Assembly: GCF_000497125.1 (NCBI RefSeq)
Contig: NC_090598.1
Coordinates: 1,488,001-1,552,000, forward strand
Length of the DNA: 64,000 nt
Direction of reading: 5' to 3'
Source of the DNA: Spironucleus salmonicida
Lineage: Eukaryota
In this document: positions 1-64,000 of the stretch, in pieces
Layout of the letters: each line of letters begins with the position of its first letter
Numbering within the stretch: the first letter of the stretch is position 1
Position numbers and translations under genes: made by a program
The notes under the pieces: generated by a model
Told to the model about the DNA's origin: nothing
The model's input: only the letters and a program-made list of their open reading frames with translations
The model's database searches: none

Positions 1-2392
1 CCTATCTCCTTTAGGTTGCGCTACGGACAAGAAGAATTTAGCATTACGTTTTATCCAGATGAAACTGGAGATTGAAAACGGAGCTGACATCCTAGACGCC
101 TTTAACTAATTCATAGGCGCATTCAGAAGAAAACAGGCATGTAACACCAGACGCGATACCAATCAAAAATAGATAGATTTCTGCTTTTAGAGAGGACAGA
201 CTGGAAAGGCATGGAACCTTATTAAGGAAAATTAGAACAAGTAGAACCTATCCCCAGAAAACGCCAGCTCCAGACCGGACCTGGTTAGAGAGTTATTTTA
301 GGAAAACCGGAAACCCGAATATGAATCGGCATCGCGGTAGGGATCAGTAAGAACAGCGCTGCAAGCGCCAACGGCAGAAGAGATTACGAAGATAATCCTA
401 TAGTACCGGGATGGCAAAGCAGGCGGCCCGAGTGGCATTCTTCCAGCCCACCTGAAAGAACTTGAGAAGTCTCATCACATCTCAAACATTCTTGCGAAGG
501 TATACAAACTAATACTTGATACACCATCCCTAGTGAACAAGACTAGGAGACTATTCGAATACCGGATAATCTTCATCCCAAAGAACGCGACCAAGTTTAG
601 ACCGATTTGCATACAGGAGTTATTCCTATAAGTCCTGCACAAAGCACTGGCAGAGAAGATGAAGCAGCAACTAACCCTAGGCAATTATCAATTCGCCTTT
701 ACCAAAAACGCTCTCCTCAGAGCCAAATATTAAGCTAATATCATGCTTAAGAATGGGCTCACCCTTACTTCCCTTGACGTACGAAACGCCTTTAACGCCG
801 TACCTCATAAAGTAATCGAAGAAGAACTCGTGAAAGCCGGCCTAGCACCGGAAACCAACCAATACATCCAAGCCTTTTTGATGGCGCGGAATGCGGAGGG
901 GTTGGAAAGGCTAGGCACCGGCGTCCCCCAAGGGGATCCATTGTCCATGATGCTATTCTGTGTTGTAATGCGCCCGATCCTAGATCGGCTCGCAGGCAAA
1001 TACAAGGTTATCGCATCGTACGCGGACGATGTCCTGATAGGTCACGATTCAGGAGTAAACCTCAAAGACTGTGAAAGCGTCTTTGCAGACTACGGGCTAA
1101 CCCTGTCTGTGGAGAAATGCATAACAGCCTCCCCCACCCAAGCGATTAAATTCGTTGGGTAAGAATTTAAGGACAAACCGATACCGTTAACAGATCACTT
1201 GCTCCAAACCGCTCAGGATGCCTTCCTACTCCTCGAGCAATCGAAGCTCGGGACCACCCAATAACGGTTCCAGATGTTTGTACAATGTATTGTTCCCTCA
1301 GTCAACTATGGCCCACTTGTGGACGTCACGGATGACTAGGAAGCCGGATATACGAAGATAGACGACAGCCTTGTTGCCACCACCTCGCTGATAGCGGGAC
1401 TAAGCATAAAGATTGAAACTCTATTGGATAGCTAGATCCGGGGTGGAATGAACGTGATCACACCTGGTCGCTTCTACCCACTCATGACCGCAGCACGCGA
1501 TGAATTCCATGAGAACAATCACTGCGTCTTTAGAAATATCAGGGAGAAAATCAAAGAACTCGTTCCGGACGATCCAGATCCTGGACGCCCGATGATTTTC
1601 CCCTGCATCTTAGGAGCCACCAGGCTCCCTGGACAGTCTGTCCAGTATCTCTTGAACTCGGCTTTCGGCCCGGTAGCGACACCCAGTAAAACCCATTTGT
1701 GTACGCTATGCGGTACCCCTAAGATTGGAGATCACGACCAAAAATGCAATAGAAATAGCGGAATCCGAATAGTTAGACACAACAAGGCTGTCTCAGCCGC
1801 GATGAACTGCCTAGCGAAGTACGAGCCCCGTGAAATAACACGTCAATAAGCTCCTGAAGGAAAGTTTTATCCGGACTTCAGAATCATTGTAAGTAAAATC
1901 CTGACAGTAGACCTAGATGTCACGTTTACTTCGCAAGAGAATATGGACGCGAAATTTGCAGAAAAGGTTAGAAAGCATAAATTGCCTGACCCTAACCAGA
2001 CTATAATCCCAATGGTTATCTCACATGAACTTTAAATTCATCGCGAGACACTCAAGTTGTTGAAATTCCACTTCCCGGAGTTCAACTACAGGAAATTTAT
2101 GGAAGCGGTGGGAACTGCGACCTGTTTCTATAGACAGGACTCAGTTCGAAACAACACTGCACGATAGATCATAGCTCTCCAGGATAGGAACTATGGTTTA
2201 GAGGAAGACGTTGCAATACGTCTTAATTGGAGAAATGCTGCGAAGAATAACAATCGCAGGCGCCAGCACGCCAGAGGGAGTGCTGTCGCACCCGGGCCGT
2301 GAGGCCAGGGAAAACAAGAAAACCCCCCCCGACAGGGGCAGTAAAGATCCCATATACGCAATGAGGAATGGCAGTACTCGAGTGATCTTTTA

Positions 2393-2427
<35 letters not shown>
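1..2427 (+). mobile_element. Non-LTR retrotransposon (RLE type) inserted in histone H4, copy 1; 5' part lies outside the window
   Basis: Matches 5225-7645 at an offset of 5224 (ORF-track peptides identical). Ends in a 34-nt poly(A) at 2394-2427, joined to H4 sequence CAAATCCGAGAAGG at 2428. Confidence 0.95.
2..2302 (+). CDS. Retrotransposon RT-RLE protein, copy 1 (5'-partial at window edge; TAA/TAG=Gln)
   Basis: Same sequence as the copy-2 ORF; TGA at 2300-2302. Motifs KAGGPSG, FIPK, FRPI, LDVRNAFN, GVPQGDPLS, YADD, CTLCG..DHDQKC, RH, YPD..DLDVT..K. Confidence 0.93.
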
Positions 2428-2428
<1 letters not shown>

Positions 2429-2680
2429 AAATCCGAGAAGGATGCACTCACAGGCATCACCAAGCCTGCCATACGCAGGTTGGCGCGCAGAGGTGGCGTG
2501 AAGAGGATCTCGTCCACGATCTACCCCCAGACGCGCGAGGTGCTGAAGGCGTTCCTGGACGTGGTCATCAGGGACTCGCTGACCTACACTGAGCACGCGC
2601 AGCGCAAGACGGTGACGTCGCAGGACGTGGTGTACGCGCTGAAGCGCCAGGGCAAGACGCTCTACGGCTTCGGGATCTGA
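2428..2680 (+). pseudogene. H4: Histone H4 3' portion, separated from its 5' end by retrotransposon copy 1
   Basis: [28 protein letters not shown]...LYGFGI-TGA follows the poly(A) directly. Confidence 0.93.
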
Positions 2681-2862
2681 GTGATGCTATTCTTGTGGTA
2701 CTCGTTGTGTGAGCGTGTGGTGCATAGGGCTTCCGTGTCTAGTGGGGTGGCGTACTTCCTGCACAGTGCCATAGTGCATATATGTAATATAATAATACTC
2801 ATTCGGGCTTCCCGCAAGTATGATAGTGTATATAAATAATATAATACTAAGGACTCACGATT

Positions 2863-3259
2863 CCCGCAAAGTACCATACTGCCCGAGTATGGTATAATAG
2901 TACCAAATTACGGCTCCCGCCCAAATGCCATACTTCACATATGCAACATTATAATCATAATCCTTCATGGCTCCCTTCCACTCGGCTGGTTTCCCATGGG
3001 CGGGATGTCAAGGGGGCCTTGCCGAAGCCCTTGCCCTTGCCTTTTCCCAACGTCGGTTGGCATGCAGCGTATAATAATGTAATGTTGGTGTCCCTTCCGA
3101 TATGTTAAAGTGGGAATAGGCAATATAATAAAGGGGATTTTCCCTTTCCCGCGAAGTATGATAGGGCATATATACGGTATTATAGTGAGTATTCCCGCTC
3201 CCCGCAAAGTACCATACTGGCCGAGTATGGTATAATAGTAGCAAATTACGCCTCCCGCC
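2863..3259. repeat. Spacer-internal ~59-bp direct repeat (2863-2921, 3201-3259), each with a 9-bp-stem palindrome
   Basis: CCCGCAAAG-TACCATACT-G(C/G)CCG-AGTATGGTA-TAATAGTA(C/G)CAAATTACG occurs twice per unit. Confidence 0.85.
3015..3053 (-). other. Inverted H4 N-tail-like fragment in the spacer, present in every unit
   Basis: Minus strand reads ACG TTG GGA AAA GGC AAG GGC AAG GGC TTC GGC AAG GCC = [13 protein letters not shown] versus H4 [13 protein letters not shown]. Confidence 0.75.
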
Positions 3260-3965
3260 AAAACAGCATTCTGCACATAAATACGCGTGGGCGTATATAA
3301 ATAATACATATATGGCCTATAGCCACTATATGTGCGAGGTTCCTCTACCACCCCACACGGTATTCATATGCTCATAATGGCGAAGTGGGCCGTCGTCCAC
3401 CTCGTCCCCACCAGAGGAGAGAACTCGCCCGGTTTGCCCTTGCCCTTGCCCTTCCCGGACGTCCGCAGGAGCTCGTCCGGAGGCTGGCAGTACCGCCCGG
3501 TCTCGCCCGGCGTGGCACGCACTTGCTTGGGCGGCGTGCGATGGCGCGAGATGACACCCGATGCATGGCACGGCGCGAGATCATCTTAGATGGCCTGCCT
3601 GCCGTGCCCCGCGCCCCGCGCCCATATGGGGCCTACGGGGCCGAGATATGGAGTTCCGGTGAAAATGAGTCTGCAGTTCTGCATATTGAACACGGTAAAT
3701 TTAGTAGATAGATATTTGTATACATCACATATAACATACATACCTATATTCCATAAATCCCTATATGCATCTATATATACTTATACCTATATTCGCACAC
3801 CGCAACCACTTTCGTCACTATAACTATATATTATTCATATTAAAACTCGCTCCCGCCCCCGCCCCAACATATATATTTTATATAGCATATATAAGTATGG
3901 GTTCGCGAACCGATAGCTGGTTTCATCACCAACCTCATAATGCAGGAGTGAGGGTGCTATCAACA

Positions 3966-6900
3966 ATGTCTGGAAAAGGAAAGGGAAAAGGTTTTGGAAA
4001 GGCGACAGACTCGGAGAACACTAGCGATAGTGTAGACCCTGTTGCTCTCACCGCCTAATAAATTCGTATTAGAAGCCTGTTCAAACAGGCACCTGCTCTA
4101 CCCCAACCCCAACCCCAGTCGATCGCTAGTCACATTTCTTCTACCATGAAGAAGCAATAGGCACCTCCAACGTCTAATGGTGACCCCTCGACTTTGACAT
4201 ATTCCCCCTTCACATAAGTTTCAAGCGTGAGACTGTTCAAGCAGGGCCAGGCAAGCCGGGAGGCTCCTGTGCTCTCAGATAAGACCAATAAATCTATCAT
4301 GAGCTTCGTGAAAGCAAGAGAAGAAGAAAGAGCCCCGCAAGGTGCTCCGGACACTTCGGCTGCCGACACTCAGAATCGCGCGCAATTCCCTTCCACACAA
4401 ATTCACGGGGAAACTACAGCTGCGCTCGTTAACTGCCAAGACGAGTAAGCTTAGGAGGTAGCTAGTCTAGCTGCCCCTAACGCAGCGGAAGTGACTGAAC
4501 AACCGCCCTCCTCATAGGTTGCCAGTTAAGAAGGGGCCCCAACCGATTAACCTAGCCTCTAACCAGAGAGCTAAGAGGAAAGCGAGGCCCCGCCTCGCCC
4601 GGATCCCCCAGATGCTCCGGACTACGGGATAGACCCACCAATTCCCAGGCTACCCTCACAAAACATACCGGTAGAGCCCAGAGTCAGACCTCAACTGAAT
4701 TCAATCACCCGGTATGGTATCGTCCACGAGACGAGATCTCAGACAAGACTTATTCCTGAGACACGTGCCCCAAGCACAACAGAAAGTAACGAACACGCTA
4801 GACCAAGGAACCCTGACAAGCCTTTTGAATGTCAGGCATGCACCTTCGCGTCGTCCGACCCCACGAGCCTGCTGAGACATCACGCGCTCACGAGAGGCGG
4901 ATAGCACGATATAAAGTTCCCGCTACTTAGATACAAAGAAGTTTACGAAGACCCCAAACTCTTCAGATTCTACTGTGGAATCTGTAATCACCCTTTTACG
5001 AAGAAATTAAATGTCATGCTCCACCTAATGGATGGAAAATGCAAGAACAAGTAAGGAATGACAAACGAAGCTGCCCAATTGCTAGTAAGAAATAGAGATG
5101 TCTATAGCCTCGAACTAGAGGAATAGCTGGCAAAAGCATCGGCCGCCAAGGCGGCAAGAGCGAAGAGTATAGCAGAATAAATAACTGCACCCAAAATAGG
5201 ACTTCCACCGGAAGCGACGATCAACCTATCTCCTTTAGGTTGCGCTACGGACAAGAAGAATTTAGCATTACGTTTTATCCAGATGAAACTGGAGATTGAA
5301 AACGGAGCTGACATCCTAGACGCCTTTAACTAATTCATAGGCGCATTCAGAAGAAAACAGGCATGTAACACCAGACGCGATACCAATCAAAAATAGATAG
5401 ATTTCTGCTTTTAGAGAGGACAGACTGGAAAGGCATGGAACCTTATTAAGGAAAATTAGAACAAGTAGAACCTATCCCCAGAAAACGCCAGCTCCAGACC
5501 GGACCTGGTTAGAGAGTTATTTTAGGAAAACCGGAAACCCGAATATGAATCGGCATCGCGGTAGGGATCAGTAAGAACAGCGCTGCAAGCGCCAACGGCA
5601 GAAGAGATTACGAAGATAATCCTATAGTACCGGGATGGCAAAGCAGGCGGCCCGAGTGGCATTCTTCCAGCCCACCTGAAAGAACTTGAGAAGTCTCATC
5701 ACATCTCAAACATTCTTGCGAAGGTATACAAACTAATACTTGATACACCATCCCTAGTGAACAAGACTAGGAGACTATTCGAATACCGGATAATCTTCAT
5801 CCCAAAGAACGCGACCAAGTTTAGACCGATTTGCATACAGGAGTTATTCCTATAAGTCCTGCACAAAGCACTGGCAGAGAAGATGAAGCAGCAACTAACC
5901 CTAGGCAATTATCAATTCGCCTTTACCAAAAACGCTCTCCTCAGAGCCAAATATTAAGCTAATATCATGCTTAAGAATGGGCTCACCCTTACTTCCCTTG
6001 ACGTACGAAACGCCTTTAACGCCGTACCTCATAAAGTAATCGAAGAAGAACTCGTGAAAGCCGGCCTAGCACCGGAAACCAACCAATACATCCAAGCCTT
6101 TTTGATGGCGCGGAATGCGGAGGGGTTGGAAAGGCTAGGCACCGGCGTCCCCCAAGGGGATCCATTGTCCATGATGCTATTCTGTGTTGTAATGCGCCCG
6201 ATCCTAGATCGGCTCGCAGGCAAATACAAGGTTATCGCATCGTACGCGGACGATGTCCTGATAGGTCACGATTCAGGAGTAAACCTCAAAGACTGTGAAA
6301 GCGTCTTTGCAGACTACGGGCTAACCCTGTCTGTGGAGAAATGCATAACAGCCTCCCCCACCCAAGCGATTAAATTCGTTGGGTAAGAATTTAAGGACAA
6401 ACCGATACCGTTAACAGATCACTTGCTCCAAACCGCTCAGGATGCCTTCCTACTCCTCGAGCAATCGAAGCTCGGGACCACCCAATAACGGTTCCAGATG
6501 TTTGTACAATGTATTGTTCCCTCAGTCAACTATGGCCCACTTGTGGACGTCACGGATGACTAGGAAGCCGGATATACGAAGATAGACGACAGCCTTGTTG
6601 CCACCACCTCGCTGATAGCGGGACTAAGCATAAAGATTGAAACTCTATTGGATAGCTAGATCCGGGGTGGAATGAACGTGATCACACCTGGTCGCTTCTA
6701 CCCACTCATGACCGCAGCACGCGATGAATTCCATGAGAACAATCACTGCGTCTTTAGAAATATCAGGGAGAAAATCAAAGAACTCGTTCCGGACGATCCA
6801 GATCCTGGACGCCCGATGATTTTCCCCTGCATCTTAGGAGCCACCAGGCTCCCTGGACAGTCTGTCCAGTATCTCTTGAACTCGGCTTTCGGCCCGGTAG

Positions 6901-7526
6901 CGACACCCAGTAAAACCCATTTGTGTACGCTATGCGGTACCCCTAAGATTGGAGATCACGACCAAAAATGCAATAGAAATAGCGGAATCCGAATAGTTAG
7001 ACACAACAAGGCTGTCTCAGCCGCGATGAACTGCCTAGCGAAGTACGAGCCCCGTGAAATAACACGTCAATAAGCTCCTGAAGGAAAGTTTTATCCGGAC
7101 TTCAGAATCATTGTAAGTAAAATCCTGACAGTAGACCTAGATGTCACGTTTACTTCGCAAGAGAATATGGACGCGAAATTTGCAGAAAAGGTTAGAAAGC
7201 ATAAATTGCCTGACCCTAACCAGACTATAATCCCAATGGTTATCTCACATGAACTTTAAATTCATCGCGAGACACTCAAGTTGTTGAAATTCCACTTCCC
7301 GGAGTTCAACTACAGGAAATTTATGGAAGCGGTGGGAACTGCGACCTGTTTCTATAGACAGGACTCAGTTCGAAACAACACTGCACGATAGATCATAGCT
7401 CTCCAGGATAGGAACTATGGTTTAGAGGAAGACGTTGCAATACGTCTTAATTGGAGAAATGCTGCGAAGAATAACAATCGCAGGCGCCAGCACGCCAGAG
7501 GGAGTGCTGTCGCACCCGGGCCGTGA
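3966..7526 (+). CDS. H4-tail::retrotransposon fusion ORF, 1186 aa: H4 residues 1-13, disordered Pro/Gln/Glu-rich region, two zinc fingers, reverse transcriptase, CCHC knuckle, PD-(D/E)xK endonuclease
   Basis: Hand translation with TAA/TAG=Gln from the H4 ATG at 3966 meets no TGA until 7524-7526. ZnF1 KPFECQACTFASSDPTSLLRHH (~4818); ZnF2 FYCGICNHPFTKKLNVMLHLMDGKC (~4968); RT GQTGKAW, KAGGPSG, FIPK, FRPIC, QFAF, LDVRNAFN, GVPQGDPLSM, YADD; CTLCGTPKIGDHDQKC; RHN; FYPDFRI..DLDVTF..EKVRKH. First internal ATG is at 4146. Confidence 0.9.
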
Positions 7527-7645
7527 GGCCAGGGAAAACAAGAAAACCCCCCCCGACAGGGGCAGTAAAGATCCCATATACGCAATGAGGAATGGCAGTA
7601 CTCGAGTGATCTTTTACAAAAAAAAAAAAAAAAAAAAAAAAAAAA
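4006..7645 (+). mobile_element. Non-LTR retrotransposon (RLE type), complete copy 2, inserted after H4 codon 13
   Basis: 5' junction ...GGAAAGGCGA|CAGACTCGG; 3' junction CTTTTAC(A)28|CAAATCCGAG. Intact H4 reads GGCGA-AAAGACA-CAAATCC, so 7 bp are replaced and there is no TSD (3640-7=3633=5218-1585). Confidence 0.96.
7605..7609 (+). promoter_or_regulatory. Putative polyadenylation signal AGTGA of the retrotransposon
   Basis: AGTGA lies 8 nt before the poly(A). The same pentamer overlaps the TGA stop of many host genes here (20092, 25549, 28418, 45364, 47776, 56710) and follows the H4 stop (TGAGTGA). Confidence 0.55.
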
Positions 7646-7898
7646 CAAATCCGAGAAGGATGCACTCACAGGCATCACCAAGCCTGCCATACGCAGGTTG
7701 GCGCGCAGAGGTGGCGTGAAGAGGATCTCGTCCACGATCTACCCCCAGACGCGCGAGGTGCTGAAGGCGTTCCTGGACGTGGTCATCAGGGACTCGCTGA
7801 CCTACACTGAGCACGCGCAGCGCAAGACGGTGACGTCGCAGGACGTGGTGTACGCGCTGAAGCGCCAGGGCAAGACGCTCTACGGCTTCGGGATCTGA
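7646..7898 (+). pseudogene. H4: Histone H4 3' portion, downstream of retrotransposon copy 2
   Basis: H4 coding sequence resumes immediately after the poly(A). Confidence 0.93.
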
Positions 7899-9183
7899 GT
7901 GATGCTATTCTTGTGGTACTCGTTGTGTGAGCGTGTGGTGCATAGGGCTTCCGTGTCTAGTGGGGTGGCGTACTTCCTGCACAGTGCCATAGTGCATATA
8001 TGTAATATAATAATACTCATTCGGGCTTCCCGCAAGTATGATAGTGTATATAAATAATATAATACTAAGGACTCACGATTCCCGCAAAGTACCATACTGC
8101 CCGAGTATGGTATAATAGTACCAAATTACGGCTCCCGCCCAAATGCCATACTTCACATATGCAACATTATAATCATAATCCTTCATGGCTCCCTTCCACT
8201 CGGCTGGTTTCCCATGGGCGGGATGTCAAGGGGGCCTTGCCGAAGCCCTTGCCCTTGCCTTTTCCCAACGTCGGTTGGCATGCAGCGTATAATAATGTAA
8301 TGTTGGTGTCCCTTCCGATATGTTAAAGTGGGAATAGGCAATATAATAAAGGGGATTTTCCCTTTCCCGCGAAGTATGATAGGGCATATATACGGTATTA
8401 TAGTGAGTATTCCCGCTCCCCGCAAAGTACCATACTGGCCGAGTATGGTATAATAGTAGCAAATTACGCCTCCCGCCAAAACAGCATTCTGCACATAAAT
8501 ACGCGTGGGCGTATATAAATAATACATATATGGCCTATAGCCACTATATGTGCGAGGTTCCTCTACCACCCCACACGGTATTCATATGCTCATAATGGCG
8601 AAGTGGGCCGTCGTCCACCTCGTCCCCACCAGAGGAGAGAACTCGCCCGGTTTGCCCTTGCCCTTGCCCTTCCCGGACGTCCGCAGGAGCTCGTCCGGAG
8701 GCTGGCAGTACCGCCCGGTCTCGCCCGGCGTGGCACGCACTTGCTTGGGCGGCGTGCGATGGCGCGAGATGACACCCGATGCATGGCACGGCGCGAGATC
8801 ATCTTAGATGGCCTGCCTGCCGTGCCCCGCGCCCCGCGCCCATATGGGGCCTACGGGGCCGAGATATGGAGTTCCGGTGAAAATGAGTCTGCAGTTCTGC
8901 ATATTGAACACGGTAAATTTAGTAGATAGATATTTGTATACATCACATATAACATACATACCTATATTCCATAAATCCCTATATGCATCTATATATACTT
9001 ATACCTATATTCGCACACCGCAACTACTTTCGTCACTATAACTATATATTATTCATATTAAAACTCGCTCCCGCCCCCGCCCCAACATATATATTTTATA
9101 TAGCATATATAAGTATGGGTTCGCGAACCGATAGCTGGTTTCATCACCAACCTCATAATGCAGGAGTGAGGGTGCTATCAACA

Positions 9184-9483
9184 ATGTCTGGAAAAGGAAA
9201 GGGAAAAGGTTTTGGAAAGGCGAAAAGACACAAATCCGAGAAGGATGCACTCACAGGCATCACCAAGCCTGCCATACGCAGGTTGGCGCGCAGAGGTGGC
9301 GTGAAGAGGATCTCGTCCACGATCTACCCCCAGACGCGCGAGGTGCTGAAGGCGTTCCTGGACGTGGTCATCAGGGACTCGCTGACCTACACTGAGCACG
9401 CGCAGCGCAAGACGGTGACGTCGCAGGACGTGGTGTACGCGCTGAAGCGCCAGGGCAAGACGCTCTACGGCTTCGGGATCTGA
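9184..9483 (+). CDS. H4: Histone H4 (99 aa), intact
   Basis: [44 protein letters not shown]...[12 protein letters not shown]; diplomonad-type short tail. Confidence 0.98.
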
Positions 9484-10768
9484 GTGATGCTATTCTTGTG
9501 GTACTCGTTGTGTGAGCGTGTGGTGCATAGGGCTTCCGTGTCTAGTGGGGTGGCGTACTTCCTGCACAGTGCCATAGTGCATATATGTAATATAATAATA
9601 CTCATTCGGGCTTCCCGCAAGTATGATAGTGTATATAAATAATATAATACTAAGGACTCACGATTCCCGCAAAGTACCATACTGCCCGAGTATGGTATAA
9701 TAGTACCAAATTACGGCTCCCGCCCAAATGCCATACTTCACATATGCAACATTATAATCATAATCCTTCATGGCTCCCTTCCACTCGGCTGGTTTCCCAT
9801 GGGCGGGATGTCAAGGGGGCCTTGCCGAAGCCCTTGCCCTTGCCTTTTCCCAACGTCGGTTGGCATGCAGCGTATAATAATGTAATGTTGGTGTCCCTTC
9901 CGATATGTTAAAGTGGGAATAGGCAATATAATAAAGGGGATTTTCCCTTTCCCGCGAAGTATGATAGGGCATATATACGGTATTATAGTGAGTATTCCCG
10001 CTCCCCGCAAAGTACCATACTGGCCGAGTATGGTATAATAGTAGCAAATTACGCCTCCCGCCAAAACAGCATTCTGCACATAAATACGCGTGGGCGTATA
10101 TAAATAATACATATATGGCCTATAGCCACTATATGTGCGAGGTTCCTCTACCACCCCACACGGTATTCATATGCTCATAATGGCGAAGTGGGCCGTCGTC
10201 CACCTCGTCCCCACCAGAGGAGAGAACTCGCCCGGTTTGCCCTTGCCCTTGCCCTTCCCGGACGTCCGCAGGAGCTCGTCCGGAGGCTGGCAGTACCGCC
10301 CGGTCTCGCCCGGCGTGGCACGCACTTGCTTGGGCGGCGTGCGATGGCGCGAGATGACACCCGATGCATGGCACGGCGCGAGATCATCTTAGATGGCCTG
10401 CCTGCCGTGCCCCGCGCCCCGCGCCCATATGGGGCCTACGGGGCCGAGATATGGAGTTCCGGTGAAAATGAGTCTGCAGTTCTGCATATTGAACACGGTA
10501 AATTTAGTAGATAGATATTTGTATACATCACATATAACATACATACCTATATTCCATAAATCCCTATATGCATCTATATATACTTATACCTATATTCGCA
10601 CACCGCAACTACTTTCGTCACTATAACTATATATTATTCATATTAAAACTCGCTCCCGCCCCCGCCCCAACATATATATTTTATATAGCATATATAAGTA
10701 TGGGTTCGCGAACCGATAGCTGGTTTCATCACCAACCTCATAATGCAGGAGTGAGGGTGCTATCAACA

Positions 10769-11068
10769 ATGTCTGGAAAAGGAAAGGGAAAAGGTTTTGG
10801 AAAGGCGAAAAGACACAAATCCGAGAAGGATGCACTCACAGGCATCACCAAGCCTGCCATACGCAGGTTGGCGCGCAGAGGTGGCGTGAAGAGGATCTCG
10901 TCCACGATCTACCCCCAGACGCGCGAGGTGCTGAAGGCGTTCCTGGACGTGGTCATCAGGGACTCGCTGACCTACACTGAGCACGCGCAGCGCAAGACGG
11001 TGACGTCGCAGGACGTGGTGTACGCGCTGAAGCGCCAGGGCAAGACGCTCTACGGCTTCGGGATCTGA
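10769..11068 (+). CDS. H4: Histone H4, intact
   Basis: Same protein as 9184-9483. Confidence 0.98.
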
Positions 11069-12353
11069 GTGATGCTATTCTTGTGGTACTCGTTGTGTGA
11101 GCGTGTGGTGCATAGGGCTTCCGTGTCTAGTGGGGTGGCGTACTTCCTGCACAGTGCCATAGTGCATATATGTAATATAATAATACTCATTCGGGCTTCC
11201 CGCAAGTATGATAGTGTATATAAATAATATAATACTAAGGACTCACGATTCCCGCAAAGTACCATACTGCCCGAGTATGGTATAATAGTACCAAATTACG
11301 GCTCCCGCCCAAATGCCATACTTCACATATGCAACATTATAATCATAATCCTTCATGGCTCCCTTCCACTCGGCTGGTTTCCCATGGGCGGGATGTCAAG
11401 GGGGCCTTGCCGAAGCCCTTGCCCTTGCCTTTTCCCAACGTCGGTTGGCATGCAGCGTATAATAATGTAATGTTGGTGTCCCTTCCGATATGTTAAAGTG
11501 GGAATAGGCAATATAATAAAGGGGATTTTCCCTTTCCCGCGAAGTATGATAGGGCATATATACGGTATTATAGTGAGTATTCCCGCTCCCCGCAAAGTAC
11601 CATACTGGCCGAGTATGGTATAATAGTAGCAAATTACGCCTCCCGCCAAAACAGCATTCTGCACATAAATACGCGTGGGCGTATATAAATAATACATATA
11701 TGGCCTATAGCCACTATATGTGCGAGGTTCCTCTACCACCCCACACGGTATTCATATGCTCATAATGGCGAAGTGGGCCGTCGTCCACCTCGTCCCCACC
11801 AGAGGAGAGAACTCGCCCGGTTTGCCCTTGCCCTTGCCCTTCCCGGACGTCCGCAGGAGCTCGTCCGGAGGCTGGCAGTACCGCCCGGTCTCGCCCGGCG
11901 TGGCACGCACTTGCTTGGGCGGCGTGCGATGGCGCGAGATGACACCCGATGCATGGCACGGCGCGAGATCATCTTAGATGGCCTGCCTGCCGTGCCCCGC
12001 GCCCCGCGCCCATATGGGGCCTACGGGGCCGAGATATGGAGTTCCGGTGAAAATGAGTCTGCAGTTCTGCATATTGAACACGGTAAATTTAGTAGATAGA
12101 TATTTGTATACATCACATATAACATACATACCTATATTCCATAAATCCCTATATGCATCTATATATACTTATACCTATATTCGCACACCGCAACTACTTT
12201 CGTCACTATAACTATATATTATTCATATTAAAACTCGCTCCCGCCCCCGCCCCAACATATATATTTTATATAGCATATATAAGTATGGGTTCGCGAACCG
12301 ATAGCTGGTTTCATCACCAACCTCATAATGCAGGAGTGAGGGTGCTATCAACA

Positions 12354-12653
12354 ATGTCTGGAAAAGGAAAGGGAAAAGGTTTTGGAAAGGCGAAAAGACA
12401 CAAATCCGAGAAGGATGCACTCACAGGCATCACCAAGCCTGCCATACGCAGGTTGGCGCGCAGAGGTGGCGTGAAGAGGATCTCGTCCACGATCTACCCC
12501 CAGACGCGCGAGGTGCTGAAGGCGTTCCTGGACGTGGTCATCAGGGACTCGCTGACCTACACTGAGCACGCGCAGCGCAAGACGGTGACGTCGCAGGACG
12601 TGGTGTACGCGCTGAAGCGCCAGGGCAAGACGCTCTACGGCTTCGGGATCTGA
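12354..12653 (+). CDS. H4: Histone H4, intact
   Basis: Same protein as 9184-9483. Confidence 0.98.
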
Positions 12654-13938
12654 GTGATGCTATTCTTGTGGTACTCGTTGTGTGAGCGTGTGGTGCATAG
12701 GGCTTCCGTGTCTAGTGGGGTGGCGTACTTCCTGCACAGTGCCATAGTGCATATATGTAATATAATAATACTCATTCGGGCTTCCCGCAAGTATGATAGT
12801 GTATATAAATAATATAATACTAAGGACTCACGATTCCCGCAAAGTACCATACTGCCCGAGTATGGTATAATAGTACCAAATTACGGCTCCCGCCCAAATG
12901 CCATACTTCACATATGCAACATTATAATCATAATCCTTCATGGCTCCCTTCCACTCGGCTGGTTTCCCATGGGCGGGATGTCAAGGGGGCCTTGCCGAAG
13001 CCCTTGCCCTTGCCTTTTCCCAACGTCGGTTGGCATGCAGCGTATAATAATGTAATGTTGGTGTCCCTTCCGATATGTTAAAGTGGGAATAGGCAATATA
13101 ATAAAGGGGATTTTCCCTTTCCCGCGAAGTATGATAGGGCATATATACGGTATTATAGTGAGTATTCCCGCTCCCCGCAAAGTACCATACTGGCCGAGTA
13201 TGGTATAATAGTAGCAAATTACGCCTCCCGCCAAAACAGCATTCTGCACATAAATACGCGTGGGCGTATATAAATAATACATATATGGCCTATAGCCACT
13301 ATATGTGCGAGGTTCCTCTACCACCCCACACGGTATTCATATGCTCATAATGGCGAAGTGGGCCGTCGTCCACCTCGTCCCCACCAGAGGAGAGAACTCG
13401 CCCGGTTTGCCCTTGCCCTTGCCCTTCCCGGACGTCCGCAGGAGCTCGTCCGGAGGCTGGCAGTACCGCCCGGTCTCGCCCGGCGTGGCACGCACTTGCT
13501 TGGGCGGCGTGCGATGGCGCGAGATGACACCCGATGCATGGCACGGCGCGAGATCATCTTAGATGGCCTGCCTGCCGTGCCCCGCGCCCCGCGCCCATAT
13601 GGGGCCTACGGGGCCGAGATATGGAGTTCCGGTGAAAATGAGTCTGCAGTTCTGCATATTGAACACGGTAAATTTAGTAGATAGATATTTGTATACATCA
13701 CATATAACATACATACCTATATTCCATAAATCCCTATATGCATCTATATATACTTATACCTATATTCGCACACCGCAACTACTTTCGTCACTATAACTAT
13801 ATATTATTCATATTAAAACTCGCTCCCGCCCCCGCCCCAACATATATATTTTATATAGCATATATAAGTATGGGTTCGCGAACCGATAGCTGGTTTCATC
13901 ACCAACCTCATAATGCAGGAGTGAGGGTGCTATCAACA

Positions 13939-14238
13939 ATGTCTGGAAAAGGAAAGGGAAAAGGTTTTGGAAAGGCGAAAAGACACAAATCCGAGAAGGA
14001 TGCACTCACAGGCATCACCAAGCCTGCCATACGCAGGTTGGCGCGCAGAGGTGGCGTGAAGAGGATCTCGTCCACGATCTACCCCCAGACGCGCGAGGTG
14101 CTGAAGGCGTTCCTGGACGTGGTCATCAGGGACTCGCTGACCTACACTGAGCACGCGCAGCGCAAGACGGTGACGTCGCAGGACGTGGTGTACGCGCTGA
14201 AGCGCCAGGGCAAGACGCTCTACGGCTTCGGGATCTGA
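13939..14238 (+). CDS. H4: Histone H4, intact
   Basis: Same protein as 9184-9483. Confidence 0.98.
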
Positions 14239-15523
14239 GTGATGCTATTCTTGTGGTACTCGTTGTGTGAGCGTGTGGTGCATAGGGCTTCCGTGTCTAG
14301 TGGGGTGGCGTACTTCCTGCACAGTGCCATAGTGCATATATGTAATATAATAATACTCATTCGGGCTTCCCGCAAGTATGATAGTGTATATAAATAATAT
14401 AATACTAAGGACTCACGATTCCCGCAAAGTACCATACTGCCCGAGTATGGTATAATAGTACCAAATTACGGCTCCCGCCCAAATGCCATACTTCACATAT
14501 GCAACATTATAATCATAATCCTTCATGGCTCCCTTCCACTCGGCTGGTTTCCCATGGGCGGGATGTCAAGGGGGCCTTGCCGAAGCCCTTGCCCTTGCCT
14601 TTTCCCAACGTCGGTTGGCATGCAGCGTATAATAATGTAATGTTGGTGTCCCTTCCGATATGTTAAAGTGGGAATAGGCAATATAATAAAGGGGATTTTC
14701 CCTTTCCCGCGAAGTATGATAGGGCATATATACGGTATTATAGTGAGTATTCCCGCTCCCCGCAAAGTACCATACTGGCCGAGTATGGTATAATAGTAGC
14801 AAATTACGCCTCCCGCCAAAACAGCATTCTGCACATAAATACGCGTGGGCGTATATAAATAATACATATATGGCCTATAGCCACTATATGTGCGAGGTTC
14901 CTCTACCACCCCACACGGTATTCATATGCTCATAATGGCGAAGTGGGCCGTCGTCCACCTCGTCCCCACCAGAGGAGAGAACTCGCCCGGTTTGCCCTTG
15001 CCCTTGCCCTTCCCGGACGTCCGCAGGAGCTCGTCCGGAGGCTGGCAGTACCGCCCGGTCTCGCCCGGCGTGGCACGCACTTGCTTGGGCGGCGTGCGAT
15101 GGCGCGAGATGACACCCGATGCATGGCACGGCGCGAGATCATCTTAGATGGCCTGCCTGCCGTGCCCCGCGCCCCGCGCCCATATGGGGCCTACGGGGCC
15201 GAGATATGGAGTTCCGGTGAAAATGAGTCTGCAGTTCTGCATATTGAACACGGTAAATTTAGTAGATAGATATTTGTATACATCACATATAACATACATA
15301 CCTATATTCCATAAATCCCTATATGCATCTATATATACTTATACCTATATTCGCACACCGCAACCACTTTCGTCACTATAACTATATATTATTCATATTA
15401 AAACTCGCTCCCGCCCCCGCCCCAACATATATATTTTATATAGCATATATAAGTATGGGTTCGCGAACCGATAGCTGGTTTCATCACCAACCTCATAATG
15501 CAGGAGTGAGGGTGCTATCAACA

Positions 15524-15823
15524 ATGTCTGGAAAAGGAAAGGGAAAAGGTTTTGGAAAGGCGAAAAGACACAAATCCGAGAAGGATGCACTCACAGGCAT
15601 CACCAAGCCTGCCATACGCAGGTTGGCGCGCAGAGGTGGCGTGAAGAGGATCTCGTCCACGATCTACCCCCAGACGCGCGAGGTGCTGAAGGCGTTCCTG
15701 GACGTGGTCATCAGGGACTCGCTGACCTACACTGAGCACGCGCAGCGCAAGACGGTGACGTCGCAGGACGTGGTGTACGCGCTGAAGCGCCAGGGCAAGA
15801 CGCTCTACGGCTTCGGGATCTGA
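15524..15823 (+). CDS. H4: Histone H4, intact (last in array)
   Basis: Same protein as 9184-9483. Confidence 0.98.
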
Positions 15824-17229
15824 GTGATGCTATTCTTGTGGTACTCGTTGTGTGAGCGTGTGGTGCATAGGGCTTCCGTGTCTAGTGGGGTGGCGTACTT
15901 CCTGCACAGTGCCATAGTGCATATATGTAATATAATAATACTCATTCGGGCTTCCCGCAAGTATGATAGTGTATATAAATAATATAATACTAAGGACTCA
16001 CGATTCCCGCAAAGTACCATACTGCCCGAGTATGGTATAATAGTACCAAATTACGGCTCCCGCCCAAATGCCATACTTCACATATGCAACATTATAATCA
16101 TAATCCTTCATGGCTCCCTTCCACTCGGCTGGTTTCCCATGGGCGGGATGTCAAGGGGGCCTTGCCGAAGCCCTTGCCCTTGCCTTTTCCCAACGTCGGT
16201 TGGCATGCAGCGTATAATAATGTAATGTTGGTGTCCCTTCCGATATGTTAAAGTGGGAATAGGCAATATAATAAAGGGGATTTGCCCTTTCCCGCGAAGT
16301 ATGATAGGGCATATATACGGTATTATAGTGAGTATTCCCGCTCCCCGCAAAGTACCATACTGCCCGAGTATGGTATAATAGTAGCAAATTACGCCTCCCG
16401 CCAAAACAGCATTCTGCACATAAATACGCGTGGGCGTATATAAATAATACATATATGGCCTATAGCCACTATATGTGCGAGGTTCCTCTACCACCCCACA
16501 CGGTATTCATATGCTCATAATGGCGAAGTGGGCCGTCGTCCACCTCGTCCCCACCAGAGGAGAGAACTCGCCCGGTTTGCCCTTGCCCTTGCCCTTCCCG
16601 GACGTCCGCAGGAGCTCGTCCGGAGGCTGGCAGTACCGCCCGGTCTCGCCCGGCGTGGCACGCACTTGCTTGGGCGGCGTGCGATGGCGCGAGATCACCT
16701 TAGATGGTCTGCCTCCCCACACCTCACCATGCTGCCACCCCACCACACATCGCACACCCAAAGCGATGACATAACCAAAGTATATCCGACATATCCCGTA
16801 ACTCCATATTATTATCCACACCTCTATACATACTGCATGGTAAATTATATCGCTCATTCCATCATATGCAAGACGAATCATCCATTTCCCATATATTTAG
16901 TCAAGTCCGAATTAAAAATATGAATATTATATAAAATATATTTAACTTTCATCTAAAAATATAATAATATTATTGAATATTTAACATAATAATGCTATTA
17001 AATAAAAATATAGTTGTTATTCTTCTGGATGTAATTTAATAATGGTGAGTATTCTAATTTGAGATTATACAGCTTAAAATGTATAACCTAGTTTAAAATC
17101 AAGTTTTATTGTAGTGAATATTAAATTTATTAGGTACCCTTTATTTGCTATTTGATAAAAGTAAACTTTATTTAAGCCACATAAACTATTATTATTTGTT
17201 TATATTATATTATATATAAAATTAGAAAA

Positions 17230-17682
17230 ATGATAAGTTTCTAGTTATCACCTTTTGATCATAAGCAGTTATTAGATAATACAATTAATTCTCATAATAA
17301 AATAACAACTCTCTAGTTTTTATTATTATAACAGCCTGCCTAATAAAAATCGATTTAGTAATAAATTACTCTTCTTACATAAGAGATCCAGACTAGTTTA
17401 TAATATTTGAAATCATCATAAATACATTAAATTTAAGTATTTTTGTTAATGTTAAAGTAATAACTTTTTGAGATTTTTGATTCTGATAAAGTAGATTTTC
17501 GGTCGATTTTTTCATCTGTATCAAAAGACTTCAATGATAATTCATGTATTCTGCGTGAATATATGAGAGACGCTTATTTTAGTTATAATGAGGATTTAGC
17601 GTAGGTTTATGGCGAAATAATAGATAGTTTAGAATAAAATTTTCGCGAGATTTGCGAAATAGTTCATTAAATTGATAAGTGA
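17230..17682 (+). CDS. Hypothetical protein (~150 aa)
   Basis: ATG after an AT-rich tract; open with TAA/TAG=Gln; ends AAG-TGA (AGTGA). Confidence 0.55.
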
Positions 17683-18012
17683 AATATTTTTAGTATATTA
17701 CTGATCTTAAAAAAAGAATAATCATATTTATTAAATATTAATGATACTCATTGTCTAGTTTATCATTCATTTATATATTAATCAACAGAGAGAGTTTATC
17801 ATATAGCACGATCCTATAAAATTTTATAATTTACTCATATTACAAAACACGTAAACGATTGAAGCATTTTTATTTTTACACAGCAATTTTTATAAAAGTT
17901 ATGCTATAATTTATTATTTTCTTTAAAATATTATCTCCACTTTAAATGCTTGTAACTATGAGTAGATGATTAATATTAAAATTAATAATTCTAAAATAAT
18001 CATGAAAATTAA

Positions 18013-18711
18013 TCATTCTTTATAGGTTCTGAGATCATCACCAAGTTCTTAAGCAGCCCAAAGATCAGGGGTAAGGAAAGTGTAAGATTTCTTTAAGGCG
18101 TTGAACATAGCACCAACTGAATTCATAAGAGTTCTGGTGTGACCGAACTGACGAGAGAATACGTCTTCAATACCTGCAAGAGCAATGAGTTCTTTGACTT
18201 TAGGAGCAGAAACGATGCCAGTACCACGAGGTGCAGGAATGAGTCTGAAAGTAACAGAACCGCACTTACCAGAAACCTTCTGGGAGATGGTATGAGGATT
18301 ACCCATCTTAGAACCCCAATATCCACGTCTGATGGGTATAAGGTTGAGCTTTGCATTAACTACAGCCTTCTTGACAGCCACAGCCACTTCCTTAGAAACA
18401 CCAGAACCATAACCGATATGACCATTACGATCACCAACAATTACAGTGGCATGGAAACGAGTACGCTGGCCAGCAGAGGTCTATTTCTAAACAGAACGAA
18501 CCTTCACTACTTTTTCTTCAAGAGTGATGAAGTTGTCAATGATTTAAGCTTCTTTGCAAGGGAGGGAGTATTTAAATACTTCAGCTAAAGAAGTTACTAC
18601 ACCAGACTTAACTAAACGACCAAGTTTAGTAGTAGGGTTCCAAATTTCTTCAGGCTTAGCTCTGGGAGCACCTCTTTCACCACGCTGTTCTTACGTTCTT
18701 TCCGTAGACAT
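18013..18711 (-). CDS. RPS2: 40S ribosomal protein S2 (uS5), 232 aa
   Basis: WNPTTKLGRLVK, VQKQTSAGQRTRF (the two Gln of VQKQ encoded by TAG), IPIRRGYWG, GKCGSV, LIPAPRGTGIV, FLTPDLW. Confidence 0.97.
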
Positions 18712-18844
18712 TAGCAGGGAGTGGTAATACAGAAATTGAATTTAATTAAATAATAATTAATATTATATAATAATGATAAACCTGAAACTAATTGATCTGC
18801 ATTCTATATATTATATCGAATTATCTATTATATATAAATTCAGA

Positions 18845-20092
18845 ATGTCAAAAATAACCTAGCTATTTTTTTCTAACAAATACTAGCTAGCTATTGACGA
18901 AATTGATCTGGAGTTGAAATAAGGTGCAAATAACTATTTATTGCATATGTAGGGTCTGTGCTTGCGGGCATTGGGTAGAATATCAGATTCATTATTTTCA
19001 TTTTAGCAGGCCCTAGATTTCGATAAATTCAATTATAAAACGCACATTGAAACGCTCAAAGCACTACTTTTAACTGCTGATTATCCGCTTTGTCTAGAGT
19101 CGGTGGAGATGTCAATCGCATTTTTCGAGTCTCAAAATCTCAAATCGCAACTTTGGTATTTATATCAGATTAGAGGTTTTTGCATGCTGCGTATGGGCAC
19201 ACCGGTGGAGTCCCTGGACCCCTTATTTCGTGCATATGAGCTGAATCCCAACTTCCAAACGAAGTTCACAATCGGTCGCGTTCAGGCCCAATTGGAGCAG
19301 TACCCGGACGCCATTGAAACGCTATCAGACATCCTACAATTTGCACCAGCGCACGTAGATGTCCTTTTAGATCTTGCAAATTTGTACTTCTCGTAGAACG
19401 ATTTCGACTCGGCGTTTGACTGCTTTTCAAGGGCCACAATTGCGTCCCAGAGGACTCATTAGAACCGTCCAGAGCCTTATTTTGGCGTTGCATTTTTGTT
19501 GCAGGAAGAAGAGCCGAAAGCCGCCCTGGAGAAGTACCAGCAGGCTGGAGCGTGCTATTCGAACTTCAACGACGCGCATTCCTGGGCGAATCTGGCAGCA
19601 TTATTTGTGGAGCTTAAAAAGCTGCCTGTCAGCTTGACTTGCGCAAGGCGTGCGTTTTCACTGAGTTAAGATAGTTAGATTAGGCAGACTTTAGGATAAA
19701 TCTACATTATCATGAAAGATTACGTCAGAGCGTTTCATATTTTGTCATATTTTGCTAGTTCTAGCGAGCCTGAGCCCAAATGGTTGTTGGGAATTACAGC
19801 GTATGAATTAGGGGAGGAAAAAATTGCGTTTAGTCAGCTTGAAAAAGCAGCAGAAGTAATTTTTGGTGCAGGTGTTTGTGGTCTCCGTTATAGTATTAAA
19901 AGCAATGATATCGATAGAGCAAAGCGATTTGTTAAGTTAATTAAAGGCTGCGACTGTGAGGATAAAGAAGAAAAGAGAGTAGCTAAAATACTAATTTAGT
20001 TATTAAAAGAAAAGCTCAAAGGTGAGGAGGAAGATGGTGGCGACATTGAAGGTGGAGTTTAAGCGGAAGATGAGTAGAACTAATAAGAGTGA
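18845..20092 (+). CDS. BBS4: TPR protein, BBS4-like (415 aa)
   Basis: Single frame joining track ORFs 19103 and 19712; TPR helices. GLCLRALGRISDSLFSFQQA and DYVRAFHILS resemble BBS4 by recall. Confidence 0.6.
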
Positions 20093-21374
20093 TAATTATT
20101 TTATTATGCAAGTTATTTAGCAATAATACTGTATATCCAAACTTATTCCATTTTCAAAAATACCTCATGAATCAATTCATTTTGCTTTTTAATTAAGCAT
20201 AAGTGAAAGCTAAATTTTTAAGTAATTTTTGTAAACTACATATTTAATAATCATTTTTGAGTTTTCAGTTAAAAAGGACTTCTTTGATAAATTTATAATC
20301 CACAGCGTATATTACGACATTTATTTACTTATATTATATAATATATTTTTTTTATAAATGCGGAGTAAATCAGTAAAAATATTAAGTATATCAAATAAAA
20401 AATATGGTTACTTCAAATAAATGTCATATGTCTTCGTCTATTTGAAAAATACAATTATATGGTTATCTATGTCTTTTGCAAGTACTGCCGTATAATTTAG
20501 ATATGAATTGCATTTTAAAAACTATTTAAAGTGTATTACAATTTTTAATAATAAATTACGAGAATATATTTTTGATAAACTAAATTTTAAAAATTTTTTA
20601 AGTTAAAATTAAATGTTTATATAATAATAAAAATAAAAGTATAACTTAATTATATAGTTATGTTTAAACTATATAACTATTTAATAGTTTAGAGATGTAT
20701 GAGTAAAATAGTATACATTTCTTATGTTTTAATAACTATGTATTACCTTTGATATCAAATAGTAATATTTTATATATGTAGTATAACCATTATATATCAT
20801 GGGGTTAATATATTATTGTTTCTATTGATCTTCAGTTTCTTGTTATGTTCATCATAAAGTAACTAAAAACGGATACTATTATAAAGCAAATTTTAATGCA
20901 CTATTAACTAAACTACAGTAAAATTTCAATACATATGTGAGATAAACTATAATAAATAGACCAGCTGACGAAACAATTTTTTCTTATGGGTGATTTATAT
21001 CTTTCATGTTAATAAATATTATTATAATTTTTAATAATAAATAGTTATATTAGGAAATTAAGTTTAAATAAGCAGAAATTAATGAATCAATCATAAATAT
21101 AAAGAGAATATATATAATTAATTATTTTAGTCGACTAATCAATTGCATAAAAAAGCGAAATATTTAAAATATTTATTTTTATACATAGTAGTAATGTTGT
21201 ATATTTTAATTATTTCATCTTTATTAATTCAATAAAATAAATAGTTTAACCAAAGTTAACCAATATATTTAATTATTTTCTATTATATAATATAGATAAA
21301 TAATAACTCAATCAAAATACATTTAGATAATTAATAAATAAGATTATATGATATGAAATAACATATTAGTTAAA

Positions 21375-22055
21375 ATGTCCTTTAACTTTTTTTCCTTTGA
21401 AGGATCTTCAGATCATGAATTTGATCTTGATGGTTAAGATACATAGAAAATAAATCGTTAAGAAGGCTAAAAAGAGAAAGAGATGAATCTATTAAACTTT
21501 TCTTTAACAGCACCAAGTATTACTAATTCAGTATTTGGTTCTTTTGCACCATCTGTCACTCTTAACCGAAGTGGAAATTTGAATATATTTTCGCCTGATT
21601 TTTCAGCTCCTAGCATAGGATCTGGAACACCAGGATTACGTTCAAATAACCCTTCTACTACTTCATTAGTAGAGTATTCTAGAAAAAATCAAGCTCCAAA
21701 ATGGACACAAGTTGAAGATAATATGCTAATAATATTAGTTGATTAACATGGTCCTAAAAAGTGGAAATGGATTGCTGAAGAAATTTCTGTTCGTACTCAT
21801 TCTTAATTACGCTAACCAGATGCTGTTTCGTAAAGATGGTCAAGAGTAGTAAATCCAGGAATTAATAAAGATAAATGGTCATTGGACGAAGATAATGCTC
21901 TTATTAGAGCTGTTAAGGCGTCAGGCCCTAGATAATGGAAAGAAATAGCAGAAAGACTTCCTGGTAGAACAGATATCTAGGTGAGATATCGACTTATTAA
22001 AATGAGATAAGAGCTATTACATAATAGTGTTTTAGGTGAAGATTATTTACCGTGA
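21375..22055 (+). CDS. R2R3-type Myb DNA-binding protein (226 aa)
   Basis: KWTQVEDNML..HGPKKWKWIA..QRWSRVVNPGINKDKWSLDEDNALI..GPRQWKEIAERLPGRTDIQVRYR. Confidence 0.92.
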
Positions 22056-22060
22056 GAGTT

Positions 22061-23428
22061 TCAATCACTATATGGTATGTAATTTTATTTTATTATCTAC
22101 ACATCAGAAGATTAATAAAATTCCTCTATATCCGGATTTTTATCTTCATTGGTTTTTACTAATTTAGTATTTGCCATAAGTTATTAACTTCTATGCACTA
22201 TATCAATAAAGCTGAATTTTTAAGGCATACCACCTCCATTACAACATCCTGTATTGCAAATCAAACACTCAACAAAATCTGGTGATAATTTACCATTTTT
22301 TATCATCTAAAATACATCTAATACTGCTTTGGCACCATTTGCAATAACAAATGTAAAGAAAAAATTACCAGATGTAAATGATAGTAATTTTATAGATTAA
22401 TTAAATCTATCATATTTCTATAAAGAAGATATATTGATTTAACTCATATCAAAACTTTCAGAGTATGATGAAAATATTTACCGAGCCAACAATTCAGTAT
22501 AATATCCTGGTACCTAAAATTATTTAGCAAATTTTGATATACTGTTAAAATTTTGTGTAAATTAATCATTGATATCTTTGGTGTTCACAAAATTATTTTA
22601 GTCCATAAATTCGAGAAGTTCTACAGTAGAAATAACCAAATCAACATCTTTACTTATATCTTTACGAAATTTAAATTCTTTTTCAACTAAACATGGTGTG
22701 AAATGAACAATAAAAAATTTATCAGGATCCATTTACATTTTTTATGAATATACATGCTTAATATAACTACTTAGTGCATTATACTGATTCTTAACAGTAC
22801 TTAAATTAGTTAAATACTAAGGAAATTATTTCTCAATAAGCTGGCAAACTCCACTACATTAACTACCTATAATAAATTTTTATGCTTTTTTTGCAGCGAT
22901 GACCATATTAACTTCTTCTTTAATAACTAAATCTACACCATAACTCGCGTCAAAAAATAGTTCGAAATTATGTTATTTTAAAAAAGTGATTAAATGGGAA
23001 AATATGAATTTTTCACCAAATTTTTCTTGAACTGCGATTAATACTGCGGGTGATAGTATTGCTATATTGATTTTAGTTTTATCTAGCTTTAAAATACTTT
23101 GATTGATACTTATAGCCTAAGTTGGACAAGCTATAACACATTGTCCACATGAAATACAATCAGAAGTATTAAGTGAAATTCTCATTTATTTTTTTTAGTT
23201 TCTAGTCTCTTATACTAGCGGGAATGAATTATCACAGGTTTTTAAAATTGAAAATTCACATAAGTCAACACAATTTTAGCATGAAATACATTTGTTAAAA
23301 TTAATCTATAAGGCGGGAGTTTGATAGGTTGGATTTTATAGCATATCAATATAGATAGGTTTTGGGTGTCTAATTATTTCTCGCTTTGGTGGTTAACTTA
23401 GATGAACTTCTGGAGATCCACATCCCAT
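22061..23428 (-). CDS. FeFe-hydrogenase-like/Nar1-like Fe-S protein (455 aa) with degenerate H-cluster motifs
   Basis: Ferredoxin motifs CISCQNCVDLC and CISCGQCVIACP; L1 GSQCSGV, L2 TPCLVEKE, L3 ECLICNTGCCNGGGMP; starts MGCG. Confidence 0.8.
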
Positions 23429-23626
23429 TCTTAATTATATTTACTATATATAATATAATTAAGTCCATATAATACATATACATTATTATATATTTTCTGA
23501 TAAAATAAGAAATATTCAATAAATAGAATATTACCATAAAATTTTAATATATTTAATTATTACTAATTCATTTGATAATATAATTTTTATACCTTATACA
23601 GACTATTTTTTTGTTTGTAGGTCAAA

Positions 23627-25549
23627 ATGGATATTTAATCATTAGCTACAGATGAATAAATTACAAATGTATTATTTTAGAATTCATTATTATAGTTATA
23701 TAATGATTAATAGATATAGTTTTAAATATAATTTAAGCAATTAGCTTAAAACATATAAATATAATCCGTTTAGTAGAAAATGGGTTATTTTTTAGAAAAT
23801 TACGGTTATTTGGTTGAGTTAGACGATGGTTTCATTTAAAAAATATTTTCATTTATTAATTTAAATTACTAAGAAATTTCATTGCCAATAGCATAAATGT
23901 TATTAAATTTTTGCCGTTATTTCTTTATATGTAACTTAGAACCTGGTAATATGATCTATTTTTTAATTAATAATAAAATTCGGTATCTTAAAATCATTTA
24001 ATAAATAAATTAATTGACGATTTGTTAATAAGAATCTTCGTTATATGAATTAATGTTTTATCTTAACATTGAGATTTAGATTCCATAATCCTAAGTAATA
24101 TACACTACTACAATTGGAAAACTATATAAATTAACAATAGATTCAAGTTATTTATTAAATATTAGTACTGTTTTAAAAGAAATAGCTGAATATTGTTAGA
24201 AAGAAGAAGTTTAATCATTTACAGATTAGTTTGCCTATTGTTTATTATTATAAAATTTGTTTAATAGTTAAGTAAGAGAGAAGAACTAAGCTACTATGTC
24301 TTTACCTTAAACTTTGTCCATAATATGTAGTAGTAATATTTCTTTATTTTCAAAATATTTACTATTTTCAACCTTAGTGCAATATAACATCTTATATATT
24401 CCATTCTTACACTAAATTATTAAAGCTAAATTAACTAAACCAGTTAGTACAAACGAATAAATTTTATATTCGAAAATTTAGATAGTAATTTAAAGCTTTT
24501 ATTTAAGGCGTGAGGAAACAATAATGCAAGTTTAATACATTCCAAGTAGTTATATAGTGTAACCAGATACAATATTATAAGATGCTTTTCTTGCAATTAA
24601 AAATAATATTACTAATTTCAATTTCCTTATGCTAGTTATAAACTAATTAATAGAGCTGATAGGTATGAAAATTATGTCAAGTTCTCATTCATAATATTAA
24701 TTAAACGAAATTGAGTTGGTAGAATTATTTGACGTTGTAGTGGAATATAGTGCTAATAATGAAAATAATTTTTTATCAAAATTATTTGGAATACTATTAT
24801 CATTAATAAGTGTATTTTATATTTAGAATGGTTAATCTATTTCTATGATATAAGAACAATAATAATTTTTATTTTAATATAGTACAGTTATATTGTATTT
24901 TTAATCTCCATTATTAAAGTGCTATCTTAATTTGTTTACATTTACACGATACTTATAATATTCATAAAAATTTGCACTAGTATTAATTAAGAATACATTT
25001 AATCAAGAAAAACTATTTTAAATTAATCCATTCATAAATGATTAAAAGAAGCTAAATTTAGAACCTCCATAAAAATTATAGGACTTTTTATAACTAAGAT
25101 AAAAGTATAATGAGGTGGTAGATTAATGTAATATGTTATTAAAGAACCAAAAGAGCTGTCCCTAATCGAATAGTGCGAAGGAAGCTGAACACGCGTTGTG
25201 TGAAAAGTAATGCACAGATTTATAGTAAGAATTAGTTTAGTTAAGGTTAAAATTTGATATTGTTACAAATAGCAATTTATTAGCTTTAGAGGATAAAAGA
25301 TCTATTTAAATATAATTAGATATAAATGCATAAATAATTGATGTCCTTAAAGATCAAATAATGTAAAGCTAGGAAAGGTATATTTAGTTGCAAGAAAAGC
25401 TTACAAAAGAAAAAGTACAAATCAAGTAATTAATGTAAGAAAATGAGGCATTGTAACTAGATATTCATCATATAAATGAAGTTAACCGGGGTCTTCGTAT
25501 GGCATTTTAAAATATAAATAATATTATTTAGAATGTAGATTAAAAGTGA
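23627..25549 (+). CDS. Hypothetical protein with C-terminal coiled coil (~640 aa)
   Basis: ATG and AAG-TGA are in the same frame; Gln/Glu/Lys-rich heptads near the end. Interior not fully checked. Confidence 0.6.
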
Positions 25550-25598
25550 AATATTATATTATCATAGTTGATATTCCACTTCTTTACCCACTCTTAAA

Positions 25599-28418
25599 AT
25601 GTCGAACAAAATAGAGTTCCAATCACTAGAAGATATATAGAAGCAATTTAACTATACAACTGATACATAGAAGCTCCATACATTAGTTAACAAAATGTCT
25701 CATTTTATTACAGAAACAAATGTAGATTCATCAATCAACTTTTTTTTAAGACATATTATTCATTCAGATAAAGCAAAAGTATTAGTCTCATTATGTGCTT
25801 TATCTTACTTTCCACATATTCATGTCTTTATAGCAGCTGAAAAAATTCAGAAGCTTGCGATTATTTTGCTTACACCAACGTCTTCAAAATAAGCTAAACT
25901 ATCTAAAATATTAGCAGCAATTGGTATTTGCTATACATTAGAATCATTAAATTTTACATGTATTTCATTCCTTTTATAATTTGCTAAGTAGTTTTAAGGT
26001 ATGACATTAATATGTGAATTTACTTTATTTAATGTTTTTGAAAAATTCAATTTTGAAGATAAGAACGCTATAGCATAATAAGTATTTTAAACTTTACCTA
26101 TGCAAAATTGTTATAGATAATTTTAAGGTAATGAAAGCTAGGAGTTTGCTAATATACTTATAGAAGCCTTAGATTATTAAGATCATTGTTTTGTCTAAAA
26201 GTTTATAGTCGACTTTGCTCAGTATGACGATTAATTTTTAAGAGATGTTTTTGCCTTTATTAGACTGAGCGAGAAGAAATCTTTGATTTTGGGAGTTATT
26301 TAATAGATAATGATGACAGAGGCTCTTAAGGAGAAAAGTACTAGATTATTATTTGATATCGTTGAGGTCTAATCTTTATAATAAATGATTGAAGAATTAG
26401 TCTTAAGTTCAGATAAGGAAGATATTGTATATATCGAAAATTTGATTTAAGCCATTGGATTAACATAAAATACTGAATATAAAGACTAAATTGTTATTAA
26501 TGTGAGTAAAAGTAAAAAAATTATAAGTAACAAAGTTATTAATTCATTTGTCTGTTTTGTAAGTGACACGAATATAATGTAGATAATAGAAAACATATCT
26601 GAAATTCTAGAAGACATAACAAATTTTGACTGCATGAATATAGCAATTAATTTTATAGTTAATATTTGTAAAGTTAAATAAAGTTTAGGTTGCAATTTGT
26701 TTATAGCAACGATTAATGAATTATTTAGCGTAATTAGTTAAATCGATATTAAATTAAAAATTAAATAATGTATTTAAAGTGAAGACTAGAAAAATATAAT
26801 CTTAAGCAAGATGTATGGATTAGTAATTCATTAAAATACTTAAGTTTAATATATATCAGAACTTTTGTTATAAGGTTATTAATCTAAGATTTTTTCATCA
26901 TTTGATGTAGAAGAATCATTCAAAATTCTTTACAACTCGTTATAATTAATAAAATTTGATTCTAATATTTAAGAGTCTATTGAGATTGCTTAAATTTGTA
27001 AGGAGTGTATTTATTTTATGAGCATTCTAGCATTGTTTTAGACATAGTAATTTAAACCTTCTTTAAAGTTATTTAATTAAATTACCTTAATATTACACGA
27101 TAATTATACAAATGTTGAGAATATGATTGAACTTTTAGGAGAAAAGGTTGTTTGTTTTATCAATTCTTTTGTTTCTATACCTAACAGAATATTAAACAAT
27201 TTTAATATTTAAGTATTTAAAATGTTCTTGCCAATGTTTGATATATAAATAATTGGAAGAATTTGTTCAAATATAAATATTGATTATTTAATTGAATCAT
27301 AAGATATAGATGCTACTGGTGACTAAGATGATGAAGATCAAGAAATTATTGAAGACTAAATAGAATAAGAGGAACTTAGCGAAGTAGATTCTATTTAATC
27401 ACTTAATGAGGATGCTTATGATTAGGCTCTAGCAGCTTTAGTTCTTAATGTCAAAGAATAGGCAAAATTAAAACAGTAGCCTCATCAAATTGCTTTAAAA
27501 TCTTTAGATCTCTTAAGAACTTTTATAGATTAATAACCTAATTCACCACTTCTATATATGGTGTTATAGTCTCTGTTTAATTTTCTCTGTAATCCAATTG
27601 GCGATACAAAGAAGCTATAAAAGTATGACAAAAATTTATTAGAAACATGTATTAATAAAGCCAAATTGATTATTGATAGTGTTGTATAAAACAAAAAACT
27701 TAAAAGCATTATAACTGCTGATGAATTATATGATGATCATAGATAGTTATTAATAGGAGAATGGATAGAATAGTTATAATAGTATATTAAAACTCGCAGC
27801 ACTTATTCGCCAGTTGCACTTAAGATTATAAAATTAGTATGTTTTGCATTAGTCAATACGAAGCAGGAACAATTGATATAATAATCTAACTTAGATTTAT
27901 TAAATTTATTTACAATGCTATCAAGTTTTATTATATAAGAAAAGGTTGTTCTTACAAAAGAGTTTTATTTAGATTTCTATTCAGTATAATTTAATGCATA
28001 CTATCCTTAGTTTACGTAAATTTTAATATAATAGATTAGTTAGTTATAATCAATTAAATCTGGTCTACTGGCTATTGGAATTTTGTAAGCTTTGTTTACA
28101 ACACGTTCTGTAGAAGTAACTACTGATGAGAAATAATAATTTATCAAATAATTAGTTAATTTTGTAATAAATGAAAGCAAAAAACAATTTGAGTAAGATT
28201 TCATTGGTAAGGATAGATAATATTAATTATCCATTCTAAAATAGTTATTGAATGATACGTGTAAGTTCTTAATTTCTACTGGAAAAAGAATTTCTATTTC
28301 TTTAAAAGATATTAATGTTGAAGCTCAAGCAAACTATTAATTTTGTAAAAATTGTAATATAAAAGATAACCAATAGATTTTATCATATCTTCTTAAAATA
28401 ATTGAGCTTACGAAGTGA
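25599..28418 (+). CDS. Helical-repeat protein, possibly Pol5/MYBBP1A (DNA pol phi family)-like (~939 aa)
   Basis: Acidic tract then AYDQALAALV..IALKSLDLLRTFIDQQPNSPLL, resembling the MYBBP1A/Pol5 core by recall; includes track ORF 25695. Confidence 0.5.
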
Positions 28419-29214
28419 AAGTTTATTTAATACATAATTTATTATTCGTTTAATTTCACAATCTTCCACTATCAATGCAAACTATTTATATACAGTAACT
28501 TATATGAAATGATACTAAATATTATATTTGTAAATAAAATATACAAATGTACTATGAAATTAAAACACTGAATTACACCCAATTATTAAATAATGCTTAT
28601 ATTAAAATTGATAATAAGTTATAAATACAATTTAATACAGTTCTCTGTATTAATGTAGTAGTAGATAATCTGATAAATAGTACCTCGATATTATAATATT
28701 GAAATACTATAAGCTATTATCATTTGAAATCATAGTTATAATTGATTATAAGATAACTTTGATTTATAATAAATATTTTGACGTATATGAAACTGAAGAA
28801 TAATTGTAATTAGTATTGATAATATATTAACCAAAATCTTCAAATTTTCATGATGTATTTTTAAATATACTAATTTGATATTAAGTAAAATCATATCTAT
28901 TTTAATTAACTCTAAATTATTATACTATAGTGAATATTCAGTATATATTGATATTGTAGGATATTTGATTTTAGAAAATTAAAGAATATTTTCTTAATAT
29001 AGAATCAATAAGTTTAATTAGTAGCCCGATAATCAATAATTAAGAGTTCACCATTAAAGCTCAATATTTTACTGATTTTAAATATTTAGATAGAACAGAA
29101 ATATTTATTTAATTTTACATTATTTCTTTAAATGATATTTTTTTATTAGTATATTTTCAAATTAAACTATATGAATTAATATATATTAGTTTACATATTT
29201 GCAGACTATAATTA

Positions 29215-30138
29215 ATGTAAGATACAAAATAATTAAGTTATGAGTAGTAAATTATAGGATAATAAGTATAAATTTAAGAGTTTATTATTTAATAGGAAGC
29301 TTATAAGTCTAAATTAAAATCTGAAATAAAAGATATATAAACAAAAATTAATTCGTATAAATAAGTAATAATACCAGATGAGATTCTATAGCTCTAAAAG
29401 GAAATTTAATAAAAATAAAGTAAAATACTAAAAGAATCAGAAAATGTCATTAACTAAGTGAAAAAAGATTAGCATTTACAATAATTGGAACAAGAACAAA
29501 GCTAGAAATAAATATAATTGAAAACAAAGCCTAATTATACAGCTGGCTATTTCAATTAACTGAAGCAAGAAAAAAATAGGTTAAATAATGATATTGCAGA
29601 TGCAGAAAAACAGATGCTATAATGTTTAGAGTAAATTGAAGAAGCTTAAAAAGAAGAAAGAAATTTGAAATAATAATTAGTTTATAAAGAAGTTACAGAT
29701 GAGTCCAGCTCAGAATTATTTGACCATGATAAAATGGTGGAAAACTTATAGTAAGTAGATACAGAACTACCATAAAATAAAGAACGTTATAGAAATTCAG
29801 TTAAAATTAGATCTTCATCACCAATACCAAAAAATATACATTCAAAATGCTAGGCATTATTAAAAACGTATAAAAATAGAACATTAATAATCAAGTAAGC
29901 AATTAAAAAGATGAAAGTCGATTTTGAAATAATAATCGAGAAAACAATTAAAGCTTTAAGAGAGTGCGAAATGTTAGAATCATTTTATATTAACGGCGAG
30001 TTAGCGTTGAACTAAGACGAAAAGGAGTAACTTGCAGCACGAATAGCAGAAGATTAAGGATTTGTCACGGCATTAATTAGAATTAGTTTATAAGGAAGCA
30101 ATAACGTAGGTTTATTAAAATAGGATCATATTTACTGA
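29215..30138 (+). CDS. Hypothetical coiled-coil protein (~307 aa)
   Basis: Open frame, Q/E/K-rich, ends TAC-TGA. Confidence 0.65.
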
Positions 30139-30184
30139 TATTTACTATTATATATAATATATAAACAATTTTTCATTTTTAATA

Positions 30185-33100
30185 ATGGAGGACAAAGTAT
30201 ATATGTTTATTAAATCATTTTATGATGAACGATTTCATTAGTGCCTTAGAGAATAACTTTAAAATTTAGAAAGAACGCAAGATTTATATCAAATTAGAGA
30301 AATTTAGCTCATTTAAGTGTCATCAGAAGAAGATAAAATGTTGAGTAGCATTAATTATAATATTATTATTAATTAACCATCAAAAGTATTTTACATATAT
30401 GGACAACTAATTGGGGATTTTAACAAATAAACATTACTCAGATAATTGTCATTTATGATAGAACAAAATGCACATCAAGAGGTTAATTCATTTATACCTA
30501 AACTTAAATAATTAGATTAGTTAATACAAGTATATAAATTAACTGAAATAATATTAATGCCAACACTATACAATATTTACAATATTTCTAATTTTGCAAA
30601 ATTCTTTAGTGTTATTTAATTAAAGTTATAGTAAAATGAGTTATTATAATTTGTAGACTATGGATAGTTGTTTCCTAATATACCAGTTAGTATAACGGAA
30701 ACTTCAATCATAAAGTCTTATTAGAACTTTTTTTAGTATTAAGCTAGAAAAAAACTAAAAATTACTCAGAATATAAAAATTTCAAGCTAAATTTCTGGAA
30801 ATATTATTAAAATTACTCCAAAAAATAAGTAGGTCATAATTTTAGCTACAAAAATATTATATATTTTATTAGAAACTTACCTTTAATAACTTATTAATAT
30901 AGAACAATCAACATCTATGACTGGAATAAATGTAACCTATTAACAAATTATATTATAATTTTAAAAAAGTTAATTTAATCTTAGTTAAATATTTACTCTA
31001 TTAAAGTAATAAGAATTTTTATAAATTTTTGATGTTCTTTAATAATATAGATATTCAATATAAATGGGGCTATTTTCGGCATTACCATAGTTAAATAGTT
31101 AAATTGATGAATCATTGAAATTAATAGATGATTTATTTGACTGTAAATAGACATTATTTATTGCTTTAGATAATCATGAAATATAATTAACAAAGACAAT
31201 TTAATTATACTAGTAGCTGTCTTAACATTTATGGCTTATTAATAATCCTGATGTTAAAATAAAATTAATATTTAGTTATTTTAATCGAAAAGTGGAATAA
31301 AGATATTATTTTAAATCTAAAGGTTTTATATGCTTACTACTAGAAATATAATAGTTTTATTTAAATTCTTTTGATAATATTTAAATTATAATACTAAATA
31401 ACAAAAAATTATTAAATTTAACTGAGTTTGAGACAATGCAAATAATAAACGTTGTTATCAATGATATTGTAAATTTTTTAAAGATATTATTAAGTAATTT
31501 AATATAATTTATATTTACACGAGTAAGTTAGTTTTAAATTGATCTAGGATCAAGCTTACTTATTTCTTAGTCATCTAAAGAATTTTAAACGGTACTATCT
31601 ATAGATAAATAGATTATTGAATTTTATAATTCATAACCAAATGCAATTTCTCTTTTAAGATCTTTATTATTAATAAATGGCTAGGACTTTTAAAAATATT
31701 ACGCTTAGGATAATGATTTTATATTCGAAGATTTTAATGATTACTATAGTTAATAGGTATTAGAAATAACAGGGTAAGATTTATTATTGATGAATTTTTA
31801 AGAGTATGTTTTACTAGGCCCAGGATTGGTATAGATTTTTATTAAAATAAACCATCTGGCATATGTTATAACAAGCTAATTAAAAAGTATGATAATGAAT
31901 CTTAGATAACAGTAATTAAAAGAAGTAAGTATTAAAATGGAATAAGTTTTTAAATCCATCTAAAATGATCTTAACCTGTTTGATAGTTAAATAATTTTAT
32001 CATTAGAATATATTAAATATTTAAAAACGATTAACTAATATTCATAGGTTAAGTTTTTGGGTAAATTAGATTTAAGAGAAATTATCTTGCATAAATAGTT
32101 AGATACAGATAATAATGTATCTTCACTTATACCATTATAAGAAGAATAGCTAAACTACAATAATCTATAATTTACATCTTAACTTATTGAGTAAGAATTA
32201 TCATTTCTATTAGAAGACTTATAAGTTGATGTCATATCATAATTTTTAACAGCAATTGATTATTATTTCTTAGAATTTCATTAGTTTACTTTAGATTTTG
32301 TCGAAAAACTTCATCAAAATAATAATACAGCAACAACTGAAAAATTTTTCAATGAAAATGATATTTAAATGTCTTCATCACTAAAAATATTCAACTAAAA
32401 TAAAAACTTAATTAATGTACAAGGGGGATCTTGGACAAGAGTCTAAAATATTTCTTAATATGCGGATTTATTTGGATTTAATTTATATACATAAGAAACG
32501 GAACGATTTTAGATTTATTAATAGAATATAGTAGATTTTAATATTATTCTTTCAAAATCTTTGCTAAATATTATTTAATCTTAACTATAATTGAAAGAGA
32601 ATTTAGATTTGGATATACAGTTAAAATTTTTAGGAAAAATTTCTAGTCCCATATCTTAGAAAAATAATAATCTAATAGATTTATAATTTTAAAAGAGCTT
32701 CATTTCTATTGTAAATAAATTAGGAATTTATCTAAAAAATTCAGAATAGTATGTAATAAATATTATACAGAAGAAAGAGCAAGAATTTTAATACATATTG
32801 AAGTCTACATTGAAATCACCATTTACTGTTACTAATTTACCTTCTATTGTTTTATACTTATCACATATTTATAGAAACATTGTTGGTATTAATAGATCTG
32901 TGGAATCTGTTTAAAATATGATGAAAAAGTTTCCATCAAATGAAGATTTTGATATAATACTTTTACGATCATTAGATTTAACTAATAATACTAGTATTTT
33001 ACTATAATCTTTTTTTAAGTTATGGCAGTAATCCCGCATAACTTCATTTTTTAAAAAATAATTATAAGACCCACTACTAAAAAATAATATACAATATAAT

Positions 33101-36100
33101 TCTAAGAATTTATTAGTTGAAGATAATATCAGTTTTGCTTTATATGACAGATTTAACTATTGTTTTTCGTAGGTTCTATAACATTTATACACATAAGCTC
33201 AAGATTCAATACATATACTACTGTTATTTAAAGAGATGAATTATTAGATTAATTACCCTGAAGCATTATTTAAAACAAGTTTCGAGTTAACATGCTTATC
33301 TAGACTTTAGTTTTTTAAGCCTTAAAAAGAATATCATAAATTTATATTAATAGCTCAAGAATCTTAGTAAAGTGTTCCAGTATTATAAAAGATTCTGTCA
33401 TATAGATCATAGATTATCAATTTATTGGGAATTTAATAAATTTTTGCAGATATGTTTATTTATTAAGTTATAGATTTAGAGATATAGTTAATTGATCTAT
33501 CTTTCCTAGTTACATGGAGTTCGGTTAGATCTTAAAATTCAATAAATAAGTTACTAGAACTATATACTGAACTTTTTTAGATAATTAAGTTTACTATTTA
33601 AAAGTTTAAATAAATGTATAATCCATTCCTATAAGATGTTTATTAAGATTTTACAGATATTATTATGGAAAGAATATAGAAGCTAATTATTGGTGAAAAT
33701 AAACTATCATTTGTTTAAATACAAGTTTTATTTCTAGACATGGTAAAATAGCATTTTTAAAATATTCATATTTCATATACTAATCTTTTTTAAATTACTT
33801 AATTTATTAAAACTTAAATAAAGTCAATTTCATCAACATCATTATTATTTTTCATACTTCTTATTAATAGTAATCGGTAAATGTATCTACTATAGAAATT
33901 GTATAGTAGTATGACACTTGTAGACTTAATTTAGTCACATTAAAATATTTCATTATAATTAGCTCATCCATTCTATGACTATCTAAATAGTTAAATAGAA
34001 ATACAGTTTATAGAAATGATTTAAAAGGAAGTTATTAAAAGTTATTGTAGGTTTATTACATAATTCTTTATATTTATATTAGAGCAAGATTATTTTGAAT
34101 TTAATATTAATGTGGAAAATGATTAAATTAGTATATACCCATCAATTAACAAAATTTAATGTTAATTTTTAAAATTAATTTAAGATTCATACAAAATAGT
34201 ATTCAACAGTACATTATTTAATTTATCATTAGATGACCATTAAAATTTCATTGAATTAAAGTTATATATTTTATTTTATAAAATTGAAAATATTATTCAA
34301 AAAAAGATAGATAATAGCTAAAATATTATTCAACATATAAATATTAATATAAAAAATAGAAATTAAGTGTTAGAAGAACCAACAATTCATCAAATTTTTA
34401 TTTAAGAAAAAGAAATGACAGAATTTATTAAAATATCATAATTGGAATAAGAGATTTGTGCAAAAGTTTCTACAATATAGTAGTTATAAACAAAATAACT
34501 AGATTTAGAGCTATAATTTTCAAAAATGAAATGGATAAATACTAAGCATATATCATTATCTTTTAGATTATAAACATACTAGAACTAACTATAGTAGTCT
34601 AACTTAGTTAGAATAAATATATCTTAGCTGTTATAAAATTTAGAGATATTTTTATAAACTTTTTATTTTTGTAATTATAATTTATCTAAATATGAACAGG
34701 TAAATTCATATATATAAAGTTTAATTTATGGAACCGATTAATTAGAGATCTTATACCAACGCTCTCAGCATATTGATAATGTAATTAAATCAAACATTAC
34801 CTTAATTGGAAAAAGATAATATGTATTTTTTGATAGTTAATTTGAATATTTTGTCTAAAAATTTTATAAAACAGATGAGCAATTTATTTATAATTTATAA
34901 TAAGTATTAGATTCTGTTAGATTGAAATGTGAAACATAAAGGTAAAGTCTTTAAAACCTTAGCAAAAATTTAACTTAGTATTTATTGCGATCTTGTGATG
35001 ATATTGTTGCTTCATTTTAAATTACATACAATCAATACTATACTAATGGTCCTACGTAATATTATACTAGCAATTTTACCAAAGAGAGTTTAGGTGTCTT
35101 AGTATAGTTACTTTTATCAACAGATAAGAAAAAATTTATTAAACGGAAGGAATAAACTTCAGTGTATTATGAATAGATATTATCAAGCCAAAATTTTTAA
35201 ATTATTAGCTTACATGATATAACTAAGTATTTATTAGGCTTTAAGCATAACGATATCTTTATAGTTGATTCTTAGACTAATATATTTATTTTAAGTGAAG
35301 AACCTAGTCATATTTCCTCAGCAAAAATATAGTACTTAAATAATAATTAAATTAGTTTGTAGATGTTAAATTAAGAGCTTGCATCGAATATAGATATTGT
35401 AATTCAATAAGTATTTGAAAATGTATTTGATATCAGTTTGAACGAATAATATATCTTATTTTCTGGTTATATTTTTCCGAATAAATTAGACTATTTTAAT
35501 GATTGTACTTAAAAGTCTATTGACTTGAACAAAAGTTTTTAGTATATTTTTAGTTCATAATAACTTAAGATTAATTAGCTTTAGATTTTAATAAAAATAT
35601 AAACAATATATGCAGTTCAAGGACAATTACCTATAGAATAAATAATTAGATTAGTTAAGTATATAGATTAGTTGGACCAACTTTTTAGAGTAATCCTTCA
35701 AACAAATACTATTATATAATAATTTTATAGAATTAAGGCTTAAATTTTATTTTCTCCGTTGCATTCTCAGTCTAGCTAGCTTTGGTATCCTGGTAAAAGT
35801 AATGCTAATACTGTTTTGTAATTTTTCATATAATAATTAACAGAATAGATCAGTATTCTACATTAATTGATCGTTAGTTTTGATCTTATTTATTCTAAAT
35901 AGTTTTTTGTTTTTGCCAAACTTATTTATTTTATTTATTATTCTTTTAAAGAAGTTATATTAAAATCATTTTCAATTGTTAATGACTATAAGTATGATTT
36001 TTTAAAGTAAGCATTTATCGAAGAGAAAATTTAAAGAGTAGAAACTATTGGAGATATAATAGAGTTGTATTTTAGACCTGAAAATTTTATGATCACAATT

Positions 36101-39100
36101 TAGCACATAAGTGAGTTTTCGCTATCATATAATTAAAATGAAAAATTTAGTGCACTCAAGCAAAATGTTTTATAGTTACATGTTGATGTTAATAAAGTTT
36201 TATAAAATCATTTAAGTACAAACAGTGTTATACTCATTTAGTTATCTAGCAGAATTAAAGAGTATCAACAGTAAATTTAATTAAATGTTAATGATTTATA
36301 AGTAAAATAAATTGTCTAATTTAGGTAGTTAGAAGAGTTTTATGATGTAATATCGTTTGAATTAAAGATATTAGAAGTTATTATTAGTTCTTATTATAGT
36401 TTTAAGTAAGTTTTTGAGTTACTTAGTAATATTGATTAATTTAGTTTTGACTTAATTGCATACTAGTAGATTAATAATTTTGTTTAAAATTTAGGATATA
36501 CATTTAGAAATAATATATATACTCAAAATGTTTAGTCAATTTTTGATTTTTATGATTAGAGTAAAAAAGAAAAAATTTATCATATTTAAAATATCCATTT
36601 AGCAAAATTTTAATATCAGGACGATATCACCTAGGACCAATATTAGATTCCATTATTTTAATTAAAAACGTAATAAAATGAAATTATACCTACAATTAAT
36701 CCTATAGCACATGGATTTTATGATAATTACATTTATTGTAATGATAATTTTAATTTAATTCAGCAAAAAGATGGTACAACAAAAGGCTTATAACCTTAAT
36801 TTTTAGGGTTTTTTGCATAAAGGTAAGGAACATTTTCATAAGAATTAGGATAACCTTCTATTTTAGTAAATTTGTAAAAAACTTAGTAGGGTTCTTATGA
36901 TTTATTAATTAATGATATTTAGGGACTAATTAATGTTATCTATCTTTTTAAAAATGCTTGGTCATAATTTATCGACAGATTTTTGAGCCAATCAAATTTT
37001 AAAATGCTATCCAAAAAATAATTTCCTTTAATATTATCAGATATTTAAGGTGTAAGTGTATTATTTTAGTAGACTATATAATAGTATACTAAGTTGTATA
37101 AGTCTTATTGTTCGTATAATAATGAATTGCTTAAGATATAGATAGATAATTTTCATACACTATTTTTATCAAAATAATAGTAATTTCCATAAATATCAGA
37201 AGAATAATATAATAAATATATTGAGATTTAATAGTATTTCTTCGATAAATAATTAATTGGCCTTTAAAATATCAATTTGTTTGATAATATAAGCTTTTAA
37301 TAATTATCCATACTATTAGGATTAGAAATTCAGTCTATTATATTATGCAATTAACATATTATAGGAATATTATTATCATCGAACTACATTTTACTATTTA
37401 AGAATAAGATATTATTCTATTTAAATAATCATTAGCTTTCTCTAGCGTTTGTTTTCAATTTTTGTAGATAAGAAATTATTAATACATTATAAATACTTCG
37501 AATTTAGATTTCAATAAAATTAGGCTTGATAAGGCCTTATAATTTTGCTTTTATAATTAACTAACGCTTAAATTTAGATATATCTTAAGTTTATTTTGAG
37601 TCAATGAAAGTTCTTACCAATGTTGCTAACTAAGTTTCTAAGAATATTGTTTCAATTATAAAGGATTCAACGCCGTTATTATTTATGGGAGATATATAAT
37701 TTATATTTTTTGATTTTAAAGAAACTAACAGTCCCTTTTACTAGTTCTTTTAACGTGAAAGTATTATAAATTTTAAATATTTAAATATTGCCCCGGATAC
37801 TATTTATTTTTAATTGATTACATGTTTAATAACCTTATTAGTTAGTGCATGTTATATTTCAGAATATCAAATAGTTTAATAGTATTATTATAAGTAAATT
37901 GATGATATTATGTTATAACTAAGTAATAATGCATAATTAGAAGGAAATACAGAAAGACTTTATTTTTTATAAATTTTATAATAATAACTTCTGTAATCTA
38001 ATGAAGGGGTATTAAAGGAATATGTTTTTAAAATACTTAATGACTAATAAATTTATATTAGTACTTTAGAGTAATAACCATTATTTAGTGAAATTTTAAA
38101 GAAATAGATAAATAAGGCAATCGATGAATAAGTTAACGATGAGTCATTTACTGAGGTTTAAGTATTAAAAGTAATAAAATAACAATTATTTTATTAAGAT
38201 GTAGACTGCATAGAATTACTTAAGCGATTTGAAACTCTACTTAAAAGAATATTTATTATACACCAAATAGCATATTCATTAACCTTAAATTTAAAGGATA
38301 CTATTTTTATTTCTGGTTATTTTGAAAAAATTCCATCGATATCATTTTCTTAATATCATAAATTATTTGTAGTTAAAGAATAACAAAATATAGGCAATAC
38401 TATATAAAGCTAAAGTAAATAATTATAATTTTCTATGAGAAATTCCATCCCTATTAATTCATAAGTATTTTTTGATTCACCATTTTATAAATTCAGACCA
38501 TTTATTTTCGAAGATTAGTATGAAATTTTTTATCAGCTTAATTCTTTTAAAATGCATATAAATTTAGTAGGTAAATAGTTAACAGGGCTTGTAAAACCAT
38601 AATAATACAAATTTAGTAATTATTCAGCAAAAGATTTCTATGAATGTTTACTAGAATTATCTTCAATTTTTACGCATAATGTACCACTAGTTTTAGGTTC
38701 TATTAACAATCATACATTATATTTATTTGGTAGTATTACAGGGCTATATATACTAATTTTGGATAATTTAGATGATCTTAATATTATTTCATAAAAGTTT
38801 TTGATATTAATTAATGACTAGCCAGATTTACCTGCTTTAATAAATACTTTTTATATTAACCAGTAAAATGGAATATACTCTACCAAGAACAAAGATATCA
38901 TAGAATAAACTTATTCATAAAATATTGTCGTCAGTTAAATAATTATCCAATCAAAATCTTTACAATCATTTAGATAGTCATGTTAATTTGCGTCTTAAGA
39001 AAGAATTGATTTTAATGCTTTATTGTTTAAGATGGATTTTAGAGATTATAGTTCAAAAATTATAGCAAAATTTATAATGTAAAATTAACATCAAATAGCC

Positions 39101-42100
39101 AGTAAAAATTATAAATTAATATTTAGTACTATAAAAAATTTAATGAATAATTATCATTAATAAGATATAGAGTAATTATTAATAAATTTGTAATAAATAT
39201 AATTTATATACAAAAATGTATGTAAAAAATTTGAATCTATAATTACACAAGATAATTTTATATAATATTTTGAATAACTGTTTACATTTTCTTACCTTTT
39301 GGCTACATCATAATATAATTTGCTAAATTCATTATTGAGTAAAGAAAACTATTTCTTTTTGAATAATATGATTGAAAACTTTAACAAATATATCACATCT
39401 ATCTTTGGCCATGTCAATGATATTGTTTTTAAACAAGCACTAGTCATGTTATAAACTGAAATAGAATTTGCAAGCTGTGTCAAGATATCGCTAAAGAATA
39501 AAAATTTATTAGAATAAATTGTCTATACTATACTTAAGATTATTAATTAGTAATATTATAAACTTATCTAGCAAGGAGATTTATATTTAATCATAACTGA
39601 ATCAAAACAAATAACAGTTTCATTTAATAAAGTGGGTTTAATTTTTAATCTGAATAATTTATCAAGCTTAGAATAATACTAATTTTCAATTAAATTTTAA
39701 TAATATGTTATTTTAGAAAAACAATATTTAGAAATTCATGGTGAAGATTTTCGAGATTAATTATTATTAATTTACTATCTTAGAAAATATTAAAATGTAA
39801 CAGATGAGAAGAAGCTTATTTTCTACTCCTAATTTATTTAAAAAATGGTTATTAACAATAAAACATAAACTTGTTTAGTATCTTCTTTAGAAAAGTAGTA
39901 AGATTATAAATTTTAAATTGACTTATTAAATAAGAAAATAGAACCAATAATATCATTTGGCTCAAATATTGCTGAATTTTTTTCAGTATAACAAACATAT
40001 ATTAATACACCTTAGTTAATGATACTAAGATAGTATGTATTATCCATTATAATAGGATGGATTATTTCTGGATATTATAATAAAAATGTTTTCAGTATTA
40101 CCATATAAGACTATAATCTTACATTAGAATAAATTTTAGAATAAATTTGTTTTGATTAATAATATTTTAGTCATATAAATATTCCAAAGTAAAAATATTT
40201 AGTATATAAAATTTTTGATGAAGATATGGTAGATTTAAATTCTTTTGATAATATATTACTTAATGAGTATTATGGTGTTATCATAGTTCTTATAACTGAA
40301 AATACTGATTTGATTAGCTAGTTGTAAAGTAAAATATTATTAAGTTTTAATAATTATTTACTATTCACACTAAGTTTTGCCGAAAATTCTACCAAGATAT
40401 AAACTACAAATAAAAGATTATACATTACAAACCCGTATAATCAGGACTTACTAAAAATAGCATAATTTCATTTAGTCAGAATACTATAATCGTTTAATAA
40501 TATTTCATTAATATTCGTTAGCTATGATGATACAATCTAGTATACAGCTTAATTTATTAGACGTCTTTTTGGATTATATAGTAACACTTAAATTATAATT
40601 AAATATATCATCATATTAAGTCAATATCTTGATCGGCAAAAAGTTAAGACAAAATAAGTCTTAGTTGAAGCCCTATAAATATCATATGTTATTTTAAAAT
40701 TATAGTATTAATTTTCTAATGATTTTGAGCTATTATGTAGTGTTGAACCTGAATTTATTAAACTGATTGCTATATTTTTTGAGCTTCTACCTTCAGATAT
40801 ACCTTTATAAAGCTATGATTTAGACAAATAAGAAATGACAACGACTTTTGGATATAATTTTAACTTATTAATTCATAATTTTTAAAAAATTATCTGGGTA
40901 GATAAATAACTAAACAATCGGTTTTTATTGCAATACAATGAAAAAGCTAGAGAAATTTTATTCATTTAACATTGTGATGGATAATTTATTTTAAATGATT
41001 AAGTAATGTTTATAGTTAAATAGATAATATACTACTATTAAAATCATACATTAACTTATTCAGTAAAACCTTTAAAATTATAAACATTGGATAGAATAAT
41101 TTTAAGTTTTTGCAGTTAATAGTTACAAATGTAAAATAATCATAAAATATTAATGCAAGTTATTGATTCCTAGAACCAAGATTTATAGTATTATACACAA
41201 TAAATTAATATTATGATATAAAATTTATAGTATAAATTAAAATAAATAAAAAAGGATAACACATTATAAATATATTGTTTTGTAGTGTTTTAAAATCACT
41301 AAACATCTTCTCATTTCAATACACTTTTGAATGCTTTCTGTTCATAGTCTACATTTAACCTATTTTCACAGAAATTAAAAAATAGATTGAAGGCTATATT
41401 ATAAATTTAAAATTTAGACATGTAAGTATTAATAAATAAATTTTTCTTACCAATTATACAATTAGACTCTAATTCTTTTATTAAAAAACATTACTATGAA
41501 TAAATGGATACACAGCCAATATATTAGCTGGTTAATAAATGTATTCCAACAAAATATATCAATATGGTATAATAATAAATTACAGAAGATATCTTAGATT
41601 TAAGTACTTAGTATAATTCATAAGATGTATTATATTGGTATAATAGAAAAATTGTTAATTATGTTTAAAATATTAATTTATTTTTACTTGTTACTAAAGA
41701 TAATAAATAATTATCAAATTATGAAATTTAAAAATTATAGCATGAATCAACAATTAGATAACTTGAACAAGATCTACTTACCTTAGGAAATTAATATCAT
41801 CTTGATCTTTAGTTTTTATAGGATATAAAATAGCAGATATTTAATGGTTAAGAATCTATACAATCAAAATAAGCAATATATTACGAATTAAAAGATAATT
41901 TTATGATTATTAATAATGAAGTTAGCCAATAAGAAAATATTTTAAACTAGTTATAATTAAAATTAAGTTAGCTTTAAAGATAGGTTATTTCAATAGTAAA
42001 AACATTTTTATAGCCACCAGAATTAGTGAAACGTATGCTAGACTGCTTGTCTATATTATTAAATATTAATATTAATATTATTGAAAGTTAAGTGTGCGAG

Positions 42101-45100
42101 CTTCATATTAACTTTTAAGATAAATAAGATTTAACATTTAATAAAATGCTTATAGTATAGTCCACATATCATTAAGACAATATATAATTAGATGTTCAAA
42201 AAATCGAGGAGTTATTACCTTATAATTTTAAACTTTAGGAATATTGTTTTTAACATGGTTATTAAATTATTTATACAAAAACCTCATTTATTTCTGAAAG
42301 ATTGAGATTAAGTTATTCAAACGTATAACAGTCTGATATTATTTTTAAAAATAATATTATCACTTCAACAATAATATAAAACGAAGGCTACAAAACATTA
42401 TCACTTGTTTATTTTACTCCAGTGGATAGTTTCAATACTAATTAAACTAGTTATAGATCCACAGTATTTGATGATAGAATATTGTAGTTGAATCCTGCGT
42501 AAATAACTCCAGAATCTATTGAACTATTATAACCATATTTATCTTCACCTGATTTTAATTCACTTACGATGACATAAACATCAGAGTAATTATTTGATAT
42601 TTCTAATTGGATATCTGTCATTCTATAAATTAAAAAACATTACGATATATATTTTCCTTTAAAATATAAACTAATAAAAGAAAAGTAGTATCTTTAAGAC
42701 CTATCAACTGAATTAGATAAAGTAAATGTTATATTATGTGAAGACTAAATAATTTTGGATCTAAAGAAAAATAGTATTTCTAAAAATTTAAAAGATTAAA
42801 CAAATATTCTCACTAAATCAGAGTTTATTAATAATTAATTACATACTCAAGTTAACAAAATCTAATAAATATTAGAGTATTAACATAATAAGTAATCACT
42901 TTTATAATAGTATGTTAATGAAATTAAATTTATATATTCAGATTGTTTATAGATAAAGTAATAAGTGCCAAGAAATATAAAATGTGGTATTAATATTTTT
43001 ACGGATAATATTTTTAATTTATCAGAGATAGATCAATACTTATTTACAATAAATTATAATATTATCTCACCAAAATGTTACTTTTTTTCTTCCATTACTC
43101 CATGGATCGCATCATTTATGACTACAAAATAAGCTATTGATTTTGTTGAACAATTATAGTCATAAAATAATATTTATGTTATAGATGCAGATAACCATTT
43201 TTAAGTAGTAATTAAAGGATTAATTACCTAACTAGATTTAGTCAATTCTTAGTTAAAGTAGTTAAATTATTTCAGCAAAATTTAGCCTTTTTATGAAATT
43301 TAGTCTTTTGAAATTGAAATATTTGATTCACTAGAATCATTATTTATCCATGGTTAATCATTCAGGGACAGTTTTTTATTTGTGTACATTAATATAAAAG
43401 AGCTAGATACATTTAGTGCTAATTTATAAATATTCAATCTTTATAAGGCGAATAACAAAATTATTTTAATAGGTTAGTAACAGATAAATAATTTTGAAGA
43501 GCTTAGTTATTTCAAATTTTAGTTACACTAACCTTTGAAATATATTATTATGTCATCAATAAATATAAATAATAGTTTAATGCTAAAATTACAATAATCA
43601 TATGTTTCAATGTACTGTTCATTAATTGATTATCTATTATGTTGCACAGAGAATAATTTTGAATATTTAGACTCTGCTAAAGAAAATTTTGAAAGTGAAA
43701 AGCAAATTTGGATAGTAAAATATAATAGTTGTAAAGAATCAACGTAAAGTTATGCTGTTTTTAGCGAAATTTGCTAGTATTTAATTTAATTATCGCATCA
43801 TAGAATTAATAATTATACAGAATCAGATATACTCTATTTAGCTAATATATACTCCCATCAGTTGATAACAAGTGATAAGTTTTAAGAGGATCTAAATTTA
43901 CACGAACAGATTTAATTTTTAATAATTTAAGATATACTAAGATATATCGATAAAGAAGATTACATAATGGCATACTTTAAACTATTAAAATAAGATTAGA
44001 TTAAGAATTTATATAAGATTTTTACAATAAATTATTTCCATCATTTAGTAACTTTTAAATCAAATATGTATAAAGCACAAGTAAACAACATTAACTTCAT
44101 TAATTGTTAAGTTAAGACATAATTTTTAAGCATTTTAAGTTATTTTAATATGCAAAATGAGAAATTATTCAAAGTAGTTGAGTTATATATGATATAAGAT
44201 CCATTTTATTTATATTGCTTGGAGCTATGTTTTTTTTACTAAACACTAGATTAAAAACTTGTAAATCATATTAATAATGGTGTTCAATTAGGTTTTTTGC
44301 CTGAAATGGCGTATACTCAATCTGTTGAATAAGCTAGTTCAATGTCTTTTGAATTTAATTATCCTGATCAATTTAAAGAATTAATTTAATTGTATTTAAA
44401 CACTAATTTTGAACAGGTCAAATAATATGTAAATCTATGTTTTTATTATATGTTTGGTTTCTTTAATCATTATAGAGAGTTAATATAAATGCTACCAACA
44501 GTCGATTATCATATCCCGCCAAAATAATATGAATTTAAGGCTCCAAATTAACTAACGATAGCACTTTCAGATTAAATTGAGCCAAATATAAACTTTCAAC
44601 TCTAAAACTAGTAGTTTAATTTTAACTAAATATAATAGCTATTAATAAAGTAAGAGCCAAAAATTTTACATTTAGATACACTATAAATGCTGAATTATTC
44701 TTCAAATCTTGCTAATTCATAGATTTAGACAAATTCTCTTAATTTTTAATTTATTGAAGAGAAAAAACTCTAGGCATAATATCCTTACAAATGTGAAAAT
44801 ATATTTTAGGTAGGAAATAATCCCCATAAATTATTATAAACTATACTTCATTTAGATAATTAAATTTTGAATAATTTGATGTAGCTGTCTTAATTATATA
44901 GTGACTAGTCAATTCGAATTGTTATAGATTCGTAAATAGTACCATTCGTACCATCAGTAGTTTTAGCTCTTTGTTTAATAATATACTAATCAAACTAGTC
45001 TCCTTTTATTATAAATAGTTATCTACGATAGTTGTATATTAGTACTGTATAATTAAGCTCAACAGAATTTACTTAAATGGATTTTTTAGACCTTGTTAAA

Positions 45101-45364
45101 CCTGCAAAAGTTGATATAGATGGGATTTAGTGTGGAAGAATTATACTTGGTCTTGTGAATAAGGAACATGATTTAAAAATTGCAATGCTAAAAGCTATTT
45201 GTAGTGAAATAGACTAAATTTAAGTTCCAATAAAAATAGATAGTTATTAATTAGATACAATATAAAGTTATTAAAAGCAATGGGAAGATTTTTTGAATGA
45301 ACTAGATTAATGCATTGAAATCAGTAATGCATAAAGCCCAAGATGGTAAAGTAAAAGTTAGTGA
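30185..45364 (+). CDS. Highly divergent dynein heavy chain-like protein (~5059 aa)
   Basis: Start, stop and all spot-checked lines are in one frame. Stalk/MTBD motifs PPELVKRMLDCLSILL (~42015) and ITPESIELLQPYLSSPDFN..SNWI (~42500); AAA1-like LGQPSILVN..NAWSQFIDRF (~36850-36980). Confidence 0.65.
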
Positions 45365-45469
45365 TGGGTATATAATATTATAAGTATACATTTAAAAAAT
45401 ACATTAATTTTTTAATTATTAACATTAATATATACCAATACAATCGATTTAATTGACCTCTAAATTAGA

Positions 45470-47776
45470 ATGGATCAGTTATTTAGTAATTTGTCTTTAT
45501 AACAATCATTAAGTAGTATAATGATACTAGGAGATCCGAAATAGTCAATGGAATAATAAAGATTAGAACTTCTAAGACTATTATTAGCATTATTTGATCA
45601 TAAATAGCCTAAAATTTCTACTAAGTAATATGAATAGATATTTTTTGCAGTTATAAAAATTTTATCTAGTAAAAATTAATAATTACTTTATGTTGCTTTA
45701 TAAATCATATCTATAATTACTCCTATAGTACCATCTGCATTTTTTGCAACTAGGTCGTTAACTACCATCTATGACAAATTTGTTGCTATTAAACCTGCTA
45801 CATTAAGACTATTAGGCAAAGTTGCTAACTCAGCATCAATTGGTGATGTTTAGCGCCTAATTAAGGTTTCTATGGCTTCCAAAAATGAAAGATTAATGAC
45901 CTCTGCTATTATCGTAGCTAAATAAAACAATATAATTATAGATGTAGATATCTCCAAAATATTTGGACCTGCTGGGGTTATTATTGGATAAATGAAGTCT
46001 ATTGATAAGTTAATATCGATCTCTAACTTAAACTATTACTGTTAATTTTCTGTACTTTAAAGATCATGCGAAATAATTGATGAACGTAAAAGACTTATAG
46101 TTATTTTAAATATGTTACCTATCTCAGCAAAAGATATTTATTAAGAAAAATATTTTGTTTATGCTGAATGCTTAAAATAAATAAACTAAATTTCATTCTA
46201 AACAGTTAAAATTTAGCTTTAATAAGTCTGCTAGTCTTTTATAATGTTATTCTAACATTGTAGGGTTGATAATTAAAGAGTGGTTGTTCTAAGAGAATTC
46301 TCATATTTTTATGCACTATTGCCTTAGCAATCTGAAGTCTTCACGATTTCATAACATATTATTAGAACTGCATCAACATCAGCTAACCATATAATATCAG
46401 TTCTAGCTCTTACGTCGTTGATTTAAGTATCACCATAAATCTAAGATACTATTAAATTACTTAGCTTATTATAATTTACTACCGGATATATAAAGGAAAA
46501 AGCATTATTGTCTTTAAATATGTTATCAGAAAAAGAATCAACTGCATCAATTGCTGTAAATATATCTAAATTAATGATTAAAAGTCATGATAGTAGTATT
46601 ACAAACTCAGGATTTAAAATGATAATATCGATGATTTAATATGCTAATATGTTTGATTAAATAGTAGAAATATTATTAGAGGATATAGACTTGTGCTCCG
46701 ATTAAGATATTAATAGATAGATATGTGAAATTTTAGGATAAACTAAAACTGATTAGTTAAAAATTGCTAGCATTCTTTTATAAAGATGTCTATTAGGTGA
46801 CTAAAATTTAAAATAGGCGGCATATTAAGGTCTTCTTTTCCTTTTTGAGAGATCATAACCTACAGATTAATTCTATAGTTCTGTATTAAAAGCTCTAAAC
46901 TAAGTATAAATTTAATCTGATTTAAATGATTTTATTACACCAAGTAATACAATCGAAAAATTCTCTGTTCAAGATATTTTATATTTTTAGGATGATATTA
47001 TCTCAGGTAATTATGATATTGTTTTTGGATCTATACAATTTGATATATAAGATGAAAAACCTACTTAGTAGTCTAAAAATTTATCTACAATAGAGAATAT
47101 GATAGAAAATAACTATTCGGAAATATTTACTAGGGGTATTTTTGAGCCTGCTGCATCTTAAACATTGGATGTATCAGTTTAACTATGCAAAGTATTTTTA
47201 GTAATAGAATAAAAATAAATACTTAAGTTATTATATAAAGTTGTTCCAGATGAAGGTATTATATGCAATAATTAATAAATCACTATAGGAAAATTTCAAT
47301 CTCGTATTAATTAACATATGTTGCATGAAATAAACATCACGTATTAAACTATAGATGAAATAGCAAATTTTACTAACTGTAAACTAAAATACGATGATGC
47401 TGATGAAGATACCGAAGTCATTAAACTTTATGATATTAGTATTACTAATTATGATCTATTTTAGTAGATAGAAGTTATCGAATATTAAGATAAATTTGAA
47501 CAGTTGAAAGACACCACAGAGGAAGTTGTTTTACATTTAGAAGATATATAAGATGTTTACACTGCAATCGAAAATATACCATCGTTTTGTGGCCTGATGA
47601 TCATAGAAGTTGTTTATCAGACTTATAAAAAAGCGTAATTTTATATGACTGGGGTTCTTAAGAATGTGGGATTTATAGTATGCAAAGTCGATATTAAATT
47701 AGCAAAAGTTGGCATTAAAGCAAAAATCCATGCAGTTGGTCCTGCTACATAAGCATTATATGAAATGTTGGAGTGA
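45470..47776 (+). CDS. COPG: Coatomer subunit gamma (768 aa)
   Basis: YEQIFFAVIKILSSKN..ATRSLT N-terminus, CEILGQ, and C-terminal appendage-like EDIQDVYTAIENIPSFCGL. Confidence 0.75.
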
Positions 47777-47836
47777 GTCATATAATTTCAATTTATATAC
47801 ACCATTTTATTATATTAAATATATATTACCGCAAAA

Positions 47837-48799
47837 ATGAGCACTAATTTTACTTAAAGTTCTAGAATTAATGTAGAATAAAAACTTAATCAATCTATTA
47901 GAGAAAAGTTTACAAATGCCGAAGAACTAAATTATGAATCTGAAACTACAATACTACTAAGGAAAAATAAATAAATCTAAGAATCATAACATTAGTTAGA
48001 TGAGCGTAGGGAACGATATAAGTAGGAAATAGATGGTCTTAATGATCGATAAAACTTGATTCTTCGTTAGAAATAAGAGTTAGAACAAGCTAAAAAACGA
48101 TTTGAAAGATTCACTAAAGAAAATGAGGAAAAACGTAGATCTGCATTGACTTAAATGCATGAAGAGCGGGATCAAGAGAATAAACTAAGATCTGTGCTTC
48201 GTTCGTTAACGTAGATTCAAGCTTCAATGAGTGCACGGGAAAGATGCCTAAAGCACTAAATACAATCTATGAAAATTTATGAAGAGTTTCTTATTAATGT
48301 AGTTTCTAATTCGGAAGAATTTCCCACAGCCGATTCAATTTTATAAAGATTTTAAAATTTAAAGTAGACTCGAGATGACTTAATTGCGAAATTACAATTT
48401 AATTAACAAATGTAAGAGGTAAATCGCCAAGATGATCTTGACAGTTTATAACAAAAATAATAATAGTAAGTAAATCTCCAAGCAAATGCCAGCAAAGTAA
48501 TTGCCGAAATAGATAAAAATTCATAAGTTAGCAAACTTTAGTTGTAAGGGAGTGGTTAAGAAATAGCAATGGAAAAAAAGAAGATTGATGTTGGTGAAAT
48601 TGTACTCGGAATAGATAATTTATATAACCGTGTAAAGGAAATTAGTGCACTTAGTGGAGAAGACAGTCGAAGAGAGCCAAAATTTAGAGATTAAGATTAA
48701 GCTATGAGGTTTAAGGTTAAAATAATTAGCGATGTTATTGGTGACTTAGCTGTTATGGAACTATTTTGTATGGCTAAAGATATGATACCGAGAAAATGA
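47837..48799 (+). CDS. CFAP73/CCDC42-like (DUF4200) coiled-coil flagellar protein (320 aa)
   Basis: TILLRKNKQI..KRFERFTKENEEKRRSA..YEEFLINVV..EEF..ILQRF. Confidence 0.7.
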
Positions 48800-49124
48800 G
48801 TTATACACTGAGTTATATTAACTTATTAATAGGAATATTATTTATTAATATTTTTATGAAACTAATATTATCGTTTTAGTATTTTATCTTAAGGAATATC
48901 AGCATATATAATAACAGTAATAATTCAAGATATAAATAGAAATAAATAAATTAGGTTAATAATAAATTTTTAAATAATAATTAATAGAAAGCAAAAAACT
49001 AAAATTCACATTATAATGATAATTAAAAATAATAAATTGTTTGATTAATAAGTTTACTAAACAAAAACCATATATTATTATTATTATTATATAGTATTAT
49101 AAATATAATATGTCTTCCGCAAAT

Positions 49125-51455
49125 ATGGGTTGCGTTGGTAGCCGTCATGCAAATTCTTATTACGAAAACATGCTAAGAAAGGCAGTTATTTATACTAAAG
49201 CAAAATATAAATCATTATAGAATGATTTATCAAAGTAATAGTAAACTATTGATATGTTAGCATTAGATGATTTTGGGTTGTTTATTACAGGGACACTTAA
49301 TCATGGCTAGAGATAAATGTTAATTGAAAAATAACCAATTTATGGAAGGGAAGTTGTCCTTATTTCTCCGAAGTTAATTGGACACTACAAAATGCTAATG
49401 TATATGTTTTATGGATGGCCATTATCAAGTGCAAGTATAGATATATCATTTAAAGAAGTAGTTTCTAATTAATTGGTTACATCTGTAATTTATGCATTAA
49501 ATACAGTAGATATAGCAAGATCATTGAATTTAGCTAAGTAATAACTACCACATGAAACTACATAACTTTTAGCAGCATGGATGTCAAAATGCTTAAATTT
49601 AGAGTTTTTATCTTTAGTAGGTTGTGGTATTATGCCTAATTAGATTACTGAGCTTGCTGAAGGTGTTTTAAGGTTAGCAAGAGGACGTTCTAAAATTACT
49701 AAGATTGGACGATGTGAAGAGGTATCAATAAATGACCAAGAAGCTTATATGTATGATATACCATAGTTTAGTCCAGTTAGACCAGGATTGTTAGGATTAG
49801 ATCTATCTAGAAATAAAATTAGCGATTAAGGGGCTTAAAGAATGATAGATTCTTTAGAATAACATCAAGAACTGACATTTTTAGGACTAGCTGAATGTGA
49901 TTTGGGTAATGTAGTGCTTTAAAATATATGCGAAAACCTACCAAAATGGAAATATATATAATCTATAGACTTATCTGGCAATATTAGAATTTCAGATGCT
50001 GGGGTTGAGTATTTGCATAAGCATATTAAAAAGTTACATTTTTGCCGTTTAGGGCATGTATATCTTGCCGATACTAAAGTAACATAAAAGGCATAAAGTA
50101 AGTTGAATATACTTTTAGCAAGAAATGATATTATTGGTGAAATATATGATGATTTATTGGCTGGTGCGTTTACAAAAATTTTTAATTAAGGTGAAATGGC
50201 AGGTGAGTGTGTAGGTAAGGGTTCTGATGTTTATATAGAATATTCAACATCTGATTTTTGCCCAGTTATTTCAAACCCAGATGAATAAATTCTGGTATAA
50301 AAGCTATTTTCAAAGATATCCATTTAACAGGGATATTTACATTATATTACAACAATACTTAGGGAGACACCTTAAACCGCTAGAAAATCAGTTACAATTG
50401 CTGACTATACTATTTCAGTATCTGAGACTATTGGGAAAAGGCCAGAAATGGAAGATGTAATTTCCATTCACCATGATTTTTTAAAATTCAGATGTGAGCG
50501 TATGGAGACCACTGCTAATAATGATGGTCATCATGAAATATTAATCTGTTTATTTGATGGTCATGGGGGAGAAGAAACATCTGCTGCTTTAGGTATTTTA
50601 TTCCCAGCTATTTTTGCAGATACAGTAAATGCAATAATGTTTGCATCTGGGTTATAACATTGTTGTGATTTGCCCACCAGAATTTGGGAACCCATTATGT
50701 TTTCAGTATTTTAAAGATGTGATGATACTTTAAGGTTAAGAAGATATCCTTCAGGATCTACAGGAGTTTTATGCTTTGTTTTAGATAGCATCGTAATAAC
50801 AGCAAATGTAGGTGATTCAAGAGCAATAATGTGTAGAGATGAATCAGTAATGGGGAGGTCAAGTTTTAGAAATTCTAGAAGAAGTTCAACAAGAAAAGAG
50901 TCAAAAGATACTAGTATTAAGGAAAGTGTAGCGGAATCAGCGAAAGTTTTGAACCCATCTTAAATATCAGAAAAAAATTTATCGGGGATACCAGTACCAG
51001 AACATAACTTTGAAGGTTATTTTGATACATTAGAGTATAATGAAAATGTGAATTCATCTTTAAATCCAGATGATATTGTTGTAAGATTATCTAAAGATCA
51101 TAAACCTGATTTACCAGAAGAAAAGCGAAGAATTGAGTCAGTCGGAGGCTATGTTCATGGAGGCCGAGTTCTTTCAACTCTGGCTGTGGCAAGAGGGTTT
51201 GGCGATTTTAATTATAAGCCATCAGTTGCATGTTCTCCATATGTTAATATATACCCAATATAAAAAAAAGACGAGTGGCTTCTTATTTGTTGTGATGGTG
51301 TTTGGGATGTTTTAAGCGATTTGGATGTCGCATTAATTTGCCATAGATGTATGACTGCTGGTCATGCAGCAATCAAGATTAGAGATGAATCTTATAGGCT
51401 AGATAGTGGTGACAATATTTCTTCTGTAGCTGTTAGATTATTTTTAAAGGAATGA
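49125..51455 (+). CDS. LRR plus protein phosphatase 2C (PPM); alternative in-frame ATG at 49110
   Basis: MED, FDGHGG, ANVGDSRA, DHKP, LAVARGFGD, CCDGVWD, SGDNIS; upstream RNI-like LRRs (LDLSRNKISDQGA, IDLSGNIRISDAGV); starts MGCVGS. Confidence 0.9.
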
Positions 51456-51474
51456 TTACTGTGAAGTATATTTA

Positions 51475-54400
51475 TCACTTTCTAATGAGTTGTCTAGAGT
51501 GAGGTCTGTTTTTAAGTAGATCATAGTTTATTTTTTACTTAACTTCTATACCATTTGCTGTGGCCTTTAATTATCTAAATGTTGTCATAATCTTAATTGG
51601 TTTAGCTATTTTTTAATACTTAGCATACAATACCATTACTGAATCTATATCTACATCGTTTCGCTTGCTATGAAATCCTATATTTTATTTTTAATAAAGT
51701 AGTTTTCCAGATTAAACTTATGATATAATATTATATGAAATATCATTTTGGAGAGTACCAAAATTAGAAAAAATAAACCTAGTAGTAATACTCTTTTATG
51801 CATCATGCTTATTAATAGGCTGGGCATTTTTAGTATACAAATTTTTAATAACCATTGGAGTAAACATTTTTAATTTCCAACGATATTTTCTAAATATTTC
51901 AATAAACTATCTACCACTTAAATTTTTAATAGCTTAAGCAACATTAAAATTTTACTAAGGCTTATATTTTGATTAAACTTCTAATCTATATTATGTCTTT
52001 TATTTTGAATTAATATTCTATGGTCCAGTAATATTTAATTAAATAAAATTTTGTGTACATAGTTCAGATTTTATTTATTATGATTATTTATTAATTGGTA
52101 TTAAAAGATCTTTTATTTCCTGTTTTACGGTTCTACTAAATAAACGACTAATCACATGTATCTTAAGATCAGTTAGCTACTGTGATTCATTGTATTAAAC
52201 TTTTTCAGTTAAAATTTATTATTTATGTTTTATTGCATTAAGTTTATGAAACACAATTTATTCACGTTTATTAATTTATTATTTTTTAAACATTTATTAT
52301 TCTTATATTTATGCGTCTCTTTGCTATTTTCTATACAACGATAAAGCTTATGAAGTTTAAGAATACGTAGCTGATTATAATTTTGCATGCGAATGTTATT
52401 TTAGTTATTTTTCGTCCTAGGTTTCAAGTTTAGTTTAATTAGATTTTTAAATAGATAATTTATCTACATATAATTTTCGTATTCTAGATGATTATAACTC
52501 AGACTAACCATTATTCTAACTAAAATACTAATCATTTAGTTTAAATCCTACATTTTTAATTTTTTCATCTTAAGAAATTAATGTATTTTATACAAATTAA
52601 TAAAATTCCTTGTTTTTTAATTCTAAGTCCGTTACTTATTTTGGTATATGAAAATCATTAAAGTCTTATTTAGACTAACTTTAAGTCGTTTAAAGTAAAG
52701 AAGTAAATTATTCTGCATTAGAGTGTAACTATAAAGTACTTAAATTTTCACTTTTATATTCCACCTGATTAAAGTTCTCTTCAGATGCTATTGGTATAAT
52801 ATCTTCATAAATTAGTTATTCAAATTATATATCTTAATTATACATATTATCAATTCGACAATCTGTCTTAAAAATAGATTTATCTTTTATTTCTATCTCA
52901 GCTGTGTTATTATGATCTAAAATACATATATTTTCAATTTTAACTTAATTTTAACATTATGCTTTTTAAAAATTTCCTTTGAGACCTTCTTAAGCTTTTA
53001 GATCTGAATTCACTTCATTTAATGTATCAATGATAACAGTTTATATAATTCTAGGTTTATATGTTGATTTAGTTTATAGTCTCGCAGTAACTTCTTTACT
53101 TATAGATTTATCTTTTTATTATTAGTTTTAATGTGGATTGTTACCAAATAATAATTCTTTTTATTTGCTTTCATTATCGTACGGATTATTATCAGTTCTT
53201 TATTACATAATAGGTTATTAACTCTGAACATTATGCTATTCACTAAACAGTTTAAAAATATCATCTTCTATTTTTTTATTTGACTACTTGAATTATTGAT
53301 GTAATATCTTATTAATTTACAGCTATTAGTTTTTATTTCTAACTCGTTTAACATTTATGACCGCTGCAGATTAAATAAGATTGTCATCATTATCATTACC
53401 ATTATCCTCATTGTCATTGTTATTTACGTATTTTTGTACCTTTGTTCTCTTTGTTAAATTTGTACTGAGTATTTATTTTTACTCAATTCCAGTTTTATCT
53501 TCTATAATTTGACTTCCATTATCTTTACTATTTTATGCTGAATATTTATTTTTTAATGTCTATCCAACTAATGAGCATTAATTAAATTCCCATTATCTTT
53601 ACTTAGTGTATGCCATATCTATATTTGCATATGAATTAAGCAAATAGGACTAGTCATATATGAATAAATCAACCAATGAAAATTACTTATCTACCTCTAA
53701 ATTTTTAAATTTTTTATACATTTTATTTAATTAGTGGTCATATGCAGTTATATTAGATTTTGCTTTTAGTATAATTTCAGCAAAATTTGAGTCTTTCAAT
53801 TTACCAAATTTAGATTTCAATACTGCACATTCATTTAAAACAGATAGATTTAGTTTACTTATTTACTTGCTGGATAATTAGATAGTCATTTCAGTTAAAC
53901 TTTCAGTAACTAAATTAAATATATTTTACTACTATTTAATAGTCAACACATCTATAGTATTTAAAAATACTTCTTCCTTATTATATGAAATATTATTTTG
54001 TATAGAAAATGGGGTTAATTTAAGCATTTGCTATTAATCTTATAAAAACTGAGCAAAAATAAATGTTAATGGGGAAATTTATTAATCATACTCGTATAGT
54101 ATTATTCGCTGCGTTTTTGTTTATTCTTATTTAATAAATAAATCCTTATATGAATTTTATTACTATGTAAGGTAAATTTAAATACCTTAAAACGGCATTA
54201 TTAAATTATTAATGCAATAATAATTATATTTTTGATAATTTTAACGTAACTATGTTAATTTAAGTGTATAAATATTTACAAAATTTTTATTACTTTTGAA
54301 TAAAAAATTAAGTTTTTTTGTTTTAATTTCAAATATTTGTTCAGGACTAGCTTATTGAATATTATATTTAGTTCTAAGAGATTACATGAGGTTAACAAAT

Positions 54401-55890
54401 GCTTTACTATCAGATTATTTAATAAATCCTTAAATATTAATAATTCTTTATTAAAATCTGATATCTTATTAAACTGAAGTAGTAGAAATGCTTTTTTTAA
54501 TAATATAATTATTTAAAGAAAAGTTTCTACATCTAATAATTTGTGACCAGAAGTAAAAAATTTCGTACTAGCATGATGCTTAATCATGAATATATACCGA
54601 TTTCCATGCTTTTTCTAACTGTGATATTTTAAATGATACTATTATTCTTGCGTATTTCTCTAAAGTTTTAGATTAATATCTCAAAAGTTCTAATAAAACT
54701 GAAAGTTTATTTCCTGTATGGCTAAGAAAATATACTAAATTTTCAGTATCATTATCATATAAGTAATCTAATAACGTAAATTTAAATTCTGTAAAATTTA
54801 GAATTGAAGTGGATTCTTGAGAAATATGGTTCTGATCTTTATGGAACTATTTCCAACATTTTAATGCTGCTTTTAGTCTTCCAACATTAAATATTGCACT
54901 AATTATTAGACCTTGACGAAGAAATGCAATTCTAGAATCTTTAATTCTTTTAAGTTTAGAAAAACATTTATATTTCATTGTAAACTCCTCATCATAGTTT
55001 TTGAATAAAGTACCTTTATATGTTTATTTATAATAAGGTTTGCTATCTAATTATGGATCAATTATTTTTTAGGTATTATCATTAAGTATAAAATGATTTG
55101 CTTTAATAGCAGTTTTAGAGTTAATAAAAATATCTTAATTTAAAATTTAATAGCAAGACCTTATAAAAAATTCTAAAACTGTTGATCTTTATGTTGCAAA
55201 AATGCTTGCAACAAGTCTTAAATCTTAACATGTATTTAAATTAACTTTAAATTTTTTAATCGAAATAGATTATCTAAAGTTTTTATAAAATTAATCAGCG
55301 ATCTAGTTTCTGTCTGCTTTATTCTATATAAATTTTCTCCACTTGATATAATTATACCGTAAACACATATAACGACCAATAGACAGTTAATACCAACCAT
55401 CAAATGACTTTACAAATAGTTTATTAAATAATACTTTCATAGCCTTTCGTCGAAATAGTTTAAGTTAATATGCATTAATAATTAAAGAATATGTCGGTAC
55501 AGTAAGGGAAATAAAAAATATTTTTAATTTCAATATTTAAATTCCTTGTAACTTTACATTAAGATAAGCTTCATAGTTAATAATTAAATATGAAATCTAG
55601 AACTATTATCTTACAGAATGCATTAACTACTCAAAGTTTATATTAAATTCTTAAGTTCGAGTTTACTGAATAAATTATTATCGAAAAACTACTTTATATT
55701 TCATAAATTAATAAAAATTAGCCATAAATCTTTAGTTGTACCGCTTATTTAGATATAAACCTAGACGTAAAATATGAACTCTTTATGAATATATAAACAT
55801 TAATTTTCTATAATATATTCTTAAAAAATAGTATTTTGCTTGAAATTCTGATTTTCGTATCTTAATAAAGACTCTCATTTGTTAAAGCAT
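51475..55890 (-). CDS. Large hypothetical protein (~1470 aa) with Sfi1-like F/L-x-x-W helical repeats; start uncertain
   Basis: Ends AAG-TGA; same frame wherever spot-checked; KSFDGW, ALKCWK, EKAWK, IFYFW. Confidence 0.5.
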
Positions 55891-56431
55891 ACTATTTATA
55901 TATTTTTTAAAAATTTTTTAATATTACTTTTATTATATTATCTTAAATGAATAGGATAAATTTTAAATATAAGACACAAATTTAAAGGATCTTCTAAGTT
56001 ATGAGATATAAAGATCATATAGCTTAAATAACACTCTTTATTTTCTATAATATTATTATATTTAAAGACAAGCTTTAATATCAAAATTATATATTGTATC
56101 TAAGAAAACATATTCTTAAATTTATTTTAATGATACGTTACGTTACTTTAAAGGTGATTCCTATCTTAATGGTTAATATACAACAGTTACACCTAATTTA
56201 CAATTATACTTTTTTAACTTTTACACAGAAGCCTTTTGTGAGTTATAACATAAATAGCTCATTTAATTTTTATTATTATATACTATAATATTTGGAAATA
56301 TATATTAATTTAATATATAGTTTATAATTATTAGAAGTAATATCTATAATAAATCAATTCTACAATCACTCGTGGATAATAATTATATACTATAATAAAA
56401 TTAACGAAAATAAATTGCCACTCCACACAAT

Positions 56432-56710
56432 ATGGCCGATAAAGCTGATAAAGGCAACTCTGGTAAATAAGAGAAAATGTAATAATTAAACGATAAGTTT
56501 AATCAACTTGCACAGTAAATAGAATCTATATAAAATGTTGATGATGCAATGAAAATTTATGATATGTAGTGTGATATGATTAAGAAGTTAAAGTAAAAGA
56601 TTGATGCTCTTGAGGATAATATTGTTGTAAAAATTCCGAAGCAACTTAAGGTAATGTATGAAAATTAATGTGGTTTATAATAGAAAATTGATAGCCGTAA
56701 ATAAGAGTGA
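56432..56710 (+). CDS. Small coiled-coil hypothetical protein (92 aa)
   Basis: C-rich upstream tract, ATG GCC GAT..., ends GAG-TGA. Confidence 0.7.
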
Positions 56711-56720
56711 TCTAAACCTT

Positions 56721-57200
56721 TCAGAGTGAAAACTTTTTCATCTTTTTATATCTTTGTGAACGTGCAGTACCAACAAAATATATATTATCATGAACCCAAT
56801 CTATTTATTTTTTAAGAATAAACATACATCTATTATCGCAAAAAATCGCCAAATGAGTAGGTGTTTCTTAATAAATTCTCCCCGAAATACCAACTAATCC
56901 TGGTATTTTAGATCTTAAAATCTATATCTTAGCACCTGTAAGTTCCATAAACTATGATGGTGTTTGCTTTATTCTTTGAAATAACTCAGCTAATTTATCT
57001 GCATCTTATTTGCTTATTTCAAATAAAGAAGTATTAATTTTGAAATCAAGTAACTTTTTATTCTTTATTGAACTCTTATTTGAACCAGCTTAAACCATAG
57101 TACTAGATATAATTTTTTTAATGAAATCATCTGATACTGACAGATTCTATTATAAAACTTCACTTTATTGCTATTTAACTTAATATGAGACACCTGTCAT
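56721..57200 (-). CDS. POP4: RNase P/MRP subunit Pop4/Rpp29 (159 aa)
   Basis: ELTGAKIQILRSKIPGLVGISGRIYQET..FILK..KKF. Confidence 0.75.
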
Positions 57201-57220
57201 TTTTAAATATAATAATATAC

Positions 57221-60127
57221 TCATTATATATCTGGTATAATTTTGTTAATTTTATGATTAACAAACGGTAAGCCATTATACTAAAGAAGTTGAAATTAGC
57301 TTGATATAGGTTCAAGATATATATTTTATTTTGGATTTTTATATAACGCTAACAAACTATTCTTGATTTCTGGATTCGTAATAATAAGATTAAATTTCGC
57401 GATTTGTAATAATATTTACTTCTCAATATCAATTTCATTATTGATAATTAAATGGTGTGTTTAATATTGTAATCTATCATTAACTATTATACCTCTTTAT
57501 ATAATTTTAAAATTTTATTAGGAAAAAATTTCTAGACGAAAAATAGTTTTTTAATCAAGTGGGTATCCACGTAATTATGAAATAAGAGTATTTGGTGTTT
57601 ATTCACTATTTATAGTATTAATATAAAATCCATTAACTGCTTCTACTGCTAGTATGAGATAATTTTTTTAACTAAACATTGTATCTAACACATTGATTAA
57701 ATGTATAAGTTGTATTTAAACATATTTCATTAAGTCTGAAATATTAATTTAACCTATACCTTACTAAAACCAACAGATTAAGTCTACAAGTGGAAATCCA
57801 AAAACAGAAACAATTGTTCTAACTGGTCTTAATTACTATAATAGTTTTTTATCAATAATTGGTATTCGATAATAAATTAATATGTCTTTATATCGGTCTT
57901 CAACTTCTTTAGTTTTAATTATTTGATCCATATTTTTTGGTTAAAAAATTTAAAGAAAAGAATGATTCGTTTACACTGATAATTAGCTTATAGATTAACG
58001 CGAATAATTAATTATATTTTAAATAGAATCTTCTAAAATAGAATCTGATAAAGTTTAAATAGAATTTATATATTGCTTACCATCAATTCTCATATTTGAA
58101 TAAAGGAGAATATCTTTATAAGGTAAGAATATCTGATAAGTATTAAAAACATCTAAACTATCCAAATATACAATTAACAATTATGATAGCGATTAAAAGC
58201 TATCAGTTTTTCTAACTTTAATATTAAATATAGGTAATTTTACTTAAGATTACTTGATAAAATATTATTAACGTTGTGATATTTACTAATCACCTAAAGA
58301 AGAATACAAAGACCTAAGTGATTTTCTTTACAATTTTAACTAAAGGTTAAAATCTGTTAAAGGAGCAAATGTTAAATTAACATACAGTTACTCTAAATTA
58401 TTAAGCTATGTTATGCTATTAACATAATGAATATAATTTATTTCATATTAGGTTACAATATTTACTTCTTAAACACTATCAAGATCTTACTTTGACTCTG
58501 CAACTATAATCTACTAGTGATAAGAACTAATTTCATTATATGGCTTTAATTTTCCATCATAATAGAAATAAAAATTCATTTAGCACTATTTTTTATTATT
58601 AAAAAATTAAATAAACTAATATGAACTATTAAAAAATCCTACATATTTAATAAGATCATTGTTGCTCATTCCAGGTTAAAATATCCTAAAAATATTATCT
58701 GAGCAATTTTCAGTCATAATAATTGTTATTTCTTATCCCTAGTTAATTAAACTAATTGGGTAATGTCTGCTGAATAATGATGGAACTTGAAATATTTGTT
58801 AATTATTTATTACAATGATAAAAGTTTTCTATTCGAGAGAAGTATTCAAAGACTATTACTTATTGATAGTAATATAAGTTCCTGGGTATTTGATAATATT
58901 ACAAAAATTTATAGACTCATCTTACAAAATATGTATTCGTAACATATTATTTTTATTTGACATCTTTAATTACTCCTTTATCTTATTTATATTATTATAA
59001 TTTAAATTTGTACACTATTTAGTGTTAATTGATTGATTTTAATATAAAAACAATACTGGAGTTTCTAATTTTTAATTCCCTAATAGTAAAATGTTTTATT
59101 CATCAATTAACTTTACTATATTGTCATTAATCAAATGCCATTATTTACTACTTTAAATATAAACTTAATAATGACCACTTGTAGCAGTACCAATATGAGT
59201 TATTATTGCCATTAAATTATAATTACAATTATTTATTTTCATTTCCATATCAAAGATTAAGCAATCATTATTTTTGTACATTTGCTATTAATCTATATTA
59301 TAATAAGCTCTTTGTGGTGTTATCATTAAAAGTTCATTTGTTTTAACATAATCATGTTCTTTTATTAATGATTATACTGCTTATTATAAACTCTATGTCG
59401 GGTTTATATTAGTTCGCATAAAATTATCAATATCATCAGAACAATTATTTTTAACAAACTATATCTAAAATTATAATAATTCGAGGTTATCTAATTAATG
59501 AAATACGTATCCCATTAGTAAATAGAAAAACTCTGTTATATCTTGCTATTATCCATCTAATTATAATTGGCTAATAATTTAACTTGTGTTAATTTTAAAA
59601 TTTTAATTAATTTACTAAAGTTCCAAATATTCTGTATATTGGAGATATATTTACAATAATAACTCCGATGTTTTATTTTTTTATTCAAAAAAAATATGAA
59701 ACTCGTCAAAGTTAAATAATAATTATAAAATACAATTGAAGTAACAAAAATTAGACTTATTATAAAGACCTACTGGGACTTTTTAGCAATAAAATGGTTG
59801 TAATTAAAACTAGATAAGTTTTTGCTGCTTAAATAATAATTAAACATTTGATGCTAAGATAGCTTGCTTTTAATGGGCATAAATTTTCCTAACAAGATGT
59901 TCTTCCTAAAAATCTACCGAAAATTAAGAAATTTGAAAATAATTTATTTACAAACTAAGCGGAATAAAACTAATATAAATTTACTAATTTATAATAAGAA
60001 CCTAAAATATAATACAACTAGAAATTTCAACTTCTGGTGAGTATATAGTATAAGTTGGGTCAATGTCAATATTCCAATTAATAGTAAAGCTATCATTTTA
60101 ATTTTTAATAAATTAACATTAATTCAT
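57221..60127 (-). CDS. Ubiquitin-specific protease (C19), 968 aa
   Basis: Frame read line by line with no TGA. Cys box GLYNKSNFCYFNCILQ, QQQDITEF, His box YNLMAIITHIGTATSGHY..WHLIND. Confidence 0.9.
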
Positions 60128-60170
60128 TCCTACTTTATATTAGTTTTATATATTATATTATATAGTGAAA

Positions 60171-60623
60171 ATGGACTAAGATATAGCGATAATTACTAGT
60201 CATTTATAGAAATAGTATAACCTTTAAGAATCACATGCGGGATAAATATTAATGGATTTTACGAAGTCAAAATAAACTCATTCAGAACAAATACGCTAAT
60301 TCTATGAAACAAATCCACATATTCCTTTAGAGACATCTTTGTCTTATATTTCCTCAAAAATATTATCATTTATTGATCATATTCAGACTTAAATTTAGTA
60401 ATTATTTGCCTCTAAAGACCCAGATATAACTATTCTCTTAAAGAAACAAGGTAAAAATGTTTTAACTAAACTTTTAGCTACGGGCGAGGCAACACTTTTA
60501 TAGTATTAAAAAATTTCACTAGAAACAGATTTTGATTTACTATAAAGGATTATATTAGATCTTTTCATTAAAAACCTAGAATTGTAAGATCTATCAATTT
60601 TGTCTAACTTTGTGAGAAATTGA
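60171..60623 (+). CDS. Hypothetical protein (150 aa)
   Basis: Open ATG-to-TGA frame between flanking genes. Confidence 0.65.
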
Positions 60624-60627
60624 TATT

Positions 60628-61617
60628 TCACTATCTCCAAATAAATGAATTAAACACGTTTTGGGCTAATATCAATGCACCAGTATATTCTGCTGGAATT
60701 TCTAGAGACATTGCCACTAATATTACATTTTAAGCTGGAGAGTCTTATAATTAATTACAGGCTAAGTTATATAGAAATGCGGCATTTAGGCACTAAAATA
60801 TTGCATTATCTGTATTCGATGAGTTATTCATAAACCAGGCAATTATAAGCTCTAAATAAGGAATTAACTAATCTGGATTATAGTAAATCATTTATTTCTT
60901 TGGATGTTTGCCGTCTATTTTATAGTCATTAACGTTAAGCATAACCTCAAAATCTTCTTCGAGATCAGATTCAATCCCATGAAATGCACTAGAAACACAT
61001 TGAATTTATTTGGCATTTAATTCCTAAAAATTATTAAAATTTACAGTCAGCTATCCGTTAAAATAAGTTAAAATTTAGTTAATACCAATTCTTAGCAAAG
61101 TTAAAGGTATTACTGAATTAGTACGCCTACCAAATGATCCTGCAAAGTAATATCCTTTTTCTATCATACAAATCTTTGGCAATAATATTAAAAAAATATC
61201 TTCCTAATTTTCTGGAATTGGGCCTATTTACTATAGACCTTCAATTGGTCTAAAAGTAGATATCATTGCTTAACATGTTTGATCGTATGCTTCAGCTTTT
61301 AATGAATCTAGTTTCAAAAAATATTTTTAAGAGTGTGAATGAACTTAAACAGCGGATCTGGTCTCTATTTAAGTTGCTATTTCTTTAGCTTTTTAACGCC
61401 CAAGAATTCTAGCTGCCTATACGAAACGTCTATGTTCATCAATTGACCATGCTGATCGCTTGATTGTTGATGCTGTTGAAGCATCATTCTATGTATTAGT
61501 AGCCTGCTATACTTGTTATAAAATATATTCAAACTACTCAACACGACTTGTAAGTTCAGCTATAATTGCATTTAAGCGTTCTATCTCTAGTCTATAAGTA
61601 ATAGTTTCGTCTTACAT
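60628..61617 (-). CDS. SHAQKYF-class single-repeat Myb protein (329 aa)
   Basis: WSIDEHRRFVQAARILG..TRSAVQVHSHSQKYF, with the Gln of AVQV and SQKYF encoded by TAA. Confidence 0.9.
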
Positions 61618-61722
61618 TATTTATAAATGATTTATTATGAAATGTTATTTAAATACAAATTATCTATTTTATAGATAAAGAATTTCATATGTTATATATT
61701 AATAAATATCACTCATAGAAAA

Positions 61723-62877
61723 ATGTAAAATCTATAGCGTATTCATTATAAGCGATCATATGAGTAAATGCTTATATAATTGCCAATCTGCAATTAGTAG
61801 TTAATATTATAGGTAAAAAATCATTTAAAGGATATATTTGATCTTCTTTTGTAGCCAATATTAGATAATTAGAAACTTTAGTATAATTTAAACTTTTTGG
61901 GATAATATCTTACTTAAAATTCTATTTTATTGAATTTTTCGTGTCCATAAGAAATAATATAACTTTCTTTGTAACTTTTAATGAACAGTTAACTAACTTA
62001 GGACTCATTGTCAATTTTAATATTAGTTTTATCTTAGTGTAGTACCATTTAATATAAATATTCTAACGAAATTATCAATTCAGATTTACTCAATCTATTG
62101 CATAGTAAATAAAATAATTTTCAGTTTGATGCATTGTAAGCATATTGCAAGTTGTTGTTTAATTTACTAAATGATTTTAAATAGATTGAGAATATTGCAT
62201 TTTAATTTTTGCAGTAAAATTATGAAAATACAAGATTAGCAAGTCTGTATTCTTGGGCATTATATATTTTTTCTAAAAGTTATAGTTACGAGTACCATGA
62301 AGGGTTATTCAAACTTATTTCTAAGTTTTTATAGAAAAATTCAATTCGATTTCAAATTTCATTTAGTTTAAGCATACCTAGATAAGATAAAGTTATTAGC
62401 TTTATTTCATCTACTTTTATTAATATTGTTAAATAATACGGTGCTTAGATATTTAGTATATATTAATTATTACCATTAATTTATAAATTTTTGTATTTTA
62501 AGTAAATATAAGTGTAGACAATAGTACTTATCAGTAATATTGTAATAGAGTATGAAAAGTTAAATATACACGAGCTATAATAATATCTTTCGGAATTAAT
62601 TTTAACAAGAAATTATGACTTAACTATTAATGCATTAAATTTAATTAAAGTATCATTAGAGTATGATATCCCAATTAATTTATTTGAATTCCTCTTTGAC
62701 CAGCTAAATTTTATTACAAAAGAGGATTAATTAGATTGTATTTTAAGTATATTTGAGTATTCTAGCATCTAACTAAATAAATAATAAGTATAAGATACTG
62801 TTTATAGTCTTAAAAAAAAATTTACAAGCTTATAAAATAAGATTGAAAAGTTCTATAAACAAAGCAAACAATAATGA
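61723..62877 (+). CDS. Hypothetical protein (~384 aa)
   Basis: ATG and TGA in frame; fills the gap between neighbours. Confidence 0.6.
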
Positions 62878-62878
62878 A

Positions 62879-63568
62879 TCAATTTTCTTCCACTTCATCA
62901 TCACCAAACTACCCTCCGATCAAATTAGCTACCACTAATGCTGCGATTTTTCTGTCAGAATCTTAGCACGTTTTTAACATTCCTTATAACCCCTCAATAA
63001 GAATAAATGCATTGGCAAAATCTTCCATATTGTCATTTTCTTAATTTTTAAGATAAGACTAAACCTTTATTACTTCAAATTTAATAGTTTCATTTTAAAT
63101 TTATTGAATTAAATTATCAATATCCATTGCTTCATTTTATTCCTAATCTAATTTTATAACTGATTTCTTAAGATTCGAATTTTCTAATTTAGAAAAATAG
63201 GGCCAAGCAGTTTGCATAATAAGTTCTGCCAACTCATCAAAATCTAAAACATAATCAAATATATTATCATTGAAATCATAACAACCGTCTTCTCCACTCT
63301 TTACCAATGCAGCAACAAATTATAAAGATTCTGAGTCAGATATCTTAAAATCCTCTGTTGGTTTTTAAAGGAAAATACATGCCTAAAATTTCAATGCTTC
63401 TAATGAACTAGCTACTTAAAAATTTAAATTAGTTTCGAAGTATTTATTTTTAACAGTTATTGTTGACAAATTTGATTCAATATAATAATTTCCAAATTTA
63501 AACCCGCTAATTAGCTATTGAGTAAACTTTTACAATTCTTTACAACCAATAACTGCCACTTAATTCAT
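62879..63568 (-). CDS. Alpha/gamma-adaptin-binding protein p34 (AAGAB/Irc6)-like (229 aa)
   Basis: TITVKNKYFETNL, LIMQTAWP and C-terminal EDFANAF..DRKIAA resemble p34 motifs by recall; start uncertain. Confidence 0.5.
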
Positions 63569-64000
63569 TAATTAATAACTAATCTAATATAAATAATATT
63601 TATAAATATTATTTTTAATTATAGTAATAATGCCATAATGTAAAAAAATTAGAATTATTAACTTCACTGCTTTTGATGATTTGCAATAAGTCCTTATTAG
63701 TTATAAAAATGACATTTAATAACATTAATTTGGTATATAATCAGATAATACACCGTTTTGTGATGTGCAGTTTTATTATTCAGGATAATTAAAGGCATTT
63801 GCCACTAGTTAACAGATATTTGATTTTTATCCTATAATTTTTAAAAATGAAGTGCTACCTTATAAATTATATCCACTATATACCACTTGTTAAATAAAAA
63901 GATTAGAGTTTAAGTTAGTTTTTCCCTCAATTACGTGCATAAGATAAGTATCAAAATCTGCTTATATAGTAGAACTTACAAACTGTGAAGACGCAAATAT

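Follow-up and report, generated by a model that had tools for sequence, protein, structure and literature searches.

An inverted, transcribed fragment of the histone H4 gene start in every spacer of a Spironucleus salmonicida H4 array: a probable pseudogene relic

What is a piece of the histone H4 tail doing, in inverted orientation, in the spacer between tandem H4 genes? The question arises from a window of 64,000 nucleotides of Spironucleus salmonicida (assembly GCF_000497125.1, contig NC_090598.1, positions 1,488,001 to 1,552,000), for which a first-pass annotation had described an antisense, synonymously recoded copy of H4 codons 1-13, ending at the codon where a retroelement inserts into the H4 gene. 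It had proposed that this copy might be the fossil 5' junction of an older H4-fused element, a decoy for the zinc fingers of the element or a source of antisense RNA. Here, we conclude with moderate confidence that the copy, which we call relic 1, is a dead, inverted pseudogene fragment of the H4 5' end, homogenized into all units of the array and passively transcribed, with no function of its own.

The left part of the window, from position 1 to ~16700, is a tandem array with a unit of 1585 bp, each unit carrying a 99-codon histone H4 gene (Table 1). Among the units that start at 9184, 10769, 12354 and 13939, the number of differing bases is 0-1. The array has a G+C content of 46-52%, against ~19-33% in most of the remaining window, the exception being a patch of 38-43% at 18-20 kb. 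Its frames are open only under code 6, in which TAA and TAG are sense codons; by eye, a ribosomal-protein-like gene at 18040-18710 on the minus strand also has in-frame TAA/TAG codons, which is consistent with a host using code 6. The last unit leaves the consensus from about 16690 (16686-16900), fading into an AT-rich flank, and is without the 29-base internal duplication (GGCGCGAGAT...) present in the other units. This last-unit variant was seen in both RNA and DNA contigs, as loose ends at 10355. An array of this kind was known before: the available part of a published description (PMC9509377) lists nine H4 genes and five pseudo-copies for S. salmonicida, arranged in tandem with four reverse-transcriptase genes scattered among them, and reports that duplicated regions are higher in G+C. 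That part of the article, the sole array paper returned by our search on Spironucleus, histone H4 and retrotransposon, holds no description of the H4 spacer. The element itself interrupts two of the seven H4 bodies of the window, one base past codon 13, with a second copy at 1-2427 running off the window start. Its endonuclease motifs are C-terminal and restriction-like.

Table 1. Coordinates, within the 64,000-nucleotide window, of the H4 gene, the inserted element and the spacer features
Feature	Position	Strand	Remarks
True H4 codons 1-13	3966..4004	+	AT-ending tail codons; in-frame fusion to inserted element; intact genes start at 9184, 10769, 12354, 13939, 15524
R2-like retroelement (zinc finger, RT, restriction-like endonuclease), poly(A)-tailed	4005..7645	+	1186-codon frame open from H4 ATG, code 6
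Intact H4 coding sequence, reference unit	9184..9483	+	mRNA polyadenylated at about 9498-9500
Relic 1, inverted copy of H4 codons 1-13	3015..3053	-	ATG -> ACG, codon 2 -> TTG; identical copies start at 8233, 9818, 11403, 12988, 14573, 16158
Relic 2, second inverted H4 copy, more decayed	3433..3462	-	Starts ACG; H4 likeness lost past codon 9; recurs at 8651, 10236, 11821, 13406, 14991, 16576
Spacer module A	9576..9744	+	Direct repeat of module B (9912-10082), 77% identical
Minus-strand spacer RNA	9645..10355	-	RNA-like contigs, T-run; contains relic 1 (9818-9856) and relic 2 (10236-10265); first-unit equivalent 2842-3552
107-codon open frame, code 6	9761..10081	-	Reads relic 1 in H4 frame; identical unnamed sequence in UniRef, EukProt, MetaClust

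Relic 1 reads on the minus strand ACG TTG GGA AAA GGC AAG GGC AAG GGC TTC GGC AAG GCC, and the neighboring H4 gene starts with ATG TCT GGA AAA GGA AAG GGA AAA GGT TTT GGA AAG GCG. The two agree in 11/13 residues and 29/39 bases, and within codons 3-13 in all 11 residues and in 26/33 bases. The antisense copy reported by the first-pass annotation is thus real, and it is present in every unit as had been stated: the exact 39-mer occurs seven times in the window, once in each of the seven spacers. None of 2000 dinucleotide shuffles of the spacer reached 29/39 (maximum 24), and a tblastn search of H4 against one spacer gave E=3.4e-5 for the tail match. The part of relic 1 that is not repetitive, TTC GGC AAG GCC, stands in register after the Gly-Lys run, and by chance TTY GGN AAR GCN would occupy the 12 bases next to such a GGNAAR run with a probability of about 3-4e-6 per position. 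The match does not belong to a generic (GGCAAG)n microsatellite, since the 14 occurrences of (GGCAAG)2 in the window all lie in relics, with none in 16701-64000; at relic 1, Tandem Repeats Finder reported no repeat.

The likeness ends after GKA, again as described, and the flanks on either side of relic 1 align with those of H4 no better than shuffled sequence does: the score observed for the 60 bases downstream of relic 1 was reached by 3631 of 5000 shuffles, and that for the 60 bases upstream by 1565 of 5000. By tblastn, the spacer holds in any frame only tail matches, with no histone fold or other part of H4, and its nine reading frames contain neither a Pfam histone domain nor any other Pfam domain beside the relics. 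A weak tblastn match upstream of the relic in another frame (YTEHAQRK against YTLHANRR, E=0.68) was treated as chance, and a Pfam hit to Sde2_N_Ubi_vert in the spacer frames was dismissed, at 14 bits against a cut-off of 27. Relic 1 is homologous to H4, but with ACG in place of ATG and no histone fold it is a fragment and not a gene.

It is also not alone. Absent from the first-pass annotation is a second inverted piece, relic 2, which lies ~410 bases from relic 1 in every unit and reads on the minus strand ACG TCC GGG AAG GGC AAG GGC AAG GGC AAA. Past codon 9, its differences from H4 change amino acids. A weak third GKGK is found at 3138-3149 on the minus strand. Modules A and B of the spacer are colinear, with one relic after each, and in both relics ACG replaces the ATG of H4. 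Since both relics start with ACG and stand at equivalent module ends, the simplest reading is that a single ancestral fragment, its start codon already lost, was duplicated together with the spacer module. The likeness between the middle parts of the two modules is not significant (156/2000 shuffles). The distance from ACG to TGA is 32 codons in both relics, which we take as a coincidence, as the downstream parts do not align. In every unit, modules A and B are made up of sub-repeats of ~53 bases. A perfect 8-bp hairpin, whose arms ACCATACT and AGTATGGT enclose a loop of 5 bases, occurs in each sub-repeat.

How relic 1 differs from the neighboring gene is informative about its origin. Within codons 3-13, all seven differences fall on third positions and are silent (p=7.7e-5 under random placement). 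At A/T sites of the same codons, 6/8 third positions have changed, against 0/10 first or second positions (Fisher p=0.0015). Free decay, with or without a drive from G+C-biased repair, would hit first and second positions too; hence the divergence points to a time when both sequences coded for the tail. The source of relic 1 would then have been a functional H4 version with G/C-ending tail codons, and such a source explains why it differs from the neighboring gene only silently.

Such a version exists in the group. Two H4 genes from relatives, L001 and L002, which encode one and the same protein, came from a pattern scan of metagenome contigs. The L002 tail is written GGA AAG GGA AAG GGC AAG GGC TTC GGC AAG GCG, and over codons 3-13 relic 1 is closer to it (30/33 bases) than to its own neighbor (26/33), a closeness that may be partly coincidence, as it involves another organism and only 11 codons. 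The L001 tail has A/T-ending codons, like the gene of the window. Between L001 and L002, third positions differ at 9/11 sites in codons 3-13, against 14/86 elsewhere (p=2e-5); the silent differences are dense in codons 2-23, thin gradually over codons 2-32 and are absent past codon 79. Within the H4 gene of the window, GC3 from 5' to 3' is 4/13, 7/13, 9/13, 21/21, 19/20 and 19/19. The 5' end of H4 seems to escape whatever homogenizes or biases the remainder of the gene. Anchored alignments of upstream (promoter) sequence among the sense H4 gene, the relics and L001/L002 were not significant.

Judging from these sequences, real H4 genes exchange the silent sites of their tail codons quickly, and what was called synonymous recoding is the ordinary variation of H4 5' ends in this group. 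The GC-ending codons of relic 1 are there as described, but to call them recoded is misleading, because such codons are natural in the H4 tail of a relative. The window's H4 N-terminal tail itself is conserved in Hexamita inflata and related organisms. Proteins identical to the H4 of the window were also found at loci with other flanks or codon choices (P0004, P0125, P0127), with either a different 3' flank or a Gln50 codon that is read as a stop under the standard code, so other synonymous H4 versions exist in public data. A further idea, in which the element would have replaced the H4 leader as far as codon 13, was rejected: GC3 rises gradually, and the differences between L001 and L002 show no step at codon 13.

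The history that we favor would have begun with a functional H4 gene with G/C-ending tail codons, a version still used by a related diplomonad. A fragment of its 5' end would have been inverted into the spacer, possibly by one of two routes linked to the element: an endonuclease break at the element cut site followed by aberrant repair, or cDNA synthesis from the short H4 leader of an H4-element co-transcript. The fragment would have lost its start codon (ATG to ACG) and, in relic 1, also codon 2. A duplication that took in a spacer module (about 340-410 bp) would have yielded the sister copy, relic 2, which decayed further. Homogenization of the array would then have spread relic 1 unchanged to every unit, where it probably rides passively, in H4-like sense orientation, in a polyadenylated spacer RNA from the minus strand. 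Some observations speak against a fossil. Codons 3-13 show no first- or second-position change, even though flank similarity is lost and the sister copy is only about 77-86% alike; such conservation in an old neutral fragment leaves room for constraint. The rarity of sterile transcripts in the species, and the long open frame through relic 1 with its entries in public protein collections, both described below, also count against this reading.

The RNA just mentioned is what is new in our analysis: a polyadenylated minus-strand RNA that covers relic 1, from two RNA-like runs. These runs, X5 and X6, are two of four runs of one study (X5-X8) that are presumed to be RNA, none of them being on record as such, and were compared with a DNA run, X1, and with a run from organism B, X9. 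We take X5 and X6 as RNA from their behavior. In both, the H4 contigs, of very high depth, stop at 9498-9500, where a non-templated A-run leads into adapter sequence, and no cover is seen over 9502-9607, a stretch that is covered in the DNA run. In X5, positions 9645-10355 form one 712-base contig at a depth of 1329, roughly one twentieth of that of H4 (23,688). In X6, depth is 2620-4752 over 9645-10052 and 262 beyond. Relic 1 lies within the spacer RNA in both runs, and relic 2 in the part thinly covered in X6. The sole strand mark in the contigs is a non-templated T-run before 9645 in X6, which is the poly(A) tail of a minus-strand RNA. Run X9 gave a single 151-base contig, at 10567-10717 and a depth of 2.3.

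The poly(A) site of this RNA lies 13 bases past a GTGA. In the text available to us, the distance from stop to tail in S. salmonicida has a mean of 13.2 bases and is 9-14 in 122/134 genes (PMC1805757), and an AGUGA signal is attributed to the species (PMC11529991, seen in part); the spacing in the spacer RNA fits both. The site also falls just past one of the ~53-base hairpin sub-repeats. The same portion of PMC1805757 describes sterile transcripts as rare in S. salmonicida, at about 1% of ESTs, so background transcription would not be expected to yield an abundant spacer RNA. At E<=1, Rfam gave no match on 9184-10900 or on 2400-7700, and no HDV-like ribozyme was found at the element 5' end. 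The predicted fold of the minus-strand RNA over 9645-10085 shows no special structure (z=-0.02).

Is relic 1 connected with the retroelement? Its likeness to H4 ends at codon 13 and the element junction lies one base later, a coincidence within 1-2 bases. This coincidence was noticed post hoc and would arise about 3 times in 100 for a random breakpoint. The leaders of diplomonad mRNAs are 1-10 bases long, as stated of Giardia in the consulted part of PMC1805757, and a piece running from leader to cut site is what one expects from an aberrantly repaired break of the target or from the leader cDNA of an H4-element co-transcript. In X5, a 31-mer across the H4-element junction has a depth of 1050, against 6000 for the 31-mer of intact H4, suggesting fusion transcripts that begin at the H4 start and continue into the element. 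The 31-mer corresponds to 9194-9224 of the window, the junction being at 9223/9224 and, in the copy that carries the element, at 4005/4006. A link between the end of relic 1 at codon 13 and the H4-specific retroelement is thus plausible, and we find ourselves evenly divided on it.

The stronger claim, that relic 1 is the fossil 5' junction of an H4-fused element, is supported only in part. The homology to the H4 5' end is true and stops at the junction, but blastn and tblastn searches with the element of the window found no element-like sequence in the spacer beyond the tail match. Since no element sequence adjoins the relic, at least of the one element family examined, such a junction would be without its defining feature. 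The relic could also work for or against the element today, as a decoy or secondary landing site, or as an RNA leader look-alike that competes with the element transcript or assists it. The 15 bases upstream of the cut are alike in relic and true target at 11/15 positions, the relic ends where the element joins, and relic-bearing RNA occurs in the same RNA-like runs as the junction 31-mer. We nevertheless regard such a role as unlikely. Insertions are found at 0/14 relic sites against 2/7 true H4 sites, and the relic sequence 3' of the cut does not resemble the target, which together speak against the proposed decoy for zinc fingers. The spacer RNA is neither unusually structured nor a member of an Rfam family. 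Finally, the spacer of the L002 H4 array is AT-rich and has no antisense Gly-Lys piece; from the repeated ends of its contig, the L002 array would have a tandem unit of about 1.3 kb. As a side observation, two predicted H4 proteins of relatives (P0030, P0031) carry foreign sequence at the N-terminus, with the join immediately ahead of HRSKEKD and close to the insertion site found in this window. They may be ORF calls across element-H4 3' junctions, in which case the same target site would be used in relatives.

The spacer RNA could alternatively be a messenger. Read in its H4 frame, relic 1 belongs to an ORF that stops at a TGA (9758-9760) and is 107, 104 or 86 residues long, depending on whether the ATG at 10081, 10072 or 10018 is taken as the start. 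Under such a reading, a protein of 86-107 residues that mimics the H4 tail would be made from the ATG at 10081 or 10018 (3278 or 3215 in the first unit). It would account for the purely silent differences of relic 1, as expected under ongoing selection on the peptide, and it suits the polyadenylated minus-strand RNA that spans the ORF, the rarity of sterile transcripts in the species (PMC1805757, as far as available) and the presence of the 107-residue sequence in UniRef and EukProt. The first ATG below 10071 opens the relic frame, and the ATG at 10081 follows an AT-rich stretch.

The 107-residue ORF does not behave as a coding sequence in its homologues, its codon periodicity or the distance from its stop to the tail. 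Among 1.84 billion representatives, its only matches are itself and two spurious repeat-derived proteins. There is no GC 3-periodicity around relic 1. From the stop to the poly(A) site there are 113 bases, against the 9-14 bases given for most genes in the part of PMC1805757 cited above. Moreover, translated AT-rich 53-base repeats account for much of the ORF, the unit has many long open frames because TGA is the sole stop, and relic 2 is decaying at the amino-acid level. A weak GC periodicity is seen in the frame of relic 2, with G+C of 0.81 at one codon phase against 0.57-0.63 at the others (p=0.003 for the best of about 55 windows, without correction). The 81-residue frame there has no homologue within the length band searched. 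On balance, we think a messenger improbable. If it were true, each H4 repeat would encode one tail mimic, which could compete for factors that modify or bind the tail, or for the H4-leader fusion protein of the retroelement.

A different use of the locus would be transcription of the plus strand of the relic into RNA antisense to the 5' end of the H4 mRNA or to the element leader, as the first-pass annotation had suggested. Over H4 bases 7-38, 26 of 32 positions are complementary to the plus strand of the relic, and the contigs are blind to strand except at the poly(A) end. At that end, the T-run before 9645 marks a minus-strand RNA, and because this RNA carries H4-like sequence in the sense orientation, it cannot pair with the H4 mRNA. 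The lack of cover over 9502-9607 in both RNA-like runs, just past the H4 poly(A) site, means that H4 transcripts end before the relic is reached. The source of antisense RNA thus finds no support in the one strand mark that we have, and we consider it very unlikely. Least credible of all is that relic 1 is a chance, GGCAAG-type low-complexity sequence that happens to resemble a Gly-Lys tail: its core is a period-6 repeat, the plus strand of the spacer is rich in TCCC/GCC motifs and relic 2, taken alone, matches solely through the repeat plus ACG TCC, but the shuffles never reached the match of relic 1, its in-register TTC GGC AAG GCC has a chance of about 4e-6 per position, and by BLAST it matches L002 at 30/32.

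If our preferred reading of a dead pseudogene fragment is right, an H4 gene with GC-ending tail codons was once present in or near the array, which helps to put a date on silent change at the H4 5' end. The end of relic 1 at the cut site may be a footprint of element activity, and would then be a rare trace of a site-specific element remodeling a protein-coding array. The relic also flags an unannotated and fairly abundant polyadenylated RNA from the H4 spacer, in an organism where non-coding transcripts are thought to be rare. The understanding of histone genes or of R2-like elements would be unchanged by all this unless the peptide or the link to the element were shown.

On this reading, the relic is a fresh instance of the known gene-fragment relics of repeated gene arrays. 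Gene fragments and pseudogene pieces of the "orphon" type occur in or near histone gene arrays. Like them, relic 1 would be a short non-functional histone piece in the non-coding DNA of a repeated locus, carried along by concerted evolution. It differs from them in being only 13 codons long, inverted and present twice per unit, in ending at a retroelement insertion site and in being part of a polyadenylated RNA. Site-specific non-LTR elements of the R2 type are co-transcribed with their target gene and have variable or aberrant 5' junctions. The element of the window resembles them: it uses one fixed site, its frame is open from the H4 ATG and it is joined to the H4 leader in RNA contigs. The relic is unlike an R2-type junction, since it has no adjoining element sequence and no Rfam ribozyme and lies inverted in the spacer instead of at the target site. 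In LINE-1 insertions, twin priming inverts the copy made from the 5' part of the retrotransposed RNA, and the RNA 5' end sets the limit of the inverted piece. The process leaves this piece joined to the element and to a 3' part flanked by poly(A), whereas the relic has neither. As for the spacer RNA, the closest parallel among the systems compared here is with the sterile polyadenylated transcripts of Giardia (Teodorovic et al. 2007, PMC1885649, in the part available to us). It differs from these in lying between genes and not antisense to a gene, and it resembles them in having no conserved ORF, in carrying a poly(A) tail and in arising from the non-coding DNA of a diplomonad.

Follow-up and report, generated by a model that had tools for sequence, protein, structure and literature searches.

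A tandem array with a GC content of about 44–52%, against about 20–25% for the genome, takes up the initial 16.7 kb of the window, that is, of the whole 64,000-nt stretch of DNA that was analysed. Repeat comparison within the window showed that the unit is 1,585 bp long and that each unit contains one gene for a 99-aa histone H4, whose protein is 92% identical to a named Hexamita H4. Together with genetic code 6, which hexamitid diplomonads use according to the accessible text of PMC11787283, this identity assigns the host to the hexamitid diplomonads. Six H4 starts are located at 3966, 9184, 10769, 12354, 13939 and 15524, and seven H4 3′ parts, each beginning with CAAATCCGAG, are located at 2428, 7646, 9231, 10816, 12401, 13986 and 15571. 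Two of these seven H4 units are filled by an inserted element, and the other five are empty and encode an intact 99-aa H4. One spacer variant is common to a filled and an empty unit. The array ends near 16696 and is followed by ordinary genes. The features are collected in Table 1.

Table 1. Features of the H4 array and of the inserted element, in window positions
Feature	Position	Strand	Remark
Second element copy, 5′ part beyond the window edge; 34-A tail at 2394–2427	1–2427	+	
3′ part of the H4 gene that the second copy interrupts	2428–2680	+	
5′ part of the H4 gene that the complete copy interrupts, nt 1–40	3966–4005	+	
Single ORF, 1,186 aa under code 6, from the H4 ATG to TGA at 7526; first internal in-frame ATG at 4146	3966–7526	+	
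Full-length non-LTR retrotransposon, 3,640 bp including the tail, after H4 nt 40	4006–7645	+	
Two N-terminal zinc-finger motifs, aa 289–314 (C2H2-like) and aa 337–359 (C2HC)	4830–5042	+	low model confidence
Reverse transcriptase core, RVT_1 at aa 612–808, YADD at 6243–6254	5799–6389	+	RVT_1 E 3.6e-23
CCHC zinc knuckle, aa 987–1002	6924–6971	+	
Restriction-like endonuclease core motifs RH, PD, D and K, aa 1012–1078	6999–7199	+	
3′ UTR; its poly(A) signal, AGTGA at 7605–7609, lies 8 nt before the tail	7527–7617	+	
Poly(A) tail of the complete copy, 28 A	7618–7645	+	
3′ part of the H4 gene that the complete copy interrupts, from nt 48 to the stop codon	7646–7898	+	
Five intact H4 genes	9184–9483, 10769–11068, 12354–12653, 13939–14238, 15524–15823	+	1,585-bp period

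Insertion Site and Copies in the Window

Compared with an empty unit, the unit with the complete insert lacks H4 nt 41–47 (7 nt, or 6 nt if the last A is assigned to the tail) and shows no target duplication. The 3′ junction poly(A)|CAAATCCGAG is the same in both filled units, and the element has the orientation of H4 in both. The initial annotation had described two H4 units with the same element, the same 3′ junction and the H4 orientation beside five empty neighbours, and this description is borne out; the span 3966–7898 that it gave is right for the interrupted H4 gene as a whole, while the element itself occupies 4006–7645. The upstream copy crosses the window edge, so that the window offers one 5′ junction and two 3′ junctions. 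There were 0 differences between the two copies across the 2,395 nt compared, and the different tail lengths (34 and 28 A) may be homopolymer noise. The other 56 kb of the window contain no further copy or fragment of the element. The ends of the element do not match each other as terminal repeats would, and the A-rich 3′ tail and the target loss of 6–7 nt are features of non-LTR retrotransposons of the restriction-like endonuclease (RLE) type.

The Fusion ORF and Its Protein

The first 13 residues of the 1,186-aa product come from H4 and the remainder from the element. There are 32 TAA/TAG codons within the ORF, which are read as Gln under code 6; the standard code (table 1) was tried for the insert and gave only pieces of <140 aa, whereas table 6 gives one frame. 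The chance of a frame match together with an open frame up to the first internal ATG is about 0.13. For the 275 open codons ahead of the first zinc finger the chance is 0.005, and these codons do not look accidental. A stretch rich in Pro, Ser, Ala and Gln lies between the H4 residues and the zinc-finger motifs. The idea that the first 30 nt of the element are a decayed piece of the downstream H4 sequence was rejected, because equal scores were reached by 40 of 354 other 30-mers of the element and by 332 of 2,000 shuffles.

The domain order zinc finger–RT–CCHC–RLE, which had been read from the letters at the start, was confirmed by the RVT_1 match, the two zinc fingers, the CCHC knuckle, the RH/PD/D/K motifs and a profile match to R2. 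In this last comparison, a profile built from 23 relatives matched R2 with E 3e-31 in the RT and with E 2.7e-10 in the region of the CCHC knuckle and endonuclease. The protein thus has the RLE-type architecture, namely one ORF that encodes N-terminal zinc fingers, RT, a CCHC knuckle and a PD-(D/E)xK-like endonuclease. The AlphaFold model has a pLDDT of 76, with low values in the zinc-finger region, and its best Foldseek matches are R2 complexes of target-primed reverse transcription (TPRT; E 3.9e-25); in VIA-align the highest ranks (Z 28.8 to 23) went to chains of LINE-1 and R2, without separation of the two groups. In its fold and in the order of its domains the protein agrees with R2-type TPRT proteins, and from the modelled fold TPRT activity may be expected. 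By analogy with R2-type elements, the zinc-finger motifs likely bind the target DNA. A search of the ESM Atlas with aa 1–380 returned generic zinc-finger clusters only. There was no Rfam match in 2400–9500 and no Pfam Myb match in the protein, both searches being able to miss divergent forms.

The protein belongs to a 90% cluster of three members, each 1,186 aa long, beginning with the H4 tail and differing by one or two residues; the differences may reflect true variation or errors of the consensus. The catalytic motifs and the 1,186-aa ORF are intact in all three. Among the 124 other RT-like proteins, many of them fragments, none starts with an H4 tail, and no ortholog of the fusion was found outside the 90% cluster among 127 RT-like proteins.

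Copies, Occupancy and Transcription in Sequencing Runs

The stretch is present in eight sequencing runs with one organism label from two studies, and the contigs of four of them (X1, X2, X3 and X8) were compared. X1 and X2 are DNA runs of a single sample and may be the source of the window sequence. In the contig comparison, the element appears as one contig in X1 (3976–7607) and in X2 (3976–7554), with no joint. Among the loose ends listed for these two runs there is none at the element's 5′ end, and the unique array ends among them lie at 3552 (X1, X2) and 7824 (X2). In all four runs the element is unbranched and its flank on the 5′ side is H4 only, among the loose ends listed; seven loose ends lie outside the listing, and for X8, one joint and six loose ends at repeats were left out. 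The contigs extend just 27–30 letters into H4, against a bridging rule of 31 letters, and in such contigs rare variants are lost and RNA starts are invisible. Positions 7608–7656 were skipped in the read comparison, so the 3′ flanks are those of the two window copies only. No 5′ truncated copy occurs in the contigs of the four runs, from which it can be inferred that abundant truncated or dispersed copies are absent; rare ones can be missed. As far as these contigs reach, their H4-only 5′ flanks speak against most copies lying outside H4, the outcome named beforehand as fatal to H4 targeting. The ratio of element to H4 contig depth is 0.41 in both X1 and X2, which is a rough figure of occupancy.

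The RNA status of X3 and X8 is taken from read behaviour; four runs were guessed to be RNA, and none is recorded as such. X3 and X8 behave as RNA, because they carry untemplated A tails at 7913–7916 (11–14 nt past the AGTGA of H4) and have zero depth at 7924–8050 on the downstream spacer. The element contig of X3 starts at 3979, within H4, and has a depth of 4,471, against 262 for spacer contigs; that of X8 starts at 3977, also within H4, with a depth of 3,489 against 26. The element is transcribed. A chimeric H4–element mRNA can only be inferred from these data, since the overlaps with H4 fall under the 31-letter rule and the contigs contain no start sites.

Relatives and H4 Contacts in Other Genomes

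The metagenome scan gave 223 pattern matches at no fewer than 80 loci (at least 80), mostly long code-6 frames, and L003 is the only one of the 80 loci listed that is in contact with H4. Among L001–L063, 33 loci reach at least 10 nt past the stop codon, and one of the 33, again L003, shows H4. The downstream flanks of the other relatives are AT-rich DNA or the next head-to-tail copy, and many contigs stop before the flank. Rfam on 20 of the 80 listed loci and ARAGORN on 60 of them found nothing. Viral contigs contained no relative and no H4 pattern. No H4 pattern was present in prokaryote genomes, in which six weak RT matches were seen.

L003 is one metagenome contig of a code-6 host, with 58 nt of H4 and without poly(A). 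Its element protein is only 28% identical to that of the window, so it is not a copy that spread within one array. At its 3′ end, the stop codon is at 2501–2503, AGTGA at 2573, and the H4 codons, on the same strand, begin with Lys14 at 2588 and continue until the contig ends. The element joins H4 at codon 13/14, at most 9 nt from the window site, and the 3′ junctions of the two are 8–9 nt apart. The H4 part agrees with the H4 protein P0267 in 19 of 19 residues; among the matches listed, the best of the other 79 loci reaches 7/19, and the best of 300 shuffles 9/19. The junction lies 9–10 nt past the poly(A) signal in L003 and 8 nt past it in the window, and this similar spacing makes a random chimera less likely.

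Of 49 diplomonad-type H4 proteins among the matches listed, 42 have an intact tail, two have late starts, one has an ordinary non-diplomonad tail and four have a foreign N-terminus. Three of these four (P0268, P0269 and P0379) break at residues 13–15, and the foreign start of P0394 ends near residue 29. P0268, P0269 and P0379 are known as proteins alone, without DNA context. A frameshifted H4 start as the origin of their foreign N-termini explains at most one residue and was rejected; their last foreign residues could be encoded by AGTGA and, in two of the proteins, also by a short A tract. The search proposed at the outset for relatives in H4 genes of other diplomonads has thus yielded L003, at nearly the same codon, and three H4 proteins broken at 13–15.

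For the phylogeny, a quick tree was built after 33 of 115 rows (near-duplicates and surplus outgroups) had been left out, and a careful tree from 45 chosen rows with LG+G4 and three outgroup proteins. The window element falls in a 42-row clade with Giardia proteins, supported at 100/100, and sits there on a long unresolved branch; the RT phylogeny that had been called for accordingly groups the element with the Giardia type. The AU test rejects a clade of the window element, L003, L006 and L037 (p 0.0065), a group picked after the tree had been seen, in which L006 and L037 are the nearest rows to L003. The H4-flanked elements have no common clade in the tree, and a single H4-specific lineage was not found. 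Since the grouping with L003 is rejected, the use of H4 is either older and often lost, or convergent, as judged from these sequences. What had been proposed as an H4-specific family therefore stands in its targeting of H4 and not as a single clade.

Probable H4 Targeting, Its Possible Mechanism and Alternative Explanations

With fairly high probability, the element is a target-specific RLE-type non-LTR retrotransposon of the Gil-like group that uses the tandem H4 genes as its multicopy target. An element is regarded as target-specific when >20% of its flanks are the same target, according to the accessible text of PMC4494074; here the same target was found at the 3′ end in 2/2 and at the 5′ end in 1/1 cases in the window, in 3/3 protein variants and at the 5′ end in 4/4 runs. 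Independent insertion at this site is seen between hosts, the window element and L003 lying at most 9 nt apart. The early suggestion that a multicopy protein-coding gene, H4, serves as the target is supported by L003 at nearly the same codon and by the H4-only 5′ flanks in four runs.

The following cycle can be proposed. The H4 promoter would produce a chimeric mRNA made up of a short leader, 40 nt of H4 and the element, with polyadenylation at the element's own AGTGA. Diplomonad ribosomes scan poorly, and the first AUG, that of H4, would start translation of the 1,186-aa protein; the element appears to make use of the histone promoter and start codon. It has been reported that Giardia histone transcripts begin 1–27 nt upstream of AUG (accessible text of PMC1872034) and that the tail follows the AGTGA signal about 14 nt downstream (accessible text of PMC3916229). 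The protein would bind an empty H4 gene near codons 13–16 and introduce a nick into the bottom strand, at about nt 47/48, where reverse transcription would be primed on the poly(A) end of the element RNA. The cDNA would end in H4 sequence and anneal to the upstream target, giving a uniform 5′ junction and the fixed loss of 6–7 nt. Each new full-length copy would again be in frame under the H4 promoter, and the supply of H4 would continue from the empty units. Copies are probably also spread and removed by array recombination; since annealing through the H4 end would regenerate the frame at each jump, uniform junctions do not separate jumping from recombination in the array.

One alternative starts from an old chance insertion in one H4 unit, with no specificity for H4, of which unequal crossing-over together with gene conversion produced further copies, and supposes that its in-frame junction survived through expression. 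The near identity of the element copies and of the array units, the spacer variant common to a filled and an empty unit, the lack of truncated copies in the contigs, the other flanks of most relatives and the lack of a clade with L003 all agree with such a history. However, for L003 it needs a separate chance insertion at most 9 nt away, as it probably does for up to three more sources, and it fits poorly with the ORF and catalytic motifs being intact in 3/3 variants and with no dispersed copy in the contigs, so that it is regarded as unlikely. Even less probable is an endonuclease with a preference for a short motif rich in purines, or for chromatin that is open and highly transcribed, for which H4 would be a frequent, non-exclusive target reached separately by several lineages. 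Junctions staggered between hosts by as much as 9 nt, the lack of a sister relation between the two H4-flanked elements and the relatives in AT-rich DNA or head-to-tail arrays would suit this, but the visible 5′ flanks in four runs are all H4, among the loose ends listed, and the window's remaining 56 kb holds no copy or fragment. It might finally be supposed, from the in-frame fusion, the abundant RNA and the intact ORF, that the locus is a domesticated, immobile H4-tail–RT fusion gene kept in the array for a host function. A copy that is mobile would be expected to show just what is seen here, a poly(A) tail, a retained H4 3′ remnant and intact endonuclease motifs, and the 127 RT-like proteins include no fusion ortholog outside its own cluster, which makes domestication very improbable.

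H4-targeted retrotransposition can be extended to a wider reading, whose chances are about even. Several diplomonad retrotransposon lineages would have converged on the H4 codon 13–16 region, or kept it from an old ancestor. The window element would have no promoter, 5′ UTR, ribozyme or start codon of its own and would exist only as an in-frame fusion with the histone mRNA, in which the 40 H4 nt would be the translation start, the source of a histone-tail tag and the homology arm that restores the junction.

Novelty and Significance

No described histone-targeting element was found in the literature; Repbase, Dfam and supplements were outside the scope of this search, and an entry may exist there. 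The main texts of PMC4640811, PMC4494074 and PMC13580325 do not contain the word “histone”, as far as these texts are accessible. In the accessible text of PMC9509377, one sentence on a hexamitid genome mentions an H4 tandem array with four interspersed RT copies; “retrotranspos” has 0 occurrences there, and no site, junction or fusion is given. This array is prior art and is not counted as support. Accordingly, the initial annotation was right in that no described H4-specific family was found, and is to be qualified by the RT-interspersed H4 array mentioned in that text. What is new here is that the ORF of the element is in frame with the H4 ATG and is transcribed.

Known target-specific retrotransposons use RNA genes and repeats, and a protein-coding target transcribed by Pol II would widen the safe-harbour idea. 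The in-frame fusion with the target would explain in a simple way both the transcription and the translation of an element without a promoter. It becomes testable whether co-transcription with the target fixes the junctions, by what means an essential coding array can bear many dead units (depth ratio 0.41, a rough value), and whether elements became specific for one site on more than one occasion. RNA-templated gene insertion is a further field in which a compact RLE protein is of interest when its natural site is new.

Comparison with Known Systems

The closest named proteins are RT/endonucleases of Giardia (25–30% identity, E to 6e-52). Like GilM/GilT (Genie), the window element has two zinc fingers, RT, CCHC and RLE, the Giardia accessions compared being without assignment to GilM or GilT. 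GilM/GilT are telomere-associated and are placed in CRE, as stated in the accessible text of PMC10088271; unlike them, the window element is not telomeric, lies in a protein-coding gene with both copies flanked by H4, and has an ORF that begins at the host ATG. It resembles CRE/SLACS/NeSL (spliced-leader genes) and Utopia (U2 snRNA) in its RLE and in its specificity for a multicopy gene (accessible text of PMC4640811). The RLE targets given in that text are rRNA, spliced-leader, tRNA and snRNA genes, transposons, microsatellites and telomeres; in contrast to the window element, histone genes are not among them, the accessible main text containing “histone” 0 times.

With R2 the element shares a fixed site in a tandem array, partial filling of the array, presumed co-transcription with the target and a uniform 5′ junction with a small deletion. 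For R2 elements with upstream target sequence in their template, the accessible text of PMC3774820 gives 5′ junctions that are uniform, in one case with a fixed deletion of 7 bp, and proposes that the cDNA end anneals upstream. It differs from R2 in that its target is a Pol II protein-coding gene instead of 28S rDNA, that the RNA end carries a host-made poly(A) signal and that the host start codon can supply translation; Rfam, which can miss divergent forms, matched no ribozyme. The element is R2-like in its working and Gil-like in its sequence, and is neither R2 nor GilM/GilT proper.

Probable Exchange within the H4 Array and Its Probable Far End

The unit preceding the full element (window 3807) and one empty unit (15365) carry the same spacer variant, from which the remaining units of the H4 array differ; this sharing points to exchange among its units. 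In the DNA sequencing run X2, a loose end at the equivalent of 7824 connects unique DNA with a 5′-truncated H4 and probably marks where the array stops on its far side. Low-depth contigs from X3 and X8, two runs behaving as RNA, extend over the spacer that precedes H4 (window 3400–3960), which suggests that the spacer is transcribed.

Genes located past the H4 array
Feature	Window coordinates	Location
Ribosomal S5-family protein and TPR protein	18013–20092	after the H4 array
Code-6 frame (TAA/TAG read as Gln), 5,059 codons	30185–45364	further along than the S5-family and TPR genes

H4 Sequence beside the Insertion Site

Compared with a Hexamita H4, the array's H4 shows eight differences, and five of them lie in residues 15–22 (window 9226–9249), beside the insertion site. 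Since residues 15–16 are the same as in Giardia, the cluster may be ordinary tail drift. Among the diplomonad-type H4 proteins retrieved, P0366 is a hexamitid-type fragment whose source label is a Clostridia MAG, and this label is likely due to bin contamination.

3′ Ends and Targets of Related Elements

The 3′ end of the full element (window 7500–7620) folds more stably than its shuffles (z −2.5), as does 2490–2590 of the metagenome locus L003 (z −5.0), and both folds are candidate protein-binding structures. In the related elements of L001 and L040, the 5′ sequence is found again past the 3′ end; that is to say, they are arranged in head-to-tail arrays. In a distant RT element (L075, 2093–2226), GGTTA repeats come after the terminal poly(A), a telomere-like target.

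Follow-up and report, generated by a model that had tools for sequence, protein, structure and literature searches.

Histone H4 genes of Spironucleus salmonicida are interrupted by a 3.64-kb element which, judged from the architecture of its predicted protein, is an R2-like non-LTR retrotransposon bearing a restriction-like endonuclease (RLE), and which is almost certainly specific for H4. The window analysed here is the whole stretch of 64,000 nucleotides taken from contig NC_090598.1. The junction is common to both copies in the window and to all three public models, and a distant family in another organism adjoins H4 at essentially the same position. In the complete copy the element open reading frame (ORF) is continuous with the H4 start codon. 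That an H4-specific RLE element is transcribed from the host promoter and translated from the H4 AUG stands, as an overall explanation, at about an even chance.

The host gene was identified as histone H4 over its full length (PDB phmmer, E = 9.7e-54). In the window the array comprises five intact units, two element-interrupted units and a 244-bp partial unit at its end. With unit 8527-10111 as blastn query, four units are 100% and one is 99.8% identical, and in the interrupted units the flanks match an intact unit at 99.8-99.9% identity (blastn). The element occupies two of the seven H4 units of the array in the window, which together with a depth ratio of 0.41 in DNA run X1 puts the share of knocked-out units at about 30-40%. 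Colinearity with the intact unit is broken at 4005/4006 and again at the boundary between the A-run and CAAATCC. The 5' junction reads ...GGCGA/CAGAC... (element from 4006) and lies just past the 13th H4 codon, and about 7 nt of H4 target (AAAGACA) are replaced by the element. A 114-aa minus-strand ORF at 8183-8527 was discarded as spurious, being without a Pfam family and of implausible composition.

Table 1. Features of the H4 array and of the inserted element (window coordinates).
Feature	Position	Strand	Remark
Histone H4 tandem array, 1585-bp units	1..16695	+	blastn of unit 8527-10111 against the window
Element copy A, 5' part cut by window start	1..2427	+	identical to copy B except A34 tail instead of A28
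H4 3' remnant downstream of copy A	2428..2680	+	
H4 start codon, 12 more codons and 1 nt (A), upstream of insertion	3966..4005	+	identical to 9184-9223 of intact H4
Chimeric ORF, 1186 codons, identical to public model P0003	3966..7526	+	NCBI table 6
Full-length non-LTR retrotransposon, copy B, 3640 bp including A28 tail	4006..7645	+	colinearity breaks against intact unit
Element 5' segment, 140 nt; translated linker or 5' leader	4006..4145	+	ATG and TGA absent in all frames; no frame-specific codon signal
First ATG within element (Met61 of chimera)	4146..4148	+	C-rich context tctaccATG
Two N-terminal zinc-finger-like motifs: C2H2-like aa 287-306, CCHC-like aa 335-359	4824..5042	+	read in translation
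Reverse transcriptase (RT) domain, aa 612-808, intact YADD at 6243-6254 (aa 760-763)	5799..6389	+	Pfam RVT_1, E = 3.6e-23
C-terminal CCHC knuckle and RLE (CX2CX7HX3C, RHN, PD, D, K)	6924..7205	+	
Structured 3' UTR ending in AGTGA (7605-7609), host-type poly(A) signal	7527..7617	+	
Poly(A) tail, 28 A, at 3' junction	7618..7645	+	
Promoterless H4 3' remnant, last base of codon 16 to stop	7646..7898	+	
Intact H4 gene with empty target site 9223-9230	9184..9483	+	identical copies at 10769, 12354, 13939 and 15524

Such a layout has already been published: the assembly paper describes an H4 tandem array with RT genes between the H4 copies and with H4 pseudo-copies (PMC9509377, excerpt). The element explains this array interspersed with RT genes, which had been left uninterpreted, and the target specificity, the insertion point, the in-frame junction and the relatives elsewhere are new with respect to the excerpted text of that paper. 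In its excerpted text, a subsequent survey of repeats records no LINEs for this species (PMC11787283).

The predicted protein appears to be that of an active element, with an uninterrupted ORF that retains its catalytic residues. The RT residues A761, D762 and D763 are invariant among seven relatives, as are C987, C990, H998, C1002 and H1013 of the CCHC/RHN region in the alignment of relatives. The RHN, PD and D residues of the endonuclease align residue by residue to R2Bm 949-1027, and Pfam detected no APE endonuclease domain in the protein. The zinc-finger-like region is recognised at motif level: the family profile matches PRDM9 zinc-finger arrays weakly (E = 1.2e-4), and none of the Pfam zinc-finger models matched the element protein at E <= 0.01. 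The predicted fold of the 3' UTR (z = -3.4) is more stable than that of any of 200 shuffles. AGTGA is located 8 nt upstream of the A-tail, while the stop codon of the element ORF itself lacks this motif, which overlaps the stop codon in 7 of the 13 other ORFs in the window. It has been reported as the host poly(A) signal (PMC11529991, excerpt).

Among solved structures the best matches of the element protein are R2 proteins, with E ~1e-6 for the single sequence in phmmer. A profile of seven sequences reaches R2 with E = 7e-48 including a separate match to the endonuclease domain (i-E = 3.7e-9), and L1 ORF2 matches the same profile in the RT core alone. With R2 of animals the element shares one ORF that encodes N-terminal motifs (zinc fingers in R2, zinc-finger-like here) followed by RT and by C-terminal CCHC and RLE, strict insertion at one position within a host gene present as a tandem repeat, a structured 3' UTR and a small deletion instead of a duplication of the target. 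A further likeness is probably the lack of a promoter of its own and the dependence on host-gene transcription known from R2 (PMC12203849, excerpt). R2 in the strict sense is inserted in 28S rRNA genes, whereas the target here is codons 13-16 of the Pol II-transcribed, protein-coding H4 gene. Further differences from R2 are the long poly(A) tail of the element, its poly(A) signal of host type, the low identity between the two sequences (the single-sequence E value given above) and an ORF continuous with a host start codon, an option closed to R2 in an rRNA.

The chimeric ORF begins with ATG 3966, runs through 13 codons as in intact H4, continues in frame into TDSENTSDS... of the element and ends with TGA at 7524-7526. 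The first ATG of the element itself in any frame, 4146, is located 140 nt inside the element and 180 nt past the H4 ATG, so that the coordinates and content of the fusion given in a preliminary description of this DNA were confirmed. The ORF is open over 1186 codons solely under NCBI table 6 (TAA/TAG = Gln), with 32 in-frame TAA/TAG codons read as Q, and the predicted tryptic junction peptide after K12 is ATDSENTSDSVDPVALTAQQIR. No frame contains a TGA between 3966 and 4146, and the openness of the first 140 nt is therefore uninformative. In Markov-1 simulations of this segment the probability of finding no TGA is 0.21, that of finding no ATG 0.40 and that of both 0.11, hence the joint lack of ATG and TGA is not unusual and was rejected as a signal. 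Once the TGA-free segment is discounted, all that is left is the chance of one in three for an in-frame join, as already conceded in the preliminary description, and the fusion as such has little statistical weight.

Three distinct public models of 1186 aa (P0001, P0003 and P0004) have the same H4::element N-terminus. Public models and element copies differ by 1-2 residues or in A-tail length alone, and because they are near-identical and reside in one homogenised array, all copies sharing the junction amount to one observation. The earlier statement that one 5' junction is visible is correct for the window, where copy A is truncated at the first position; the junctions of the public models add to it, though not independently. 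As for the frame at other 5' junctions, all three public models agree with the window, while an H4-like N-terminal tail was found in none of eight long close relatives.

Giardia 5' UTRs are usually 1-10 nt long (PMC1805757, excerpt). The first ATG of the chimera is that of H4, in the same frame as the element ORF. Initiation in Giardia is reportedly cap-proximal, as described by Li and Wang in 2004. Because of the very short leaders reported for diplomonad mRNAs (PMC1805757, excerpt) and the cap-proximal initiation, the H4 AUG would be the most likely start; translation from it is nevertheless assigned a probability of about one half. A codon-usage frame test of the 47 element codons preceding ATG 4146 gave 0.033 for frame 0, 0.046 for frame 1 and -0.104 for frame 2, none of which leaves the non-coding range. 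In calibration, coding windows of equal length preferred frame 0 in 32 of 36 cases, and in 16 of 19 within the disordered N-terminal part. The context of ATG 4146 has C at -1, compared with A at -1 in 12 of the 13 other ORF starts in the window.

Rather unlikely, though the strongest of the alternatives, is a transcript that is initiated at the H4 promoter and translated from AUG 4146, with the H4 AUG either cut off by RNA processing around 3978/3979 or circumvented through an IRES-like structure. The in-frame relation would then be a coincidence of one in three and the first 140 nt a true leader. Such a leader is consistent with the non-coding appearance of the 47-codon segment and with the absence of ATG from all frames of 4006-4145, although the latter is not unusual (P = 0.40), and the predicted fold of 3960-4200 is moderately structured (z = -2.3). 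Precedents exist in R2, which is co-transcribed, self-cleaving and initiated independently of the cap (PMC12203849, excerpt), and in the IRES of giardiavirus, which works in Giardia (PMC2757703, excerpt). Against this stand the atypical context of ATG 4146 for this genome and the failure to detect a ribozyme: a search of 3300-8600 against Rfam at E <= 1 returned neither a ribozyme nor any other family. A descriptor for HDV-like ribozymes applied to cleavage positions 3940-4030 produced two overlapping hits (before 3989/3990, with an A-U-only P3), no better than shuffled sequences, since 12% of 60 shuffles gave at least two hits. In this respect the element differs from R2, although a novel ribozyme is possible. 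Contigs from RNA-like runs end at 3978/3979 in three of three runs, 12-13 nt downstream of the H4 ATG, while the DNA contig reaches 3976, and this boundary is possibly a true 5' end devoid of the ATG. In standard cDNA libraries roughly 10-15 nt are lost from the 5' end of an RNA, and a transcript starting just upstream of 3966 would therefore also explain this boundary.

In contrast to the start codon, the transcription of the element from the H4 promoter is probable. A+T content in the 40 nt upstream of ATG 4146 is 47%, whereas 12 of the window's 13 other ORFs have at least 70%; AT-rich stretches close to the start codon have been reported as a promoter feature (PMC1805757, excerpt). The element is abundantly covered in runs X2, X3 and X5, at depths of 4,470-9,107 versus 0-660 for the spacer (one mean per contig, which shows neither transcript starts nor strand nor level). 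DNA run X1 exhibits the reverse pattern, with 843 for the element and 1,700-2,070 for the spacer. The RNA nature of X2, X3, X5 and X8 is a guess, as none of these runs is recorded as RNA; X2, X3 and X5 carry non-templated poly(A) followed by adapter at the H4 3' end, from which it follows that X2 and X3 at least contain cDNA. The element contigs of the RNA-like runs start at 3979, 3979 and 3978, compared with 3976 in the DNA contig, and include 27-28 nt of H4, which falls short of the 31 letters needed for bridging.

The promoter capture proposed in the preliminary description is hence borne out to a fair degree by the AT-poor 5' end, the lack of a recognisable ribozyme, the AGTGA signal and the H4 nucleotides in the RNA-like contigs. 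Its other half, the capture of the ATG, has about even odds, given contigs stopping at 3978/3979, no frame signal, a prior of one in three and no H4-like tail in eight relatives. The suggested role of the Lys-rich H4 tail as a nuclear localisation signal or histone mimic found no support: just 13 residues are kept, and the insertion removes the basic patch KRHK which follows residue 13. A function of the tail is very doubtful. The preliminary description recognised neither the R2-like, site-specific nature of the element nor the use of this H4 site by a second, distant family.

Many non-LTR elements have internal 5' promoters. An example is Pr77 of L1Tc (PMC12278014, excerpt). A promoter of this kind in the 5' end of the element, driving expression independently of H4 and leaving the upstream H4 letters in the RNA-like contigs to low-level read-through, would be compatible with the single mean depth per contig, under which junction k-mers could be rare. 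It is considered quite improbable, as the first 140 nt are C-rich, unlike promoter regions of this genome, and a start at 4006 would create a 140-nt leader atypical for diplomonads. Moreover, the depth of the 5'-most contig (3979-4254 in X2) is 90% of that of the body contig in X2 and 83% in X5, a pattern that a start near 4146 can hardly account for, although one at 4006 is still compatible with it.

The specificity for H4 is the most firmly established part of the H4-promoter reading. In DNA run X1 the element was assembled into one unbranched contig (3976-7607) starting exactly at the point where the empty site diverges in the k = 31 graph; the assembly therefore contains no other 5' context. 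A second, distant family, represented by metagenome contig L002 of another organism with genetic code 6, uses this H4 site as well. Its protein is 28% identical over 757 aa (BLASTP; 30% in the best tblastn segment), and its 3' end, ...GAGTGATCAATTTTTC, is directly followed by 19 H4 residues, H4 resuming at about residue 15. As the relative adjoins H4 at essentially the same position, the site is an old, family-level target beyond the amplification of one array. One fortuitous insertion in an H4 unit, spread passively through the array by unequal crossing-over, with neither H4 specificity nor adapted expression, would account for array units 99.8-100% identical and for copies differing just in A-tail length or 1-2 residues, as under concerted evolution, yet it is extremely unlikely. 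It is strongly disfavoured by the L002 relative, which in a different organism occupies practically this position of H4; further points against it are the intact ORF with its catalytic residues, a protein built from DNA-binding and RLE parts as in strictly site-specific elements, and the unequal A-tails of adjacent copies (34 versus 28).

By analogy with R2, a single protein combining zinc fingers, RT, CCHC and RLE would recognise the site in H4 codons 13-16 and nick it, and polyadenylated RNA would be copied in by target-primed reverse transcription with replacement of about 7 nt of target. Each insertion would kill one H4 copy, a loss that the multicopy array would tolerate. The H4 promoter would drive the transcript of an element without a promoter, and the element's own host-type AGUGA signal would end it. 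The ribosome would most likely start at the H4 AUG and read straight into the element, giving a fusion of the 13-residue H4 tail with the element ORF in which the tail and the next 47 residues may be a passenger linker. A broader proposal, put forward tentatively and with somewhat less than even confidence, is that hexamitine diplomonads harbour an old R2-like lineage dedicated to H4 coding sequence and expressed by being joined in frame to the first 13 codons instead of by a ribozyme and cap-independent initiation. It would inherit the H4 promoter, the cell-cycle timing and a cap-proximal AUG, and the 5' junction would be regenerated at each insertion as the RNA template carries H4 at its 5' end. 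If true, this would be a site-specific non-LTR element whose protein is a chimera with the product of its target gene.

The targets known for site-specific non-LTR retrotransposons comprise rDNA, snRNA, tRNA and spliced-leader genes, microsatellites and telomeres. In the literature searched, to which most subscription-journal papers and Repbase reports did not belong, no report of a non-LTR element targeting a histone gene or any protein-coding sequence was found. A protein-coding target poses a problem that R2 never meets, namely translation from a host Pol II mRNA in an organism with reported leaders of a few nt, and in-frame fusion to the host start codon would be its simplest solution. SLACS transcripts reportedly start at +1 of the interrupted SL gene (Patrick et al., in 2008), which amounts to promoter capture. 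By their description, the CRE, SLACS and CZAR elements in the spliced-leader RNA genes of trypanosomatids resemble the H4 element in being of RLE type, in encoding one ORF with 1-2 zinc fingers (zinc-finger-like motifs in the H4 element), in ending with poly(A) and in their constant position within a tandemly repeated Pol II-transcribed gene (PMC12278014, excerpt). Contrary to H4, their target is a non-coding RNA gene, which makes a translational fusion impossible. The compact RLE enzyme of the H4 element, whose defined target lies within a coding sequence, may interest developers of R2-type proteins for targeted insertion.

Further relatives were sought in protein and metagenome collections. 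A word-indexed protein search with 8000 scored candidates returned the element protein itself and one weak R2-like match, and a metagenome scan with the whole protein gave 69 pattern matches, none of which was confirmed; the metagenome relatives were found with a 3-sequence alignment as query. No 5' junction was recovered for L001, L002, L003 and L005, whose ORFs are open to the contig end. The L008 contig starts 14 nt before the relative's own ATG and has an in-frame TGA 9 nt before that ATG. A weak H4 match in L006 (E = 1.6, 28% identity) was taken as chance.

The nearest named relatives are RT/endonuclease proteins of Hexamita inflata (e.g. CAL6024034.1, 1212 aa) and Giardia ESU45216.1 and ESU40772.1, with E = 1e-57 and 5e-45 and about 29-31% identity. 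They share domain order and the invariant CCHC/RHN residues, whereas their N-termini are unrelated and not H4-like: full-length Hexamita inflata proteins begin with MLSVGSEL..., and the N-terminal 300 residues of the element protein do not resemble the Hexamita protein (E = 0.99). The two Giardia proteins presumably belong to the GilM/GilT/Genie lineages. GilM and GilT have been reported as telomere-associated, not histone-associated (PMC10999387, excerpt). The Hexamita family cluster has 34 members, and the 15 listed among them are located on contigs of many different sizes, which suggests that this family is dispersed.

The 3.64-kb insertion in the H4 genes of this window is very probably a new, H4-specific retrotransposon of the known R2-like kind but with a different target. 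The published layout shows the H4 array interspersed with reverse transcriptase (RT) genes, left uninterpreted in the accessible text of that paper, and LINEs are missing from what a subsequent survey of repeats gives for the same species (PMC11787283). Literature searches for histone-gene-specific non-LTR elements returned nothing.

Features of the H4 array and of the inserted element
Feature	Position	Basis
Tandem H4 array, 1585-bp units with one H4 gene each	1–16695	unit comparison within the window
Five intact H4 units	8527–16451	
Copy A of the insertion, cut by the window start	1–2427	
Copy B of the insertion	4006–7645	
Two zinc-finger-like motifs	aa 287–359 of the chimera	
RT domain with YADD	aa 612–808	Pfam, E = 3.6e-23
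C-terminal knuckle CX2CX7HX3C, followed by RHN, PD, D and K		

Comparison of filled with empty units places the 5′ junction between GGCGA and CAGAC (4005/4006) and the 3′ junction at a run of 28 (copy B) or 34 (copy A) adenines followed by CAAATCCGAG. Insertion has replaced about 7 nt of the target (AAAGACA) without any duplication, and the length of the A-tail is the sole difference between the two copies. Intact H4 copies (e.g. 9184–9483) encode a 99-aa protein which matches solved H4 chains over the full length (E = 9.7e-54). With 50% G+C in the array and 48% in the element the region forms a G+C-rich island, compared to 24% in the A+T-rich stretch 17000–64000. A 134-bp direct repeat occurs twice in each H4 spacer (8027–8159 and 8364–8497, repeated in each unit), its copies being about 82% identical. 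A C at position 3807, in the unit that precedes copy B, contrasts with T in the five intact units (9025 and equivalents); the site is T in the RNA-like public runs X3 and X5 and C in the RNA-like run X2 and the DNA run X1. This difference could serve as a marker to separate array units.

The preliminary description, according to which ATG 3966 opens a frame of 13 H4 codons running straight into TDSENTSDS... and remaining open for 1186 codons, is confirmed by reading 3400–4500 and translating 3966–7600 with NCBI table 6 (code 6), while its interpretation as promoter and start-codon capture is partly supported. The chimeric ORF ends at TGA 7524–7526 and contains 32 in-frame TAA/TAG codons, so that it would not exist unless they are read as Gln. 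Three observations justify code 6: several of these codons lie inside the RT domain, very long ORFs occur in the rest of the window only under this code (e.g. 5059 aa with 509 reassigned TAA/TAG codons), and the translation of 3966–7526 is identical to the public model P0003. The 5059-codon ORF, located at 30185–45364, is presumably the gene of a giant protein.

The element encodes a single protein. In a single-sequence search of solved structures R2 proteins are the best matches, with the C-terminal knuckle and the endonuclease region aligning to R2Bm. A family profile of the element and six relatives matches R2 with E = 7e-48, the endonuclease domain being separately significant (i-E = 3.7e-9), whereas in L1 ORF2 the RT core alone is matched. 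Exhaustive searching of 1.84 billion representatives with HMMER yielded 1334 matches with E ≤ 1e-3, 13 of them with E ≤ 1e-30. Among named relatives, Hexamita inflata 'reverse transcriptase/endonuclease' proteins and the reverse transcriptases of Giardia come closest (about 29–31% identity). The top-ranking R2 proteins, the endonuclease match of the profile and the diplomonad relatives together place the element, as RLE-type and R2-like, in a diplomonad lineage. It cannot be counted as R2 sensu stricto, because its target differs and no ribozyme was found in it. The 91-nt 3′ UTR folds significantly more stably than shuffled sequences (z = -3.4). Beyond the endonuclease domain, the C-terminal tails of the element (7480–7526, ending in ...RRRQHARGSAVAPGP at the stop) and of the Hexamita proteins (P0160; ...RRAPRAPPGLEG...) are both Arg/Pro/Gly-rich.

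An H4 tail is present at the start of all three public 1186-aa protein models (P0001, P0003 and P0004), which differ mutually by 1–2 residues; as the array is homogenised, such within-genome evidence for H4 specificity is weak on its own. In the DNA run X1 the element forms a single unbranched contig at 0.41 of the depth of the H4 5′ flank (842.8 versus 2043.7), and since its start at 3976 is the exact branch point of the 31-mer graph from the empty-site path, no other 5′ context is assembled in this run. When metagenomes were scanned with an RT alignment of three sequences, twelve loci encoding close relatives emerged, in 10 of which ORFs of at least 300 aa exist only under code 6. One locus, L002, is a whole contig of 2645 bp with the stop of the element ORF at 2501–2503 and a 3′ UTR ending in ...TTGAGTGATCAATTTTTC, directly followed by bases that encode H4 starting near residue 15 (74% identical across 19 aa by tblastn, E = 0.003); in the window, H4 resumes with the last base of codon 16. 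The L002 and window proteins share 28% identity over 757 aa (BLASTP; 30% in the best tblastn segment). We regard this junction as the decisive evidence for H4 site specificity: families that have diverged widely, in two organisms, share what is essentially one H4 site, and specificity for H4 is therefore old. Another locus, L008, begins with CATGAAAAGACTAAATGG (1–30), the GAAAAGAC...AAAT part of which resembles the window H4 target GCGAAAAGACACAAAT; the stretch is too short to be called an H4 flank.

The closest systems in mechanism are R2, co-transcribed with the gene it occupies, and CRE/SLACS, RLE-type elements with a poly(A) tail that are reported always to occupy one fixed position in SL RNA genes (PMC12278014). 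New in the present element are its protein-coding target and, possibly, a translational fusion with it.

A+T makes up 47% of the 40 nt upstream of ATG 4146, the first ATG inside the element, and the base at -1 is C, compared to at least 70% A+T and A at -1, each in 12 of the 13 other long window ORFs. The promoter feature described for this group is an AT-rich stretch at the start codon (PMC1805757), and the element contains no promoter-like sequence. AGTGA, corresponding to the reported poly(A) signal AGUGA (PMC11529991), is found in the element 8 nt upstream of the A-tail. In 7 of 13 window ORFs it overlaps the stop codon, and it also occurs in the H4 stop region (TGAGTGA). It is missing at the stop of the element ORF (ccgTGAgg), which would spare the 3′ UTR; L002 shares the terminal GAGTGATC...TTTT.C. 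Lacking a promoter-like sequence and possessing its own AGTGA, the element resembles a unit of Pol II transcription that contributes the 3′ end only.

X2 and X3 contain cDNA, as non-templated poly(A) plus adapter is found at 7913–7916, 15–18 nt past the H4 stop. The mean word depth on the element is 9,107 (X2), 4,471 (X3) and 6,027 (X5) versus 0–660 on the spacer that precedes it. X5 contains both codon-113 alleles (S/G between P0003 and P0004), so at least two copies of the element are represented. The allele depths at this codon (4302; S113G) are 628 and 2,365, and RNA-like contigs break there and at about 4255. The element contigs start at 3979, 3979 and 3978 in X2, X3 and X5, respectively, and include 27–28 nt of H4, fewer than the 31 letters required for a bridge. 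They weakly support transcription entering from H4; the contigs reach 3978/3979, and the RNA itself may or may not extend to 3966–3968. Use of the H4 promoter is likely. Furthermore, a non-templated T-run immediately before 8060 in X2 and X3 and contigs over 8060–8467 at a depth of about 1,200–4,750 suggest that the H4 spacer (7900–8530, near 8060) gives rise to a polyadenylated transcript from the minus strand. The sole long ORF of that spacer (8183–8527, minus strand, 114 aa) matches no Pfam family and appears to be spurious.

In Giardia, a leader of a single nucleotide is reportedly optimal for capped mRNAs (Li and Wang, 2004). The H4 ATG is the first ATG and in frame with the element, the next one following 180 nt downstream in poor context, and leaders of 1–10 nt are reported as usual in Giardia (PMC1805757). 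Start-codon capture is plausible. However, an in-frame junction has a prior of one third, which counts against reading much into the frame. TGA is absent from all three frames of 3966–4146, with simulated chances of 0.21 for lacking TGA, 0.40 for lacking ATG and 0.11 for both. A codon-usage test, which favoured the true frame in 32 of 36 calibration windows, gave values in the non-coding range for frame 0 (0.033), frame 1 (0.046) and frame 2 (-0.104). The RNA-like contigs begin 12–13 nt past the H4 ATG, none of the eight long close relatives starts with an H4-like tail, and L008 has an in-frame stop just upstream of its own ATG. The odds of translation from the H4 ATG are about even. Instead of using this codon, the element might employ cleavage and cap-independent initiation as reported for R2 (PMC12203849); the 5′ region shows moderate structure (z = -2.3) and an IRES is reported to function in Giardia for giardiavirus (PMC2757703), but Rfam has no match in the element region and an HDV-like ribozyme descriptor performed no better than chance, leaving this route without positive support. 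The proposed role of the Lys-rich tail as a localization signal or histone mimic is unsupported: the insertion removes the adjacent KRHK patch, and a specific function of the remaining 13 residues is therefore improbable. The first element ATG overlaps a +1-frame TGA (ATGA, 4146–4149), a stop-start arrangement which may be due to chance and would permit reinitiation for an upstream ORF arriving in frame +1, yet is irrelevant to the present in-frame junction.
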